A stretch of 64,000 nt of DNA from Gemmatimonadota bacterium. Lineage in GTDB: Bacteria > Gemmatimonadota > Gemmatimonadetes > Palauibacterales > Palauibacteraceae. The notes under the pieces are model-generated. The model saw only the letters and a program-made list of their open reading frames with translations, had not been told where the DNA came from and searched no databases. The translations under genes and the position numbers were made by a program. This document shows positions 1 through 64,000 of this stretch, piece by piece. The stretch spans positions 331 through 64,330 of the forward strand of contig JAGWBR010000013.1 in the NCBI GenBank assembly GCA_021295785.1, given 5' to 3'. The first letter of the stretch is position 1, and each line of letters starts with the position of its first letter.

Positions 1-445
1 TCAGGCTGTCCATCTCCCCGAGTTCGGCCGGGATGGAGCCCGTGAGGGCGTTGTTGAAGAGGCTGAGCACCGTCAGGTTCTCCAGGTCGCCGAGTTCGGC
101 CGGGATCGAGCCCGTGAGGTTGTTGCCGTGGAGATGGAGCCGCGTCAGGCTGTCCAGATCCCCGAGTTCGGCCGGGATCGAGTCCGTGAGGGCGTTGTTG
201 TAGAGGTAGAGATGCCTCAGGCTCTCCAGATCCCCGAGTTCGGCCGGGATCGAGCCCGCGAGGTCGTTGCCGGCGAGATGGAGATACTCCAGACTGTCCA
301 GATCCCCGAGTTCGGCCGGGATCGAGCCCGTGAGATCGTTGCCGTGGAGCCGGAGATACTCCAGGCTCTCCAGATCCCCGAGTTCGGCCGGGATGGAGCC
401 CGTGAGGGCGTTGGCGGCGAGGTTGAGCCGAGTGACGTTTCCCTG
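1..445. repeat. Tandem 72-bp coding repeat (at least 6 units) encoding the LRR units
   Basis: The string gagttcggccggga recurs at 20, 92, 164, 236, 308 and 380, an exact 72-nt period equal to 24 codons. The units are highly similar at DNA level. Confidence 0.9.
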
Positions 446-709
446 ATCGTCCGCGGTTACACCGTACCAGTCGTCGAGCGGTTCGTCCGTCAGCCAGTTG
501 GTGTTGTTGTTCCAATTCTCCCCGCCCGTCTGCCAGTAGAGGGAATCCAACACGTCAAGCTGTCCGGTCATGGCGGCGGCCGGCCGCCGGTCTCCGGCAT
601 GACCCGGATCCAGGTCCCCGGCCGGATCCACCGGGTCGCGGCACCCGCTGCCGACCGCCAGGGCCACCAGCGCAACGACTGACAGCTTGAGGTGCTTGGG
701 GCTGGTCAT
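1..709 (-). CDS. Secreted leucine-rich-repeat protein (plant-type 24-aa LRRs); 3' end lies beyond the left edge of the window
   Basis: Reverse-strand translation from the ATG (complement of 707-709) gives MTSPKHLKLSVVALVALAVGSGC, a signal peptide followed by Cys. An LRR N-cap-like segment follows (LDSLYWQTGGENWNNNTNW...DDWYGVTADDQGNVTRLNL). Then come at least 6 consecutive units of L..L.L..N.LTGSIPAELGDL.SL. The ORF is absent from the supplied track because it stays open to the window edge. The + ORF 128..682 is its antisense shadow. Confidence 0.85.
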   Translation of the reverse strand, partial: MTSPKHLKLSVVALVALAVGSGCRDPVDPAGDLDPGHAGDRRPAAAMTGQLDVLDSLYWQTGGENWNNNTNWLTDEPLDDWYGVTADDQGNVTRLNLAANALTGSIPAELGDLESLEYLRLHGNDLTGSIPAELGDLDSLEYLHLAGNDLAGSIPAELGDLESLRHLYLYNNALTDSIPAELGDLDSLTRLHLHGNNLTGSIPAELGDLENLTVLSLFNNALTGSIPAELGEMDSL

Positions 710-1024
710 GTTGTTTTCCTTGAGTTGAGTTTAAGATGGGAGTGCAGCGGAGGGCACCCTGACGGTGCGACACCATCATAGCGGAAGCCGGCCCCCACTT
801 GCAACTGACTGCTGTGGACGGGCGCTACGCGTCCGGGGGGGCCGCTCTTCCGCACCTTCTCGATCCGGCCCCCTCCGCGGCGGGGCATTCTATTTGCTCC
901 CGACAGGGGGGTTGCTTGACTTTCCCTAATGCCCCATTTTTACGCCGGATTCCGTTTTTGAAGGGGTACGGTGGTGAACCGGCGCGGCCGGAGCCACCGG
1001 TACTGACAACCTCCGTGAGGAGAA

Positions 1025-4000
1025 ATGAAGACCATGCAAAAGGTTACCAAGCGCTTGTTTTCGCTCATGGGCGCGGCGGCAGTTCTCGCGGCGTGCGACA
1101 CCATTGAGGTGACACAGCCGGGCGAGCGGGAGGTGGAGGTGGTGGTGCAGACTGACACTACTATCATCGTTCTGCCCCCGCCCCAGGTGGACACGACCAT
1201 CATCGTCATTCCACCTCCCATCATTGACACGACGATCGTTATCGTAGAGCCGCCGCCGACGGTGGCCGCGTCGATCACGATCACCGCGCTCCGCCACTAT
1301 GCAGGGCCGAACGCCGGTGAGACGGTTGACCCGACAAACGTGTCAGGGAACATCGAGGTTGTCCTGACCCTTGACGAAGGTAATTCGGGGGTTGCTGCGA
1401 CCGGGTGGAGCCTGACCATGAACGGCAACGACCTCGGGTGTAACGACCTCTCCGCCGACCCTGGCGAGGGGGACGTGCTCGGCGCGGCCCGCGAGGCCTC
1501 CTGCCTGCTCGACACCGACAAGGTGACCGGGGCATGCTCGGCCGGCGGGATCATGGGGATCTATTTCCCCAACGGCACGCACACCCTGGGTGCTGTCCTC
1601 CGTCTGGACGACGACACCTCGGTTGAAGCGCCGAACAGCACCGACATCATGCTCAACAACCAGAACTATCTTGCGTCGTTCCAAACGACGCCGGGTGCCG
1701 GTGCAACCAATGCCGACGGCGAGACCTACTTCGGTGGTCCCTCCGAGAACACCACGTTCTCCGCTTGTGCGGTTCAGTTCGGTGGTCCGGCACCGTCTTC
1801 CATCATGCTCGCGATTGAGCAAGACGAGACCGTAACGGTTGCCGTGGCTGCCGCTGGCGGCCTGAACGCCACGGTTGATCCTGACGAAAGCTCCGGTATG
1901 GGTTCGGCCACGTTCACGTTGGTCGGCGTAATGGACCCGAACGGCAACGATCTCGATTACGACATTTCGGAAGAGCCCTACACGGCCATGTGGGACTTTG
2001 TCGGCCCCTCGCTTACCGGTGAAGCAGCGATCAAGCTGATGCGCGACGGAGAGATGTTCGACATCGCGATCGGCGACTACTTCGGAGCTGGCGCCGGCGA
2101 TTTCGCTCTCGAGGGCGACTTCACCGACGACGGCGCCGGTGTGGCCGACGGAACCAGCGCGGTGTTCAACGCGATGACCTGCGACGGTGCCACGTCGATG
2201 GAGGGCGTTTCGTCTCCGTCCGATTTCGACGATGGCTGCTACACGGTCAACCTGATGGGAATCGCCGACGCGCTTGGCAACACCAGCGATCTTGACGGTG
2301 GCGCCCAGACCGCTGAGTTCAACGTTGACAAGACCGGTCCCACGGTGATGGTTGTCGATCCGGCGGAGAACCCCGTTTTGAACTCCAACCCCGACTACGA
2401 CTACACCCACACCCTCGCGCTTACGGCATCCGATGACGGCGCTGGTCTGGACGCGGTCACGTTCATGCTGAACAGCGAAGCGGGCGACCCCGCGGACCTC
2501 ACGGTGGACGGTGGCAACGTCAGCCTGATACTGGGCGGCGACGAGGGCGAGAACATGGTTGAGGTAATGGCCACCGACAAGGCCGTGCCGACGGGCAACA
2601 TTGGCTCCGCGTCGTTCGACTACACCTTCGACGGATCGGCGCCGACCATCAGTGACGCTGAAATAGATAATAATCCCTCGAATGGCGTTCGGACGCCCTC
2701 AGGTAATTCGGTATCAGTCGCGTTTTCGGGCGCAGTGGCCGACCCCAACCTGGCTTCGGCCGTGTTAGGGTGGACCATTGATCCGTTTGACGACGACGAA
2801 GACAAGCCCACATGTAAAACCCCTGGCAAGGTGGGGGAGTTCGCCGGCAGCATGGACTTGGCGATATCGGTTGAGGAAGCTGGCTTGGAAGCTGACTTGC
2901 CGGATAATGTCAACCTGCAGCGTCCCCAGGACGATTCCGAAGCCCAGCTCAAGTACTGCTTCTACATCATCGCTGAAGATGGCGCGGGGATGTTGGACGG
3001 TTCGGCGGCACCCAACACGACCGCCGAGTATATCGACAATACGGAGGTGGACTGGTCCGGTGGTACCCTAACCATCGAGTTTGAACTGAACCAGAGCGCT
3101 GACGAAGTCACCGGTAACCTGACCATCGAAGCGACGATTGATGGTTCCGCCGCCGCCCCCGATTTTGGAGAATTCGACTTCACCCTTGACGGGGCTACCC
3201 TCTCGTCGGATGAGTGTGGCTCGAGCTCGGCCTCGGCGTGGATCGAAAAGCGCACCTGCGTGTTGAACACCGCGGCTTACGAGGCGGTCGACGGACAAGT
3301 GTTTGCCGGCCTCTACGAGAATGGCGAGCACGAGATCGGAGGTACGGCGAAAGTCGACGGGCAAGAAGTGGATGCGACACCGGTCACAGTGACCTTCGGC
3401 AACCCGAACGTGGTCGAGCTCAATGATCCCGAGGGCACCTCTGTGGATGTTGAAGGGGTGATGTGGTACGGGGCGGCTACCATTGAAGCCAAGACCATCA
3501 CCTATTCCGGTGCGGTCCCGAATCTGACCCTGACCAGTGACCAGGCCGGCGTGGTCATCACCGAGATGTCAACGGGCATGTGGTCGGTCTCCGGCAGCAC
3601 CGAAGACACGGTCGCCGCCTACGAGGGTGCGGTCAACATTGAGTTGGCTGCGGCCGACGAGGAGGGCACGGCGCTGGAGGACTACAGCGTCATGAACACC
3701 CTCAACTTCGATTTCATGGCTCCAACGGAGCCGGAGGGTACTTCGGCGATCGGGTTGCCTGACCCCGATCCCGATGTCTTCCTGCCCCTCCCCTTGTGGT
3801 TGAGCTCCGGGAACAACGGTGGTCCGTTCATAGTTATCAGACCCTACACCGACAATGGCAGCGGTGTGGCAGGCCTCACGTTTGCCTACGGTGACGGCTG
3901 CGGGTTGGTCACAGACCCGGCTGAGTGGGTCCCGGTAGGCGTGGTCACCCCGGAGAACCCGATTCCCGAGGGTGGGGTTGACCCCAGCGGTCTGGATACC

Positions 4001-6730
4001 GAGAACTGCTACCAGATGGCCGTTTTGGCCACGGATATGGTCGGAAACAGCACCATGTACAACTACCACACGGGAGGGTTCGGTGTTGACCTGACCGCGC
4101 CGGTGCTCACTGTGGATTCGACGCAGGCGACCGATCTCACGGGCGCCAACGCGTTGAACCCGCACCTCGCGTCGCTGCAGTTCGAGTTGACGCTCACGGA
4201 TCCCGAGCTTACAACGAACGAGGCCGGTGCCGGATTCGGAGCCAGCCCGGCAACGACGTCTCTCATCGGTGGTAGTGTTGACGAACTGCCCACCACGTTT
4301 GCCGATTCGACCGTCACGGTTGACGCGCTCAGCGATTCCACCTCTACGGGGATGCGCACCGCCACCGTGATGGCATACGATGAGGCCGGCAACGCCAGCA
4401 ACCCGGTTGCTATCACTTACGAGTGGGGCGCAGGCATTGTCACGGTTGAGTTGGACCAGGTCTACGACACGGCCACCCACTCGCACACCGTAACCGCCAT
4501 GGTCACCGATGGTGATGTCGTCGGTTCCGCGCAGTTAGTTAGCGGTACTTGGTTCATCGACGGCCAATCGGTTGAAGGGTGCGGGTTTGGGCAGAATGCC
4601 ACGGCTTGGACAACCACCAGCTCGTGCAGGTTCGACCTCAGCGCGGTGTTTGACTCCATCGCGGGGGAGGGTCTGCCCGTCGCACTGATCCCGAGCGACG
4701 CGAATGCTGGAGCGCTGGCCACCCAGGTCGGCTGGCACATGTGCGACGGGAGCCAGACGCTGTCGCCGATCTACGCAGCAGGAGACCGCACTATCTCGGC
4801 CACCTTTACGCTCTCCAACGGTCGGGTTGTCACCGCTGAGGAGACCGCGGCATTCCCGTTGCCCGCGAACAACAGTTTCGTGTGGGCGCACAACGGTGGC
4901 GATGGCTTGGTTCTTCCTGCTGATAGCGTGCCGTGGTACACGGGTGCCGTCAAGTTCGGGCTGTGCCCTGTGGCGTACGACTCGGAGGCTGAGAACTTCT
5001 CTCTGACCGGATTTGATTTAGCTGGTGGTTCCCTGCCCACGACGGTCGACACGAACACTACGACCGTCGACGCCGACTCAGCGGTGATTCTGGGGATTGA
5101 GGGCACCGGCAAGATTCAGATCAACTACACCACTCCGTCGGGCGCTCTCGACTCGGTTGACGGCGGGGTGATGGTTGCACCTGCCGACACAGCAATTGTG
5201 GGGTGGGATTACAGCGCCCCCAGGGGGGACAGCCAGTGGATACCCGCCGTGGATACCGACGGCGACGATGTCGTTGACATGGCCCTTGTTGCGCTAGCCT
5301 CTGATGATGCGTTGTTGTGGTTTGCAGGTACCGAGCGCGGCCGAATGGGTGCACTGGATGTGGCCAGGCTGGGTACCAGAGCCGATCGCTCACTTGATAC
5401 CACCGTGGTCACGCCGATTTTTGAGGACTCCACCGGAGTGACTATTGAGATGACCGCGTGGAGCAGCGACTACGATTCGACTCTCGGAGCCTGCCCGGAT
5501 CCGGCGTCGGATCCGTCGCCGTACGCGTCGCTCGGTACCATCATTAATCTCAGGGAACTCCTGACCGAGGTCGGGGTTGGAACCAAGTGCTTCGCTCTGC
5601 AGACTAAAGCTGCGGACGGGATCGGAAACGAGACCACACCCACTTGGGCCGGATCAGATGAGCTCACAAGTGTCGGGGCCGTTCGTATTCGCGTCGACGT
5701 GAACCAGCCTGTCTGGGACGACAACCCGGCCCGGATAGACGCGGACACAACGAGCACGGACACGACCGGCTACGTCTGGCCCGGCACGCCCGTAATCGAT
5801 ATGTCCGACACGCTCCTCGAGTTGAGTCATTCCGAGTATAATGAACCTTACCTCATGTTCTGGGAGTCCAACGACCACGAGGCGGGCCTCGGGGACGACT
5901 TCACGCCTGGAGTTGATATGGAGGTCGGTTATTACGCCGCCGACGGAGCCGCCACGGTGGCCGATAGCGGGACTTGGACGGATGGCGAGATCGCTGACAA
6001 TTTCCAGATCGCCGGCGACAGCACCGTGAGGCTTGCTCACTTCAACTTCAACCCGCTGTACATCGGTACCGGTACCGTCGACAGCACCGGCGTGTCAACT
6101 CCAGCGGGTGTGGACAGCGGAGTTGACACGGTAGCCAACGCGGCTGGACAGCAGACCATCTGGATGCGTGCTGCCGACCTCGCCGGCAACTGGTCCGACA
6201 CGGTTTCCGTCTCGTACATCCTGGATGCCGGGCCGCCGATTGTTGCCGATGTCACCACCACTCCGACTCCGTCGGACACCGTCTTCATTCTTGATGGACG
6301 CAACAGATTCACCGTTGACCTCGGCGGGACAGTGTCGGATCCGAACCTCTCCGAAGTCAGGCTCTACCTGCTTGAATTCGATGGGACGGACGACACCTTG
6401 ACCATTGACTGCGCAGAGGCGCCTTCCCATGCCAACAACGTCGATTACACAGGCTGGCCGGTCGATGAGGCAGACGGAGACGGGTCCATCTACGGAGGCT
6501 CGTGGGCCTACAACGTCAGCCACACGGTGGATGACGACGGTGTTGCCGTCCTGCCCGAGCAGGTTAGCATCATCAAACCTGCTGGCTTCCCGAGCGTCGA
6601 AGGTCGGATGGGTTACTGCTTCTTCGTGCTGGCCGACGACGGTGCCACTGCCCTGCCGGAGTTCAAGCCAATCAACCGCGGCGGTCAGGGCGGCCTCACG
6701 GAGATGTTCTGGATTGACTGGGTGCCTTAA
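1025..6730 (+). CDS. Giant (1901 aa) acidic cell-surface lipoprotein with multiple Ig-like domains (adhesin or S-layer-like)
   Basis: GAGGAG lies 5 nt upstream of the ATG. The N-terminus MKTMQKVTKRLFSLMGAAAVLAAC has a lipobox (LAAC). The protein is rich in T, D, G and V. A domain-boundary motif typical of bacterial Ig-like domains recurs (DKTGPTV, FDGSAPTI, DFMAPTE, DLTAPVL, LDAGPPI). It is one uninterrupted ORF followed by an intrinsic terminator. Confidence 0.9.
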   Translation: MKTMQKVTKRLFSLMGAAAVLAACDTIEVTQPGEREVEVVVQTDTTIIVLPPPQVDTTIIVIPPPIIDTTIVIVEPPPTVAASITITALRHYAGPNAGETVDPTNVSGNIEVVLTLDEGNSGVAATGWSLTMNGNDLGCNDLSADPGEGDVLGAAREASCLLDTDKVTGACSAGGIMGIYFPNGTHTLGAVLRLDDDTSVEAPNSTDIMLNNQNYLASFQTTPGAGATNADGETYFGGPSENTTFSACAVQFGGPAPSSIMLAIEQDETVTVAVAAAGGLNATVDPDESSGMGSATFTLVGVMDPNGNDLDYDISEEPYTAMWDFVGPSLTGEAAIKLMRDGEMFDIAIGDYFGAGAGDFALEGDFTDDGAGVADGTSAVFNAMTCDGATSMEGVSSPSDFDDGCYTVNLMGIADALGNTSDLDGGAQTAEFNVDKTGPTVMVVDPAENPVLNSNPDYDYTHTLALTASDDGAGLDAVTFMLNSEAGDPADLTVDGGNVSLILGGDEGENMVEVMATDKAVPTGNIGSASFDYTFDGSAPTISDAEIDNNPSNGVRTPSGNSVSVAFSGAVADPNLASAVLGWTIDPFDDDEDKPTCKTPGKVGEFAGSMDLAISVEEAGLEADLPDNVNLQRPQDDSEAQLKYCFYIIAEDGAGMLDGSAAPNTTAEYIDNTEVDWSGGTLTIEFELNQSADEVTGNLTIEATIDGSAAAPDFGEFDFTLDGATLSSDECGSSSASAWIEKRTCVLNTAAYEAVDGQVFAGLYENGEHEIGGTAKVDGQEVDATPVTVTFGNPNVVELNDPEGTSVDVEGVMWYGAATIEAKTITYSGAVPNLTLTSDQAGVVITEMSTGMWSVSGSTEDTVAAYEGAVNIELAAADEEGTALEDYSVMNTLNFDFMAPTEPEGTSAIGLPDPDPDVFLPLPLWLSSGNNGGPFIVIRPYTDNGSGVAGLTFAYGDGCGLVTDPAEWVPVGVVTPENPIPEGGVDPSGLDTENCYQMAVLATDMVGNSTMYNYHTGGFGVDLTAPVLTVDSTQATDLTGANALNPHLASLQFELTLTDPELTTNEAGAGFGASPATTSLIGGSVDELPTTFADSTVTVDALSDSTSTGMRTATVMAYDEAGNASNPVAITYEWGAGIVTVELDQVYDTATHSHTVTAMVTDGDVVGSAQLVSGTWFIDGQSVEGCGFGQNATAWTTTSSCRFDLSAVFDSIAGEGLPVALIPSDANAGALATQVGWHMCDGSQTLSPIYAAGDRTISATFTLSNGRVVTAEETAAFPLPANNSFVWAHNGGDGLVLPADSVPWYTGAVKFGLCPVAYDSEAENFSLTGFDLAGGSLPTTVDTNTTTVDADSAVILGIEGTGKIQINYTTPSGALDSVDGGVMVAPADTAIVGWDYSAPRGDSQWIPAVDTDGDDVVDMALVALASDDALLWFAGTERGRMGALDVARLGTRADRSLDTTVVTPIFEDSTGVTIEMTAWSSDYDSTLGACPDPASDPSPYASLGTIINLRELLTEVGVGTKCFALQTKAADGIGNETTPTWAGSDELTSVGAVRIRVDVNQPVWDDNPARIDADTTSTDTTGYVWPGTPVIDMSDTLLELSHSEYNEPYLMFWESNDHEAGLGDDFTPGVDMEVGYYAADGAATVADSGTWTDGEIADNFQIAGDSTVRLAHFNFNPLYIGTGTVDSTGVSTPAGVDSGVDTVANAAGQQTIWMRAADLAGNWSDTVSVSYILDAGPPIVADVTTTPTPSDTVFILDGRNRFTVDLGGTVSDPNLSEVRLYLLEFDGTDDTLTIDCAEAPSHANNVDYTGWPVDEADGDGSIYGGSWAYNVSHTVDDDGVAVLPEQVSIIKPAGFPSVEGRMGYCFFVLADDGATALPEFKPINRGGQGGLTEMFWIDWVP
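1154..1261 (+). repeat. 3 x 36-bp imperfect tandem repeat inside the giant gene (DTTIIVLPPPQV / DTTIIVIPPPII / DTTIVIVEPPPT)
   Basis: Units start at 1154, 1190 and 1226. They encode a Thr/Ile/Pro-rich stalk immediately after the lipidated Cys. Confidence 0.85.
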
Positions 6731-6801
6731 CAACAACCATTGAACCTCGGCAGGCGCGGTTAGCGTGCCTCTGAGCCGTGAGCTGTAGGATGTCTGGAAG
6801 G

Positions 6802-6834
6802 GCCCTCGCTTTTGAGCGGGGGCTCTTCTTTTTT
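6802..6834 (+). terminator. Rho-independent terminator of the giant surface-protein gene
   Basis: An 8-bp stem pairs gccctcgc (6802-6809) with gcgggggc (6816-6823), including one G-U pair. The loop is ttttga. The stem is followed by tcttcttttttg, a T-rich tract. Confidence 0.8.
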
Positions 6835-6839
6835 GTGCA

Positions 6840-9209
6840 GTGGCCGCGGCCGCGAGGGACTGCAAACCATCTACAGGCGCCGTGAGCAATTTGGACCGGG
6901 ACCGGATTCTTGCAGTTCTGGCGGAAGACGGAAAACGACTGCTGTCCGACCCGGCGTTTCCACGGCATCCGGCTGCCGCGTTCGAGATGCAGGGCGAGAT
7001 GATCCGCCCAAGTCACCCGAGCCCGGTTGGGTTGTCGATCGGCGGGTCCGTGTCGGGGTTTGTCTTGAACGACCGTGCCGACTTCGGAGGCGGCAGGGCC
7101 GCACCCCCCGTGGATTTCCAGGCCGGTTCCGCATGGCTGAAGTTGGTGTGGACCGGGGAGGCCGAAGTGGAGGCTGCGGGAGACTTGCTGGGCCGGTTAC
7201 CCGCCTGGCTCCGCCCTGAGGTGGCCGACGGTGCCGCGACCCGGAGCGCGGCTCTTGGCTTGGAGGACGGCCGGCGGCACCCTCCCGCCACTGAACTCGG
7301 AAATGCGGCCGTCGGGCAACTCGAATCGCTCCGCTGGGCGGTGCTGCCCGACGCGATACGCGCCCTGCGGCCCGGTGACTGGGTGGCGGTACGTAAGAGC
7401 GGCCGGCTGGGCGGGCGAATAAGTGTGCGGTGGGGTGACCTGCTGACCGTCGGTTTGGGGCGACTGGCCGACTTGGTAGCTGGTGGAGAGACGTTGAACG
7501 TGGAGGTGCGGGCCACGCTGAGCGCCGGCTTCAGCGTTCGACTGAACGACGAATACCGGCTGGCATTCGCCCGTTCCTCGGAAGGCCGCGCGGATGCTGC
7601 GCCCGCGGTGCTGGTGTCGGCCCGGAAGAGTTTTCGACGGAAGCGAACGGAGCGCATCGGAGCCGGTGTGCGTTTCCGGTTTGCCGCCGGGGATCCGCTG
7701 GGCGGCGTGCTGCGTCCGGTTGTGGAAGCCGTGTTCGAAGCACCCTGGGGGGTAGTCGATGAAATTCTCGCCGCTGCGGGGTTGGCCGACCTTACTCCCC
7801 TGCAGCGCAGGTACTTGCGGAAGATAATCCAGAGGTTGGGGATCGATCCGGTCTTGCTGGACCGCGCGGAGGCCGGATTTGATGCGATCCGGGCTCGCAT
7901 GGAGGAGGTTCGGGCGGAGATTGAGCGGCGGCTGGCCCGGGTGGCGCTGGACGCGGCCCGCCTGGCCTTCACTTTCGACTACAGCATGGTCCACCGGGGT
8001 GAGACCCTGTTTGGGGCCGAACTGGACCTGGACGCGCTGGACGGCCGGGAGGGCGCCGAGGTCACCGGGTTTGACCGGCTGCACGGGCAGTTGATGGAGG
8101 GCGACCTGACCGGTGTGCTTTCGCTGCCGCGCGCGGCCGGCGGCGTCCGGGTGACCGAGTTCCTGGGCCGCCGTGGGTGGGACCGCACCAAAACATGGGG
8201 TCTGGGGCTGGGGGTGGGGAAACGCTTTTCCGCAGGCGGAAAAAGCAAGGTCGGGCTGAGCGAGGAGATTGAAGAGGACCACCTGACGGGCCGAACCAGG
8301 TTCAGTTTCCGGGGAATGCGGTCCTATGCGGGGAATTGGGGCGGCGACGAACTTGAGTGGCGAACCACCCTGGGAGTTCGCAGTTCAACCCGGCAAGGAG
8401 CCCCGGACGGGCCGGAGGGCTGGATTCACTATCTTCATTTCATGGTTCGGCGTACTGAAACGCACGTCAGTCTGGCGGACGCCGGCCGGGTTGTGGATCT
8501 GGCCGTCGCGTGGGGCGTCATTCCCAGGCGATTGGCTCGGGCCTGGCCCCGGCGAATGACCGGGAGACTGGCCGGCGAGCGCGACGTGGACATTTCGCTG
8601 CACCTGCGTCTCTCCAACCGACCGTTTGGTGCTCTGATCCGCAAGTTGGGAGGCGTGTCGGATGCGGCGGTGGCCGAAGCCCTGGCTGAAGCCATGCCTT
8701 GGCGGGACGACCTTGCCGCGCGTCGCGACCCCCGCGCGCGCCGGAACCTTTACGCGGGGTTCTGGCTGGCGGTGCTCGGGGGCGAGTCCACCGACCCCGT
8801 GGGTCTGGCCCGGTCATTCTCGAAGGAGCTCAAGGACCGCGGGCAAACGGATTTGGCGCGATTCGAGAGGAAATCCCGGCCGTTTTGGCCGGGGTCGGCG
8901 GGAGAGCTTGCCGCCCTGAACCCTCGCTGCCGGCGGCAGTGGCAGGACCTGCGGGCCGGTGCCCGCGCCATGGCCGGAGCCGGGGGAGGCCCGAAGGAAG
9001 CGGCGGCATCGGTGAAACCCGCGTTCCGCCTGATGCGCGGCGCTTGGGAGCAGATCCATCATGTGCGGGCAATGGGGGTCTTGGTGCGCGAACTTCTGGC
9101 CGGTGACCCGGAGGTTTGGGGCAGGACCACCCGCACCCTGCGAATCGCACACGGCGCGGGCGACGAACGCGTTGTTGAGACCATCACGGCGTCGCCGGAC
9201 CAGGACTAA
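6840..9209 (+). CDS. Large hypothetical protein (up to 789 aa); no recognisable domain, no signal peptide
   Basis: This is the longest ORF in the region. Its composition is protein-like, whereas the overlapping minus-strand ORFs are Ser/Arg/Ala low-complexity. The GTG at 6840 directly abuts the terminator, so the true start may be the GTG at 6882 or the ATG at 6987 (both in frame). Confidence 0.7.
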   Translation: MAAAARDCKPSTGAVSNLDRDRILAVLAEDGKRLLSDPAFPRHPAAAFEMQGEMIRPSHPSPVGLSIGGSVSGFVLNDRADFGGGRAAPPVDFQAGSAWLKLVWTGEAEVEAAGDLLGRLPAWLRPEVADGAATRSAALGLEDGRRHPPATELGNAAVGQLESLRWAVLPDAIRALRPGDWVAVRKSGRLGGRISVRWGDLLTVGLGRLADLVAGGETLNVEVRATLSAGFSVRLNDEYRLAFARSSEGRADAAPAVLVSARKSFRRKRTERIGAGVRFRFAAGDPLGGVLRPVVEAVFEAPWGVVDEILAAAGLADLTPLQRRYLRKIIQRLGIDPVLLDRAEAGFDAIRARMEEVRAEIERRLARVALDAARLAFTFDYSMVHRGETLFGAELDLDALDGREGAEVTGFDRLHGQLMEGDLTGVLSLPRAAGGVRVTEFLGRRGWDRTKTWGLGLGVGKRFSAGGKSKVGLSEEIEEDHLTGRTRFSFRGMRSYAGNWGGDELEWRTTLGVRSSTRQGAPDGPEGWIHYLHFMVRRTETHVSLADAGRVVDLAVAWGVIPRRLARAWPRRMTGRLAGERDVDISLHLRLSNRPFGALIRKLGGVSDAAVAEALAEAMPWRDDLAARRDPRARRNLYAGFWLAVLGGESTDPVGLARSFSKELKDRGQTDLARFERKSRPFWPGSAGELAALNPRCRRQWQDLRAGARAMAGAGGGPKEAAASVKPAFRLMRGAWEQIHHVRAMGVLVRELLAGDPEVWGRTTRTLRIAHGAGDERVVETITASPDQD

Positions 9210-9226
9210 CCTGGATTCCCCAAGCG

Positions 9227-9853
9227 GTGGCGCGGAAGGCAGAACCTCGGACAAGGCTGGTGAGATTGGCCAGGCAGAACACGACTCGGATCGAACGGAC
9301 CCTGGAGCTCTTTGAGGCGGCACGATTGCCGCTCTTCACGGTTTTGAACGGCGTATCGCGGAAGACCCTGGACTGGAACCCCGCACCGGAGAAGCGCGGG
9401 ATCGGGAAGATCTGCCGACATTTGTTCCGGGTCGATGTGTGGTTCCTGAAGCGGCTGGGGATCACCCCGGTAATTTCTCGGGACGCTCCGGGTTCGGCCG
9501 AAGAGATCGCCGGCCGCATGCGGCTGATCCAGGAACAGATCATCTCCGAGGTGTCGGGCTGCGCCGATGATGCAGACCTGATGCGGGACCGGGTCTCGCT
9601 GGAAGGCGAGGTCGCTGGTGCCAGGCTGGGCCCCGACGTGGTCCACATCGCCCAGCACTACTTGTATCATCTTGCGCAGATCGTCTCGCTCCGCCGGATC
9701 CGCGAACCCGAATGGCCGGCCCCGCTGGACGAGTGGGATGCGGCCACCAGGGTGATTGAGAACCAGATTCTGCAGCCGGTCGCCGCGTCCCCGGACCCAG
9801 ATCCCGAACAGGCTTCGGACGCCGCCCGCGCCTGCGCCACGGAGCTAGCCTAA
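9227..9853 (+). CDS. DinB-superfamily (four-helix-bundle, metal-dependent) protein
   Basis: His-containing helices typical of DinB/DinB_2 are present (CRHLFRVDVWFLKRLG and HIAQHYLYHLAQIVSLRR). GTG start lies 17 nt after the preceding stop. Confidence 0.7.
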   Translation: MARKAEPRTRLVRLARQNTTRIERTLELFEAARLPLFTVLNGVSRKTLDWNPAPEKRGIGKICRHLFRVDVWFLKRLGITPVISRDAPGSAEEIAGRMRLIQEQIISEVSGCADDADLMRDRVSLEGEVAGARLGPDVVHIAQHYLYHLAQIVSLRRIREPEWPAPLDEWDAATRVIENQILQPVAASPDPDPEQASDAARACATELA

Positions 9854-10013
9854 CGACGTGTACTGGCTCCCCTGGACGCTCTCATGTTTGTCAAGTGGCT
9901 GATGGGCGGTGAGGACGCGGTAGGTCTCACGGGCCACGTAGCGCTTCAGGCAGCGCATCACCTCGCGTTTGGACAGCCTCTTCCCCGGTGCGCCGCTCGA
10001 CGTAGGGCCTACC
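9845..10013 (-). pseudogene. Relic of the 3' end of an IS110-family transposase gene
   Basis: The minus ORF contains GKRLSKREVMRCLKRYVARETYRVL, the conserved C-terminal tail of IS110/IS116/IS902-type transposases. The adjacent PYVERRTGE is in a different frame, so there is a frameshift. The roughly 300 upstream codons are missing. The relic is wedged between the 3' ends of two convergent genes. Confidence 0.7.
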
Positions 10014-10805
10014 TCACTGACGCAGAAGGATGAACCGCCTGTGAAGGGGCTCAACCGGCCGCGCGTTCATCGGATACAGCGCCGCGAAGGCATCGACCTG
10101 AGACTGGGACACCGAGATCGACTCGGTCATCACTACCCAGCTCACTACCTCGGAGCAGGGAGGAGTTGTCAGGGAGCCGGCGTACCGGAAAAAGCTGCTT
10201 GCTTCCGGCAGGAAAGCAGTCGGGTCGAGCCCGGTGAGCGGCGAAGACGAGGCTCCGCCACCTGGGATGGCATCCCATATGCTCTGGGTGGTGGCATGGG
10301 CATCGCCCACATCCATGAAGACGCCGATCACCGCAAGGTCGCCCTCCTCAGCCTGATGCACAAAATGCACCTCCATGGGCGAGCTCGTCCCCTCGGCCGT
10401 GTGTTCGCTCGGCAGATGGAAGTGAAACTGTAGGAGGGCGAACTGCCGGCCTTCCAGCGTAATCGAACTCCCTTCGGCCATGTTGACCTGAATGGTGTGC
10501 CCGTTGTCCACCACCTGTGCCTCCGCCGGCTGCCACTGGATTTCCAGCCCATTCCCACCAACGGAAATCGCACCCGTCAGATCGATCGGGGACTGTTGTA
10601 CACCGGCGTCACAGGCCGCGAAGGCCGGGTCCAGTTGCCCCCACACTTCAGTGCCGGTGTCACCTTCATAGCTCCAGTGCACTTCGCCCTGCCCTCCGCC
10701 CTGTCCATGCTCCACGTGAGCCTCCTCCGGTGCCTCCGGCCGGCAGCCGTACGACGCGACGATAAGGTGGCTCATCACCAAGCCGCTAAGTGTAACAAGT
10801 CGCAT
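10014..10805 (-). CDS. Alpha-class carbonic anhydrase, secreted
   Basis: Alpha-CA hallmarks are present: HWSY, QSPIDL, GHTIQV, QFHFHLPSEH, EVHFVH (three zinc His) and GSLTTPPCSE. There is an N-terminal signal sequence with Cys. Confidence 0.93.
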   Translation of the reverse strand: MRLVTLSGLVMSHLIVASYGCRPEAPEEAHVEHGQGGGQGEVHWSYEGDTGTEVWGQLDPAFAACDAGVQQSPIDLTGAISVGGNGLEIQWQPAEAQVVDNGHTIQVNMAEGSSITLEGRQFALLQFHFHLPSEHTAEGTSSPMEVHFVHQAEEGDLAVIGVFMDVGDAHATTQSIWDAIPGGGASSSPLTGLDPTAFLPEASSFFRYAGSLTTPPCSEVVSWVVMTESISVSQSQVDAFAALYPMNARPVEPLHRRFILLRQ

Positions 10806-10896
10806 TGATCCCTCCGTCTTCGATCCCGAGTCTATCCCTGGCTGCCCCTGGCAAGCAGACGAAATCCCGTAGCGGGGTCGTTAAAGTACGGTACAC

Positions 10897-11568
10897 TCAG
10901 CGATTGGCAACGCTCGGTGAAGTGGTCCCGGCCAGAGCGCACCTGTAGTAATGCCACACCAACCGGGCCGCCACCGCCCGCCGGGGCCGCCACCGGTCGC
11001 CTGTACGGGCCAGGTGCACGGCGTCGGCGTCGGGCAGGAGCCCGGCGATACCCTTGAGCAAGGCCAGATCGCCCGACGGCCAGACGTCCATCCTCTTGAG
11101 GGCGGACATCAGATACAGGGAAGCGCTCCACGGCCCGATTCCCGGCTGGGCCTGGAGCGCGGTGGCGGCCTCGTCATCGTCCAGCCTTGCGAGTCCGGCC
11201 ACTGAGAACCGGCGTTCGGTGACGGCGCGGGCCAACGAGTGGCAGTAACGCGCCTTTTGCCGGCTCAGTCCCATGGCACGCAGCCCGCTCTCGCCCGCCG
11301 ACGCCACCCGCCCTGCCGTCAGCGCCCCCAGCCCGCGGCGCATCCGGCGGTACACTGTGTTCGCGGCCGCTACCGAGATCTGTTGCTCGATGATGATGCG
11401 GAACAGGGTGTCTACACCTGCCGGGCGAGTCCAAAAAGGCGGCAGTCCCCAGCGGTCCAGCACGAACCCGAATTCGTCGAAGTCCCGCGCAAGGTCTCTG
11501 GCGCGGGCGGGGAAGGTCCGGGCGGTGAGGGGCTCGTGAAGACGGCCCGAACTAGCCTGGGTAGTCAA
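10897..11568 (-). CDS. DNA-3-methyladenine glycosylase II family (HhH-GPD, AlkA-like)
   Basis: The helix-hairpin-helix LQAQPGIGPWSASLYL is followed by the catalytic-Asp segment WPSGDLALLKG. Confidence 0.85.
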   Translation of the reverse strand: MTTQASSGRLHEPLTARTFPARARDLARDFDEFGFVLDRWGLPPFWTRPAGVDTLFRIIIEQQISVAAANTVYRRMRRGLGALTAGRVASAGESGLRAMGLSRQKARYCHSLARAVTERRFSVAGLARLDDDEAATALQAQPGIGPWSASLYLMSALKRMDVWPSGDLALLKGIAGLLPDADAVHLARTGDRWRPRRAVAARLVWHYYRCALAGTTSPSVANR

Positions 11569-11656
11569 ACCTCAGTAGAAATGTCCGGAGTTTGTTCAGA
11601 GTAGGGCGGGGCGCGAAAAACATATGTCGGCGGGGAAGGGGTTGCGCGACGCCTGA

Positions 11657-14281
11657 ATGCGCTCGCCGGTTTCGACACCTTGGCTTGAAATCCGTAATTT
11701 GCCCATGAACAACGCCCCCACTACCCACCCCGCCCCTCGTATGCCCGGGAGGTCAGCAATCGTGCATCGTTTCCGTCTCGCCTTCCTCCTGTCCGCGCTG
11801 CCGGCCGCGACCGCGGGTGCCGCCGCGCCGTCAGCCGCCTCGGCTCCCGTTTCGACCGGCCAGGATGCCCTCGCGGCCCTCCCGGCGCCGACGCCGCAGG
11901 CTGCCGCGATTTCAGTGCCCGGACTTGATCAGCCGGTGGAGATAATCCGCGACCACTGGGGCATAAACCACATATACGCGCAGACGGAACACGACCTCTT
12001 TTTTGCCCAGGGGTACGCGGCCGCTCGCGATCGGCTGTTCCAGTTTGAGGTGTGGAGGGCGCAGGCTACCGGCACGGTGGCCGAGATGCTGGGTCCCGAT
12101 GAGATCGAACGCGATGTCGGATTCCGGCTTTTTCGCTTCCGGGGTGACATGACCCAGGAGATGAACCACTACCACGACCGCGGGGCCGAGATTATTCCCG
12201 CTTACGTGGAAGGGGTGAACGCTTACATCGCCGAAACTGAAGCTAACCCCGACCTCTTGCCCGTCGAGTTTCACCTCCTCGGGATCCGCCCCAGGCGATG
12301 GACTCCGGAAGTAGTGGTTTCGCGGCACCAGGGCCTGTTGGGAAACATCCGCGCAGAGCTCGGCTACGGGCGGGCGGTCGCCGCGGCGGGTCCCGACGCG
12401 GTCAAGCAGGCGGCAAGTTTTCACCCGGGTGACCCGGACATCGTTCTGGACCCGGCGATCGACGGGTCGCTGCTCAGCCAAGACATTCTGCGCATCTACA
12501 ACGCCTTTCGGAGGCCGGTCCAATTCAGGCGGGAACACTTGCAGCCGGAGTTCCGGGTCGATGAGGGGGCGCTGGACCAATTGAAGGCGTCAAACGCGGC
12601 CCTGCGGGTTGGCCGGGACACCTGGCCGGCCGGCCACGCGGGCGGCACGGACTTCAACCCGGAAGACATCGGGTCCAACAACTGGGTCGTGAGCGGTCGT
12701 CTCAGCCAGAGCGGCTACCCCCTCATGGCCAACGACCCGCACCGGGCACAGTCCATCCCGTCTCTGCGGTACTGGGTGCACCTGGTGGGGCCGGGCTGGA
12801 ACGTGATTGGCGGCGGCGAGCCGGAGATTCCCGGGGTCAGCATCGGCCACAATGGGCACGGCGCATGGGGTCTCACCGTTTTTCAGACGGACGGAGAAGA
12901 CCTGTACGTATACGAGACTCACCCCGACGATCCTCAGCGTTACCGTTACAAGGGTGGATGGGAGTCCATGGCCGTGATCACCGAAGAGATTCCGGTGAAG
13001 GGGCAGCCCGCGGTCACGGCCGAACTCAAATACACGAGGCACGGTCCGGTGGTGTTTGAGGACCCGGACAACCGGGTTGCGTATGCGGTGAGGGCCGCAT
13101 GGCTTGAGCCGGGTGGAGCGCCCTATCTGGCAAGTTTGCGGATGGACCAGGCGAAGACCTGGGAAGAGTTTGTCGAGGCGTGCAACTACTCCAACATTCC
13201 CGGTGAAAACATGGTGTGGGCCGACACGGACGGGAATATCGGGTGGCAGGCCGTCGGCATCGCACCGATCCGCCGAAACTGGTCCGGCCTGGTACCGGTT
13301 CCCGGCGACGGGCGTTACGAGTGGGACGGCTATTTGCCCATCAAGGCGAAGCCCAGTGCGGTCAACCCCGAAGCGGGGTATTTCGTCACCGCCAACAACC
13401 ACCTTACGCCCGGCGACTATCCCCACATGGACGCGATCGGGTTCGAGTGGTCCGACCCCTACCGCTGGGCACGTGCCTCGGAGGTGCTGGGGTCGGGCAG
13501 ATTGCATTCAATGTCCGACATGATGGACCTGCAAACCGACTTGTTGTCGATTCCGGCGAGGCAGCTGGTTCCCATGCTGAGGCATGTCTCATCCGGACTG
13601 GAATCCGTCGAGATCGCCCGTTGGTGGTTGCTCGACTGGAACCATGTGCTGGACCCGTCTTCGGTCGCCGCCGGGATATACGTCGCGTTCGAGTCGCGGG
13701 TGCGCCGCAATGTGAATGACCTCGTTGTGCCCGAGTCAGTGCGGCCGTTCGTCAGGGGTATGGCGTTGGCCAGGGTCATGGATCACCTGGTCGCCCCGGG
13801 CGGAGAGTTCGGCCAGGATCCTCTGGCCAGCCGGGACGGGCTGCTGGTCCGGAGCCTGGAAGAGGCGGTTGAGGATCTCCGCGTCAAACTTGGCGATGAC
13901 ATGGCCAACTGGCGGTACGGCCAACCAAGCTACAAGCACGCCTCGCTAAGCCACCCGCTGGCAGCGATAGCTCCCCCCGAGGCGGCCCGCCGTTTCAGCA
14001 TCGGCCCGCATCCCCGAGGGGGCAACAGCTACACCCTCAACAACACGGGCGGGGGTGACAACCAGACTTCGGGGGCGTCATTCCGGATCATCGTTGACAC
14101 CGGTGACTGGGACCGCACGGTCGGATCCAACACACCGGGCCAATCTGGCGACCCGGAGTCGCCATTTTTCGACAACCTGTTTGAGTTGTGGGGGGACGAC
14201 CGCTACTTCCCGGTCTTCTATTCGCGCGAGCGAGTCGAGTCGGTGGCGGCCGAGCATCAAACGTTGGTCCCGCCCCGTTGA
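11657..14281 (+). CDS. Penicillin acylase / acyl-homoserine-lactone acylase family Ntn-hydrolase (S45), secreted
   Basis: The autoprocessing nucleophile motif GSNNWVVSG is present, and the length and layout fit the family. Signal peptide is RFRLAFLLSALPAATAGAAA. The start may instead be the ATG at 11705 or 11741. Confidence 0.9.
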   Translation: MRSPVSTPWLEIRNLPMNNAPTTHPAPRMPGRSAIVHRFRLAFLLSALPAATAGAAAPSAASAPVSTGQDALAALPAPTPQAAAISVPGLDQPVEIIRDHWGINHIYAQTEHDLFFAQGYAAARDRLFQFEVWRAQATGTVAEMLGPDEIERDVGFRLFRFRGDMTQEMNHYHDRGAEIIPAYVEGVNAYIAETEANPDLLPVEFHLLGIRPRRWTPEVVVSRHQGLLGNIRAELGYGRAVAAAGPDAVKQAASFHPGDPDIVLDPAIDGSLLSQDILRIYNAFRRPVQFRREHLQPEFRVDEGALDQLKASNAALRVGRDTWPAGHAGGTDFNPEDIGSNNWVVSGRLSQSGYPLMANDPHRAQSIPSLRYWVHLVGPGWNVIGGGEPEIPGVSIGHNGHGAWGLTVFQTDGEDLYVYETHPDDPQRYRYKGGWESMAVITEEIPVKGQPAVTAELKYTRHGPVVFEDPDNRVAYAVRAAWLEPGGAPYLASLRMDQAKTWEEFVEACNYSNIPGENMVWADTDGNIGWQAVGIAPIRRNWSGLVPVPGDGRYEWDGYLPIKAKPSAVNPEAGYFVTANNHLTPGDYPHMDAIGFEWSDPYRWARASEVLGSGRLHSMSDMMDLQTDLLSIPARQLVPMLRHVSSGLESVEIARWWLLDWNHVLDPSSVAAGIYVAFESRVRRNVNDLVVPESVRPFVRGMALARVMDHLVAPGGEFGQDPLASRDGLLVRSLEEAVEDLRVKLGDDMANWRYGQPSYKHASLSHPLAAIAPPEAARRFSIGPHPRGGNSYTLNNTGGGDNQTSGASFRIIVDTGDWDRTVGSNTPGQSGDPESPFFDNLFELWGDDRYFPVFYSRERVESVAAEHQTLVPPR

Positions 14282-14293
14282 TCTGACGGACCC

Positions 14294-14314
14294 CGGGCGT
14301 GACCTCAGCGCCCG
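14294..14314. terminator. GC-rich hairpin between convergent genes (possible bidirectional terminator)
   Basis: cgggcg (14294-14299) pairs with cgcccg (14309-14314) around a 9-nt loop. There is no T-tract, so the call is weak. Confidence 0.3.
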
Positions 14315-14327
14315 TGCCCGCCGCCCT

Positions 14328-15017
14328 TCACCCCTGGCCGAGGTCCACTATCCGGAGGTTGCGCCACCTCACCCTGATGCCCCCGCCGTCGTGAATCTGG
14401 AGGGCGATTGACCCGCGGGCCGCGCCGATCAACTCATCGTTCAGGTCGATCATGCGGACGCCGTTGAGCCAAGTCGTTACCCGCTCCCCGACAGCCCGGA
14501 CCCTGAGGGTGTTCCAGTCGCCCTCGCGCAGTACGGAGTCAAGCTCCGGGTCTGGTTGGACCAGCCAACCGCGGCCATAAGATTCGTAGATCCCGCCGGT
14601 AGCATTCCCCCGGGGAGCCACCTCGGCCTGCCATCCGCTCACGGTGGTCCCTTCCACACTGGACCGGAAGAAGACGCCGCTGTTGCCGTCGGCCTCTTGC
14701 CTGAATTCCATGCTCAGGTCGAAATCGGCGTAGGTGGCCTGGGTGGCCAGGTACCCGTATTGGGCGTCCGGCCCGCTCTCGCAGACCAGTTCGCCGCTTT
14801 CCACGTACCAACGTTCGGTCCCGTGCACTACCCAACCGTCCAGGTCGACCCCGTTGAACAACGAGACGGCGGAGCTTGCTGACCAAGTGGCGTCTGCAAT
14901 CTCGGCTTCCGCGGTTTCGGCGTCTTCGCCCGAACCCGACGTGCAGGCCCACGACAAGACGAGAATCGGCACGACCGCCGCAAGGAACAGGACGGGTCCG
15001 CGGCGCTGCCGCCTCAT
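14328..15017 (-). CDS. DUF1080 (3-keto-disaccharide hydrolase-like, concanavalin-type) secreted protein
   Basis: The family pattern is present: LFNGVDLDGW...W.VESGELVC...YADFDLSMEFR...NSGVFFRS...ALQIHDGG. There is a signal peptide with Cys. The start overlaps the upstream stop by 4 nt. Confidence 0.85.
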   Translation of the reverse strand: MRRQRRGPVLFLAAVVPILVLSWACTSGSGEDAETAEAEIADATWSASSAVSLFNGVDLDGWVVHGTERWYVESGELVCESGPDAQYGYLATQATYADFDLSMEFRQEADGNSGVFFRSSVEGTTVSGWQAEVAPRGNATGGIYESYGRGWLVQPDPELDSVLREGDWNTLRVRAVGERVTTWLNGVRMIDLNDELIGAARGSIALQIHDGGGIRVRWRNLRIVDLGQG

Positions 15018-16399
15018 CCCCGTAACCTCATGGCGCCGGGATCCCAGCGGACGATCCTGTCTTCAAAAAAACTCAGGTTGCACGCGAGTGCGGGAGCCGC
15101 CGCTCTGAGGCCAAACGTGGCGTCTTGGCGCACCGGCGGGCCTCCGCGCATTGCCTCGAAAAAGTTGAAGAAGTGATCGACGTGCGCGCCCCGGTACCCT
15201 CGTTCAACCTGGTAGCGGACCTCGGCGGGGGGCCTCATGCGCGATCTGGGCGGGAGCCCGCCGCCGTCGGCGGCAGCCGCCTCGGCGATCTTCTCCTGCG
15301 AGAAGGCGTCCATCGGGTCCACCGCGATGTTGTTGCGGAGCACGACTTCGGTCCAGGTCACGTCCATGGCTCCCTCGCTCCCGACCAGGCGCAGGAAAGT
15401 GCTCCCCGAGGTTCCGTCCACGAAGTTGACGCGCAGAGACAGGTTGAACCCGGGGTGGGTCTCGGTCTCGGGATAGTCGAACACGCCCAGCAGGACGTCG
15501 GGTACCTCGCGTCCGTCTTTCCAGTAGCGGAGGCCGCCTGCCGCCTGGATTCGCGTGGGACCAGGCGAGCTCACCACGAAATGCAGGCTCGAGAAGAGGT
15601 GTACGAAGAGGTCTCCCGCCACGCCGGTTCCGTAATCGCGGTAGTTGCGCCAGCGAAAAACGCGAAGGGGATCGTAGGGTCGGTCCGGGGCCGGTCCCAG
15701 AAACTGCGGCCAGTCGACGGTTTCTTCCGACGCGCCCTCGGGGATCGGATACTGCCAGGCACCGAGAGGGTCATTTCGCGCCCAGAAACCCTCTGCGTAG
15801 TTCAGTTCGCCGATAGCGCCGGCTTCGTAGAGGTCTCTGGCCTTCTCGTTGCCCAACGAGCTCATGCCCTGGCTGCCTACCTGCATGACCTGACTCGACT
15901 CCTGCTCGGCCCGAAGAAGTTCCTCGCCCTCGCCGATGTTGTGGACCATGGGTTTCTCGCAGTAAACCGACTTCCCGGCGCGAAGCGCGTCCACCGAAAT
16001 CGGCCTGTGCCAGTGATCGGGAGTCCCCACGATTACCGCGTCAACATCGGCCCGGTCCAGCACCTTCCGGTAATCGCGGGTCGTGAAGATTTGGCCGTGC
16101 CGTTCTTGGGCGGCCTCCAACCGCCCGTCGAATATGTCGCACGCCGCCACCAGTTCAACTCCCGGAATCTTGAGCGCTGTGTCGACATCGGCCATGCCCA
16201 TGCCGCCCGCGCCGATCACCGCGAGGCCAATCCGGTCGGACGGCGGGACAGTGCCCCGAATGGTGCGGGGGCCGCGGGCCAGAATCCTGGAGTCGGCGGT
16301 GGTACCCAGGCCCGGGAGCACAGCCGCGGCCGCGCCTCCCGCCAGGGCGGATTTGATGAAACGACGGCGGGTTGGGCGGGGGGGTTGAGTTGGGGGCAT
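15014..16399 (-). CDS. Gfo/Idh/MocA-family NAD(P)-dependent oxidoreductase with Tat signal
   Basis: MPPTQPPRPTRRRFIKSALAGGAAAAV carries a twin-arginine motif. The Rossmann motif is GLAVIGAGGMG. I chose the ATG at 16399; the track's extension to 16516 has no signal-peptide logic. Confidence 0.88.
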   Translation of the reverse strand: MPPTQPPRPTRRRFIKSALAGGAAAAVLPGLGTTADSRILARGPRTIRGTVPPSDRIGLAVIGAGGMGMADVDTALKIPGVELVAACDIFDGRLEAAQERHGQIFTTRDYRKVLDRADVDAVIVGTPDHWHRPISVDALRAGKSVYCEKPMVHNIGEGEELLRAEQESSQVMQVGSQGMSSLGNEKARDLYEAGAIGELNYAEGFWARNDPLGAWQYPIPEGASEETVDWPQFLGPAPDRPYDPLRVFRWRNYRDYGTGVAGDLFVHLFSSLHFVVSSPGPTRIQAAGGLRYWKDGREVPDVLLGVFDYPETETHPGFNLSLRVNFVDGTSGSTFLRLVGSEGAMDVTWTEVVLRNNIAVDPMDAFSQEKIAEAAAADGGGLPPRSRMRPPAEVRYQVERGYRGAHVDHFFNFFEAMRGGPPVRQDATFGLRAAAPALACNLSFFEDRIVRWDPGAMRLRG

Positions 16400-16648
16400 G
16401 TTCAGGTCGCTATCGCGGCTGGGGATCGGAGTCGAGGCGTCAAGATCTGCTTCATTTTCCGCCCGCGGCCGCCTTCCTGCCAGCCCCGCCGGCGGTCTTC
16501 CTGCCGCCCTGCCCACAAAGTGCCAGATTCGGAGCAGCGGAACAACGATGCGTTACTGTGGGGCATCGGTGTCAAACCGACCGTTACAAAGGCGCCCGGG
16601 CCGACCGACGAGACGGCGCGCGAAACCGACCGACGCAAGGGCAATCAC

Positions 16649-18427
16649 ATGGGCCATCCGAGCGAAAACCAACCCCCGTCCGGCTCAGGACTGCACCGCC
16701 GCGGCTTCGTCGCCGCGCTTTCCGCGCTCGCCGCCGGAGCCACGGTTGCTCCCGCCAGTCTGAAGGCCGACGAACGCCTCCGGCGGGCGCTCGGGACCGC
16801 CACCGAAGAGATCACCAAGGAGTCGATCCAGGCGGCGGCGGGCATCGCCGGGTTGGAGTTCACCGACGAAGAACTCGACCTGATGGTGGACGACCTGAAC
16901 AGCACCAGAGAGCGGTACCTGGAAATGCGTGAGGTTTCCATCCCCTATTCCACGCCTCCGGCGCTCCACTTCGACCCGATTCCCCCGGGTGTGCCGATGC
17001 CCGACGCACTGAGCAGCCGGGGAGAGGCCGGAATGCCCGGGATGCTCCGTTACACCAGGCCGCGGCGGCTGGCCGCCCCGGACAACATTGAAGAGATGGC
17101 GTTTTGGCCGGTGACTCATCTGGCGGAGGCGATCCGCAGTCGCCAGGTGACCTCAACCGCGCTGACCGAGATGTACCTGGACCGACTTCGCCGGCACGGG
17201 CCCACGTTGGAGTGCGTGATAACCCTGACCGAGGACCTTGCGATGCGGCAGGCGGCGCGGGCGGATTCCGAAATTGCGGCGGGCGGCTACCGCGGACCGC
17301 TGCACGGGATTCCGTGGGGTGCCAAGGACTTGCTGGCGGAGGACGAGTACAGGACCACCTGGGGTGCCAAGCCCTATGAAGAGCAACACCTGCGGCACGA
17401 TTCGACCGTCGGCCGCCGGCTGGAGGAGGCCGGCGCCGTGCTCGTGGCCAAGCTTACGCTTGGGGCGCTGGCGCAGGGCGACCGGTGGTACGGCGGACGT
17501 ACCAACAACCCGTGGAACCTGGAGCAGGGTTCAAGCGGCTCTTCGGCGGGCTCGGCCTCGTCGGTGGTAGCGGGTTTGGTCGGGTTCACCATAGGCAGCG
17601 AGACGCTCGGTTCGATTGTCTCCCCGTCAACACGGTGTGGCGCCTCGGGGCTGAGGCCGACATTTGGTACGGTAAGCCGTGCCGGCGCAATGACCCTGTC
17701 CTGGTCGATGGACAAGCTCGGCCCGATCTGCCGGAGCGCCGAAGACTGTGCGCTGGTGATGCACGCCGTCCACGGCGCAGACGGCCTGGACCCAACGGTG
17801 CGCGACGTGCCGTTCCACTGGGACGCCGACAGGCCGCTGTCCGAACTGAGGGTCGGCTACTACCAGTCCGCGTTTGAGGACCGCGAAGAAGACGAGGGCG
17901 CGGAATTCGACAGGGCCTCGCTGGAAGCGGTGCGGAGTCTGGGGGTTGACCCGATTCCCGTGGATGTGCCGGAAGACCTGCCCTACTCGGCCATGCGGAT
18001 TGTGCTGAGCGCAGAAGCGGGGGCTTCATTCGACGAGTTGAGTCGGTCAGGGCGGGACGATCTCATGGTCAGGCAGACCCGTGGCGGCTGGCCCAACACC
18101 TTCCGCAAGGCCCGGATGATTCCGGCCGTGGAGTACATCCAGGCCAACCGGCTGCGGACCATGGCGATGCAGCAGTTCGCCGCGGCGATGGAGGGCATCG
18201 ATGTGCTGGTGACACCCAGTTACGGCGGCCCGATTCTGCTGCTGACCAACCTGACCGGACATCCGCAGGTCGTTATCCCCAACGGGTACAGGGCGGAAGA
18301 CCAAACGCCGACCAGCGTCTCGTTCGTGGGCGGCTTGTTCAGAGACGCCGAGGCCCTGCGCCTGGCCCACGCAGTGCAGGGGGTTACGGATTTTCACCGA
18401 CAACGTCCCCCTGGTTTTGCAGTCTAA
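16649..18427 (+). CDS. Amidase-signature family enzyme with Tat signal
   Basis: MGHPSENQ...HRRGFVAALSALAAGATVAPA is a Tat-type signal. An amidase-signature Gly/Ser-rich block is present (QGSSGSSAGSASSVVAGLVGFTIGSETLGSIVSPS), with the Lys in WGAKDL. Track ORF 15125..18427 is this gene fused to an upstream antisense open frame. Confidence 0.88.
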   Translation: MGHPSENQPPSGSGLHRRGFVAALSALAAGATVAPASLKADERLRRALGTATEEITKESIQAAAGIAGLEFTDEELDLMVDDLNSTRERYLEMREVSIPYSTPPALHFDPIPPGVPMPDALSSRGEAGMPGMLRYTRPRRLAAPDNIEEMAFWPVTHLAEAIRSRQVTSTALTEMYLDRLRRHGPTLECVITLTEDLAMRQAARADSEIAAGGYRGPLHGIPWGAKDLLAEDEYRTTWGAKPYEEQHLRHDSTVGRRLEEAGAVLVAKLTLGALAQGDRWYGGRTNNPWNLEQGSSGSSAGSASSVVAGLVGFTIGSETLGSIVSPSTRCGASGLRPTFGTVSRAGAMTLSWSMDKLGPICRSAEDCALVMHAVHGADGLDPTVRDVPFHWDADRPLSELRVGYYQSAFEDREEDEGAEFDRASLEAVRSLGVDPIPVDVPEDLPYSAMRIVLSAEAGASFDELSRSGRDDLMVRQTRGGWPNTFRKARMIPAVEYIQANRLRTMAMQQFAAAMEGIDVLVTPSYGGPILLLTNLTGHPQVVIPNGYRAEDQTPTSVSFVGGLFRDAEALRLAHAVQGVTDFHRQRPPGFAV

Positions 18428-18492
18428 CACTAACTCTAACTCTAGTGTAGCTTTATTGTAGCTACTCACAGAGACTGCGGCGACTCGACCTT

Positions 18493-18521
18493 TTTACATG
18501 CCCGAACCACCCATTTGCTAT
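18493..18521 (+). promoter_or_regulatory. Candidate sigma70-type promoter (TTTACA-N17-TGCTAT)
   Basis: It sits in a locally AT-richer intergenic stretch about 45 nt upstream of the ATG at 18563. GGAGA lies 7 nt before that ATG. Confidence 0.35.
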
Positions 18522-18562
18522 CACCTACGTTGTTAGGAGATAATTCGAACCAGGAGACCCTC

Positions 18563-19720
18563 ATGCGCCGCTGGATGGCCGTTCTCGTTGTCATGCCGCT
18601 CGTAGCGCCCACCGCTCGGGCCCAGCCGCCCCAGACGAGGCCTGCCACCGAAATCCGTCTGTCCGCCGAACCGATCCTGTCGGTCGGGAGACTCGAAGGG
18701 CCGGAAGAGCAGCTGTTCGGCGAAATCAACGCCGGCGCCCGGCTCGCCGACGGCAGCGTGGTCGTGTCCGACCAGCAGAACTTGCGGTTCCAGCGATTCA
18801 GCGCCGACGGGGAGCACCTGTGGAGCCGTGGTCGTGCGGGTGAGGGGCCGGGCGAGTTCCAATTCGTCAAGATCGCGGAGGGATGCGCGAACGAGGAGTC
18901 GATCGTCTTGTACGACATGTGGAGCACGCGGGTCCACATGTACGACAAGGAGGGGAATCTTCTGAACGACTACCGCTTCGTGTACAAGGAACTGCCGCTG
19001 CGCGACTTCGCCTGCGCCCCGAACGGGCGCGTGGCCTTCACCGGAAGCAGTTCGGGCTTCGGAGAGGATGAGGTCGAACCCGGGGAGCTTTTTCGCGTAC
19101 TTCTGTCGCTGGGCTCTGCTGAACCGGGAGACACGGAGGCGACGATGTTGCGCGAGGGGATTCCCGGACGCGAGCAGAGGGCTCTGGGCGGCGGCAATGC
19201 CATGCCCGGCAGAGTCTGGACGCATGATGTGGTGTTGGCAGCGACCAACGACGGAATCTGGCTCGGCACCAGCGACGACTACGAGGTGGAGCTGATCGAC
19301 TGGCTCGGCACCACGATCCGACGGATCCGCTGGGAGGGGCCGGATCTGGCCGTCACGAGTGAGGATGTCGAACGATACCGGGATGACCTGGAGGAGCTCT
19401 ACCGCGAGAACGGCGGTCCCGACTGGCGTGCGCGGTTCGAGGGCACCTGGGAATGGCAGAGCGAGGTCGTGCCCGACGAGTTTCCCGCGTACCACAGGCT
19501 TCTGGTCGGCGACGACGGCGTCCTTTGGGTGCACGACTACACCCGCCCGGGAGAACAGAGCGAGTGGTTGGCGTTCGACGAGGACGGCAGGTGGGTTCGC
19601 ACGCTCGCCCTGCCACCGCGTACCTCTTTGCTGGACATTGGGCCCGACTGGGCGCTGGTGAAAACGTGGGATGAAATGGATGTGCAGCGGGTGGAAGTGC
19701 GGGAGTTGGTGCAGCCATGA
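18563..19720 (+). CDS. Secreted hypothetical protein, probably a beta-propeller fold
   Basis: MRRWMAVLVVMPLVAPTARA is a signal peptide. Composition is diverse, with repeated strand-like blocks (DGSVVVSD, NGRVAFTG, DGIWLGT, DGVLWVHD, DGRWVRT). The fold assignment is inference. Confidence 0.7.
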   Translation: MRRWMAVLVVMPLVAPTARAQPPQTRPATEIRLSAEPILSVGRLEGPEEQLFGEINAGARLADGSVVVSDQQNLRFQRFSADGEHLWSRGRAGEGPGEFQFVKIAEGCANEESIVLYDMWSTRVHMYDKEGNLLNDYRFVYKELPLRDFACAPNGRVAFTGSSSGFGEDEVEPGELFRVLLSLGSAEPGDTEATMLREGIPGREQRALGGGNAMPGRVWTHDVVLAATNDGIWLGTSDDYEVELIDWLGTTIRRIRWEGPDLAVTSEDVERYRDDLEELYRENGGPDWRARFEGTWEWQSEVVPDEFPAYHRLLVGDDGVLWVHDYTRPGEQSEWLAFDEDGRWVRTLALPPRTSLLDIGPDWALVKTWDEMDVQRVEVRELVQP

Positions 19721-19964
19721 CGAAGACCGCGGCCATCGCGCTCGCCGCTCAGGTCGCGGGCACGCAGGACTCCCGGGGCGCCGCCGGGCCTGCACAAACG
19801 CCGGGATGCGGCAGTTTGCAAACGTTCGCTTCGCGCCGCAACCTTGGATCAACCCGGACCCGAATCGCAGCCGTTTCACCCGGGGGAAGTCGCCTCATGC
19901 CCCGCAAGACCGAGCCACTTAGCCTCGGTTTCAGAGGAGCGAGCTTGTGCCGGGCCGAGGCCGG

Positions 19965-21047
19965 TCAGGTCTGGCCGGCCGCCGCTTCTCGCTGCAGAGA
20001 CCTGCGGTCGGAAATCAGCACGGCCATCCACCGGGTGCTGTCGTTGGCGGCCAGCACCAGGCGGGCCATGACGGTTAGCGGAACTGACGCGATCATCCCG
20101 ACCGGCCCCAGCACCCAACCCCAGAACACCAGCGAAACCACCAGCACGAGCGGCGAAAGCCCAACGCCGTAACCCATGAAGCGCGGTTCCACGATGTTGC
20201 CCAGCACGGTATTGATGGCAAGGTACACGCCCGTCGTCACAACCCCCGTCAGCGCTCCCCCCTGCAGCCAGGCCAGCAGCACGGCCGGGACGGCGGCGAT
20301 CACCGAACCCACGGTGGGGATGTAGTTCAGAGCGAAGGCCAGTGCCCCCCACAACAGCGCGAAATCAACGCCCAGAATCAACAGGGCCAAGTATACGGCC
20401 CCTCCCGTGGCCAGGCTCACGGCAGTCTTGACAATTGAATACCGCCGCACCGCAACGCCGATTTCGTGCAGGTGCAGATGTGCCAACCCCGCCCACCGGC
20501 TGCCCACCGACACCTCGAGTCTGCGCCTGAGGTCCGGGGCCTCCCACAAAATGAACCCCAGCACAATGAGGATCAGAAAACCGTTGGCCAGCATTTCGCC
20601 GGCGTTTTCCGCCAGCTGCTGGCCGAACGTGATGAACCGCTGCAGAGACAGGTAGTCGGCCAGTGGGCGCTCGGGCCCCTCGGCACCGAACCTCTGCAGC
20701 CACGCCACCACGGCTTCGTCGAATTCGGCGACCCTCTGCTGGAACACCACGTTGTAGATCTCGGCCCGCGAGCCGAGCTCCACGGCCGCGGCCCCGACCA
20801 ATCCGGCAGCCAGCGACCCCAGAGCCAGTAGGAGCGCCATGAGCAGGGGCACGGCGACGGCCTTCGGAACCCTGCGCCGGACCATCCAGCGCATTGGGCC
20901 CATCAACAGCGTCGAGAGCAGGACCGCCAACAGGGTCGGCACCAACAGAGTGGCGGCAGCTCGCATCCCGGCCACGATTACGACGACCCCGGCCAGGCCG
21001 AGGACCACCCCGATCCAACCGGTCTTCGCGGATGTCCGAACTTCCAT
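19965..21047 (-). CDS. AI-2E family transporter (PerM/UPF0118)
   Basis: Polytopic membrane protein with the family motif FALNYIPTVGSVIAAVPAVLLAW. The start is set at the ATG at 21047 (MEVRTSAKTGWIGVVLG). The track's 99-codon extension overlaps the divergent promoter region. Confidence 0.85.
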   Translation of the reverse strand: MEVRTSAKTGWIGVVLGLAGVVVIVAGMRAAATLLVPTLLAVLLSTLLMGPMRWMVRRRVPKAVAVPLLMALLLALGSLAAGLVGAAAVELGSRAEIYNVVFQQRVAEFDEAVVAWLQRFGAEGPERPLADYLSLQRFITFGQQLAENAGEMLANGFLILIVLGFILWEAPDLRRRLEVSVGSRWAGLAHLHLHEIGVAVRRYSIVKTAVSLATGGAVYLALLILGVDFALLWGALAFALNYIPTVGSVIAAVPAVLLAWLQGGALTGVVTTGVYLAINTVLGNIVEPRFMGYGVGLSPLVLVVSLVFWGWVLGPVGMIASVPLTVMARLVLAANDSTRWMAVLISDRRSLQREAAAGQT

Positions 21048-21067
21048 GATTGGGTATCTTACGCAGC

Positions 21068-21094
21068 CTCGCCCGGTCCCGTAAGCCGGGCGAG
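21068..21094. promoter_or_regulatory. Perfect 9-bp GC-rich hairpin in a divergent intergenic region
   Basis: ctcgcccgg (21068-21076) pairs with ccgggcgag (21086-21094) around a 9-nt loop. It lies about 20 nt upstream of the AI-2E transporter start and about 45 nt upstream of the B12-domain gene. Confidence 0.3.
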
Positions 21095-21137
21095 ATAACT
21101 GGCTTTCAGACATGTTCGGAAAGGACCGCATCGACAC

Positions 21138-21584
21138 GTGGAAGACCGCAGAATCCGCGTGCTGGTCGGGAAACCCGGTCTCGACGGTCACGACCGCGGG
21201 GCCAAGGTCATAGCCGCGGCACTCAGGGATTCGGGGATGGAAGTCATCTATACCGGGTTGCACCAAACCCCGGAGATGATCGCCTCGGCCGCCCTCCAGG
21301 AAGACGTTGACGTGGTCGCCCTGTCGATATTGTCCGGGGCGCACATGACCCTGCTGCCTCGCATCCGGAAACTCTTGGACGAACAGGACATGGCGGATGT
21401 TCTGGTTACCGGGGGCGGCATCATCCCCGAGGAAGACCGGCGGGAGCTCCGGCGCCGGGGGATCGGCGAGTTGTTCGGACCCGGGACCCCCACTTCCGCG
21501 CCGGTTGAGTACATCCGGTCCTGGTTTGACGAGAACCGGGTCGAGTCCGGTGGTGGCGCCACCGGGGAGCCCGGATCCGCCTGA
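21138..21584 (+). CDS. Stand-alone cobalamin-binding domain protein (methylmalonyl-CoA-mutase small-subunit type)
   Basis: [22 protein letters not shown] contains the DxHxxG B12-binding motif. SILSGAH and [10 protein letters not shown] are also present. Confidence 0.88.
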
Positions 21585-21619
21585 ACCCTCGTTCGGGCAC
21601 GGAGACCCGCCTGGAGGCC

Positions 21620-23242
21620 ATGGTCCGGGAGCTCCGCGAGCTTGAGGCGCGGATCAAGGACGGCGGGGGAGAGGCGCGCCGCCAACGGCAGCATGCGCGG
21701 GGTAAGTTGACCGCCCGCGAGCGAATCGAGCTTCTGCTGGACCCCGGATCCCTGTTTCTTGAGTTGGGGCTGCTGTTGGCGTGCGACAAGTACGATGGGC
21801 AGGCACCCGCCGCGGGCGTGGTTACGGGGGTCGGCACCGTCTGTGGGCGCGAAGTGGTCATCGTCGCCAACGATCAAACGGTGAAGGCAGGAAGTTGGTG
21901 GCCCGAGACAGTCACCAAGATCTTGCGCGCCCAGGAAGTCGCGATGCGGTGCCGCACTCCGATCTTCTACCTGGTCGATTCGGCCGGAGTCAACCTCCCG
22001 TACCAGGACGGCGTGTTCCCGGGCCAGTACGGGGCCAGCCGCATCTTCTACTACAACTCGCTGATGCGCCGCTACCTGCGCGTGCCGCAGCTGGCTGCCG
22101 TAATGGGCCAGTGCATCGCGGGCGGTGCCTATTTGCCGGCGCTCTCCGATTCGATCGTCATGGTTGAGGGAACCAGCTTCATGGGTCTTGGAGGGGCTCA
22201 TCTGGTGCGGGGAGCCACCGGACGGCAGGTGGATTCCGAGCGTTTGGGCGGCGCGGCTTCGCACACCGAGATCAGCGGCGTGGCCCATTACCGCGCCAAG
22301 GACGAAAAATCCTGCCTGGCCCTGCTGAGGAGGCTGCTCGCCGACCTTCCCCCCGACGGCCCGGGAGCCGCGCCCCACGAACCCGGAAGCGAGGACGACG
22401 CCACGGGTGCCCGCGAACCAGCCCGGCCGCCCGAAGAGGCGTACCAGCTGATGCCCTCCGACCACCGCGCCCCGTTCGATATGGAGGCGGTCCTGGAGAC
22501 ATTCCTGGATGCCGGCGGCAGCCAGGAATTCCAGGCCGAGTTCGCGAAAGAGATGTTGTGCACGCAAGCGCGGCTGGGCGGCATTCCGTTGGGGGTCATC
22601 GCCAACCGCAGGGGCATGTACCCGGGGCCTCCCGGGCAGCCCCCCCGTTTGGGAGGCATCATCTACGCGGACACGGCGCGCAAGACCGCCTATTTCATCG
22701 AAATGTGCGAACGCCAGGGCATCCCGATTCTATTCGTACAGGACGTCAGCGGGTTCATGGTGGGGCCCGAGGCAGAGCACTCGGGTATCATTCGGGCGGG
22801 GGCCGAAATGGTCGAAGCCATGGCCTGCGCCCGGGTCCCGCGTCTGGTACTTACCGTGAACCATGCCAGCGGAGCGGGCTACTACGCCATGGCGGCGCAG
22901 GGGTTTGACCCGGACTTCATCTTCTCTTGGCCCACGGGCCGAATGGGCGTGATGGAGGGCGAAGCGGCGGTCCGGGCGACATTCGGGCGCAAGCTGAACG
23001 CAGCAGCCAAGTCCGGAGAACCGGTTGACGAACACACCGAACAGGCGATGGAACAGACCCGCGCGGACTACAGCGAGCAACTTGACGCCCGTTACGCCGG
23101 TGCCCGGGGGTTCGTGGACGCGGTAATCGCGCCCGAGGACACCAGAGACATGCTCGGCCTTGCCCTTGCGTGTTCGGTTCGCGGTTTGGGACACCGGCCG
23201 TTCTTCGCAAGGGGGGGGCGCGGAGCCGGGGGGGATCGCTGA
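21620..23242 (+). CDS. Acyl-CoA carboxylase carboxyltransferase (beta) subunit (methylcrotonyl-/geranyl-/propionyl-CoA carboxylase type)
   Basis: The N-terminus is typical (RQRQHARGKLTARERIELLLDPGS.FLELG). Two crotonase-like halves are visible (AGVVTGVG...VANDQTVKAGSW and IIYADTARKTAYFIEMC). Confidence 0.9.
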   Translation: MVRELRELEARIKDGGGEARRQRQHARGKLTARERIELLLDPGSLFLELGLLLACDKYDGQAPAAGVVTGVGTVCGREVVIVANDQTVKAGSWWPETVTKILRAQEVAMRCRTPIFYLVDSAGVNLPYQDGVFPGQYGASRIFYYNSLMRRYLRVPQLAAVMGQCIAGGAYLPALSDSIVMVEGTSFMGLGGAHLVRGATGRQVDSERLGGAASHTEISGVAHYRAKDEKSCLALLRRLLADLPPDGPGAAPHEPGSEDDATGAREPARPPEEAYQLMPSDHRAPFDMEAVLETFLDAGGSQEFQAEFAKEMLCTQARLGGIPLGVIANRRGMYPGPPGQPPRLGGIIYADTARKTAYFIEMCERQGIPILFVQDVSGFMVGPEAEHSGIIRAGAEMVEAMACARVPRLVLTVNHASGAGYYAMAAQGFDPDFIFSWPTGRMGVMEGEAAVRATFGRKLNAAAKSGEPVDEHTEQAMEQTRADYSEQLDARYAGARGFVDAVIAPEDTRDMLGLALACSVRGLGHRPFFARGGRGAGGDR

Positions 23243-23247
23243 GCACC

Positions 23248-24606
23248 GTGCGCGTTGCCGCCGGCCAGGGGTTCTGGGGCGACTGGCAGGAGGCGCCCAA
23301 GCTCCAGGTGCGTAGCGGTCAGGTGGACTACCTGATGCTCGACTACCTGGCCGAGATCACGATGTCGATCATGCAGAAACAGAGGGACAGGAACCCCGCT
23401 GCCGGCTACGCCCGCGACTTTGTGGCCCTGATGGCGGATCTGATGCCGGATCTGCTGGAACGCGGCGTCCGGGTGGTCTCAAACGCCGGAGGAGTAAACC
23501 CGCTCGGCTGCCGCGCGGCCCTCGCGCGGGCGCTGGCCCGGGGGCCCGATCTGCCGCGCCGTCCCCGGGTGGCCGTTGTTGCGGGCGACGACCTCATGCC
23601 CCGGCTGGACCAGCTCTTGGCCCACCACGAATTGCGGCACATGGAGACAGGGCAGCCGCTGTGTTCTGTCCGGGAGCGGGTGGCGGCAGCGAATGTCTAC
23701 CTGGGGGCGGGCCCGATCGTGAACGCCCTGCGGGACGGAGCGGACATCGTGATCACCGGGCGTTCGACCGACACGGCGCTGACCTACGCGCCCATGATCC
23801 ACGAGTTCGGATGGGCCGACGACGACTGGGACCTGCTGGCTGCCGGCGTGGCTGCAGGGCACATCAACGAGTGCGGAGCCCAGGCCAGCGGCGGCAACTC
23901 GCTGGCCGAATGGCGCTCGGCAGACCTGCGGCTCCCGGGCTACCCGATCATCGAGGCCGAGCCCGACGGTTCGTTCGTGGTCACCAAGCATCCGTCGCTG
24001 GGCGGGTGCGTGACGCGGGCATCCGTAACCGAGCAGCTGGTCTACGAAATGGGTGATCCGGCAGAGTACATCACGCCCGATGTGGTCGCGGACCTGACCG
24101 GCCTGGAACTGCACGAGGCGGGACAGGACCGGGTAAAGGTCACCGGGGCCAGGGGAAGGCCCGCGCCCGACAAGCTGAAGGTGTCGATCGCCTGGCGGGA
24201 CGGGTTCAAGGCCGTGGGCGGCCTGACCTATGCCTGGCCGGACGCCCTCGACAAGGCCCGCAAGGCGGACGAGATCCTGAGGTGGCGTCTCGACTACCTG
24301 GGGCTGGCGTTCGACGAAATCCGCACCGAGTACGTGGGAGCCGGGGCGTGCCACGGACCGGTTGCGGGCGCGCCCCCGGAAAACCTGCCGGAAGTCACGC
24401 TCCGGGTGGGAGTGCGCGGCCCGCGTCGCGGCGATGTGTCGCGATTCACCCGCGAGATAGCCCCGCTGATTCTGGCTGGGCCGCCGTCGGTTACCGGGTT
24501 CGCGGATGGCAGGCCCAGGGTGCGGGAGGTGGTGGCGTACTGGCCCGCGCTCATCGACCGCGGCGCGGTGGAGAGTGATGTGACGACGGAGACAGCGGTC
24601 CTGTGA
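23248..24606 (+). CDS. AtuA-family (DUF1446, acyclic terpene utilisation) protein
   Basis: VRVAAGQGFWGDW...VDYLMLDYLAEITMSI is the characteristic N-terminus. The GTG at 23248 lies 6 nt after the upstream stop. Confidence 0.85.
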   Translation: MRVAAGQGFWGDWQEAPKLQVRSGQVDYLMLDYLAEITMSIMQKQRDRNPAAGYARDFVALMADLMPDLLERGVRVVSNAGGVNPLGCRAALARALARGPDLPRRPRVAVVAGDDLMPRLDQLLAHHELRHMETGQPLCSVRERVAAANVYLGAGPIVNALRDGADIVITGRSTDTALTYAPMIHEFGWADDDWDLLAAGVAAGHINECGAQASGGNSLAEWRSADLRLPGYPIIEAEPDGSFVVTKHPSLGGCVTRASVTEQLVYEMGDPAEYITPDVVADLTGLELHEAGQDRVKVTGARGRPAPDKLKVSIAWRDGFKAVGGLTYAWPDALDKARKADEILRWRLDYLGLAFDEIRTEYVGAGACHGPVAGAPPENLPEVTLRVGVRGPRRGDVSRFTREIAPLILAGPPSVTGFADGRPRVREVVAYWPALIDRGAVESDVTTETAVL

Positions 24607-25016
24607 GCCCCGAAGCCGTGGGTGCCCCGATGGTGTCGGTTGAGCTGCGCGAAGTTGCATTCGCGAGGTCAGGCGACAAGGGCGACACCGCCAATGTGGG
24701 AGTCGTGGCGCTTGACCCGTCGCTGTATCAGGCCCTGGCCAGGGAGCTCACCGTCGCTCGGGTGAAAGCCCACTTCAGGGGTGTGTGCACGGGCAATGTG
24801 GAGCGTTTTGAGCTTCCCCGACTGAACGCAATCAACTTCCTCCTCCACAACTCTTTGGGGGGAGGGGGGACGGGTTCGCTGATGCTGGACGCCCAGGGCA
24901 AGACTCTCTCGACCGCGATGCTGCGAATGCGAATCAACATTCCCCGGACGGTCCTGGAGTCGTGGCGCGCCCGGTCGGGAACCTTGGCCGGCACTGCGGC
25001 CGGAGCTCAACAATGA
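24603..25016 (+). CDS. Small AtuA-partner protein (DUF4387-like)
   Basis: The start overlaps the AtuA stop. The sequence FARSGDKGDTANVGVV...NFLLHNSLGGGGTGSL fits the small protein that normally follows AtuA homologues. The start could instead be the ATG at 24630. Confidence 0.7.
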   Translation: MSPEAVGAPMVSVELREVAFARSGDKGDTANVGVVALDPSLYQALARELTVARVKAHFRGVCTGNVERFELPRLNAINFLLHNSLGGGGTGSLMLDAQGKTLSTAMLRMRINIPRTVLESWRARSGTLAGTAAGAQQ

Positions 25017-25849
25017 AACATGCCGCACCAGCGGAAGACACTTCCCGGGGAACCGGGCAACAGGAAAGCGCTTCGGCGGTCGTCGCGATTCAGGACGAGG
25101 GCCCGGTCAGGTGGATTACCCTCAACCGCCCGGGCCGCCGCAACGCGCTGAACCAGGTGATGATCAGGGCCCTGCGGGACGCCATCGGGCAGGCAGCGGC
25201 GGATCGCGGGGTACGGGTGATCGGGCTGCGCGGGGCGGGGAAGGACTTCTGCGCCGGGGCGGACTTGTTGGAACTGCGGCTGGGCGCGGACCCCGTGGAG
25301 AGCCTTGAGGAAGCCCAGGCGCTCGGAGACCTGTTCTGCGAGATCCGTGTGGCGCCAAAGCCGGTGGTGGCCGCGGTGCGCGGACGGGCGCTGGCTGGTG
25401 GATGTGGGCTGGCCACGGCGTGCGATATCGTCCTGGCTTCCGGGGAGTCTCTTTTTGGATATCCCGAAGTGAAGCTGGGGTTTGTTCCGGCAATGGTCAT
25501 GGCGATGCTCCGGCGGGCAACGGGAGAGAAACGGGCCTTTGACCTCGTGACCTCGGGAGAACCGGTCACCGCGCTCCGCGCCGCCGAACTGGGCCTCGTG
25601 ACGCGTGTCTTGCCGAGCGATGGTTTCGCTCGGGGTGCTTCGGAGTTTGCCGCGGCTCTGGCGGCGCGGAGCGCTTCCGCCCTCGCGCTGACCAAACGGC
25701 TCTTCCACGCGACCGACACCACGGGGTTCGAAGACGCGATACGGGCGGGTGCCCACGTCAACGCGCTGGCCCGCGCCACCGAAGACTGCCAGGAGGGGAT
25801 CCGCAAGTTCCTGACCCGGAAGGCGTCCACGGACACGGAGTCAGGTTGA
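25013..25849 (+). CDS. Enoyl-CoA hydratase/isomerase (crotonase) family protein
   Basis: VRWITLNRPGRRNALN...FCAGADL...AVRGRALAGGCGLA matches the family. The start forms an ATGA overlap with the upstream stop. Confidence 0.88.
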   Translation: MKHAAPAEDTSRGTGQQESASAVVAIQDEGPVRWITLNRPGRRNALNQVMIRALRDAIGQAAADRGVRVIGLRGAGKDFCAGADLLELRLGADPVESLEEAQALGDLFCEIRVAPKPVVAAVRGRALAGGCGLATACDIVLASGESLFGYPEVKLGFVPAMVMAMLRRATGEKRAFDLVTSGEPVTALRAAELGLVTRVLPSDGFARGASEFAAALAARSASALALTKRLFHATDTTGFEDAIRAGAHVNALARATEDCQEGIRKFLTRKASTDTESG

Positions 25850-26058
25850 CCGAAGAAGGCCAGGGCTCGCCCCCCGCCCCGTCCCGGAATTGGTGGCTTC
25901 GGCTGCAAATGGGGCTCGCCCTGGCCGGGGGCGTTGTCTGGGCGGGCGGTGGGGCTCTGAGCAGCGAGTTCGGCTCCGGTGTGGGCGTGGGAATCTTGGT
26001 GGCGGCGCTCGTAGTCAGCGTTGGTCGCAGGAGAGCGGAGGGCCCCCGGGGCGGTTGA
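25846..26058 (+). CDS. Possible small membrane protein (70 aa)
   Basis: The TTG start overlaps the upstream stop. Two Gly/Ala/Val-rich hydrophobic segments are present. Support is only ORF plus position. Confidence 0.3.
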   Translation: MTEEGQGSPPAPSRNWWLRLQMGLALAGGVVWAGGGALSSEFGSGVGVGILVAALVVSVGRRRAEGPRGG

Positions 26059-26121
26059 CGGCCGGTTTATTGACAGCCAGTTGATGGCGGGCGCCATAGT
26101 GCGGGCAGGAGGGTCCGCGCC

Positions 26122-27339
26122 ATGGATGCCACCCAAGCACTCCGGCATTATTTCGGCTACGAATCGTTCCGGGGCGAACAAGAACGTGTGATCCGGGCGT
26201 CCCTCCGGGGCAGGGATGTCGTAGCGGTACTGCCCACCGGGGCGGGCAAATCGGTTTGCTTCCAGATTCCGGCTGTAGTCCGCCGCGGGTTAACGGTGGT
26301 GGTTTCTCCCCTGGTATCGCTGATCGAAGACCAGGTCAGCGGGGCACGCAGGCGGGGGATCGCGGCGTTTGGCTGGACGCAGACCACCCCCCGCACCCGG
26401 GTAACCGCTGCCCTGAACGCGGCCGGCAGGAGAGAGTTGGACCTGCTCTACCTTTCTCCCGAGCGGCTGAGCCTTGACGGCGTTTGCGAAAGGCTGGCCG
26501 AACTGGGTCTATCGGCGCTGGCGGTTGACGAAGCCCACTGCATCTCGCAGTGGGGGTTCTCGTTTCGGCCTTCCTACCTGGGGCTGCGCACTGCCCGCGA
26601 GCGGCTTGGATGGCCTCCGACCGCCGCTTTGACCGCCACGGCGACCTGGCGCGTCCGCAGGGACATCGAAAGGGCGCTCCGCCTGAGGAACACCGTGCGA
26701 ATTCTGGCCTCGGGCAACCGCCCGAACCTGCGGTGGGAGGTGCGGCGGGTTCAGAGCCCCGGCGAAGCCTGGGGTCTGATCGAGCGAGCGGTCACGAGCA
26801 GCCGCGAACCAGCCATCGTGTACGCGAGGACCAGGAAACGCAGCGCCCGCCTGGCCCTGGAACTGACCCGGCGCGGTGTGAGCGCCGGGGTCTACCACGC
26901 CCGCCTCCCTCACGACCGACGTCAGGTGACCCAGGAGCGATTCCTGAGCGGGGCGCTCCGGGTCGTGTGTGCCACCACGGCGTTCGGGATGGGCATTGAC
27001 CACCCCGGCGTCCGATTGGTAGCTCACCTGGGGGCACCGGAGTCTCTGGAGGAATACGTGCAGGAGGCCGGCCGGGCCGGCAGGGACGGCGCCCCGGCGG
27101 GCTGTCTTCTCGCCGACATCTCGTCCCGCCGTCGCAGGCCCTGGCGGCCCGGCCGGCAGGACCCCGGCGGCAAGTCCCCGGACGCGGCCGAGCTGGAGCG
27201 TCGGGCCGGGATGAGGAGTTACGTCGAGACCCGGGGTTGTCGGCGCGAAGCGATTGCACGTTACTTCGGGGAGCGGACCCCCCGTTGTACCGGATGCGAC
27301 AACTGTTTTCCTGGCGAACCGGGCCCGCGCCGGGCCTAG
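26122..27339 (+). CDS. recQ: RecQ-family DNA helicase, short form (helicase core plus Zn-binding module only)
   Basis: AGGAGG lies 9 nt upstream of the ATG. Motifs: FGYESFRGEQ, Walker A PTGAGKS, DEAHCISQWG, and the C-terminal Cys cluster CRREAIARYFGERTPRCTGCDNC. Confidence 0.88.
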   Translation: MDATQALRHYFGYESFRGEQERVIRASLRGRDVVAVLPTGAGKSVCFQIPAVVRRGLTVVVSPLVSLIEDQVSGARRRGIAAFGWTQTTPRTRVTAALNAAGRRELDLLYLSPERLSLDGVCERLAELGLSALAVDEAHCISQWGFSFRPSYLGLRTARERLGWPPTAALTATATWRVRRDIERALRLRNTVRILASGNRPNLRWEVRRVQSPGEAWGLIERAVTSSREPAIVYARTRKRSARLALELTRRGVSAGVYHARLPHDRRQVTQERFLSGALRVVCATTAFGMGIDHPGVRLVAHLGAPESLEEYVQEAGRAGRDGAPAGCLLADISSRRRRPWRPGRQDPGGKSPDAAELERRAGMRSYVETRGCRREAIARYFGERTPRCTGCDNCFPGEPGPRRA

Positions 27340-29627
27340 AACCAGATTCCCAGTCCAAGCACGGCGACGATCGGGATTCCGGCCAACGACTCCGGGCGGG
27401 CCCGCTCGTCGAAGCCAGTGCTGTAGAAGAGCGCGTCGCGGCGGTCCAGGGAGTTCAGCAGCTTGAGATAAGGGGCCAGCGTGATCCCCTGGTCCCCGCC
27501 CGTATCCCAGCGCCGAGCCAGCTCCGCGTCGATGCGCAAATAGGAATCGCTGGGTGCCCCCGAAAGGGGAGGGGCAGACAGTTCATCAAAAGAAAAGTGT
27601 TTCACTCCCGGCGAGGGCGCTGCCTCGTTAACGCTAACAAACGGAATACCCGCACCATAAGACACCTGCGCCCCAACCTCCCACCCGCGAGCGTCTGCGG
27701 AGATCCCCCCGGTCAGGAGGTGCCGGCCGACAAAACTGCGTTCGCCGTCACCCAGCTCCGACCACACCCAGGCCAGCGAATACCCGACCCAACCGGTCAG
27801 CGGTCCCTCTGAAGCATGCACCCACAAGTCCGCCCCGGAAGAGGAAACGCTCCGTGCACCCGGGACGCCGGTAAACGATTTGAAGTATCCCTCAAGGCCG
27901 ATCTCAACTCCCGATTCTAGCCTGTTTTCGAGTCCCACCACCAAGTGCGTGGCGGCGGCGACTGCCAGCTGAGAGGTGCCGTCGTCCGATCCCGGGTCGT
28001 CCACGACCGGCACATCGGTCGCCGTGTTCAGGTTCCCCGAGAGAATCGACTCGGGACCTCGCAGCGTCTGGAAAAATCTGCCCGCCGACAACTTGACCGA
28101 CGCTGACGGGGCGACCTTCCACGTCGCGGCTAACCGCGGCGCGGCACGCCCGTATCCGGCCCTGGCGAAATAGCTGCCCCGCAGCCCCCCCCGCAGCTCG
28201 ACCGACTCGTGAGCCCGCCAAATGACTTCTCCCCAGGCCGCGGACACCCGGGCCCGGGCTTCGTGCAACGGCCCGGAAGAGATCGGCCAAAGCTGCGTCA
28301 CCGAAGACCGCTGGGTGTCAAATCCCGCGCCGGCTGCCCACCGGAGTTCGTCTCCGCCCGACTCGTAGATGGCTTCGGTTCGGGTCCGCTCAAGACGTGC
28401 CTGGGAACTGGGCACGCGCGTGGTGGTCAACGCGGTTTTTGAATTGGGGAGAGGGAGTTGGGTCACAAAAAGCCCGTAGGCAGCGGTAAGACTCAGACCG
28501 CCTTCGCCCACGGCCATCCTCCACGACGCCGAACCGGCTGTGTTTCCCCAGTGCGCCCGCCCGAAAAGCCCGCTTTGGGCGACATCTTCCTCCAGAAGAA
28601 TGGACTCGCGGTTCCAAAACCCGGTTCCGGACAGATGTCCGCCAACAATGTCGGCGTCAAGGCGAACAAGGGCGTCGCCGTAGCCGTATGCGAGGTCAAC
28701 GCCGTCGGTGATGTAGGGGTACCCCAATCCGTGCAGTATCCGTCCGCTCCCGATAACCCGGGCATGGTCTCCCAGACTTGTCTCCGCGCGAACGGTTGAG
28801 CCCAGCATGTCCAGCTCGGTACGCCCGGAAGGCCGTTCCCTGGAACCCTCCCTCACGTTGAGTTCCAGGACGTACGACAGACCGCCATCGTAGCGGGCCG
28901 GCGTGCCGCCCGTGTGCAGGGCAGAGCTCTCCAGCAGCCCTCCAGGGAAGGCATCGAGCAAACCGCCCAGATGGAAAGGAGCGTAGACGGGCGCGCCGTC
29001 CAACAGCACAAGCTTCAGATCATTCGCGGCACCCCGCACGTACAGGACGGCCGCCGGATCGGTCGGATCAGCGGGAGCGGTCACTTCGACCAGACCCAGC
29101 TCCGCGGCACCGGGCGAGGATTCCATGGCCGTGCGCTCTGTCCAGCTGGTCGCGCGTGCCTCTTCCGGTGTGAGCCCGGGGATGCTCAATCGCTGACCGC
29201 TCACCATGGCCACAACGCCCTCGATGGGGAAGGGGCGAAGGACCAGTCGCAGGTCCAGGCGCAGATCCGTGCCCGACGTCAGCCAGGCACGGGAAGAGAG
29301 GGGCGTGCGGTCAAGAGCCCGGGCGACTACCAAGATCGGCCCGGCCGGCACCCTCCGGAACTCGTACCGCCCGGCGTTGTCAGATACGGCGTAACGAATA
29401 TTCGTGCCGTCGAACAGCTGGACCGTGGCACCGTGGATGGGGAAACCGGTGCCGCGTGCGAGGATTAGCCCCCCGATGGTTCCGGTCGAAGTTGCCTGAG
29501 ATTGTGAGGGTGTGCTGTTCAGACCCGCGTCGGAGGCCTGCAACGCCGCCGTCGAAGCAGGTCCAGCGGCAGCGAGGGCGATGCACCCCAGCGCTAAGGG
29601 AAGTGCCGGCCCGCGGGAAGGACCCAC
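27336..29627 (-). CDS. TonB-dependent outer-membrane receptor with N-terminal carboxypeptidase-regulatory-like domain
   Basis: Signal peptide, then GTIGGLILARGTGFPIHGATVQLFDG...SDNAGRYEF (CarboxypepD_reg-like). Plug-like segment YVRGAANDLKLVLLDGAPV. Long beta-barrel ending in an aromatic residue (LGIWF). Confidence 0.85.
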   Translation of the reverse strand: MGPSRGPALPLALGCIALAAAGPASTAALQASDAGLNSTPSQSQATSTGTIGGLILARGTGFPIHGATVQLFDGTNIRYAVSDNAGRYEFRRVPAGPILVVARALDRTPLSSRAWLTSGTDLRLDLRLVLRPFPIEGVVAMVSGQRLSIPGLTPEEARATSWTERTAMESSPGAAELGLVEVTAPADPTDPAAVLYVRGAANDLKLVLLDGAPVYAPFHLGGLLDAFPGGLLESSALHTGGTPARYDGGLSYVLELNVREGSRERPSGRTELDMLGSTVRAETSLGDHARVIGSGRILHGLGYPYITDGVDLAYGYGDALVRLDADIVGGHLSGTGFWNRESILLEEDVAQSGLFGRAHWGNTAGSASWRMAVGEGGLSLTAAYGLFVTQLPLPNSKTALTTTRVPSSQARLERTRTEAIYESGGDELRWAAGAGFDTQRSSVTQLWPISSGPLHEARARVSAAWGEVIWRAHESVELRGGLRGSYFARAGYGRAAPRLAATWKVAPSASVKLSAGRFFQTLRGPESILSGNLNTATDVPVVDDPGSDDGTSQLAVAAATHLVVGLENRLESGVEIGLEGYFKSFTGVPGARSVSSSGADLWVHASEGPLTGWVGYSLAWVWSELGDGERSFVGRHLLTGGISADARGWEVGAQVSYGAGIPFVSVNEAAPSPGVKHFSFDELSAPPLSGAPSDSYLRIDAELARRWDTGGDQGITLAPYLKLLNSLDRRDALFYSTGFDERARPESLAGIPIVAVLGLGIWF

Positions 29628-29636
29628 TCCGTTTTC

Positions 29637-30434
29637 TTAGTTGCCCCCCGGCAGTTCGATCGTCGCCCCGCTTCGTTCAGCCGCCGGCGTCAAAGCAAGG
29701 AATCCGCGCTGCGACACGGCTGCTTCGACTCCGTTCACGATCAGCACCGCGGACTCGGCCGAGCGCGGGACCTGCACCAAGATGTCGCCGCTAGCCCCAG
29801 CCGCCTCAATTCGGCCCTCTTCAACGGTAAACCGTGCGGCCTGGCCCTCGACCCGGGCCCACGGCCCGTCGTCCAGCACCACCCTGACCGACAGGGCAGG
29901 GTCGCCAGGCGCATCCAGTTGGATGTGGACTACGCCGTCCCTGGGCATGGCCGCAACAGCCTGCGGGGCAGCGGAAGCGACCGTTGAAGCACCGCCGTCT
30001 CCGCCCGCCAGCCCCCGAACGAGGGCATCCAGTCCGCCGCCGAACAAGTCTCGGACGCCCGTGGCAGGCACGGCGTAGGCACCAGCGGCAATCACGAACG
30101 TCAGTCCGGCCGCCGCGGCCCACCACCGCGCCGGTGTGCCGATCCCGCCGAGAATACCCCCGGAAAAACGCTCGGGCGCCGGCGCGGATCGCCTCGACCG
30201 ACCCGCCAGCATTTCCCGAGCAGCCAAGGTCGTGGGGGCCGGGTCGAGCGCCTCCAAGGCGGCCGACACACGGCGAGTCGCAAACACCATGCGCTCCCGC
30301 CTCGCCGTGCAGTCCGAACACTCTCTGAGGTGAGCCTCGGCAGCGGCGGTTTCGCCCGACCCCAATTCGTTGTCGATCAGGCTCAGCAGAAGCCCGTCGT
30401 CCAAATGATAGTTGATAATTGTGTCCGTGTTCAT
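29637..30434 (-). CDS. Anti-sigma factor (zf-HC2 type), single-pass membrane protein
   Basis: HLRECSDCTARRE gives the H-x3-C-x2-C motif. A central TM segment is present (WWAAAAGLTFVIAAGAY). The start overlaps the sigma-factor stop by 4 nt. Confidence 0.8.
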   Translation of the reverse strand: MNTDTIINYHLDDGLLLSLIDNELGSGETAAAEAHLRECSDCTARRERMVFATRRVSAALEALDPAPTTLAAREMLAGRSRRSAPAPERFSGGILGGIGTPARWWAAAAGLTFVIAAGAYAVPATGVRDLFGGGLDALVRGLAGGDGGASTVASAAPQAVAAMPRDGVVHIQLDAPGDPALSVRVVLDDGPWARVEGQAARFTVEEGRIEAAGASGDILVQVPRSAESAVLIVNGVEAAVSQRGFLALTPAAERSGATIELPGGN

Positions 30435-31030
30435 CGGTTTTCCGCTACACCTTGTCTTCCGTCCCGGGGTCCAACTCCACCGGTGCTTCCGTCCCTTTCC
30501 CGCCGGTCATTTCCCGAAGGCGGGTCCCCACTCCCCAGCAGTACTCGTTCAAATTGTTTCAGCGCGCGTGCCAGAATCGTGCCAACCGATCCATACCGTA
30601 ATCCAAAAACTTCCGAAATCTCTCTGTATGAATATCCTGACTCGCGCATCAGCAGGAGCTGTCGGTTGCGCTCGGAGATTTGTTCCAGCGCCACCCTGAC
30701 CCGCCGTATTGTCTCGTCTCGTTGTTCTTGTTCGTCCGGGGGGGTCTCGCGCGTGGGCAAGAGCACCGCCAATTGGTCTGGATACTCCCGGTGTAACCTT
30801 CGTTCTCGCGTTCGCCTGCGGGCCTCGTCCCGCAAGGCGTTGGTGACCACTCTCAGCAACCAGACACCTACTTCGGCACTGCGGACCTCGTTCTCCATCA
30901 ACTTCACGAACGCCCCCTGCACCGCGTCACTGGCAGCTTCGGGGTCGCCCGACAATCTGACAGCGTAGGCGTAGAGCGAAGCGTGATGCCGACGAAAGAC
31001 CGCCTCGATGTCAGCTGTGCCCTTGGTCAT
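30431..31030 (-). CDS. ECF (group 4) sigma-70 family factor
   Basis: From the ATG at 31030: region 2 is HHASLYAYAVRLSGDPEAASDAVQGAFVKL and region 4 HTH is YSYREISEVFGLRYGSVGTILARALKQF. The track's longer ORF (to 31546) is an unsupported extension. Confidence 0.88.
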   Translation of the reverse strand: MTKGTADIEAVFRRHHASLYAYAVRLSGDPEAASDAVQGAFVKLMENEVRSAEVGVWLLRVVTNALRDEARRRTRERRLHREYPDQLAVLLPTRETPPDEQEQRDETIRRVRVALEQISERNRQLLLMRESGYSYREISEVFGLRYGSVGTILARALKQFERVLLGSGDPPSGNDRRERDGSTGGVGPRDGRQGVAENR

Positions 31031-31267
31031 CTGTTGTTTAGACGCCTGAACGCCCGTGTTTGTGACATGCGCCAGTCTCCCTTCGGGACGGGTGTAACCG
31101 GCTGGTTCGGTGCGGTGTGCCGCGCCAGTGGATAACTTAACATTACCCAACGGGGGGCGGGAACGGGCCGCCCGCCGCCGGGCTGCGAGGATCCCGTTTC
31201 CCGCTCCGCGGAATCCCGCGGAACCCTGCAACCAGCCCGAACCCGCACCCCCGAACCTCCGAACTCT

Positions 31268-32536
31268 TTGGACAACTACTACCCCTGCCTGGGTTCCGAA
31301 CATTTCATGCTCCGCGACATGGTGCGCGACTTCGCCGAGAACGAGGTGGCACCGGTCGCGGCCGGGCACGACGAGACCGAGGAGTTTCCGTGGGCGACCG
31401 GCGCGCAGATGGCCGAATTGGGGCTCTTCGGCATCCCCTTCGAAGAGAAATACGGGGGAGTCGGCCTGGACCTGCTGTCGCTTGTGATCGCGGTCGAAGA
31501 ACTGGCGCGAGTTGATGCGAGCCACTCCATCATGATCGGGGCGCACACATCGCTCGCCGCGTCACCCATTTACAAGTGGGGGACCGAGGGCCAGAGAGAG
31601 ACATTCCTGACCCCCCTTGCTTCGGGCAGGGCTCTGGGCGGTCTGGGCTTGACCGAACCCGGTTCTGGATCCGATGCCGCGGGCATGCAAACCACTGCTG
31701 TGCGGGACGGAGCGGGGTGGCGGCTGAACGGTGCCAAGACCTGGATCACCCACGGAGGTGTGGGAGAGGTGTTTTGCGTGGCGGCCATTACGACCCCGGC
31801 AAGTCCCCAGCGGGGTGACAGCCCGGGAATCAGCTGTTTCATCGTGACCAAGGAAACGTGCGGCCTGACCGACGAAGGGCATCTGGGGCTGGCGGAAACA
31901 GGCCCTCGGGGCGCACGCTTCGGGCACGACCCCGACCTGGCTCCCATGCCGGGCTTCACCGCCGGCCGCAAACTGAGGAAACTGGGGTGGAACGCCTCGG
32001 ACACAAGAGAGCTGGTCTTCGACAACGTCGAGGTCCCCCCCGAGAACCTCCTGGGCGAGGTTGACCTGGGGTTTCCGCTGGTGCTGGATACCCTGGACGG
32101 AGGCCGAATCGGCATTGCCGCCCACGCCGTGGGCGTCGCCCAGGGGGCCATGGACAAGGCCTGCGAATACACGGGCGAGCGCGAACAGTTCGGGAAACGC
32201 GTCAACCAGTTTCAGGGGGTGCGTTTCATGCTCGCCGACATGGAAACCAGAATACATGCAGCCCGGCTCATGACCTATCATGCCGCGCGCCTGCGAATGG
32301 ATGGCAAGCCGCACAAGAAGGAAGCCGCGATGGCCAAATTGGCTGCGTCCGAAACAGCAGTGGATGCAGCAGACCTGGCCGTGCAACTTCACGGTGGCTA
32401 CGGCTACTCCCGCGAGTACCCGGTCGAACGGATGCTGCGGGATGCCAAGATCACGGAGATAGGGGAGGGAACAAGCGAAATCCTCAAGATCGTGATCGCG
32501 CGCGAGATGATGGGGAGAGTCGACACGGTGACCTGA
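31268..32536 (+). CDS. Acyl-CoA dehydrogenase (with an unusual roughly 30-aa internal insertion)
   Basis: ACAD pattern throughout: MLRDMVRDFAENEVAP, GLTEPGSGSD, KTWITHG, FQGVRFMLADM, GGYGYSREYPVERMLRDAKI.EIGEGTSEI. TTG start; the ATG at 31307 is an alternative. Confidence 0.9.
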   Translation: MDNYYPCLGSEHFMLRDMVRDFAENEVAPVAAGHDETEEFPWATGAQMAELGLFGIPFEEKYGGVGLDLLSLVIAVEELARVDASHSIMIGAHTSLAASPIYKWGTEGQRETFLTPLASGRALGGLGLTEPGSGSDAAGMQTTAVRDGAGWRLNGAKTWITHGGVGEVFCVAAITTPASPQRGDSPGISCFIVTKETCGLTDEGHLGLAETGPRGARFGHDPDLAPMPGFTAGRKLRKLGWNASDTRELVFDNVEVPPENLLGEVDLGFPLVLDTLDGGRIGIAAHAVGVAQGAMDKACEYTGEREQFGKRVNQFQGVRFMLADMETRIHAARLMTYHAARLRMDGKPHKKEAAMAKLAASETAVDAADLAVQLHGGYGYSREYPVERMLRDAKITEIGEGTSEILKIVIAREMMGRVDTVT

Positions 32537-32537
32537 A

Positions 32538-34076
32538 TTGGCCACGGCGCCGAAACGCCAAATCATCGTCAACGATTCGGTTCGCGAAACCCGGGTCGCC
32601 ATCCTTGAGGAAGGCCGCCTGGTTGAGTTGATCCACGCCGGGGTGGGCGAGACGCGCCTCAAGGGCAACATCTACCGGGGCGTGGTTGAGGCCGTGGTTC
32701 CGGGGCTTCAGGCGGCTTTCGTTGACATCGGCCACGAGAAGGCGGGCTTCTTGCACGCGTCGGACCTCCTCACCGAGCCCGACGAAGACGATCCCTCCGC
32801 GGCGAACCCGGCGGATACCGAGCCTGCCCGCATTCAGGACGCCGTCCAGAAGGGTCAGTCGATACTTGTCCAGGTAACGAAAGAACCCATCTCGACCAAG
32901 GGCTCGCGGGTGACCTCGCAGGTCTCGTTGCCGGGCCGGTTCATTGTGTACATGCCCGCCTCCGACCACGTCGGGGTCAGCCGGAAGATCACGGCCCGCG
33001 AAGACCGCGCCTCGCTGCGGCAGATGGCCCGCAAACTGCTCGGAGTAGGGGCCCCGGACGGCGTGATTGTGCGGACCGCGGGCGAGGGGCTGACCGAGGA
33101 TGTTCTCAAGAAGGAACTGGCACGCCTGCGCGGAGCCTGGAAGAAGATCCAGCGACGTGCGAAGGGGAAGAAAGCTCCCGCCCTGGTGCACGAGGATGCT
33201 TCGCTCACCCAGGGGATTATCCGCGACCTGTTCAACGACCGCGTTGACCAGTTGAGGGTGGACTCGGCGGCGCTTCACCAGGAAATCAAGTCGTATCTGG
33301 GCGAGATCGACAAAAAGCTGATGCAGCGGGTGGAGCTGTACGAGGGCGACGGTCCGGTTTTCGATCATTTTGGGGTCGAGGACGAGATTCGCCGCGCCTT
33401 CCACAGGACCGCGCGACTGCCTTCGGGCGGTCAGATCGTGGTCGAAGAGACCGAAGCGCTCGTGTCGATCGATGTGAACACGGGCAGGTTCACGGGGAAA
33501 GGGAAGAAGGACCCGGCCGACACCATCCTCAAGACGAACATGGAAGCCGCGTCGGAAGTAGCGCGCCAGCTCCGCCTGCGGGACATTGGCGGAATAGTGG
33601 TAATCGACTTCATCGACATGGACACTCAGCAGCACCGTGACAAGGTCGTGTCAGAGATGAGGCGGCTGCTCTCCCGTGACCGCGCCCGCACAAAGGTGTT
33701 CGCGATCTCCGAGCTGGGGTTGATGCAGGTGAGCAGGCAGCGGGTGAACCCGTCGCTCAAGCAGCGCATGACCTCTCGGTGCGCGTTTTGTTGGGGAAAA
33801 GGGAACGTTCTGTCGCCGGAAGCCGTGCTGCGCCGCGTTGAACGGGCATTGGTCAGAGCCTCCGCGGATCGTCGCGTGCAAGGCCTGTCGGTGGTGCTCC
33901 ATCCGTCGGTGGTTTTGCACCTGCTGGAGCACGAGCGGGAGTTCCTGGACCGGGCCCGTGAGGAAACCGGGTTGACTTTGGAGCTGGCCGACAGCCCGCT
34001 GCTGGACCAGGACGGAGTCCGGTTGTTACAACACCCGGGTGATCAGGACGTAAGCGGGCGGTTCTTACCTAATTAG
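32538..34076 (+). CDS. rng: Ribonuclease G/E family endoribonuclease (size fits RNase G)
   Basis: S1-domain N-terminus (ETRVAILEEGRLVEL...GNIYRGVVEAVVPGLQAAFVDIG). The catalytic core includes VSIDVNTGRF and GGIVVIDFIDM. Length 512 aa. Confidence 0.9.
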   Translation: MATAPKRQIIVNDSVRETRVAILEEGRLVELIHAGVGETRLKGNIYRGVVEAVVPGLQAAFVDIGHEKAGFLHASDLLTEPDEDDPSAANPADTEPARIQDAVQKGQSILVQVTKEPISTKGSRVTSQVSLPGRFIVYMPASDHVGVSRKITAREDRASLRQMARKLLGVGAPDGVIVRTAGEGLTEDVLKKELARLRGAWKKIQRRAKGKKAPALVHEDASLTQGIIRDLFNDRVDQLRVDSAALHQEIKSYLGEIDKKLMQRVELYEGDGPVFDHFGVEDEIRRAFHRTARLPSGGQIVVEETEALVSIDVNTGRFTGKGKKDPADTILKTNMEAASEVARQLRLRDIGGIVVIDFIDMDTQQHRDKVVSEMRRLLSRDRARTKVFAISELGLMQVSRQRVNPSLKQRMTSRCAFCWGKGNVLSPEAVLRRVERALVRASADRRVQGLSVVLHPSVVLHLLEHEREFLDRAREETGLTLELADSPLLDQDGVRLLQHPGDQDVSGRFLPN

Positions 34077-34100
34077 GCTCCCGCCAGCAAGCTCCCGTGG

Positions 34101-34130
34101 TTAGCGTTTTCCGGTATCATGGACTATAAT
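34101..34130 (+). promoter_or_regulatory. Candidate promoter of rplU-rpmA (TTAGCG-N18-TATAAT)
   Basis: A perfect TATAAT hexamer at 34125-34130 lies in an otherwise GC-rich genome, about 90 nt upstream of the rplU ATG. Confidence 0.45.
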
Positions 34131-34220
34131 ATCAGGCTGTCCCAAACGGGCCGTAGAGTTGCTGGGGCCCGGCGAGTTGGTGCGGGTTTGACTGGTTGAG
34201 ATACGAAGAGAGTTCCTGAC

Positions 34221-34583
34221 ATGTACGCGATATTTCAGGCCCAGGGGAAGCAGTTCAGGGCGGATCCGGACGCCGTTCTCCGCATCCCGTCCCTCCAAGC
34301 CGAGCCGGGTGAGACCGTTGTTTTTGACACCGTGATGCTCGCCGGTGATGACGAAGGGGTCCAGGTCGGTCAGCCCACGCTGAGCGGAGCGGCGGTCAGC
34401 GCCGAAGTTCTTTCGCACGGCCGGGAAGACAGGATCGTCGTCTACAAGCTCAAGAGGCGCAAGGGATACCGGCGTAAGAAGGGTCACCGGCAGGGATTCA
34501 CCGAGATCCGGGTCACGGAAATCAACGTCTCTTCGGACGGTGCCAAGGATGCCGACAAAAAGACGGAAGGCGCAGGGGAATAG
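34221..34583 (+). CDS. rplU: 50S ribosomal protein L21
   Basis: MYAIFQAQGKQFR...VVYKLKRRKGYRRKKGHRQGFTEIRV matches L21. A short acidic/lysine C-terminal tail is present. Confidence 0.97.
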   Translation: MYAIFQAQGKQFRADPDAVLRIPSLQAEPGETVVFDTVMLAGDDEGVQVGQPTLSGAAVSAEVLSHGREDRIVVYKLKRRKGYRRKKGHRQGFTEIRVTEINVSSDGAKDADKKTEGAGE

Positions 34584-34586
34584 AAC

Positions 34587-34835
34587 ATGGCCCACAAGAA
34601 AGGCGTCGGCTCAAGCCGCAACGGCCGCGATTCCAATCCCCAGTATCTGGGCGTGAAGCGTTACGGAGGCGAGCAGGTCACTGCGGGCAGCATCCTCGTC
34701 AGACAGCGGGGCACGCCCTTCCACCCGGGACGTAACGTGGGGCGCGGCAAGGACGACACACTATTCGCTCTGACCGACGGCGTGGTAGAGTTCAAGCGCG
34801 GCAAAGGCGGCAGGCGATCAGTCCACATCGCCTGA
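34587..34835 (+). CDS. rpmA: 50S ribosomal protein L27
   Basis: [29 protein letters not shown]...[20 protein letters not shown] matches L27. Confidence 0.97.
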
Positions 34836-34851
34836 GGACGGGCCCCCGGGC

Positions 34852-35631
34852 TCAGCTGCCCTTGAACTCCGGCCGGCGCTTCGACAAGAAGGCGTCTACA
34901 CCCTCGGCCATGTCATCGGTGGAAAACAGCAACGAGAACCAGGCGCTCTCGAACTTCAGCCCCTGATCCAGGGGCATGCGCCTGGCGGCCAGCACCGATT
35001 CCTTGGCCGCTTGAAGCGCCACGGGGCTCCGGCCGCCGATTGCGCCCGCGAGCTTCATCACATGCTCTTCCAGTTCTCCGGGCTCCACCGCAACCTCGAC
35101 CAGGCCGATCTCAGCCGCCTTGGTGCCCGAAATGAACTCGCCGCTCGTGATCAGCCGCATCGCCCATCCTTCCCCAACCAGGCGGGGCAGCCGCTGGGTG
35201 CCACCGGCCCCCGGAATCAGGCCGAGGTTGATTTCCGGCTGGCCGATCTTGGCGGTGGACGCGGCGACTCGCATGTCGCAGGCCATGGCCAGCTCGCAAC
35301 CGCCGCCCAGGCAAAACCCGTTGATCATGGCGATCACGGGCTTGGGGAAGGCCTCGACGGCGTCGTAGATGTTCCCCGCCTTCATCCGCCGGTACTGTTC
35401 TACCGGTCGAGCATCCTTGAACTCGCCGATGTCTGCTCCCGCGATGAAGGCTCGCCCCCCGGCTCCGGTCAACACCACAACGCGCACTTCGTCTTCCGCA
35501 GCCAGGTCGGAAAGCGCCGCCAGCAACGCGCACCTGACCGCCCCGTTCAAGGCGTTGAGCTTCTCGGGTCGGTTCACGGTGAGCCGCGCAACACGGCCTT
35601 CCAGCTTCTCAACGATCAGGACATCGCTCAC
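34852..35631 (-). CDS. Enoyl-CoA hydratase (crotonase family)
   Basis: GTG at 35631 is preceded by [22 protein letters not shown]...FIAGADI...[18 protein letters not shown] matches the family. Confidence 0.9.
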
Positions 35632-35827
35632 GCGGTCACCTCCGTTTGAGCCAGGGTGGGATTTCCGACCAGACGAACGCCGGAGCAACACGGCCGGGCA
35701 GTGTGGCCGGGGCAAAGCCGCCAACCCGCTGCAGCGGCTCCGAAACTAACGCCGGGCGCTAGGTTCGGTGCCGTTACGTGCTGTAAATTGCGGACGGGAT
35801 TATTGACCGATTGAACTGGGACCAGCC

Positions 35828-38149
35828 GTGAGCCCACCAACAAACCTCCAGAGGGGTATGGGCCTGTTCGACGCCACCGCGCTCGGCGTCGGTGCGATCG
35901 TAGGGGGTGGGTTCCTTGTGCTCGCCGGTGTGGCGTTCTCTGCTGCCGGGCCGGCTGCGATCATTGCATTCGCCCTCAACGGCATGATCGCGATGATCAC
36001 CGTTGCCAGCTTCGCGAAGCTGGTCCGCCGCTTCCCGGAATCGGGCGGCATTTACACCTACGCCCGCAAGGTCGTGCCCATAGAGCAGGCGTTCGTGATA
36101 GGCTGGCAGGTGTGGTTCGCGTCGATAGTAGCCGGTGTCCTATACGCTTTGGGATTTGGGGTCTTCGCCGGGCAGGGTGCGGCCCGGTTGTTGGGAGAAT
36201 CGCACTGGCTGGCATCGCACGTGGTTCAGGTCAGCCTGGCCCTCGCCGTGATCATCTACTACGCCCTGAGCCTGACCAGGAAAGCCACGGGCGGCGGCAA
36301 CGCTCCGACCGTCGGAAAAGTAGCGGTGCTGCTGTTCTTGATGGCGTTTGCGGCGGTTGCGTTCGTGGCGGGCGACTCGGGGGAGCTCGTGTCTCGGATG
36401 AGCCCGTTTTCCCCGGCGGGAGCCACGGGTCTGCTGGCTGCGATGGGGTTGACCTTCATCGCCCTGCAGGGATTCGACCTGATCGCCGCCGTCGGCGGAG
36501 AAGTGCGCGAACCCGAACGACTTCTGCCCAAGTCGATGTACCTGTCGCTGGGAACGGCACTGGTCATCTACCTGCCTCTGTTATTCTTGCTTGCCACCGT
36601 TGGCGCCCCGGAGGATGGAATCACCGCCGTGGCTCGCGAAAACCCGGAAGGCCTGGTCGCCGAGGCGGCTGAGAGAATCATGGGACCGGTGGGCTATTGG
36701 GTCGTGCTTGCTGCAGGGATCCTGTCAATGCTGTCAGCGCTTTACGCCAATTTGCTGGCGGCGTCGAGGGTTGCTCTGGCGATGGCGGGCGACCACACAC
36801 TTCCGCGCGTCGTTGGGCGAATCAGCAAGAAAAGTGGCACGCCTGTCGTGGCCGTCGTCGCAACCGGAGTCGGCATGCTGGTGCTGGTGGCGGTGGTGGG
36901 CGAGGTGGAATCCGCGGCAGCCGCCTCCAGCCTGATCTTCCTCGTTTCATTCGCCGCGGTGCATCTGGTAACGCTTCTCCTGCACCGCCGGTCCGGTGGA
37001 AGGGGAGTGCCGGTACTGCCGTCCGCAGGTGCCGCCCTGTGCCTGGCGCTGGCTCTGTTTCAGGCGTTTGCGGTCCCGCTGGCGGGAATTGTCATCGTGG
37101 TATGGCTGCTTGTGGGGATCGGGTTTTACTTGGCGCAGGTCGGGCGCGGTGCCGGGCTGGCCGATGTCTCGGCGCTGGCCACCGACCCCGAACTGGCGCG
37201 GCTGCGGGGCATGAGACCGCTGGTGCTGATTCCGATCGCCAACCCGGAAACTGTCCAGGGCCTGATCGACGTCGGGGCGACGCTCCAGGCCCCCGGTTCC
37301 GGCAGGGTAATGCTGATGTCTGTTGTGCAGGCGCCCCCGGCCGTGACCGAGACCGGCGACTCCGCACGCGCCGGCGAACTTTCCGGGCGCGAAGTCCCGG
37401 GCGAACTCTCCGGAACGGTGAAGGAGATTTCCGAGGCTTCGGATCTGCTCCAGAAGGCCCTTTGGAGCAGCGTGGTGACCGACATCCAACCCGAAACCCT
37501 GTTCACGTTCGCCCCCAGTGTGTGGGACGAGATAGTAGACGCGGCCAATACGCACAGGTGCGAGACCGTGCTTCTCGGGCTGGCGCGCATCGCCGACAGC
37601 AGGGTAACACTGCGTCTTGAGGATCTTCTGCGCCGGATCGACGCCAACGTTGTGATATTGAGAGCCGGGCCGGGCTGGCGGGTAGACAACGCCCGCAAGA
37701 TCATCATCCCGGTGTCCGAGACGGCCAGGCACAGCCGGCTCCGCACTCTTCTGCTCGCGAGCCTGGGGAGGAGGCACATAAAGGCCCAGATCACCTACCT
37801 GGGCGTGCTTCCGAAGGACGCATCACCCCAGACCCGGGCGCGGGTAGAGCGCTTGCTGGCGACTCTGGCCAGAGACGAAGCGCACGGGTTTGAGGTGGAC
37901 TTCGATTGCACCGAGGACCTGGCCGCGGACCTGAAACGACGGCAGGACCAGGCGGACCTGGTTGTGCTCCGACTGCCCAGGCGGGCAGACCCGAGATCGG
38001 CCATCGGCCAGTTGACTCTGGATGTCGCACGCGAGACCGACGTGCCGCTGCTGTTGTTCAGCGACCGGGCACGTTTCGGCCTGCGACCGGGCACGGCCCG
38101 GGAAGGGCTCGCGGCTCGCGAAACATCACCCTCGCCGCCAACCCGATGA
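35828..38149 (+). CDS. APC-superfamily amino-acid/polyamine permease fused to tandem universal-stress-protein (Usp) domains
   Basis: About 12 TM segments with the N-terminal LFDATALGVGAIVGGGF. The C-terminal roughly 300 aa has two Usp-like alpha/beta units (LVLIPIANPETV..., KIIIPVSETARH...DLVVLRLPRR). Confidence 0.85.
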   Translation: MSPPTNLQRGMGLFDATALGVGAIVGGGFLVLAGVAFSAAGPAAIIAFALNGMIAMITVASFAKLVRRFPESGGIYTYARKVVPIEQAFVIGWQVWFASIVAGVLYALGFGVFAGQGAARLLGESHWLASHVVQVSLALAVIIYYALSLTRKATGGGNAPTVGKVAVLLFLMAFAAVAFVAGDSGELVSRMSPFSPAGATGLLAAMGLTFIALQGFDLIAAVGGEVREPERLLPKSMYLSLGTALVIYLPLLFLLATVGAPEDGITAVARENPEGLVAEAAERIMGPVGYWVVLAAGILSMLSALYANLLAASRVALAMAGDHTLPRVVGRISKKSGTPVVAVVATGVGMLVLVAVVGEVESAAAASSLIFLVSFAAVHLVTLLLHRRSGGRGVPVLPSAGAALCLALALFQAFAVPLAGIVIVVWLLVGIGFYLAQVGRGAGLADVSALATDPELARLRGMRPLVLIPIANPETVQGLIDVGATLQAPGSGRVMLMSVVQAPPAVTETGDSARAGELSGREVPGELSGTVKEISEASDLLQKALWSSVVTDIQPETLFTFAPSVWDEIVDAANTHRCETVLLGLARIADSRVTLRLEDLLRRIDANVVILRAGPGWRVDNARKIIIPVSETARHSRLRTLLLASLGRRHIKAQITYLGVLPKDASPQTRARVERLLATLARDEAHGFEVDFDCTEDLAADLKRRQDQADLVVLRLPRRADPRSAIGQLTLDVARETDVPLLLFSDRARFGLRPGTAREGLAARETSPSPPTR

Positions 38150-40554
38150 ACGCCGATGTAGTCGTTGTCCTCGCGGTGCTGGCGGCCGCCGCGGTCCTTT
38201 TTGTGACGGGGCGCGTGCGCTACGATGCCGTGGGGTTGAGCGTGGCGGTTGCCTTGGCTCTGCTGGGGGCAATCCCAATGGAGCGGACGATTGAGGGGTT
38301 CGCCAACCCCGCCGTGGTCACCATCGCGGCCGTGCTCGTGCTGAGCGGCGGGCTGTACCGGACCGGGGTGGCGAACTTTGTGGGCAGGCGGGTCATGGGA
38401 CTGGCCGGCCGCTCACCCCTGCGCGTGACGGCCCTCCTGATGCTGACCGCGGGTCTCATGTCTGGCGTGATGAACAACATCGCCGCTACCGCCCTGCTGT
38501 TGCCGGTGGCGCTCGACATAGCCAAACGTCTTGAAATGCCGCCGTCCCGCCTCTTGATCCCGCTTGCCTGGGCGTCACTCCTCGGCGGGATGACCACGCT
38601 TATCGGGACTGGTCCCAACATCCTGGTCTCCGAAGCTCTGGTAGCGGCGGGAGAGGCTCCGGTGCGGTTTTTTGACTTCACCCCCGTGGGGGCGGCCGCC
38701 CTCGCGGCCGGGATCGTCTATATGGTCTTTTTTGGGGTTCGTTTGCTGCCGGCGCGGTCGTCGTCCGCCGGTGAAGACCAGGGTCGGCGCGGCCTTGGCC
38801 AGCGGTACGGACTGGCAGGGGAACTCTTCACGTTGCGCCTGCCGCACGACAGCCTGCTGCACGGCCGAACCCTGGTCGGCGCCCGGATCGGGCGCGCCCT
38901 CGCGGTGGACGTACTCGCGGTCCGTCGCGGACGTTCGCTGACCCGTGCTCCGGACCGCCTCTTCACCTTGCGGGGCGGAGACGAACTGGTGGTGAAGGGG
39001 CGCCGGGCCGCATGCGACGAGCTGCGGGCCTGGGGTTCGCTGTTGCCGGCTTCCGCGGCCGGGGGGGACCGGCGGCAGTCCACGCCATGGGCCTTCCTTG
39101 AGCGTGCCACCGCTGCCGCGGAGGTGGAGGTGGCGGAGGGTTCGGAGCTGGCCGGCCGCACGCTGCGCGAGGTCGATTTCAGCAATCAACTGGGGGTACG
39201 GGTCTTGGGTTCGGCCGGAGAGGTTCCGGGCGGCCAAGACGGCACCACCGGGCATGCCGACCGGGGCCAGAGGGCAACGGGAGCCACTGCGATCGAACCA
39301 GGGGGGCGGCTTCTGGTGGTCGGACCTTTCGAGGACATCCGGGGACTGGTCCCCGGCGAGGATTTTGCCAGCGTGCGGACCGTGACCCTCAGCCAGGCGG
39401 CTGCCAGGTACGGGCTCGACGACTCATTGTTGCGGTTGAATGTGCCCGAGCGGTCGGGGCTGGCCGGAGTGACGCTAGCCGGTTCGCGGCTGTCGTGGGC
39501 CTTCGGGTTGACGGTTATCGGTATCGAACGTGCGGGGGAGATGATCATCCTTCCCGGCGGGAACGTGAAGCTGCAGGCGGGCGACCGGCTGGCGATAGAC
39601 GGAGACAGCGCGGACCGGGATGTACTGATGGGTCTCCAGGCCCTGGAGCCCGGAGATGCCTTGCCGCCCCTGTCCGAGTTGGAATCGGATCAGGCGGTGT
39701 TCGCCGAGGTGACCCTTGCCCCCAGTTCCACGGCGGCCGGCAAGTCGCTGAGGGACCTTGATTTTCGGAGGAAATTTGGCCTGTCGCTGCTGTCGGTGTG
39801 GCGGGGCGGGGTGGCCAACCTGTCGACATCGGGGCTTCGGGGGATGGCGCTGGAGTTCGGGGACGCCCTGTTGTTGTATGGTCGTCCGCGGAGCGTGGCC
39901 AAACTCAGCCGGGACAGCCGTTTCCTGGTGATGAACGCCGACCCGGGCGAGTCGTTCAGACTGGAGAGGGCGGCCCCGGCGGCGGCCATCATGCTGGCCG
40001 TGGTGGGCTCCGCCGCCCTGGGCCTGATGCCGATTTACGTGGCGGCACTTGGCGGGTCATTGTTGATGATCGCGACCGGCTGCATCAAGGGCAGCGAGGT
40101 TTACCAACTGGTGGATTGGCGGGTCATTGTGTTGCTGGCCGGGATGATTGCCCTGGGGCTGGCCATGGAGGAGTCCGGCACGGCCGAGCTGATAGCGACC
40201 GAAGTGGTTGGCAGGGCGGGGGCGGGCGGCTCCCGACTGTTGCTGGCGGCGCTGTTCCTGGTGTGCGGGGTGGCGGCGCAGGTGGTCCCGACCGCGGTCG
40301 TGGCCGTGTTGGTGACGCCCGTGGCGCTGAGCGTGGCCGCCGAGTTCGGGCTTTCTCCCCATGCACTCCTGATGGTTGTGGCGCTCGGATCTTCATGCGC
40401 CTTCCTGAGCCCGTTCGGCCATCCCGTGAACCTCTTGGTGATGGGTGTGGGCGGCTATCGGGTCACCGACTACACCCGGGCCGGGCTGCCGCTGTTTGTT
40501 GTGCTCGGGTTGATCACGGTTTTCGTGCTGCCTCTTGTATGGCCCCTGAGATAA
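38146..40554 (+). CDS. SLC13/DASS-type anion permease with four internal TrkA-C (RCK_C) domains
   Basis: The start forms an ATGA overlap with the upstream stop. Two membrane halves flank four repeats of the pattern E..V...S.L.GRTL.E...R...G..VL...R (TrkA-C). Confidence 0.85.
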   Translation: MNADVVVVLAVLAAAAVLFVTGRVRYDAVGLSVAVALALLGAIPMERTIEGFANPAVVTIAAVLVLSGGLYRTGVANFVGRRVMGLAGRSPLRVTALLMLTAGLMSGVMNNIAATALLLPVALDIAKRLEMPPSRLLIPLAWASLLGGMTTLIGTGPNILVSEALVAAGEAPVRFFDFTPVGAAALAAGIVYMVFFGVRLLPARSSSAGEDQGRRGLGQRYGLAGELFTLRLPHDSLLHGRTLVGARIGRALAVDVLAVRRGRSLTRAPDRLFTLRGGDELVVKGRRAACDELRAWGSLLPASAAGGDRRQSTPWAFLERATAAAEVEVAEGSELAGRTLREVDFSNQLGVRVLGSAGEVPGGQDGTTGHADRGQRATGATAIEPGGRLLVVGPFEDIRGLVPGEDFASVRTVTLSQAAARYGLDDSLLRLNVPERSGLAGVTLAGSRLSWAFGLTVIGIERAGEMIILPGGNVKLQAGDRLAIDGDSADRDVLMGLQALEPGDALPPLSELESDQAVFAEVTLAPSSTAAGKSLRDLDFRRKFGLSLLSVWRGGVANLSTSGLRGMALEFGDALLLYGRPRSVAKLSRDSRFLVMNADPGESFRLERAAPAAAIMLAVVGSAALGLMPIYVAALGGSLLMIATGCIKGSEVYQLVDWRVIVLLAGMIALGLAMEESGTAELIATEVVGRAGAGGSRLLLAALFLVCGVAAQVVPTAVVAVLVTPVALSVAAEFGLSPHALLMVVALGSSCAFLSPFGHPVNLLVMGVGGYRVTDYTRAGLPLFVVLGLITVFVLPLVWPLR

Positions 40555-43517
40555 CGTCCCGGCGGGGGCGTCTCCCGTCGTTGCTGTCGCGCCGGTTCAA
40601 GCGATTCCTCGCGGTCACGCTCGGCCTGGCCGGGTTCATGCTGGCAAACACTCTCTACCTGTTGTTGAACCGGGCCGCCGAAGCGGGCGGATGGACCCGT
40701 TTCGCGCCAAGTGCCGAGTCGCTGCCCAAGTTCTTACAGGCAATGGTGTTGGCACATACCGCGGTCGGGTTGGTGCTCGCCGTGCTCCTGTTCGCCTTTT
40801 TGGGCCTCCATCTGCCCAGGGTTCTGGAGCGGAAGCGGCCGGCCTCGATGTTATCCGGGCTGGCACTTGGTCTTCTGGGGGGCGGGTTGGCGGTTACCGG
40901 CTTGTTCATCGTCACCGAATCGGCCTCGCACGCCAATCGGTGGGCGTGGTGGGCTCACGTGGGTGCCGCCCTGCTTGCCGTCTCGGCCTACGCAGGCCAC
41001 CGGTTGGTCAGTTACGCGCGGCCGCCGGGGTCCCGCGCCAAGAGGTTCGCGGCGCTCACAGCGGGCGGGTTCGCATTGCTCGCCGTGGTTCATGTGATCA
41101 CCTACGAGGGTCCCCGGTTGACGCCGGAGGCCCGGTTGGCGGCCACCCTCGGGGCCGGGCCGGAAGGACCCGGGGGGAGAGAGCGCCCGGCGGAGCGTTT
41201 CGAGGGAGAAGTGTCTCCGGAGAGCCCGTTCTTCCCATCGCCCGCGACCACTGGAACGGGAACCCACTTGCCGTCACGGATCATCACCCGCCGCTCGGCC
41301 CGAGCTGTACCTGGGGCCCACGACGGGGAGGCCCCGGACCTTGCAGAAAGGGTGGCGGCCGAGGTGGAAGAACGCGGTTTCGCCGCCGATGTCATGATCG
41401 GAGCGCAGACCTGCCAGCGCTGCCACCCGGACGTGACCGAGCAGTGGGCGGCTTCGGCGCACCGTTTCGCCTCGTTCAACAACCCATTCTACGCGGCGAC
41501 CATCGACAAGATGCGTGAAGAGTCGCTGGGCACCGAAGAGAACCTGGCGGCACACCTGCGTTCGTTTGGGCTCCCTCCTGGCGCGGCGGGGCGGGCGAAG
41601 AGCAAATGGTGCAGCGGGTGCCACGATCCGGCCCTCATGTTGGCGGGGGCAATGGAGTCGCCGATCGACCCGTCCTCGGTCGAGGCTCAGGCGGGGCTCA
41701 CGTGCCTGTCGTGCCACGCGATTGACCGCACGCACGGGAATACGGGCAACGGCAATTACAACATCGCCGACGAAACCGAAGACCCATACTTGTTGGCGGA
41801 TGCCCCGGACGGGTCGATCGGCCGGACCGTGCACGATGCCGCCCTCCGTGCCCGCCCGGATGTGCACCGCAGTCAAATGCTGAAACCCCTCCACCACACC
41901 GCGGAATTCTGCGCCACCTGCCACAAAGTGAGTTTGGACCTGCCCGTCAACGGGTACCGGTGGATCAGAGGCCAAAATGAATACGATGCCTGGCACGACA
42001 GCGGAGTCGCCTGGAACGCATCCCGCACGTTCTATCTCCCTCCGGCGGCCAGCCAGTGTCAGACCTGCCACATGCCGCCCGAACCTGCGCCGCTTGGGGA
42101 TGTTTCCGCGGAAGGCGGCATGGTCCGGTCGCACCGGTTCCTGGCGGTGAACACGGCGCTTCCGTTCATACGAGGCGATTCGGTGCACCTGCGGATGACC
42201 GAGGAATTCGTGCGGGCCGGAAAACTGACCGTAGACATTTTCGCCGCACGGACGGGAAATGCGGACGCCGACCCGGTCACGGGCCTGCCCCGGTCGGTTG
42301 CCGTCTCGGATCTGGGCCCGGCGGCCGATGCCCCTGGTAGCGTGCCCGGCCATGAAGTCACCTTCGATGTAGTGGTCCGCAACCGGGGAGTCGGGCACAC
42401 CTTCCCGGGGGGGACCAACGATTCGAACGAGGGGTGGCTGGAGTTCGTGGTGCGGGCTCCGGACGGAGAGATTCTCGCGGCGTCCGGACTGATCGGACCC
42501 GACGGACACCTGGACCCCATGGCGCATACATTCCGGTCGATCGTTCTCGACTCGGCGGGTGCCCGAATCCACCAGCGGAACGCCCAGGACATTCGGGTCA
42601 CCGCGGCGGCGAACGTGATCGGCCCGGGTACCGCGGATGTCGCCCAATACAAGGTGCGCGTGCCCGCTCTGGCCCGGGACCCCGGCAGGGCCGACGGGCC
42701 GCTGACCGTCACTGCCCGCCTTTTGTGGAGGAAATTCGACCGGCCGTACACGGAATTCGCATACCGCAGCCGGCCGGAGGGCTTCAGGCAATTCGCCGAT
42801 GTGCCCGACCTACCCGTGACCGAAATCGCCGCCGACACTCTGACCCTTGTCGCCGGGCCCGGCGGCGATGGCCCCGGAACAAGCGCTCAGCCGGAGTGGG
42901 AGCGCTACAACGACTACGGGATCGCAAATCTCCTGAGGGGGAACACCCGTCTGGCCCGCCATGCCTTCCAGCGGGTGGCCGCGCTCGCCCCCGACCGGGT
43001 GGACGGGCCGCTGAATCTGGCCCGGACCGCCCTCGTCACGGGCAACCTGAAAGACGCGCTGGCGCGTCTGAGCGAGGCCGAGCAGGTATCTCCGGGCGAC
43101 CCCCGGTCGGCCTGGGTGTGGGGAGGTGCCCACCAGGCAGACGGTTCCTACGATTTGGCGGAGCAGGCGTATCTTGCCGCCCTGTCGGCCTTTCCCGGGG
43201 ACCGGGCGGCTTGGTTCGAGTTGGGGAGGACGCGGTACCTGGCCAGCCGGTACGCCGAGGCGCTGGCGGCCTTCGAAGAAGTACTTGCCATCGATCGCGA
43301 GCACAGGCAGGCACACTACAACCGCATGCTGAGCCTGCGAGCGCTCGGCCGGGACGCCGAAGCAGACGCTGCCCAAGAGGCTTTTGAGAAATACTCCATC
43401 GACGAAGCCGCCCGCGCTCTTGCCAGAGATTTCCTGGCGAACAACCCGGGTGCGAACCTGATGTCGCAGCCGGTTCACACGCACGACCTGACCGTGCCTC
43501 CGGGGCAGTACCGTTGA
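40539..43517 (+). CDS. Membrane-anchored pentaheme c-type cytochrome with C-terminal TPR domain
   Basis: The ATG at 40539 overlaps the upstream gene by 16 nt. About 5 N-terminal hydrophobic helices are followed by five CxxCH motifs (CQRCH, CSGCH, CLSCH, CATCH, CQTCH). The first sits in the cytochrome c554-like context CxxCH...W..S.H. The last roughly 230 aa are TPR-like. Confidence 0.85.
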   Translation: MAPEITSRRGRLPSLLSRRFKRFLAVTLGLAGFMLANTLYLLLNRAAEAGGWTRFAPSAESLPKFLQAMVLAHTAVGLVLAVLLFAFLGLHLPRVLERKRPASMLSGLALGLLGGGLAVTGLFIVTESASHANRWAWWAHVGAALLAVSAYAGHRLVSYARPPGSRAKRFAALTAGGFALLAVVHVITYEGPRLTPEARLAATLGAGPEGPGGRERPAERFEGEVSPESPFFPSPATTGTGTHLPSRIITRRSARAVPGAHDGEAPDLAERVAAEVEERGFAADVMIGAQTCQRCHPDVTEQWAASAHRFASFNNPFYAATIDKMREESLGTEENLAAHLRSFGLPPGAAGRAKSKWCSGCHDPALMLAGAMESPIDPSSVEAQAGLTCLSCHAIDRTHGNTGNGNYNIADETEDPYLLADAPDGSIGRTVHDAALRARPDVHRSQMLKPLHHTAEFCATCHKVSLDLPVNGYRWIRGQNEYDAWHDSGVAWNASRTFYLPPAASQCQTCHMPPEPAPLGDVSAEGGMVRSHRFLAVNTALPFIRGDSVHLRMTEEFVRAGKLTVDIFAARTGNADADPVTGLPRSVAVSDLGPAADAPGSVPGHEVTFDVVVRNRGVGHTFPGGTNDSNEGWLEFVVRAPDGEILAASGLIGPDGHLDPMAHTFRSIVLDSAGARIHQRNAQDIRVTAAANVIGPGTADVAQYKVRVPALARDPGRADGPLTVTARLLWRKFDRPYTEFAYRSRPEGFRQFADVPDLPVTEIAADTLTLVAGPGGDGPGTSAQPEWERYNDYGIANLLRGNTRLARHAFQRVAALAPDRVDGPLNLARTALVTGNLKDALARLSEAEQVSPGDPRSAWVWGGAHQADGSYDLAEQAYLAALSAFPGDRAAWFELGRTRYLASRYAEALAAFEEVLAIDREHRQAHYNRMLSLRALGRDAEADAAQEAFEKYSIDEAARALARDFLANNPGANLMSQPVHTHDLTVPPGQYR

Positions 43518-45265
43518 TGCCGCGGCCCGGCCTGGTGCTGGCGTGCAGCCTGTTCGGCGCCGCGGCTTGCGGAGAAGGGGACGCCCCGGCGAATGAGGTA
43601 CCCGAATACGCCGTGGGGCGATCGGTCTATGCGACCGACGCCATTCAGGCGGTGTCCACCAGCATCAGGCTGGAAGACGTGACCCAGGAATGGGCAGTCG
43701 CGTTCCGCCACGCGACGGGAGCGTTCGGCGAGAAGTGGATGCCCGAGACGATGGGCAGCGGCGTGGCGATTTTCGACTACGACGGCGACGGGTGGCCGGA
43801 CCTGTATTTTGTGAATTCGACAGGGTGGGAAGGGCGCGGCGAAGACCGCGGGGCGGGCCCGCGGTTGTATCGAAACCGGTTTGGCGACGGCCCCGGTGCC
43901 GAGCCCGGCTTCAGCGACGTGACCGCCGAAGCCGGGCTCGGCGCCTGGGCGGCGGACTACGACGGCGACGGAGACCAGGACCTGTACGTGACTGCTGTCG
44001 GCGACAACAGGTTGTACCGGAACGACGGTGGGCGGTTCACCGATGTCACCGCCGTGGCAGGGGCAAAAGGCAACGGCCCGGGAGCCGCGGACCCGGCTTG
44101 GTCCACAGCCGCCGCATGGTTCGATGCCGACCGAGACGGCTGGCTGGACCTCTTGGTTTGCAACTATGTGGACTGGACCCCCGAGACCGATCTGTTCTTC
44201 AGTCGCGACGGGGTGAACAAGTCGTACGCGACGCCCGAGGAATACGAGGGCGAGTCGTGCCGGCTGCTCAAGAACGACGGCAGCGGCAAGTTCACCGACG
44301 TTACAGAGACCGCGGGCCTGCTGAACGCGGAAGGGAAGTCGCTCGGCATCGCGGTTGACGACTTCAACGACGACGGGTGGCCTGACGTGGCCGTGGCCAA
44401 CGATACCTACCCCAACTTCCTCTACATCAACCAGGGCGACGGCACTTTCGCTGACGCGGGCCTCGACGCGGGCATTGCATTCGACAGGTCGGGCAGGGCG
44501 CGTGCGGGAATGGGGATCGACGTTGCCGACATCACGAACCGCGGACAACTCTCCATAGCCATCGGCAACTTCTCGAACGAGGCCGTGTCGTTGTACACGG
44601 CAATCGGGCCACTGACCTTCCAGGATCTGGCGGGCACGGCGGGGCTGACGCGGCCGACCCTCCTGCCGCTGACCTTCGGGCTCCGGTTCGCGGACCTGTC
44701 AAGCGATGGCAACGTCGATCTTGTGCTGGGCAACGGACACATTGAACCCGAGATACGCCGGGTGCAGGGGGACGTCGATTTCGAGCAGGCTCCGATCCTG
44801 TTCCAAAACGACGGGCGCGGGAAGTTCATGGACGTTGGGTCCGGAGTCGGCGGCGGATTTGCCGAACCGATCGTGGCGCGCGGTGTTGCGACGAGCGACC
44901 TGGACCGCGACGGCGATCTGGACCTTGTGTTCACGGCGAACGGGGGCGCGCCCAAGGTGCTTCGGAATGACACCGCCCCGCCCGGCGCATGGGTACGAGT
45001 GCGGTTGCGGGGCAGCGCGCCCAACTTCCATGCGATTGGCTCGATTGTGAAGGTGTTTGCCGGCGGGGTCGCCCGGCGCTTCTACGTCGGAGTGTCGGGT
45101 TCTTATCTGTCTCAATCAGAAACCAATCCGGTACTGGCCGGCCTGGGCGACGCTGTGCAGGCGGACAGTATTTCGGTGCGGTGGCCAGATGGAGAGACGA
45201 CAATGACGGGTCCTGTAGCGGCCGGTACGCAGATCGAGATCCAACAACCGGGCGGAGGACGGTGA
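43517..45265 (+). CDS. CRTAC1-type lipoprotein (FG-GAP/VCBS repeats plus ASPIC/UnbV domain)
   Basis: The start forms a TGATG overlap with the upstream stop. Lipobox FGAAAC. Six D.D.DG..D calcium-type repeats are present (FDYDGDGWPDLYFVN, ADYDGDGDQDLYVTA and others). The C-terminal segment is GSYLSQSE...VRWPDGE. Confidence 0.88.
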   Translation: MPRPGLVLACSLFGAAACGEGDAPANEVPEYAVGRSVYATDAIQAVSTSIRLEDVTQEWAVAFRHATGAFGEKWMPETMGSGVAIFDYDGDGWPDLYFVNSTGWEGRGEDRGAGPRLYRNRFGDGPGAEPGFSDVTAEAGLGAWAADYDGDGDQDLYVTAVGDNRLYRNDGGRFTDVTAVAGAKGNGPGAADPAWSTAAAWFDADRDGWLDLLVCNYVDWTPETDLFFSRDGVNKSYATPEEYEGESCRLLKNDGSGKFTDVTETAGLLNAEGKSLGIAVDDFNDDGWPDVAVANDTYPNFLYINQGDGTFADAGLDAGIAFDRSGRARAGMGIDVADITNRGQLSIAIGNFSNEAVSLYTAIGPLTFQDLAGTAGLTRPTLLPLTFGLRFADLSSDGNVDLVLGNGHIEPEIRRVQGDVDFEQAPILFQNDGRGKFMDVGSGVGGGFAEPIVARGVATSDLDRDGDLDLVFTANGGAPKVLRNDTAPPGAWVRVRLRGSAPNFHAIGSIVKVFAGGVARRFYVGVSGSYLSQSETNPVLAGLGDAVQADSISVRWPDGETTMTGPVAAGTQIEIQQPGGGR

Positions 45266-48200
45266 TGCCACGCCCCAGGGTTTCCGCGGGGTGCGGCCCC
45301 GGGCCATCGTGCCGGAGCCTCTGGCGCGCCGCGGGAGTCTCGGTGCTCTTACAGGCGTGCGGCGGCGACGCGCCGGTGCCCGACCTACCTCTTTCTGACT
45401 TGTTGACGATCCGCGCACAGGCCGACGCGGCGTTGCAGCAGGACAGATTGGACGATGCCCGGGCAGATTACTCGCGACTGGTCGATCTGACTCCCGAAGA
45501 GGCAGCCGGGTGGGCCGGACTGGCATTCGTGGCCCTCAAGTCCGGTGACCTGGACCAGGCTTCCGAACATTTGACCGAAGCCCGGCGGCGTGCCCCGGAC
45601 GCGCCCGATCTGATCCTGGCGCTGGCGCGAATTCGAGTGCTGGAAGGCGACGCCGGGCAGGCTCGGTCCCTACTGGACGAGAGCCTGAAAGCCGACTCCA
45701 CACATGTGCCGTCCCTCTGGGCCCTGGCATCGCTTGAAGCCGGTGCGGGCCGGCGGGCCGAGCGCGCGGAGCTGCTGCGCAGGGCGCTGGAGTCATCACC
45801 CGGGAACCTGGCCCTGCGCGTCGCCCGGGCTGACCATTTTCTGGAAGGCGCGGCGTCTTCCCCGTCCCGAGAGGCAGATGCGGCCCTCGCCGAACTGGAG
45901 ATGTTGCGGCAGGTGGCCCCGGATTTCGGGCTGCTGGCGTTGCCCTGGTACGAGGAGGTGGTCGAGAGTCTAAGGGACGTCGGGACCGCTGCCGCCGCGG
46001 GCGACGTGCCCGCCGGCCTCGTGCAGCGGGCCAGGGGCGCGTTTGATGAATTCAAGTCGGTGTTCGAGCTGACGCCGGCATACCAGGAGGGCTTCCAGGA
46101 GCTGGCCGAGCCGCCGTCCACCCTGGCCGGGGTGCCTGAACTGGACTTCAGTTTCCTGGTCTCACTCGCGGTGCGGGAGCCCGCGGCAGTGCTGGAGGCG
46201 CTGCGCTTTACCGAGGCTTCAGAGCTGGCCGGGTTGGTCGAGATCTCGGCTGGTTTGGGCACGGCACCGCGGGAGAGTTCGACCGGTGACCGCGCGGAGG
46301 GCGGGGCGGCTTCGATTGTAGCGGGCGACTACGACGGCGACGGTGACGAAGACCTGCTCTGGTTGCGGGGAGGAGAACTCAGGGTTCTTCGTGTCGATTT
46401 TGGCAGGTTCGTGGATGCTACCTCCGAGGGCGGGGATCTGGCAGGCACCGAATTTCCCGGTGCCTCGGAGGCCCGGTGGGTTGACCTGGATGACGACCGC
46501 CGTCTGGACATCTGGGTGGCGGGGGCTGAAGGATCCGCAGCGCTCCGCAACGCTTCCGCGGGGAGATTCGAGTCGGTCGGCGGTGGAGCGGTCGCGGCAT
46601 CCGGGTTGGTCGGTCGCGCATTGTTTGCCGACCTTGACCATGACGGAGATCTGGACGCGTTCGAGGCCCGCGAAGGCCCGGACGCGCTACACCGAAACAA
46701 CGGCGACTGGACCTTCACCGAAATGGGGGCCACTTTCGGCCTGGCGGGTCCGCCCGGTGCGGTCGGCACGGACGCGGCCTTTGGCGACGTAGACGACGAC
46801 GGGGACACTGATTTGGTAGTGGCCGAGGCCGGCGGCGGGATCCGGATCATGGACAACCTCAGGGGCAGCCGGTTCGGCGACGTGTCGGGCCGGATTTCGG
46901 GGAGCCCGGGGGCAGGCGTTTCCGGACCGGCCGGCGATGCCTGGGCGGTGGCGCTTGCGGACGTCAACCACGACGGGAAGCTGGATCTGGCGGTCGCCTC
47001 GCCGGTGCCTGCAACAGCAGGCGGCGCGGCGACTCCGGGCGAACCCGGATACACCGTGACGATCCTGTTGCAACAACCTGACCGGACCTTCGCCCCCGGG
47101 GCAGGGGATGCCCAAATGGCACTGGGTGCCCGGCCGGCCGCCATGCAGTTCATTGATTTTGACAACGACGGCAGCCAAGACCTGGCGGTAGCCCGGGGCG
47201 AGGCCGGCCTGGCGCTGTTTCGAGGACGTGGGGACGGCTCGTTCGAAGACGCCTCGCGTTTCCTGCCGCCCGAGACTCCCGGCGTGGTTACCGGCCTGGA
47301 GGCCTTTGACTACAACGAAGACGGCGACATCGACCTGGTTCTGCTGGACGGTGAAGGGCGTCCCGTGCTGCTCCGCAACGACGGCGGGAACGCGAACCAT
47401 TACATGCGGCTCGACCTGACCGGCTTGGGGGAGGGGAGTCGCAAGAACAACAGGTTCGGCATCGGAGCACGGATTGAAGTCCGGGCCGGCGATTCCTACC
47501 AGATGCTGACCCAGACCCGGCCCCGCGTACTTGTTGGCCTGGGACCGCGCCTCAAGGCCGACGTGGTTCGGGTGCACTGGCCGAACGGAGTCGTTCAGGA
47601 CCTGTATTTCCCCGGCACCGACCAGGACCTGATAGAGCAGCAGACCCTGAAGGGTTCATGCCCGATGTTGTTCCTTTGGAACGGCGAGGAGTTCGAATTC
47701 GTTGGCGACGTGCTCTGGAAGAGTGCCCTGGGTATGCCGCTCGGGATCTTGGGCGGCCGGGCGCAGGCGTTTGCCCCGGCGTTCCCGTCGCAGGAATACC
47801 GCCGCCTCCCGCCCGGAGTGCTCCGGCCCCGCGACGGCCGCTACGAGATGCGGATAACCGAAGAGCTCTGGGAGACGATCTACGTGGACGGCGTTCAGCT
47901 GGTCGCGGTGGACCACTCCGACTCTGTTGAGGTGTTTGTGAACGAGGTTTTTGTTCCCCCGGCTCCGGTAGAACTGGATTTGTGGAGGGCGGGCACCAGG
48001 CATCTGCCGGTCAGCGCCACGGACCAGGCGGGCCGGGATCACCTGGCCGCCCTCTCAACCAGGGACTTCGCATTCGTCGGTTCGCTTCCCCTGGGTCGTT
48101 ACCAGGGGCTGACCGATCCCCATGAGCTGGTGCTGGATCTTGGTCCCCGGGCGGCTTCCGGCGACGTCACGCTCTTCCTGACCGGGTGGATCTTCCCGAC

Positions 48201-49026
48201 CGACGCCAGCATCAACGTGGCCATGTCCCAAACCGAAGAGTACGCACCGCATTTCCCGGCGCTGGACGTAACGGGGCCGGACGGGGAGTGGGTCGAGGCA
48301 GTGCCCAACCTCGGGTTCCCGTCAGGGAAGGACAAAACGGTGATCGTTGACATGCGGGACCTGTGGGCCGGGCCGGACCGCAGGGTCCGGGTGCGCACGA
48401 ACCTGATGGTTTACTGGGACGAAGCGTTCTTCACCACCGGCCCGCGGAGCCCGCGGGAGGGGGAAACCGTGGTCACCGCCCTGTCTCCTTCGGAAGCCGA
48501 GCTCCGTTACCGCGGTTTTTCACGCGAGTTCAGGAAGGGTGGACGGTACGGGCCGCACTGGTTCGATTACACCGAAGTGAGCACCGCACCCAAGTGGCGC
48601 GACCTGTTCGGCGCGTACACCCGCTACGGGGATGTTCTCGAGTTGGTGCAAGCCGGCGACGATCGCTACGTGATTCAGAACGCAGGGGACGAAATCGCAC
48701 TCTCGTTCCCCGTGGACGGGTTCCCGGCGTTGCCCCACGGGTGGGTGCGGACGTTCTTGATTTACACCGACGGATGGGTCAAGGACGGCGACCTGAACAC
48801 CGCCACCGGCGAGCGCTCGGGACCACTGCCGTTCCGAGCGCTCGCCGTGTACCCCTACGACCCCGCCGGAGTCGCCGGGGTCGGCGAGTCGGGCATGCCG
48901 GCGGCGGGCGGCCCTGAGGCCGCGTACACGGCCGACCCCGCCCGGAGAGAGGCCATGGAGCGTTTCAACACGCGTGGCGTGGTGCCCCGGATTTCCGGGC
49001 CCGACCACCTCCCCCCGCCCGGATAG
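45265..49026 (+). CDS. Large lipoprotein: TPR, FG-GAP repeats, ASPIC/UnbV, and a roughly 450-aa C-terminal domain of unknown function
   Basis: The ATG at 45265 shares one base with the upstream TGA. Lipobox LLQAC. TPR-like helices occupy about aa 40-260. Seven D.D.DG..D repeats follow. UnbV-like segment is FGIGARIEVRAG...VRVHWPNG. The region from about 47650 onward has no motif I recognise. Confidence 0.85.
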   Translation: MPRPRVSAGCGPGPSCRSLWRAAGVSVLLQACGGDAPVPDLPLSDLLTIRAQADAALQQDRLDDARADYSRLVDLTPEEAAGWAGLAFVALKSGDLDQASEHLTEARRRAPDAPDLILALARIRVLEGDAGQARSLLDESLKADSTHVPSLWALASLEAGAGRRAERAELLRRALESSPGNLALRVARADHFLEGAASSPSREADAALAELEMLRQVAPDFGLLALPWYEEVVESLRDVGTAAAAGDVPAGLVQRARGAFDEFKSVFELTPAYQEGFQELAEPPSTLAGVPELDFSFLVSLAVREPAAVLEALRFTEASELAGLVEISAGLGTAPRESSTGDRAEGGAASIVAGDYDGDGDEDLLWLRGGELRVLRVDFGRFVDATSEGGDLAGTEFPGASEARWVDLDDDRRLDIWVAGAEGSAALRNASAGRFESVGGGAVAASGLVGRALFADLDHDGDLDAFEAREGPDALHRNNGDWTFTEMGATFGLAGPPGAVGTDAAFGDVDDDGDTDLVVAEAGGGIRIMDNLRGSRFGDVSGRISGSPGAGVSGPAGDAWAVALADVNHDGKLDLAVASPVPATAGGAATPGEPGYTVTILLQQPDRTFAPGAGDAQMALGARPAAMQFIDFDNDGSQDLAVARGEAGLALFRGRGDGSFEDASRFLPPETPGVVTGLEAFDYNEDGDIDLVLLDGEGRPVLLRNDGGNANHYMRLDLTGLGEGSRKNNRFGIGARIEVRAGDSYQMLTQTRPRVLVGLGPRLKADVVRVHWPNGVVQDLYFPGTDQDLIEQQTLKGSCPMLFLWNGEEFEFVGDVLWKSALGMPLGILGGRAQAFAPAFPSQEYRRLPPGVLRPRDGRYEMRITEELWETIYVDGVQLVAVDHSDSVEVFVNEVFVPPAPVELDLWRAGTRHLPVSATDQAGRDHLAALSTRDFAFVGSLPLGRYQGLTDPHELVLDLGPRAASGDVTLFLTGWIFPTDASINVAMSQTEEYAPHFPALDVTGPDGEWVEAVPNLGFPSGKDKTVIVDMRDLWAGPDRRVRVRTNLMVYWDEAFFTTGPRSPREGETVVTALSPSEAELRYRGFSREFRKGGRYGPHWFDYTEVSTAPKWRDLFGAYTRYGDVLELVQAGDDRYVIQNAGDEIALSFPVDGFPALPHGWVRTFLIYTDGWVKDGDLNTATGERSGPLPFRALAVYPYDPAGVAGVGESGMPAAGGPEAAYTADPARREAMERFNTRGVVPRISGPDHLPPPG

Positions 49027-49052
49027 AGGATCCGGGAGCGCCCGAGAAGGGG

Positions 49053-49844
49053 TCAGGTGTTGTCGTGCGAGCTGGCGTGGAGTGCGAAGGCGGCGCCCTG
49101 CGGGTCCATGGCGTGCAGGATCATGTCGCCGCCCGGAACTGACATGGGATCGACGGTGATTCTGCCGCCTGCCGCTGCGATTTTCCCGGCAGCGGCCTCA
49201 ACGTCCGCGACCCGGATGTAGAGAGCCCAGCAGGGAGGGACCGGCATCTGGTCGTTGCGGTTCATCATCCCGCCCAGCTTCACCCCGCCCCGCCCGAACA
49301 TCTGGTAGGCTCCGGCTGGTCCCATGTCCATGCGGTTTGTCTTCTCCCAACCGAACAGCTCCGTGTAGAACGAGCACGATGCCTCCATGTCGGTCGAGAT
49401 GAGCTCGTGCCATGAAACCTCGCCCTGCTGCCGGTGTCCGTCGTGCCCGGGGGTCTCGTCATCGGGCTGGATTGCCATGAAAACCGGGCCGCCGGGATCT
49501 TCGATAACGGCCATCCGGCCGACCCGAGGTATCTCGAGCCGATTCACGACCTTGCCCCCGAGCTCCTCTGCCCGGGCGGCGGTAGCGTCGACGTCGGGTG
49601 TCGAGACGTAGGCGAGCCAATGGTTCGGCACACCGTGCTCAACCAGTTCGGGAGGCATCACCATCATCCCGGCCACGGCCTTCCCGCCGTTCAGGAAGTT
49701 CGTATAGGGGATATCCTCGCACGCGCTCGACTCCCAGCCGGTGACCTGGCTATAGAACTTCGAAGCACCGTCAACGTCGCTTGTCAGCAACTCGTACCAG
49801 CAAAACCTCCCCAGGGGAGTTGCCGTCGTGGGAGAATCTGGCAT
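49053..49844 (-). CDS. VOC (glyoxalase/bleomycin-resistance/dioxygenase) superfamily protein, two tandem domains
   Basis: Two copies of the pattern F.WYEL.T.D....FY....GW.......Y..F......VAGMM......W..Y..V.DVDA....A...GG are present. Confidence 0.85.
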   Translation of the reverse strand: MPDSPTTATPLGRFCWYELLTSDVDGASKFYSQVTGWESSACEDIPYTNFLNGGKAVAGMMVMPPELVEHGVPNHWLAYVSTPDVDATAARAEELGGKVVNRLEIPRVGRMAVIEDPGGPVFMAIQPDDETPGHDGHRQQGEVSWHELISTDMEASCSFYTELFGWEKTNRMDMGPAGAYQMFGRGGVKLGGMMNRNDQMPVPPCWALYIRVADVEAAAGKIAAAGGRITVDPMSVPGGDMILHAMDPQGAAFALHASSHDNT

Positions 49845-50159
49845 GGTGGTTCCTTCGGTTTGGGCCGGGGGGCCGAAAAGACGAGCCCCGGTCGCTCACT
49901 CGAAACCCCCGGGGCGGGTTGACGCGGTAGTGTAAAGCGGCGGGCGGTCGGCTGCTACGAAGTTCGATATTCCCGTTCACGGCCGAGACCTCGATTGACG
50001 GCCCGCTACAGCCGGGGCGGAGGTGTTTCGGCAGCGCGGCTCGTGCCGATTCACATTGCGGGATGGTGTAGTACGGTAACCACCTGACAGTAGGCCGATG
50101 GAACAGCGGCGGCTAATCGGTGTCTCTGAGGGAGGAGGCATCCAATGGAGGAGGTTACC

Positions 50160-50264
50160 ATGATCGGGATCGATCTGGCAAAGCGCAGCTTTCAGGTACA
50201 CGGGGCCACGGCCGACAGGTCGGTCCTGACGGCCCCGCGGGACTTGCCGATATGGGCGGGTTAG
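50160..50264 (+). pseudogene. Relic of the 5' end of an IS110-family transposase gene (34 codons)
   Basis: GGAGGAGG precedes the ATG. MIGIDLAKRSFQVHGATADRSVL matches the conserved DEDD-transposase N-terminus (IGIDLAK..FQVHG). The frame then diverges and stops at 50262-50264. The rest of the gene is absent. Confidence 0.7.
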
Positions 50265-50405
50265 TGTGAATCGCGCGAACCGCATTAGTTTGTGTGCAGG
50301 AGGGTCAACGAACCCGGATCACGATTTGAGGGGCCATTGTAGCCGGGACCTCCCAGCTACAAGATCCCTTGTCCGCGGGGTGCGGCTTCGAAAGGAATCC
50401 CAGGA

Positions 50406-51515
50406 ATGATTCCGAAACTGAATGAACCCAGGCTCCGCGGCATCGATGAGCTGCCGCCGTACCCCGAGGGCTGGTACTTCGTCGTGCACCGCAAGACTCT
50501 TCTCGAGAAGCGGTTGATCGAGAAGACCTGGATGGGCGAGGACATCATCGCCTGGTGCGACGAGCAGGGTCGCATCTGCGTGGCCGGCGCGTACTGTCCG
50601 CACCTGGGGTCGCACCTGGGACCGACTGCCGGGGGGGTGGTGCGCGATGGCTGCATCGTGTGTCCATTCCACGGGTTCGAGTTCGACGCGACCGGGCAAT
50701 GCGTGGCTGTACCCCATGCCCCGGCTCCCAAAGCCGCGAAGCTGGAGGTCTACGAGACGGCCGAGATCCTCGGTATGGTCTTCGCCTGGTGGGGCAGCGG
50801 CGACCTTGCACCGCAGTGGCACCTTCCGGAGGAACCGCCCACCGGTACTGACTGGAGCAGCGTGTGCTCCACTACGCTGCGCTTCCGGGGTCATCCGCAG
50901 GAAACCACGGAGAACTCCGTGGACCTGGAGCACCTGGACTACACCCACGGCTATCACGACGTAGAACCGACCGCTCCCTTGACAATCGACGGTGCCTACC
51001 TGAAGAGTTGCTTCGACTTCAAGAACCTTCGCACGGTCGCGGGTGTGATCAACATCCACTCCGAAATCTCGGCCGTCACCCACGTCCATGGGTTGGGGTT
51101 CTCGTTCGTCGAAATCCACGAAAAGACGGTCGGCATGGACGCAAGAATGTGGGTCCTCGCGACGCCCGTGGGGCACATGCAACTGGAACTGACCCTGGCT
51201 ACCCAGGTACGGGAAATCCGTAGACCAGGGCGATTTTTCGCGGGCCTCGGCTTCCTGCCGGTGCCGCTGCGCCACAGGCTGATGACTCGCCTTTTCCTGT
51301 CGGAGGAGAGGCGCTTCGTCCAGCAGGATGTCGTCATATGGCGGCGGAAGCAGTACAGGGTTCCGCCGCGGCTGTCCCGGGCCGACGGCCCGATCGGGAA
51401 ATACCGCCTTTATTGTCGGCAGTTCTATCCGGAGTTACCATCACGGATCGAGTCGACGGGCCGAATCGGCCTGGCGGACGTGAGCGGGGGTCCGAAGAAG
51501 GAGAGACGAGCATGA
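50406..51515 (+). CDS. Rieske [2Fe-2S] non-haem-iron oxygenase (single alpha-type subunit, KshA/PAO-like)
   Basis: Rieske ligands are CPHLGSHL...CPFHGFEF. The mononuclear-iron motif is ENSVDLEHLDYTH (D-x2-H-x4-H). Confidence 0.88.
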   Translation: MIPKLNEPRLRGIDELPPYPEGWYFVVHRKTLLEKRLIEKTWMGEDIIAWCDEQGRICVAGAYCPHLGSHLGPTAGGVVRDGCIVCPFHGFEFDATGQCVAVPHAPAPKAAKLEVYETAEILGMVFAWWGSGDLAPQWHLPEEPPTGTDWSSVCSTTLRFRGHPQETTENSVDLEHLDYTHGYHDVEPTAPLTIDGAYLKSCFDFKNLRTVAGVINIHSEISAVTHVHGLGFSFVEIHEKTVGMDARMWVLATPVGHMQLELTLATQVREIRRPGRFFAGLGFLPVPLRHRLMTRLFLSEERRFVQQDVVIWRRKQYRVPPRLSRADGPIGKYRLYCRQFYPELPSRIESTGRIGLADVSGGPKKERRA

Positions 51516-51546
51516 GATTCGGTGACCAGGCAGGAGCGCGAGACTG

Positions 51547-53574
51547 ATGGCTGTAGCTGCAAAAGAGGTGACGGTCGAGCACCTGAGCCTGCCCGAAGAG
51601 CTCATCCTGATGCTCCTCAACGAGGAGAACGGCTATTTTCACCAGATTGCCGGCTGGCAACTGAACTGCGCTGTCATCGGCGCCGTCCTCGCGGAGCTTT
51701 CGCTTCGGGAGCGCATCGACACGGATCTTGAATCGCTGTTTGTCGTGGACGAGACGGAAACGGGCGACCCCGCGCTGGACCCGATCCTGAAAGAGATTGC
51801 CAGGGAACCACGAAAGCGAAACGCCCGGTACTGGATCGAACGGTTCGCGCTCCGCGCGGAATCCATCATCGATCTCACTCTGGACCGTCTGGTGCAAGAG
51901 AAGATTCTGGAGCACCACGAAGGCGAGTTCTGGACGTTGGCGCGTACCACCTGGCTGCCCGGCGCGCACAGTAGACCCCAGGAGGTTTCCGTCGGTCATT
52001 TGATCAAGACGCGGATCAGCAACTTGATTTTTTCCGACATGATTCCCGATCCGAGAAGTGTCATCGTTGTATGCCTCGTCAACACCTGTGACGTTTTTCG
52101 CTTCATGTTCAAGCTCGACGAAGAAGCCGAAGAGCGCATCAATTTCATCTGCAAGATGGATCTCATCGGCCGGTCCATTGCCGAAGCAGTCATCCAGAAC
52201 GCTTCGGCGCCATTGCTTCGACGTGCACACCTGACGAAGCGAGTCCCGGCCATCAAGCTTCGGGAGCTGCTGCGCAGTCCCCACGTGCGGGACGGCAACC
52301 TTCCGGCGCTCTTCGCCGAACTGGCAAAGAAGCATGGCCCTGTATACCAACTCAGTCCGCCGTTTTCAGAGCCGTTGACCTTCCTCGCGGGTCCAGAGAT
52401 AAACCATTGGGCGAACCGTCACGGGCGGATGTACCTGAGGGCCAGGGACTACTTTGCCAACTTCGAGAAAGTGTATGGCGCGTCGGGCGTCCTGCCGTCC
52501 CTCGATGGAGCCGATCATTTCCGACTGCGCAAGGCCATGGCACCGGCGTATTCGCGCAGAAGGCTGCAGAGTCAGGTGGATCAGCTCTACCAGCATGTGC
52601 GTGGCTTCATGGCCGACTGGAAAGTGGGCGAATCGTACTCGGCACGGCGCCTGTGTCGGCGCATGATCAACGCCCAGATCTCGCCCATGTCCGTCAGCGT
52701 CGATTCGCAGGATATCTTCGACGATCTGATGAAGTACAAGGAGAGGGCGCTCACGGTCCACATGTTGAGGCTTCTGCCGGAGTTCACGCTGAAGACTCCG
52801 GGCATGAAACGGAGGGCGAGGGCGATCGACACGCTTCTGGGTCGTGTGCAGAGCGTGCATACGCCCGCCCAGCGGGCCGGTTGCCCCCGGAACCTGGCGG
52901 ACGACCTCCTGAGCCTCAACAGCAGCGATCCGCAGCTGGTACCGGAATCCAATCTGCGGTTCGCTTTGTCGGCGGCGCTGATTGCCAGCGTCTACCTTGG
53001 CGACGCGTTCAGCCTGGTGGTCTACGCCATGGCGTCACGGCCGGATTACTACGCGAGAATCCGAGCCGAAGCCGATGCTCTATTCGGGAACGGCGACCCC
53101 GCCGGGGATGCCTTCACACCGGCCGCAGTCGATATCACTCACCGGTTCGTGACCGAATGCCTGCGCATGTATCCGATCGTGCCGGTGTCCGTGCGGAACG
53201 TCATGAATTCCTGCGTGGTGGAAGGCTACGAGCTGCCCGTGGGTGCAAGGATCAATATCGCCCAGACGGCCCCGCACTACATGGAGGATGTCTTTCCTGA
53301 CCCGTTCAAGTTCGATATTGACCGCTACCTTCCGCCGCGCTGTGAGCACCGCAGTCCCGGTTACGCGCCCTATGGTGTCGGAACGCACCGATGTCTCGGT
53401 TTCCGATGGATGGAACTTCAACTGATGATCAACGTGCTGATGATCGCCCACCATTTCACTCTCGAGGTGGCTCCGGCGAACTTCAAGTTCCGGTTCGCCC
53501 CGTTCCCGTCGCTGAAGCCGAGCAAGAAGCTGAAGTTCCGCGTCGCCGAGCAGGTCCGCAAAGTAGTGGCCTGA
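51547..53574 (+). CDS. Fusion protein: N-terminal GPP34/GOLPH3-like domain plus C-terminal cytochrome P450
   Basis: The N-terminal roughly 210 aa contain LSLPEELILMLLNEENGYFHQIAGWQLNCAVIGAVLAELSLRERID, a GPP34 hallmark. The C-terminal roughly 440 aa carry ExxR (ECLR), DPFKFDIDRY and the Cys-ligand loop YGVGTHRCLG. It is one uninterrupted 675-codon ORF. Confidence 0.85.
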   Translation: MAVAAKEVTVEHLSLPEELILMLLNEENGYFHQIAGWQLNCAVIGAVLAELSLRERIDTDLESLFVVDETETGDPALDPILKEIAREPRKRNARYWIERFALRAESIIDLTLDRLVQEKILEHHEGEFWTLARTTWLPGAHSRPQEVSVGHLIKTRISNLIFSDMIPDPRSVIVVCLVNTCDVFRFMFKLDEEAEERINFICKMDLIGRSIAEAVIQNASAPLLRRAHLTKRVPAIKLRELLRSPHVRDGNLPALFAELAKKHGPVYQLSPPFSEPLTFLAGPEINHWANRHGRMYLRARDYFANFEKVYGASGVLPSLDGADHFRLRKAMAPAYSRRRLQSQVDQLYQHVRGFMADWKVGESYSARRLCRRMINAQISPMSVSVDSQDIFDDLMKYKERALTVHMLRLLPEFTLKTPGMKRRARAIDTLLGRVQSVHTPAQRAGCPRNLADDLLSLNSSDPQLVPESNLRFALSAALIASVYLGDAFSLVVYAMASRPDYYARIRAEADALFGNGDPAGDAFTPAAVDITHRFVTECLRMYPIVPVSVRNVMNSCVVEGYELPVGARINIAQTAPHYMEDVFPDPFKFDIDRYLPPRCEHRSPGYAPYGVGTHRCLGFRWMELQLMINVLMIAHHFTLEVAPANFKFRFAPFPSLKPSKKLKFRVAEQVRKVVA

Positions 53575-53628
53575 CATCCGGTCCCGACCGGGCCGCTTGC
53601 GAGATCCCGGAGCCCCGGGCCGTCCTGG

Positions 53629-56600
53629 TCAGGAAACCGCGGGCGTGAGGGCTTGACCGAAGGCAGTGCCGCTACGGCGCGCAAGCCAGCGAAGGCGGAG
53701 CGAAGACAGCGCCGGCACCAGGAACATCAGGATGGCGGTGGTGAAAAGGATGCCGCAGCCGACCGAGGCCGAGAAGGGCACGAAGAACTGCGCCTGGATG
53801 GCGTCTTCGAGAATGAGGGGCGTGAAGCCGAGGAAGGTGGTCAGCGAGGTCAGCATGATCGGACGAAAACGCCCCTTGGCGCCCTCGATGATCGCCTCTC
53901 GCTCCGGGAAGCCTTCTTCGAGTTCCTGATCGATGAAGTCGATCATCACCAGGGAATCGTTCACCACGACTCCGGCAAGGCCGAAGAGCCCGATGAAGGA
54001 CTCCGAACTCAGGGCGATGCCCAGGATCCAGTGGCCGAGGATCACCCCGATGAACCCGAACGGGATGACGGCCATGATGATGAACGGCTTGGTGTACGAG
54101 CGCAGCGGGATAGCCAGCAGCGAGAAGATCAGGATCATGGCGATCCCGAACCCGGGGCCCAGCGCGTTCATTGATTCCAGCTGCTGCTGCTGTTCACCGC
54201 CAAAGGAGTAGGTCAGTTCAGGGTCCTCGGCGATCACCGCCGCAAGGATGTCGTCTTCCAGAATGCCGTTGGCCTGCCCGCCGGAGATCACCGCCGGATC
54301 CACATCCGCGGTAACCCTGACGACGCGCTGACCGTCCTGGCGATGGATGGCGGTCGGCGACCTGCCCGAACTCAGGGAAGCCACCCGGCTCACCGGGACC
54401 TCGGCGCCTGTCGGCGTCCGGACCAGGGCGCTCTCGATGTCGGTGATCGAGTTGCGTTGTTCCTCGGGAAGTCGCACGTACACACGAACCTCGTCCCGGC
54501 CCCGCCGCACCCGCAGGGCTTCCGCGCCGAAGAACGCGGCTCGCGTCTGCACGGCGAGGTCGTCGAGGGTCAGGCCCAGGGTTCGCGCTTCGGGCAACAG
54601 GCCGAGCTGGATCTCGGGGATGCCGGGGGTGACATCGGAGCGTATGTCGTGGATGCCTCCCACCTCGCGGAGACCATCAACGACCGATGTTGCGATCGCG
54701 GGGAGGCGCTCCGGATCCGGATGCGACAGCACGGCCTCGACTGGGTTGCCCAGGTCGTAGATCTCGCCGCTGATGGTGAGCCCGCGCACATAGGGCAGGA
54801 CACCCACTTCCTCGCGCCACGCCTGCACGACGTCTCCCGTGGGAATCCGCCGGTGCTGCGCGTCCAGGAGTTTGAACGCGATGGTGGCGACATTGGCTTC
54901 CGGGTTCAGGTTGGGATTGGGACTGAGTCCCCCTCCCTCGACGCGCGGCCGTTGGCCGACGGTGATCGTGACGCCTGAGAGCAGCGGAAGCGCGTCGTCG
55001 GGCCGATCTTCGGAGACGCGTTCGATGGCCCGGTGACCGGCCGCTTCCAGTTCGCGGGCCACCTCGTAGGTTCGCTGAGCCGTCGTCCCGTCGGGCATTT
55101 CCAGGGTGGCGGTTGCGAAATCCCCCTCGACCTTTGTGGCGAAGGTGAACGAAACGATGCCTGCCGGCAGCATGGCGCCGCAGAGGATGAGCAGTGCGAC
55201 GGCCGCCGAGAGCGTCAATCCGGGTCGATCCGTAGCGAAACTCACCCCGCGATGCAGCGGACCCTGTATGAACCTGCTCAACTGCGAATCGACACGACCC
55301 TGAATCCGGGCCACGAATCGGTCCAGGCGCGATCGGGGCGCCCAGTGCGGGCCGTGAAGATGGTGGGACAGGTGGTTGGGAAGCACCAGCAGCGACTCGA
55401 TCAGCGAAATCACCAGCATCGCGATGACGATGGTCGGCAGCGCCTTCCAGGTCTGTCCGACACCTCCGGGAATGAAGAGCAGAGGGGCGAACGCGACGAC
55501 CGTGGTCAGCACCGCAAAGATAAGAGGCACCTTGATCCGCCGGGCGCCGCGGATCGCCGCGTTGACCCCTGGCGTCCCCTTCATTCGTTCCAGGTGGATG
55601 TGTTCGGAGACTACAATCGCATCGTCCACCACGATCCCGATGGCGAGCACGAACGAGAACAGCGAGACCGCGTGGATCGCCAAGTCGAACGCCATCATTA
55701 CGGCCAGGGCGCCGATGCCCGAAACGCCGAGACCGACCGCTACCCAGAAGGCGAGTCGGAGTTCGAGAAACAGTCCCAGGGCGAGCAGCACCAGCAGGAG
55801 CCCGAGAAGACCGTTCTTCAACAGGATGGCGGCGCGCTCCTCGAAGGCATCGGATTCGTCGTTCCAGATGGTGATGCTCACCCCGTCCGGGAGTGAAGGG
55901 GCCACCTCGTCGGCGACGTGCTGGCGAACGGCGCGCGCTACAGTCATCACCTTCTCGCCGTCGGCCCTCGAGACCTCGACGAAGGCGGCCGGCAGACCCT
56001 GGTGCCGGACAATCAGATCCGTGGCCTGGAAGCCATCTTGCACCTCGGCGATATCACCCAGAGTGACGACCGTGCCGTCACCCCGGCTGAGGAGGACGAT
56101 CTCCTCGAAGTCCTGTTGATCGTAGCTCTGCCCCAGGGTGCGCACCCGGACCTGGGACTGCTCCGTGTCGATGCTGCCGGCGGACAGGTCCAGGGAGCTG
56201 CGGCGAATCGTGTTCGCGACATCGGTCAGGTTGAGCCCGAGGGCTCTGAGCCGCTGCAGGGGCACTTCGATCGAGATCTCGTAGTTTCGCACGCCGCTCG
56301 TCTCGACGTGGGAGACGTTGGGCAGCGCAGCGAGTTCGTCCTCGACGCGATATGCGAGTTCCTTCAACGAACGCTCGCTGACATCGCCATACACGATCAG
56401 CCGCATCACGCTCTGGGCGTTGGTCATCTCCCTGATCTGGGGCCGTTCGGCTTCGCCCGGGAAAGTCTGAATGCGGCCGACGGCCGCTTCGACATCGGCC
56501 AGGGCATCGTTCATGTCCGTGCCCGAACGCATTTCCACCCTGACCGACGCCATGCCCGGGGCCGCCACGGACTTGACCGCCTTCACGTCGCCCAGCCCGT

Positions 56601-56847
56601 TGACCTGGTCCTCGATCTTGGCGACGATGGCCTCCTCCACCTCTTCCGGGGTGGCGCCCGGATAGGCGACGGAGACCTCCACCTGGTTGAAGGGCACGGT
56701 GGGCCAAGCTTCCAGCTCGAGTCCGAATAGCGATGCCACTCCCGCGACGAGGATGCCGAACATCAACAGGTTGGCCGCAACGCTGTTGCTCGCCATGTAG
56801 GCGATGGGGCCGGGAGCTTCTGCGTGACTGCGTGGTTTGCGACTCAT
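53629..56847 (-). CDS. RND-superfamily efflux permease (AcrB/HAE1-like, 1072 aa)
   Basis: Typical 12-TM layout with two large periplasmic loops. The N-terminus is YMASNSVAANLLMFGILVAG. The conserved TM4 region is AIGIVVDDAIVVSE. Confidence 0.92.
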   Translation of the reverse strand: MSRKPRSHAEAPGPIAYMASNSVAANLLMFGILVAGVASLFGLELEAWPTVPFNQVEVSVAYPGATPEEVEEAIVAKIEDQVNGLGDVKAVKSVAAPGMASVRVEMRSGTDMNDALADVEAAVGRIQTFPGEAERPQIREMTNAQSVMRLIVYGDVSERSLKELAYRVEDELAALPNVSHVETSGVRNYEISIEVPLQRLRALGLNLTDVANTIRRSSLDLSAGSIDTEQSQVRVRTLGQSYDQQDFEEIVLLSRGDGTVVTLGDIAEVQDGFQATDLIVRHQGLPAAFVEVSRADGEKVMTVARAVRQHVADEVAPSLPDGVSITIWNDESDAFEERAAILLKNGLLGLLLVLLALGLFLELRLAFWVAVGLGVSGIGALAVMMAFDLAIHAVSLFSFVLAIGIVVDDAIVVSEHIHLERMKGTPGVNAAIRGARRIKVPLIFAVLTTVVAFAPLLFIPGGVGQTWKALPTIVIAMLVISLIESLLVLPNHLSHHLHGPHWAPRSRLDRFVARIQGRVDSQLSRFIQGPLHRGVSFATDRPGLTLSAAVALLILCGAMLPAGIVSFTFATKVEGDFATATLEMPDGTTAQRTYEVARELEAAGHRAIERVSEDRPDDALPLLSGVTITVGQRPRVEGGGLSPNPNLNPEANVATIAFKLLDAQHRRIPTGDVVQAWREEVGVLPYVRGLTISGEIYDLGNPVEAVLSHPDPERLPAIATSVVDGLREVGGIHDIRSDVTPGIPEIQLGLLPEARTLGLTLDDLAVQTRAAFFGAEALRVRRGRDEVRVYVRLPEEQRNSITDIESALVRTPTGAEVPVSRVASLSSGRSPTAIHRQDGQRVVRVTADVDPAVISGGQANGILEDDILAAVIAEDPELTYSFGGEQQQQLESMNALGPGFGIAMILIFSLLAIPLRSYTKPFIIMAVIPFGFIGVILGHWILGIALSSESFIGLFGLAGVVVNDSLVMIDFIDQELEEGFPEREAIIEGAKGRFRPIMLTSLTTFLGFTPLILEDAIQAQFFVPFSASVGCGILFTTAILMFLVPALSSLRLRWLARRSGTAFGQALTPAVS

Positions 56848-57065
56848 TGTGCCGGGTCAGCCTCGGTGGACGGATTCCGGGTTGTCAGGGGTACCGCGCA
56901 CCCTCGTAGGATACTCAACGGGTAGGAGTCATGCACCATGACGGGACCGTGTCGCGCTTCCACTCCGTCGCGAATCTCGTGGAGGTATACCGCCTCGTAC
57001 TTCAGCGACCTCCACAGCCGCTCGTGTGTGGACGCCCCCTGGTGGGCAAGCCCGGATTCAGAAAC
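56848..57065 (-). pseudogene. Relic of an IS3-family (rve integrase-core) transposase 3' end
   Basis: The minus ORF contains HERLWRSLKYEAVYLHEIRDGVEAR, the conserved ERLWRSLKYE...EAR block near the C-terminus of IS3/IS407-type OrfB. Flanking sequence is out of frame or degenerate. The relic abuts the RND start codon. Confidence 0.65.
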
Positions 57066-57289
57066 CGAGGCGGTGGCAGCTTGGTCAGGTACCCATCTTC
57101 GATATCCTGCCCAGCCTCGGCTTGCCGCCTGTGGTGTGCTGCCGGGGCACGAGACGGAGCCAGGTCGAGAAGTCACGCCCGCGGAACCGGCAGGCAACCA
57201 CACGTGCCCCGCGGTTTTCCTATCTCCAGAATGGCGGCCCACCAGACGGGCCGGCGGCCACCACTCGTAATGAACCCAGGAGGGGAAGA

Positions 57290-58537
57290 ATGATCAGGAA
57301 TCTGACTGGACGGAGAACAAGGGCAGACGGGATTTCGTCACCGGCGGCGACAGCGGGCCTGGCTCTGGCACTGGCGCTGGCATTCGCTGCGGACGCGACC
57401 GCGCAGCAGCGGAGGATGCTGGTTGAAGCCCCCCGCGTGTTGGAGGAACTGTCAGTTGTGTATGCGGGATCAGGATCCTACCTGGGGGTGATGATCGCCG
57501 AGGTTGGCTCGGAAGGGGCAGAGAGCACGGGGGCCGACTACGGCGCATTCGTTTCCAGCGTGGTTGAGGACGGCCCGGCAGCCGCTGCCGGCCTTCAGGC
57601 CGATGATGTGATTGTGTCTTGGAACGGCGAACGGGTGGAGGGAATTGCCCAGCTGAGGAGACTGCTCAGGGAGACGCCGCCGGGCCGCACCGCCGAGCTC
57701 GGAGTAATGCGGGGTGGGAGCACCATGACCATACAGGTGGAGCTGGGCGAGCCCTCGGAGCGCGCTGCCACAACCGTTTACGCGACAATGGAACGCGCTG
57801 CCGCCGCCGAAAGGCAGGCCCGGGAAGAATTGCAGCGGGTCCGTGAGGAGGCGGTGGAAGAAGCGTTGTCGGTCCGGGAGCGTCACGGAGTGGTGCAGGA
57901 GCTCCGCGAGCGCCTCTTGGACGCGCAGGGCGACCTTCGGGTCATGGACCTTCCGGTCATGCTTGAGGGTTTGGACTCACTCCACCATCTCGTTGAGGGA
58001 CTCGGCGACTACGCTCTGTTTGCCCCCCCGGCCGGCGTCTCGGCGCAACGGCTGGGCGACCAGCTGGCCGGGCACTTCGGAGTTGAGGGAGGTTTTCTGG
58101 TAACGAGCGTCCGCGAGCAGTCGCCCGCTGCAGAAGCTGGTCTTCAGGCGGGGGACGTTATCATTTCAATCGACGGGCACGACGTTACGGATCGCAGCGG
58201 AGGGTCCGGCTGGTTGGTGTGGAGGTTAACGGAAGAAGCGGAGGAAGATTCCCGGGAGGGCGGCGGGAACATGGAAATCCGAATAGTCCGCGACGGAGCC
58301 GAGCATACCGTTACAATCGAGGTACGATCCAACGAGACGCGGAGGGGTTTCTGGCCGCCCGGCGGCGGTGCCATGAACATGCGGGTGCCTTCGCTCCAGT
58401 TTCGGACCCCCGGAGGTCTGTCGCGGAGGCCGTCGCTCCAGCTTCTGCCGCACGTCGAGGCGGGCATTCACCGCCCTCGGGTGTTGATCCGCGGGCGCCC
58501 CCCGGTGGTCAGGGTCCGGGCAATCGGAACCAGGTGA
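57290..58537 (+). CDS. Secreted protein with two PDZ domains separated by a helical linker; no protease domain
   Basis: AGGAGGGG lies upstream of the ATG at 57290. Signal peptide is AGLALALALAFAADATA. PDZ blocks are GSYLGVMIAEV...VVEDGPAAAAGLQADDVIVSWNG and GFLVTSVREQSPAAEAGLQAGDVIISIDG. Confidence 0.8.
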   Translation: MIRNLTGRRTRADGISSPAATAGLALALALAFAADATAQQRRMLVEAPRVLEELSVVYAGSGSYLGVMIAEVGSEGAESTGADYGAFVSSVVEDGPAAAAGLQADDVIVSWNGERVEGIAQLRRLLRETPPGRTAELGVMRGGSTMTIQVELGEPSERAATTVYATMERAAAAERQAREELQRVREEAVEEALSVRERHGVVQELRERLLDAQGDLRVMDLPVMLEGLDSLHHLVEGLGDYALFAPPAGVSAQRLGDQLAGHFGVEGGFLVTSVREQSPAAEAGLQAGDVIISIDGHDVTDRSGGSGWLVWRLTEEAEEDSREGGGNMEIRIVRDGAEHTVTIEVRSNETRRGFWPPGGGAMNMRVPSLQFRTPGGLSRRPSLQLLPHVEAGIHRPRVLIRGRPPVVRVRAIGTR

Positions 58538-58544
58538 TCAGAGC

Positions 58545-59189
58545 CTAGAGACTGACTCCCAGCCTGAACATGAAACTGTCGAGCCTGGGATCCCCCTCGC
58601 CGTCCAGGGGGATCCCGCCTATGTGCAGGCCTTCCGCGTTGAAGAGGCTGCCCAGAGAGAACCCGTAACGGATCTCTGGCCAAAACGTCATGCCCAGGCT
58701 AATGCGGAGCCCCACGCCAATGTCAAACCGCGTGGGAGCCGAAGCCAGGGCATCGTTGATCGACGGGACCGAGCTGGACGGGAATGTGAATACCGGCCCG
58801 AATACCGCGTAGGGGCCCAGGAAGCGGGCAGGGATCTTTACAACAATATCCAGCGGCAGTTCCAGAACGTTCACATCGCCGTTGACCGAAGCACCGCCCG
58901 TTTCCGAGACCAGTTCCGGCAGTTGGTGGTAGACCACCCCCGGCCGGATGCCCAGGGGCCCCAGTTCAAGGTTGTAGAACACACCCAGGTGGTAGCCGTC
59001 GGATTGATCGGTTAACGAATGACCCGCGGCGGGGGAAAAATCGGTAATGGAGTCCCGGTTGTAACCGCCCAGGATCCCCAGCTGCGCCTGTGCCGGGGCA
59101 GCGGCCCCAGACGCGCACGCCGCGGCCAGCGCAGCCGCCACCCCGCGAACCCCCGGCCACCCGGCGGCGATCCGCTCAGCCCTTCTCAA
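58545..59189 (-). CDS. Small outer-membrane beta-barrel protein (OmpW/OmpA-N-like porin family)
   Basis: Signal peptide ends in APAQA. Alternating-hydrophobic strands and a C-terminal aromatic-rich strand (FMFRLGVSL) are present. Confidence 0.75.
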   Translation of the reverse strand: MRRAERIAAGWPGVRGVAAALAAACASGAAAPAQAQLGILGGYNRDSITDFSPAAGHSLTDQSDGYHLGVFYNLELGPLGIRPGVVYHQLPELVSETGGASVNGDVNVLELPLDIVVKIPARFLGPYAVFGPVFTFPSSSVPSINDALASAPTRFDIGVGLRISLGMTFWPEIRYGFSLGSLFNAEGLHIGGIPLDGEGDPRLDSFMFRLGVSL

Positions 59190-59404
59190 CGTTCCTCACT
59201 CGCTGGTCTGCTCCGTTTTCCGTGCCCGCCGCCGACCGCCATCCGTCCGCGGCCCTGGCCGAGCCCGTTTGGACTTCTCTCGCCCAACCGAACTTAGATT
59301 ACGGGCCTGCGGGCCGCCCGCCTTGTCTCGGCGGGCGAACGACCTCAACATCACCGACCGCACTGTCGATCGTGCCCACCACGCCCACAAAGGACCAGCG
59401 CCCC

Positions 59405-61171
59405 ATGCCAGGATTCTTTCTCAGCTCGACTCGTTTGTTCCGACCGCTGACTACCCTTTGCCTGCTGGCTGGTTTGGTCGCTGCCGGTTGCGGCGAACCG
59501 GCAGACGGCGCGGCCGACCTGGTCATGACAGGCGGGAAGATCGTCACGCTGTCCGACGCCATGCCCGAGGCATCGGCGCTGGCCGCCCGTGACGGGAGGA
59601 TTGTAGCGGTTGGGAATGACGATGACGTTGCCGGGCTGATCGGTCCCGAGACTCAGGTCATCGACCTGGCCGGACGCCTGGCGATTCCCGGGTTTATCGA
59701 GGGACACGGGCATTTCATGGGGCTCGGGAATGCCAAGATGATCCTGGATCTCACGACCGCGGGTACATGGGACGACATCGTGTCGATGGTGGGCGAAGCG
59801 GCATCGTCGGTGCCCCCGGGAGAATGGATCAGCGGCCGAGGGTGGCACCAGGAGAAGTGGAGCGAGGTTCCCGAGGGGGCAGTGGAGGGGCAGCCCACGC
59901 ACCAGACCCTGACGGCCGTGAGCGAGGATAATCCGGTAATTCTGACGCACGCGAGCGGCCACGCGGCGTTCGCAAACGGAATGGCCATGGAACTGGCGGC
60001 CATTGACGCCGACACGCCCGATCCCGACGGGGGGACGATAGTGCGCGACTCCGACGGGGAGGCAACGGGCGTTCTGCGCGAGACGGCGCAGGGGCTGGTC
60101 CGGCGCGTGCAGTCCCAAGCGATGGCGGCCCGCGGCGAGGAGGAGATCGAACGGGAGGCCCGCCTTCAGGTGCGGCTGGCCGGGCAAGACCTTCTGAGCA
60201 AGGGGATCACCAGCTTCCAGGACGCCGGATCGGGATTGGGAACGGTCGACCTGTTACGCTCGATAGCGGACCAGGGCCAGCTGCCGGTGCGGATGTATGT
60301 GATGCTGAGCGGCGGTCCGGAAACACTGGCAGACCGCCTGCCGGAATACTACATGGTGGGTTACGCCGACAACTGGCTAACGGTGCGGTCGATCAAGCAG
60401 GTAGTGGACGGGGCCCTGGGATCCCACGGGGCATGGCTGCTCGAGCCCTATACCGACATGCCGTCGTCGGTGGGGTTGGCCACGAACCCGCCCCAGCGAA
60501 TCGAGGCGGTCGCGGACCTGGCGCTTGAGCACGGCTATCAGTTGGCGACCCACGCCATCGGGGACCGGGGTAACCGGGAAGTGCTGGATCTGTACGAACG
60601 GGCCTTCGCCGCCGCGGCGGGGGAGGGTGGTTCGCCGGCGGACGTGGGTGCCGGGGTGCGGTGGAGAATCGAGCATGCCCAGCATCTGGACCCGGAAGAC
60701 ATCCCCCGCTTTGGCCAGTTGGGCGTGATCGCGTCGATGCAGGGCATCCACAACTGTTCAGATGCTCCCTGGATCCCGATCCGGTTGGGCGACGAGCGGG
60801 CACGCACCGGGGCCTATGTGTGGCGTGACCTGATGAACACTGGCGCGCTGGTTACCAACGGGACTGACACGCCGGTGGAAGACGCAGACCCGCTGGCCAG
60901 TTTTCACTGTTCGGTAACGCGCCTCACCAACACGGGAGATCCGTTCCATGTCGAGCAGGCCATGACCCGCGAAGAGGCGCTGCGGTCCTACACCATCAGC
61001 AATGCCTACGCGGCGTTTGAGGAACACATCAAGGGGACCCTGGAGGTAGGCAAGCTGGCCGATATCACCGTGCTCAGCCGCGATATCATGACGATCCCCG
61101 CGGAGGAGATATTGGATACCGAAGTCGATTACACGATCATCGGCGGATCGGTGGCCTATTCCCGGAACTGA
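59405..61171 (+). CDS. Amidohydrolase-family metallohydrolase (YtcJ-like), lipoprotein
   Basis: Lipobox LVAAGC. The HxH metal motif is IPGFIEGHGHF. Late motifs are GTDTPVED and LADITVLSRDI...GGSVAY. Confidence 0.88.
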   Translation: MPGFFLSSTRLFRPLTTLCLLAGLVAAGCGEPADGAADLVMTGGKIVTLSDAMPEASALAARDGRIVAVGNDDDVAGLIGPETQVIDLAGRLAIPGFIEGHGHFMGLGNAKMILDLTTAGTWDDIVSMVGEAASSVPPGEWISGRGWHQEKWSEVPEGAVEGQPTHQTLTAVSEDNPVILTHASGHAAFANGMAMELAAIDADTPDPDGGTIVRDSDGEATGVLRETAQGLVRRVQSQAMAARGEEEIEREARLQVRLAGQDLLSKGITSFQDAGSGLGTVDLLRSIADQGQLPVRMYVMLSGGPETLADRLPEYYMVGYADNWLTVRSIKQVVDGALGSHGAWLLEPYTDMPSSVGLATNPPQRIEAVADLALEHGYQLATHAIGDRGNREVLDLYERAFAAAAGEGGSPADVGAGVRWRIEHAQHLDPEDIPRFGQLGVIASMQGIHNCSDAPWIPIRLGDERARTGAYVWRDLMNTGALVTNGTDTPVEDADPLASFHCSVTRLTNTGDPFHVEQAMTREEALRSYTISNAYAAFEEHIKGTLEVGKLADITVLSRDIMTIPAEEILDTEVDYTIIGGSVAYSRN

Positions 61172-62419
61172 CTAACGGTAGAGGCAGGCCTCCGCCTCGG
61201 CGTGGCTCTCCGGGTGCACGGTTCGCTGCACCAGGTTGCCCTCACCGTCGTCTTGCCACTGGATCTGGAGGCCCGAAAGCAAGTTTTGTGCCCCGGCGTT
61301 CGACCCGCTGGCCAACACACTGAATGGACCTAGAATCGTCTCGGTCGCAGTGCCGAACAAGTAGTCGCGAAGCTCCACCCGGTCGATCTCGTTGTCTTCG
61401 GTCAGGGTCTCGGAAACAGCTTCCGCCAAAAGTTCGATCGCTCCAAAACCCAGTGCGGCGTGGTATCCGGGGGCCACGCCGTGTTCCTGCGTGTAACGCT
61501 GCACGAACGTGTTGTTCGACGCCAGGAACCCGTGAGTGTCTATCGACGCGGCCCACGGCGAGTGCCCCATCACGCAGACAGAGGCGTCGGTGCCGGCATC
61601 ATCGGGAAAGGTTGGGTCGGCCGGCCCGATTCCCAGGCTCATCATTAGCGGTTCGTAGCCGGCCAGCTCCACGGCGCGGGCCAGTTCAACGGCGACCGGG
61701 CGGTATCCCGCACTTACCAGGAAATCCGCTCCGGAATCGCTTGCAGCAGTAACGAACGAGGCAAAATCGGCCTCCCCGGCCGGATAGGAGGAGTCAATGA
61801 GCACCGCGAGCCCTGCTTCCTGAGCCGCCTCCCGAACTCCCGCCGCGACAGCCTGGGGGATGGCCGTCTCCTCGGTGAACAGTGCCAGTCGGGTCGCTCC
61901 GGCATCCACCGCAACCTCAACCGATCCCTGCAGCCAAGCCCTGGCGGGCACGGCCATCTGCACAGTCCAGGCCCGGGCTTCTCCTGCCCAGATCGAGGGA
62001 GCGGCCGCGGCCGTCGCGATCAGCGGCCAACCGGCCAACTCGGTTATTTCGGCCGCGGCCGCGGTTACCGAGGGTCCAAAAGGTGCCACAACGGCATCCA
62101 CGCTATCGTCGGTCACAAACCCTGCGTATAGAACTCGACTGGTCGCGGGGTCGCCCCGGTCATCCTCCAGCTCCAACACGACCGGGCGTTCGCCGAGGCC
62201 GCCCTGTTCGTTCAGCATGTCTACCGCCAGCCGGTAGCCCGCAGCCATTTGCGCGGCCTCAAACGCTGTTGCCCCGCCCTCGGCAAGGGTACCCTTGAAA
62301 ATCATGGGTTCCGGCGCAGGCTCCGGTATCACTGGTTCGCTGCCGCAGCCTGGTAACGCCGCCGTCACCAGGGTGCACGCACACCATACCCCGACCCGGA
62401 GGTTGCTTGACGAAGTCAC
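61172..62419 (-). CDS. ABC-transporter substrate-binding lipoprotein (LivK/branched-chain amino-acid-binding type)
   Basis: GTG at 62419 is preceded by AGGAGA. Lipobox AALPGC. YRLAVDMLNEQGGLGERPVVLELEDDRGDP matches the Peripla_BP_6 pattern. Confidence 0.82.
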   Translation of the reverse strand: MTSSSNLRVGVWCACTLVTAALPGCGSEPVIPEPAPEPMIFKGTLAEGGATAFEAAQMAAGYRLAVDMLNEQGGLGERPVVLELEDDRGDPATSRVLYAGFVTDDSVDAVVAPFGPSVTAAAAEITELAGWPLIATAAAAPSIWAGEARAWTVQMAVPARAWLQGSVEVAVDAGATRLALFTEETAIPQAVAAGVREAAQEAGLAVLIDSSYPAGEADFASFVTAASDSGADFLVSAGYRPVAVELARAVELAGYEPLMMSLGIGPADPTFPDDAGTDASVCVMGHSPWAASIDTHGFLASNNTFVQRYTQEHGVAPGYHAALGFGAIELLAEAVSETLTEDNEIDRVELRDYLFGTATETILGPFSVLASGSNAGAQNLLSGLQIQWQDDGEGNLVQRTVHPESHAEAEACLYR

Positions 62420-62435
62420 AACCCAACTCTCCTGA

Positions 62436-64000
62436 TCAACCGCCAGCGTCGGCACTGTCGGAAACGAAGATGGCCAACCCCGTCGCCTCTTCCAGGCTGC
62501 CGTCCACGAACCGCAGGCGCGAGATGTAGACCGTGGCAGCCCGGCTGCCCGCCCCGGTGGATGCCAGGTCGACCGCCATCCTGTCTCGCGGAAGGGAGAA
62601 AGAGTGCTCCCCTGTCCGCGCCGACTCTGCCGCCGCCGCTTCGAGCACGTGTGGGTAGGAGCCGGCAAGCCGCACGTCGCCCCACTCGATTACAAGCAAG
62701 GACTCGGTCTCGGATATCGTGGAGCGGATTTCGGTGGCGGGTTCGGGGGCCCCGGCGTAAAGGCCGTCCAACAAATCCATGTCCTCAATGATGAAGGTCG
62801 CGCCAGGGGCAACGAGTAACGCGTTGCCCCAGTCAGACGACGTGACCGTGCCCAGTCCTTCCAGGGCCACGCCGGCCGCTGCCGTGTATCCGAGCCGTGT
62901 CACGGCCAGCCGGCTCAGGCGGTCGGCGTCGCGCCCCCAGCCGGACAGAGGCTCTCCGCCGCCGGCAAGACCGGCGGCACCCTCTTGAAACCAAGGGGTC
63001 AGGGCCTGCTCACCGTGCATCTCCACCAGGTAGCCGAAGATGTCGCGCACCTGGGTAAGATCTTCAACCGAAATCTCGACCGGGGCCGCAGGGTACAGGG
63101 CCAGTATTCCGTCCAGCCGTCCGGCCTGGCTCCGCTGCGCAACGGAGTAGGCCGACCACGGGCCAACCAGCGTGAGGCCGGCGACGCAGGCCAGAGAGAG
63201 CGGAATCCAGCGAATCCCCGATGGTTTTCTGACAATCGCGAACGCCGAGGCGCCGGCCAGCCACACCGTCGCGGCGGCGAGCAGGAACCGGGCTTCGGAA
63301 ACGCCGTACTGGCCAATGCGCTGCCAAAGGGCGGCGGCCAGCATGCCGGTCTGGGGAAGCACCGCAACCCAGAACCAGCGCGAATACCGGTCAAGCCAGA
63401 TCCCCACCGGCCCCTCGCCACCGCGCTGCGGATACACCAGGAGCAGGGCGAGAATTCCGACCAGGGCCAACCAGGACACCATGAACCCGATCCACCCGCT
63501 CGGCCACTCGCCCAGGGCCAGCACGCGCACCATGTAGGCGGTGAGAATCAGAAAGTAGACGGCCACCAGCGGCAAGAGCACGTACTGGGCGAAAACACGC
63601 AAACCGACCGGATACTCTCCGCGCGGTTCGTCGACATCTGTCCGCGGAATCCCGGCAACGACGAACCATGTCTGGAAGAGAAACGCCATGAAGAAAAAGA
63701 GGCGTGCGTAGGTGAGGTCCGAGACATCCACGCCGAAGAGGTTGTCGAGACCCGCCAGCGCCGCGGACAGGCCCGCATAAAGAACGCCGGTGTAAACGGC
63801 CCCGAGCAGAAAACGCAGGAACAGTCTCTTGTTGAACTCCCAGAACTGTTGCTCTGGTCTGCCTCCCGGCGACCGTTCGCGCCCCAGAAACGGCGATACG
63901 GCCACCGCGAAATGAAGTGCCGCCCCCAGGTGGAAGACCCGCATCCCGACCCCGGTCTCCGTCCAGTTATCGAAGCTCCAGAAAAACAGGAACAGCACCG
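62436..64000 (-). CDS. Polytopic membrane protein with C-terminal soluble domain (possibly DUF4153-like); 5' end beyond the right edge of the window
   Basis: The frame is open to the window edge. At least 8 hydrophobic helices are followed by a roughly 200-aa non-membrane tail. The stop lies 17 nt upstream of the binding-protein start, so co-transcription is likely. Confidence 0.7.
   Translation of the reverse strand, partial: VLFLFFWSFDNWTETGVGMRVFHLGAALHFAVAVSPFLGRERSPGGRPEQQFWEFNKRLFLRFLLGAVYTGVLYAGLSAALAGLDNLFGVDVSDLTYARLFFFMAFLFQTWFVVAGIPRTDVDEPRGEYPVGLRVFAQYVLLPLVAVYFLILTAYMVRVLALGEWPSGWIGFMVSWLALVGILALLLVYPQRGGEGPVGIWLDRYSRWFWVAVLPQTGMLAAALWQRIGQYGVSEARFLLAAATVWLAGASAFAIVRKPSGIRWIPLSLACVAGLTLVGPWSAYSVAQRSQAGRLDGILALYPAAPVEISVEDLTQVRDIFGYLVEMHGEQALTPWFQEGAAGLAGGGEPLSGWGRDADRLSRLAVTRLGYTAAAGVALEGLGTVTSSDWGNALLVAPGATFIIEDMDLLDGLYAGAPEPATEIRSTISETESLLVIEWGDVRLAGSYPHVLEAAAAESARTGEHSFSLPRDRMAVDLASTGAGSRAATVYISRLRFVDGSLEEATGLAIFVSDSADAGG

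Follow-up and report, generated by a model that had tools for sequence, protein, structure and literature searches.

The gene described here encodes a GOLPH3-like (GPP34) domain joined in frame to a cytochrome P450, and its neighbours suggest a function in the modification of sterols, in preference to PI4P binding or stand-alone peroxygenase chemistry. We favour, with a probability of roughly 55%, a reading in which the fusion is a cytoplasmic, membrane-docked, sterol-tailoring P450 whose partners would be the Rieske oxygenase and a pump. Coordinates are collected in Table 1 and refer to the window, by which we mean the whole 64-kb stretch of DNA that was analysed.

Table 1. The fusion gene, its parts and its two flanking genes, in window coordinates.
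Feature	Position	Strand	Details
KshA-like Rieske non-haem-iron oxygenase	50406..51515	+	369 aa; Pfam Rieske plus KshA_C
GPP34-P450 fusion ORF	51547..53574	+	single ORF, ATG start, 675 aa plus stop
GPP34/GOLPH3-fold domain	51589..52191	+	aa 15-215; beta-hairpin aa 121-131
Linker, GPP34 to P450	52192..52287	+	aa 216-247; conserved
Cytochrome P450 domain	52288..53481	+	aa 248-645
I-helix	52945..53037	+	aa 467-497; motif A480-S481-V482-Y483-L484-G485-D486; Tyr483 codon 52993-52995
Haem-thiolate loop YGVGTHRCLG	53371..53400	+	aa 609-618; canonical length
AcrB-type RND permease	53629..56847	-	1072 aa; Pfam ACR_tran E=9e-161

The open reading frame is uninterrupted, as an earlier note on this DNA had it, carries GGAG about 9 nt 5' of its ATG, and contains every motif that the note had quoted. 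The same note had asked whether a frameshift or an assembly chimera might have merged two separate genes, and this origin is refuted. The identical protein is present on two independent contigs, the members of 120 protein clusters at 70% identity or more share its length and both Pfam domains, and in 76 of 80 independent species-level loci the ORF is intact at about 675 aa, so that the two halves are not separate genes; no evidence for a merger was found. Conservation of the linker likewise speaks against a chimera: L229 is invariant among orthologues, and P234, nearly invariant in orthologues, is invariant in the wider family alignment, which includes paralogues of 24-55% identity. A promoter and terminator scan of positions 49800-57400 returned no promoter-like site and a single terminator-like hairpin, which lies within the ORF, one site being fewer than the mean of the shuffled sequences.

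The earlier note did not know the fusion as a characterised architecture; as an architecture it is not new, being common and already described, if not at the level of biochemistry. Proteins that combine GPP34 with a cytochrome P450 were named GPP34_L, a set of 656 proteins from sponge symbionts (Microbiome 2025, PMC11706023), and the window protein shows the defining order of GPP34 followed by P450 in one polypeptide. GPP34 proteins are reported only from sponge symbionts and are expressed in situ; the existence of GPP34-Rieske fusions as well (PMC11706023) fits GPP34 as a module carried by oxygenases of one pathway. We find the GPP34-P450 architecture in at least 218 species genomes from about 10 phyla, at 65-84% identity, under the database name ‘cytochrome P450’. 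The genomes nearest to the window protein are Gemmatimonadota/Longimicrobiales MAGs, among which the isolate-name series jk18x, SB06xx and RHO are ones that we take to come from sponge studies; one distant clade member stems from a TARA sample. The GPP34_L family has spread by horizontal transfer among bacteria that have sponge-associated MAGs as their nearest sequenced relatives.

The GPP34-type domain recognised by the earlier note in the N-terminal half is real. Pfam GPP34 (PF05719) matches it over profile positions 1-198 of 201 (E=1.8e-32; 113.5 bits against a cut-off of 29.1). When the domain alone is compared with the PDB by phmmer the match is marginal (Vps74, E=0.02) and a profile search is needed, the profile then retrieving GOLPH3 (3kn1) at E=2e-13. 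An AF2 model of the domain, built from a diverse alignment of 20 sequences (pLDDT 89, pTM 0.87), contains both the helical core and the projecting beta-hairpin of the fold, with strands at 121-124 and 128-131. All eight significant Foldseek matches to this model are GOLPH3 or Vps74 (TM 0.59-0.71), the best being GOLPH3 9qpq_B (E=4e-9, TM 0.71).

GOLPH3 and Vps74 bind PI4P, and the pocket of GOLPH3 consists of W81, R90, R171 and R174 (PMC2806290). These residues align to P/A35, V/I44, E105 and I108 of the fusion. Among 61 orthologues the R90 position is occupied by Val, Ile, Ala or Met, R171 by Glu in 60 and R174 by Ile in 60, and a basic residue is found at the three arginine positions in 0/61. 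Because the pocket residues are replaced, docking to PI4P, which the earlier note had cited as the role of this fold in eukaryotes, appears unlikely from the sequences. The loss of a basic pocket from this large subgroup also weighs on the sole published functional idea for bacterial GPP34, namely that sponge symbionts secrete their GPP34 proteins, the P450-fused form among them, as effectors which would attach to PI4P of the host and prevent phagosomes from maturing (PMC11706023). That idea draws on the family being reported from sponge symbionts only, on its expression in situ and on a fold that is truly GOLPH3-like, yet the paper left the binding residues and the flanks of GPP34_L genes unexamined. 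The fusion carries neither a signal peptide nor an N-terminal TM segment, its hydrophobicity maximum being the I-helix, and the GPP34 domain begins as early as residue 13-15. Strong constraint acts on the P450 half, which is intact as a haem enzyme, and the fusion gene probably shares an operon with a Rieske gene inside modules of lipid enzymes and pumps. A role as a secreted effector is, in our judgement, very improbable for the fusion.

The C-terminal half was correctly identified as a P450 from the outset: it matches Pfam p450 (PF00067) at E=2.4e-32 and 112.8 bits against a cut-off of 22.8, and the ExxR residues E537 and R540 as well as Cys616 are invariant in 63 family members. Its closest solved relatives are CYP184A1 and the CYP51 of M. 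capsulatus, at E values of about 1e-20 to 4e-23 and about 20% identity. A full-length AF2 model computed from 61 orthologues is poor (pLDDT 60, GPP34 half below 50) because no row of the alignment falls below 69% identity to the query; its sole use was in a coarse Foldseek search with the P450 half.

Closer examination of the I-helix, predicted as one unbroken helix, reveals what sets this P450 apart from its own family. The canonical AGxDT becomes A480-S481-V482-(gap)-Y483, the acid position being deleted and a tyrosine standing at the position of the threonine. Three independent alignments agree on this point: a MAFFT alignment of 63 family members, an hhalign comparison of the orthologue profile with a profile of canonical paralogues (E=1e-140), and a phmmer alignment to CYP184A1 (7wzl). 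The earlier note was therefore correct that the acid-alcohol pair is missing, with its hand alignment shifted in register by one residue. When the orthologue profile was aligned by HMM to CYP51, a gap of five residues opened in the I-helix, a region where this alignment is unreliable, and the intra-family alignments were used instead. S481, Y483, G485 and D486 are invariant among 61 orthologues, and other members of the family keep AG(L/I)(D/E)T. Judged by these alignments, the change, in which the acid is deleted, the threonine becomes an invariant tyrosine and an invariant aspartate follows three residues on, is derived within the family, and it implies an altered mechanism of O2 or proton delivery. 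Substrate-assisted oxygen activation, a Tyr/Asp relay, and peroxide or isomerase chemistry are the candidate mechanisms; the acid-alcohol pair is typical of the P450 superfamily but not obligatory, and non-canonical chemistry of the fusion P450 is a possibility. For P450 enzymology, the sister clades with and without the pair form a natural comparison.

The derived and invariant loss of the pair could also mean that the enzyme dispenses with redox partners altogether and acts on a membrane lipid as a peroxygenase or as a hydroperoxide or epidioxide isomerase, like CYP74, CYP8A and CYP152. Pfam searches of the window, covering non-overlapping ORFs of at least 100 aa and one 132-aa ORF, found no ferredoxin or reductase gene, and a scan of its six frames found no ferredoxin Cys motif, bearing out the earlier note, which had reported no such gene near the fusion; nor is either gene conserved among the neighbours in 80 orthologue loci. 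The step from absent partner genes to partner independence, also taken in that note, does not discriminate. The adjacent Rieske oxygenase needs a reductase that is likewise not encoded locally, so that a missing ferredoxin or reductase says little, and the three Nitrospirales loci with a CYP51, described below, have neither among their conserved neighbours. The NCBIfam CYP152 (CypC) model scores the fusion at 17.3 bits against a cut-off of 600, the Cys loop is of normal length, whereas that of CYP74 contains an insertion, and the nearest sequence relatives (CYP51, CYP184, CYP102) are partner-dependent monooxygenases. The threonine is also absent from EryF, CYP158A2 and P450cin, which activate O2. 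We consider a partner-independent enzyme unlikely; such chemistry would at the same time be compatible with the sterol reading, for example if the enzyme acted on sterol peroxides. Recurrent matches to the ferredoxin Cys motif at about 12.2-12.6 kb in the 80 loci fall in short reading frames antisense to the SMT gene and were set aside as artefacts.

In the window, the Rieske gene ends 31 bp upstream of the fusion on the same strand, and the two are probably co-transcribed. The best PDB match of its product is the 3-ketosteroid 9alpha-hydroxylase KshA (4qdc, E=1.8e-21), to which it aligns with the CxH..CxxH, HxxxxH and Asp ligands kept; this closeness to a steroid hydroxylase counts for the sterol reading. 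That the Rieske protein is a mere electron donor to the P450 was considered and rejected, given its KshA-type catalytic domain and the retained iron ligands. On the other side, the AcrB-type RND permease is convergent with the fusion across a 55-bp gap. No gene for a membrane fusion protein adjoins it, the 132-aa ORF upstream of it has no Pfam match, and the Pfam search found no sterol-sensing match in the pump. The 64-kb window contains no sterol C-24 methyltransferase (SMT), OSC, CYP51 or ERG24. With no sterol genes and a pump of the AcrB type, the window copy owes its sterol link to orthology, at 65-84% identity, with copies that stand in sterol contexts.

These contexts emerge from a census of 80 species-level loci from about 10 phyla, each taken to 10 kb on either side of the fusion. 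A KshA-like Rieske gene lies within this distance in 56/80 loci, and an SMT with the Sterol_MT_C domain in 40/80, as the direct neighbour in 30 cases. The other half of the loci have no SMT within 10 kb, which counts against the sterol reading. Pumps were counted by clustering all ORFs, since an initial tblastn census had missed divergent MMPL genes. An RND or MMPL pump of any kind is present in 64/80 loci. MMPL proteins with Sterol-sensing or Patched matches occur in 45/80, at 39-44 bits, modest scores that reflect general RND/SSD homology. In 21/80 loci, which belong to Gemmatimonadota, Latescibacterota and Gammaproteobacteria, an AcrB-type RND of 73-90% identity adjoins the fusion; in Latescibacterota HlyD, RND and fusion follow one another on one strand. 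At least one of Rieske, SMT and pump is near the fusion in 75/80 loci, and three Chloroflexota loci have ERG4/24 within 10 kb. The flanking housekeeping genes vary by phylum, which indicates that the module travels together. The earlier note, in its account of the context, had overlooked the conserved Rieske, sterol-methyltransferase and RND-pump neighbours, and this gene context of the fusion appears to be new.

A KshA-like oxygenase next to an efflux pump would equally suit a pathway that detoxifies or degrades steroids or terpenoids of the host, and KshA is a catabolic enzyme in actinobacteria. The P450 and the Rieske oxygenase would then hydroxylate host steroids or hydrophobic sponge metabolites for the pump to expel, with sterol genes as neighbours in some lineages only. 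The window copy, with just the Rieske gene, the fusion and an AcrB-type RND, is what such a function would look like, as are two distant clade members (L088 and L090) beside complete OEP-MFP-RND efflux operons. At the same time L088, which belongs to the clade with the I-helix deletion at 41% identity, counts for the sterol reading, as it again has a KshA-like Rieske gene and an AcrB-type RND beside it. We nevertheless think it improbable that detoxification is the main role: the SMT, which recurs in the census as described, is an anabolic enzyme, the fusion directly adjoins de novo sterol clusters in Nitrospirales, and no further steroid-degradation genes are found among the annotated conserved neighbours. 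Among other relatives, and against the sterol reading, a paralogue of the deletion clade (L089) has no neighbours of the Rieske, SMT or pump type, and a canonical paralogue (L087) lies beside sulfotransferase, acyltransferase and PhyH genes.

The Nitrospirales clusters associate the fusion with genes of sterol biosynthesis. In three loci (L026, L061 and L063) the order is fusion, one or more SMTs, a squalene epoxidase-OSC fusion, CYP51 and ERG4/24, and their CYP51 matches that of M. capsulatus at E=5e-105, within 10 kb of the GPP34-P450 gene. A fourth locus (L036) ends inside the SE-OSC gene. The fifth (L023) carries SMT, an SdmA-like gene and ERG4/24, with no SE-OSC or CYP51 in the stretch available. 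L023, L026 and L061 each have an SdmA-like Rieske gene (407 bits); the window Rieske scores 44.5 bits with the SdmA model, whose cut-off is 600. Linkage to diagnostic sterol genes is thus found for the orthologue group, in the SMT loci and in these five Nitrospirales loci, and is not found in the window. The fusion is not itself the CYP51 of these clusters: it reaches 76-85 bits in matches to CYP51, where the true CYP51 of L063 reaches 355 bits.

The gene order of L026 is that of an A. aerophoba scaffold (PMC10070321 Supplementary Data 1), and in vitro work has shown that the SMTs of this scaffold alkylate sterols. That scaffold, JGIcombinedJ30088_10000835, is absent among the 13 metagenome loci retrieved for the fusion, so the link is one of gene order only. 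The two studies of sponge-symbiont sterol genes (PMC9531527 and PMC10070321) are silent on GPP34, on a KshA-like Rieske and on a second P450, and the supplement of Brown 2023 (PMC10070321) contains no match for the locus contigs, the P450 or the Rieske protein. Searches of the literature on GPP34 in relation to sterols, and on P450 and Rieske enzymes in the bacterial sterol metabolism of sponges, yielded nothing relevant.

From these associations we infer a substrate class, a docking role, an order of steps and an export route. As a member of GPP34_L, the fusion would be a cytoplasmic haem-thiolate enzyme whose substrate is a sterol or a steroid-like triterpenoid. Its GOLPH3-fold domain, with the basic PI4P pocket lost and the beta-hairpin kept, may serve as a peripheral module that docks to membrane, substrate or protein, and would stand in for the N-terminal anchor of eukaryotic P450s. 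The P450 domain would oxidise or rearrange a membrane-resident substrate, the probably co-transcribed KshA-like Rieske oxygenase would carry out a second oxygenation, and a pump of the RND superfamily, AcrB-type in the window and an HpnN-like MMPL protein with sterol-sensing-domain matches in most relatives, would remove the product from the inner membrane. A sterol C-24 methyltransferase would be part of this module in roughly half of the relatives, and in Nitrospirales a whole de novo sterol cluster adjoins it.

Beyond this, we suggest tentatively, and at somewhat less than even odds, that the fusion, the KshA-like Rieske oxygenase, the SMT and an SSD-type or RND pump constitute a horizontally mobile module for sterol tailoring and export in sponge symbionts, which would make or remodel unusual oxygenated or alkylated ‘sponge’ sterols. 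The GOLPH3 fold would dock to sterol, membrane or pump, not to PI4P, and the I-helix with Tyr483 and Asp486 would serve non-standard chemistry. The dating of the earliest animals draws on sponge sterols and their fossil steranes, 24-isopropylcholestane and 26-methyl steranes, and the share of bacterial symbionts in them is currently disputed (PMC10070321, PMC9531527). A highly conserved and widely transferred P450, Rieske and pump module that adjoins symbiont SMTs, and in Nitrospirales a de novo sterol cluster, would, if the reading is true, extend the sterol metabolism of the symbionts by enzymatic steps that have so far gone unrecognised.

Comparison with known systems places both halves of the protein. 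With GOLPH3 and Vps74 (PDB 3kn1, 9qpq, 2zih) the fusion shares the fold, including the beta3/beta4 hairpin, at 15-18% identity. In contrast to these proteins, it has not kept the pocket residues, lacks about 10 residues just before the R171 helix, and joins the domain to an enzyme. GOLPH3 and Vps74 also bind Golgi glycosyltransferase tails and COPI, functions for which we know of no bacterial counterpart. The P450 half finds M. capsulatus CYP51 (6mi0, 7jj1, 7snm) among its best sequence and structure matches, yet at about 20% identity, and the I-helix reads AGHHTS in CYP51 and ASV-YLG in the fusion. CYP74, CYP8A1, CYP152 and EryF likewise have no Asp/Glu-Thr pair above the haem. Their kinship to the fusion is at the level of the superfamily only, and its loss of the pair, through a one-residue deletion and a tyrosine, is unlike theirs.

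The Rieske partner is distinct from SdmA, the window protein scoring far below the true SdmA-like gene. The steroid clusters of Kelly 2022 (PMC9531527) and Brown 2023 (PMC10070321) come from the same organisms and consist of HGT-prone ERG24-CYP51-OSC genes with a flanking SMT; horizontal transfer and purifying selection are both known for the steroid clusters of sponge symbionts (PMC9531527). The closest system of all is GPP34_L itself, with the same two-domain architecture and length and with closest relatives in sponge-derived MAGs of the same phyla. Where the description of that family proposes a secreted, PI4P-binding effector (PMC11706023), the proteins analysed here have replaced the PI4P residues and carry no secretion signal, and the conserved context of their genes is one of sterol enzymes and pumps.

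The GPP34-P450 protein is a genuine product of one reading frame, as the earlier note had described it; Pfam recovers both domains, every motif quoted there was found, and the frameshift or assembly chimera against which that note had advised a check is excluded. Two independent contigs carry a protein identical to the window fusion, the same length and both domains recur in 120 protein clusters (at least 70% identity to it), an intact ORF of ~675 aa is present in 76 of the best 80 species-level loci, and the inter-domain linker is kept, with P234 invariant even among paralogues of 24-55% identity. Relatives are encoded in at least 218 species genomes. The architecture, put forward as uncharacterised, is so only biochemically: it was catalogued in January 2025 as GPP34_L, a monophyletic group of 656 proteins reported from sponge symbionts only and expressed in situ, alongside rare GPP34-Rieske and GPP34-ABC fusions (PMC11706023). 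Thus, the earlier note's observation was confirmed and its interpretation supported in part.

Features of the window and of loci (L) from relatives' genomes
Feature	Position	Strand	Remarks
Fusion ORF	51547-53574	+	675 codons, uninterrupted
GPP34 (PF05719)	aa 15-215		Pfam E=1.8e-32, 113.5 bits, cut-off 29.1
p450 (PF00067)	aa 248-645		Pfam E=2.4e-32, 112.8 bits, cut-off 22.8
Rieske/KshA_C oxygenase, 369 aa	ends 31 bp upstream of fusion	+	Pfam
AcrB-type RND permease, 1072 aa	55 bp downstream of fusion		convergent
RND permease with overlapping upstream 132-aa ORF	53629-57242	-	
ORF, 1901 aa	1025-6730	+	no Pfam match at E<=1e-5
ORF, 789 aa	6840-9209	+	no Pfam match at E<=1e-5
Eukaryotic-type (alpha) carbonic anhydrase	10014-10805	-	PF00194, E=6e-38
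Carboxyl transferase, AtuA, AtuA ferredoxin-like-domain protein	21620-25016	+	resembles acyclic-terpene-utilisation cassette
Three consecutive large TPR / FG-GAP / ASPIC-UnbV proteins	39798-49026	+	upstream of fusion module
SE-OSC (squalene-epoxidase/oxidosqualene-cyclase fusion)	L026:15078-18740	-	one ORF; also L036, L061, L063 (1135-1281 aa)
LkcE-like FAD amine-oxidase-fold protein	L064:8411-9799	+	PDB 6f7l, E=4e-35
Spondin_N + bacterial Ig-like domain protein (eukaryote-like)	L040:11845-13071	+	also L025, L045
MPAB/Lcp-type oxygenase	L040:13105-14316	-	also L025, L045
Paralogue P0138, sulfotransferase, acyltransferase	L087:8001-11230		same strand; canonical I-helix
Two GPP34-P450 genes flanking OEP-MFP-AcrB (RND) efflux operon	L090:1-9998		TARA_SAMEA6039926 scaffold

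Pfam, profile comparison, AlphaFold2 and Foldseek agree on the N-terminal half, and the GPP34 assignment is therefore solid. When 20 diverse N-terminal domains are combined into a profile, it hits human GOLPH3 (3kn1) across the whole domain at E=2e-13 and Vps74 at about 1e-10, the confident AlphaFold2 model computed from the same 20-sequence alignment (pLDDT 89, pTM 0.87) retains the projecting beta-hairpin at aa 121-131, and all eight significant Foldseek hits in the PDB are GOLPH3 or Vps74 (TM 0.59-0.71). The fold and hairpin are common to these proteins and the fusion, whereas the basic PI4P pocket of GOLPH3 is not kept in the fusion. That pocket consists of W81, R90, R171 and R174, whose Ala mutants were made to probe functional significance (PMC2806290); the aligned window residues are A35, I44, E105 and I108. 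Across 61 orthologues, the residue at position 44 varies among V, I, A and M, and positions 105 and 108 are Glu and Ile, respectively, in 60 each. With these residues replaced, the orthologues possess no basic phosphoinositide pocket, and the PI4P-type lipid binding suggested earlier is unlikely. The published proposal that these proteins are secreted effectors which bind PI4P and block the maturation of phagosomes (PMC11706023) encounters the same difficulty and, given that the fusion protein lacks a signal peptide, is highly improbable for this subgroup; that paper contains no analysis of PI4P-binding residues or long-form flanks and never mentions sterols. The fusion also lacks a transmembrane segment, its hydrophobicity maximum being the I-helix. 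The GOLPH3-fold domain would most likely provide docking to a membrane, a substrate or a partner.

The P450 half has a canonical ExxR (E537/R540), PERF-like segment and Cys loop (YGVGTHRCLG), with E537, R540 and C616 invariant across the family. Its closest solved relatives, CYP184A1, Methylococcus CYP51, taxadiene hydroxylase and CYP102-type enzymes, are ~20% identical; no NCBIfam equivalog was found, and the NCBIfam CYP152 model gives 17 bits (cut-off 600). An exhaustive representative search at E<=1e-30 reveals a large superfamily of 375 clusters (50% identity), including dozens of full-length GPP34-P450 paralogues, 26-41% identical, and related stand-alone P450s. Most of 63 aligned members read A-G-(L/I)-(D/E/H)-T in the I-helix; the window protein and the clades closest to it (P0121, P0125, P0126, P0127, P0129) have A-S-V-(gap)-Y-L-G-D. 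Alignment of orthologue and canonical-paralogue profiles with hhalign (E=1e-140) likewise shows a deletion at the acid position and Tyr483 in place of Thr. S481, Y483, G485 and D486 are invariant in the 61 orthologues. The missing acid-alcohol pair, correctly recognized in the earlier note, is on these alignments a derived feature, strongly conserved within one clade and not a property of the whole family. Such an I-helix implies unusual oxygen or proton handling; possible mechanisms are a relay through Tyr483 and Asp486, activation assisted by the substrate, and peroxide or isomerase chemistry.

The earlier note went further and held a partner-independent enzyme, which would not activate O2 through redox partners, to be plausible and in keeping with the absence of local redox genes. 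A Pfam scan of the window (non-overlapping ORFs of at least 100 aa and the 132-aa ORF) indeed finds no ferredoxin, reductase or sterol-synthesis gene, the 'ferredoxin-like' of the AtuA-associated protein being a fold name and not an Fe-S protein. This absence is no argument for partner independence, because the adjacent Rieske oxygenase and the CYP51s near orthologues also need partners, and no conserved redox-partner gene lies near them either. We regard chemistry that does not activate O2, with which the altered I-helix is compatible, as rather unlikely.

The Rieske neighbor has 3-ketosteroid 9alpha-hydroxylase KshA as its top PDB match (E=1.8e-21), with Rieske and mononuclear-iron ligands conserved. 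No membrane-fusion-protein gene adjoins the window permease, and the overlapping 132-aa ORF has no Pfam match; HlyD precedes the homologous pump in Latescibacterota. The upstream TPR / FG-GAP / ASPIC-UnbV genes, one with a weak MtrC/MtrF-like domain match, are not conserved beside the fusion in other phyla. Detoxification or catabolism of host steroids, the main functional rival, best fits this minimal Rieske-P450-AcrB trio and is, in our judgment, unlikely.

All ORFs within +-10 kb of the fusion were clustered across 80 species-level genomes from Gemmatimonadota, Latescibacterota, Rhodothermales, Chloroflexota/Dehalococcoidia, Nitrospirales, Alpha- and Gammaproteobacteria, Acidimicrobiia, Binatia and others. 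KshA-like Rieske proteins occur at 56 loci, HpnN-like MMPL pumps with Sterol-sensing/Patched Pfam hits at 45, sterol methyltransferases (SMT; Sterol_MT_C) at 40, AcrB-type RND at 21, and ERG4/ERG24 and MPAB/Lcp-type oxygenases at seven each; 64 loci carry some RND-superfamily pump and 75 carry one or more of Rieske, SMT and pump. Other recurrent neighbors are lipid carriers of the LolA-like and LppX types. LkcE-like FAD oxidases (37/80), often directly upstream on the same strand, are absent from the window. In MAGs of Gammaproteobacteria and Gemmatimonadota, the Spondin_N/Ig-like and MPAB/Lcp genes separate the fusion from the Rieske gene. Flanking housekeeping genes differ among phyla, so the fusion and its neighbors move as a module; horizontal transfer and purifying selection were noted earlier for sponge-symbiont steroid clusters (PMC9531527).

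Three Nitrospirales species (L026, L061, L063) have the fusion immediately next to a de novo sterol cluster of SMT(s), SE-OSC, a true CYP51 (E=5e-105 against that of Methylococcus) and ERG4/24. A fourth contig stretch (L036) ends inside the SE-OSC gene; a fifth (L023) contains SMT, SdmA-like and ERG4/24 genes, with no SE-OSC or CYP51 in the available stretch. The SdmA-like Rieske (407 bits) is shared by L023, L026 and L061. The SE-OSC ORFs of these sponge MAGs join squalene epoxidase (SE, FAD_binding_3) to SQHop_cyclase N and C domains; in Brown 2023 (PMC10070321 Supplementary Data 1), too, ERG1 and ERG7 match a single gene. We favor, at a probability of about 0.55, a cytoplasmic, peripherally docked P450 that would tailor a sterol or steroid-like triterpenoid jointly with the KshA-like oxygenase, the product being handled by the RND-superfamily pump; its GOLPH3-fold domain, hairpin kept and PI4P pocket lost, would supply the docking.

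More distant members partly share this setting. In the I-helix-deletion clade, one member with 41% identity (L088) lies beside AcrB-type RND, OEP, MFP and KshA-like Rieske genes, which with L090 places the pump and Rieske association deep in that clade; linkage to SMT and the sterol cluster is on record for the orthologue group of the window protein itself. No Rieske- or pump-type neighbors were seen at the L089 paralogue, and L087, where SDR and PhyH dioxygenase genes precede P0138 and the sulfotransferase and acyltransferase genes follow it, appears to be another lipid-tailoring setting of this architecture. Restriction of the long form to sponge symbionts may fail for distant clades, L090 being a TARA metagenome locus. 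Variants include P0137 (872 aa; GPP34-GPP34-P450) and P0202 (444 aa; two GPP34 stretches, no P450).

The clade-specific I-helix change, the PI4P-pocket loss and the sterol-module context were not found in the literature searched, nor was any GPP34-sterol link; PMC10070321 and PMC9531527 mention neither the fusion P450, GPP34 nor the KshA-like Rieske. Together these three features offer the sponge sterol-biomarker debate a directly testable hypothesis. The L026 order (SMT, small ORF, SMT, SE-OSC, CYP51, ERG24, SdmA) is that of genes 9-15 of the A. aerophoba scaffold that encodes SMTs with sterol-alkylating activity in vitro (PMC10070321 Supplementary Data 1), and synteny predicts a GPP34-P450 as gene 8 there.
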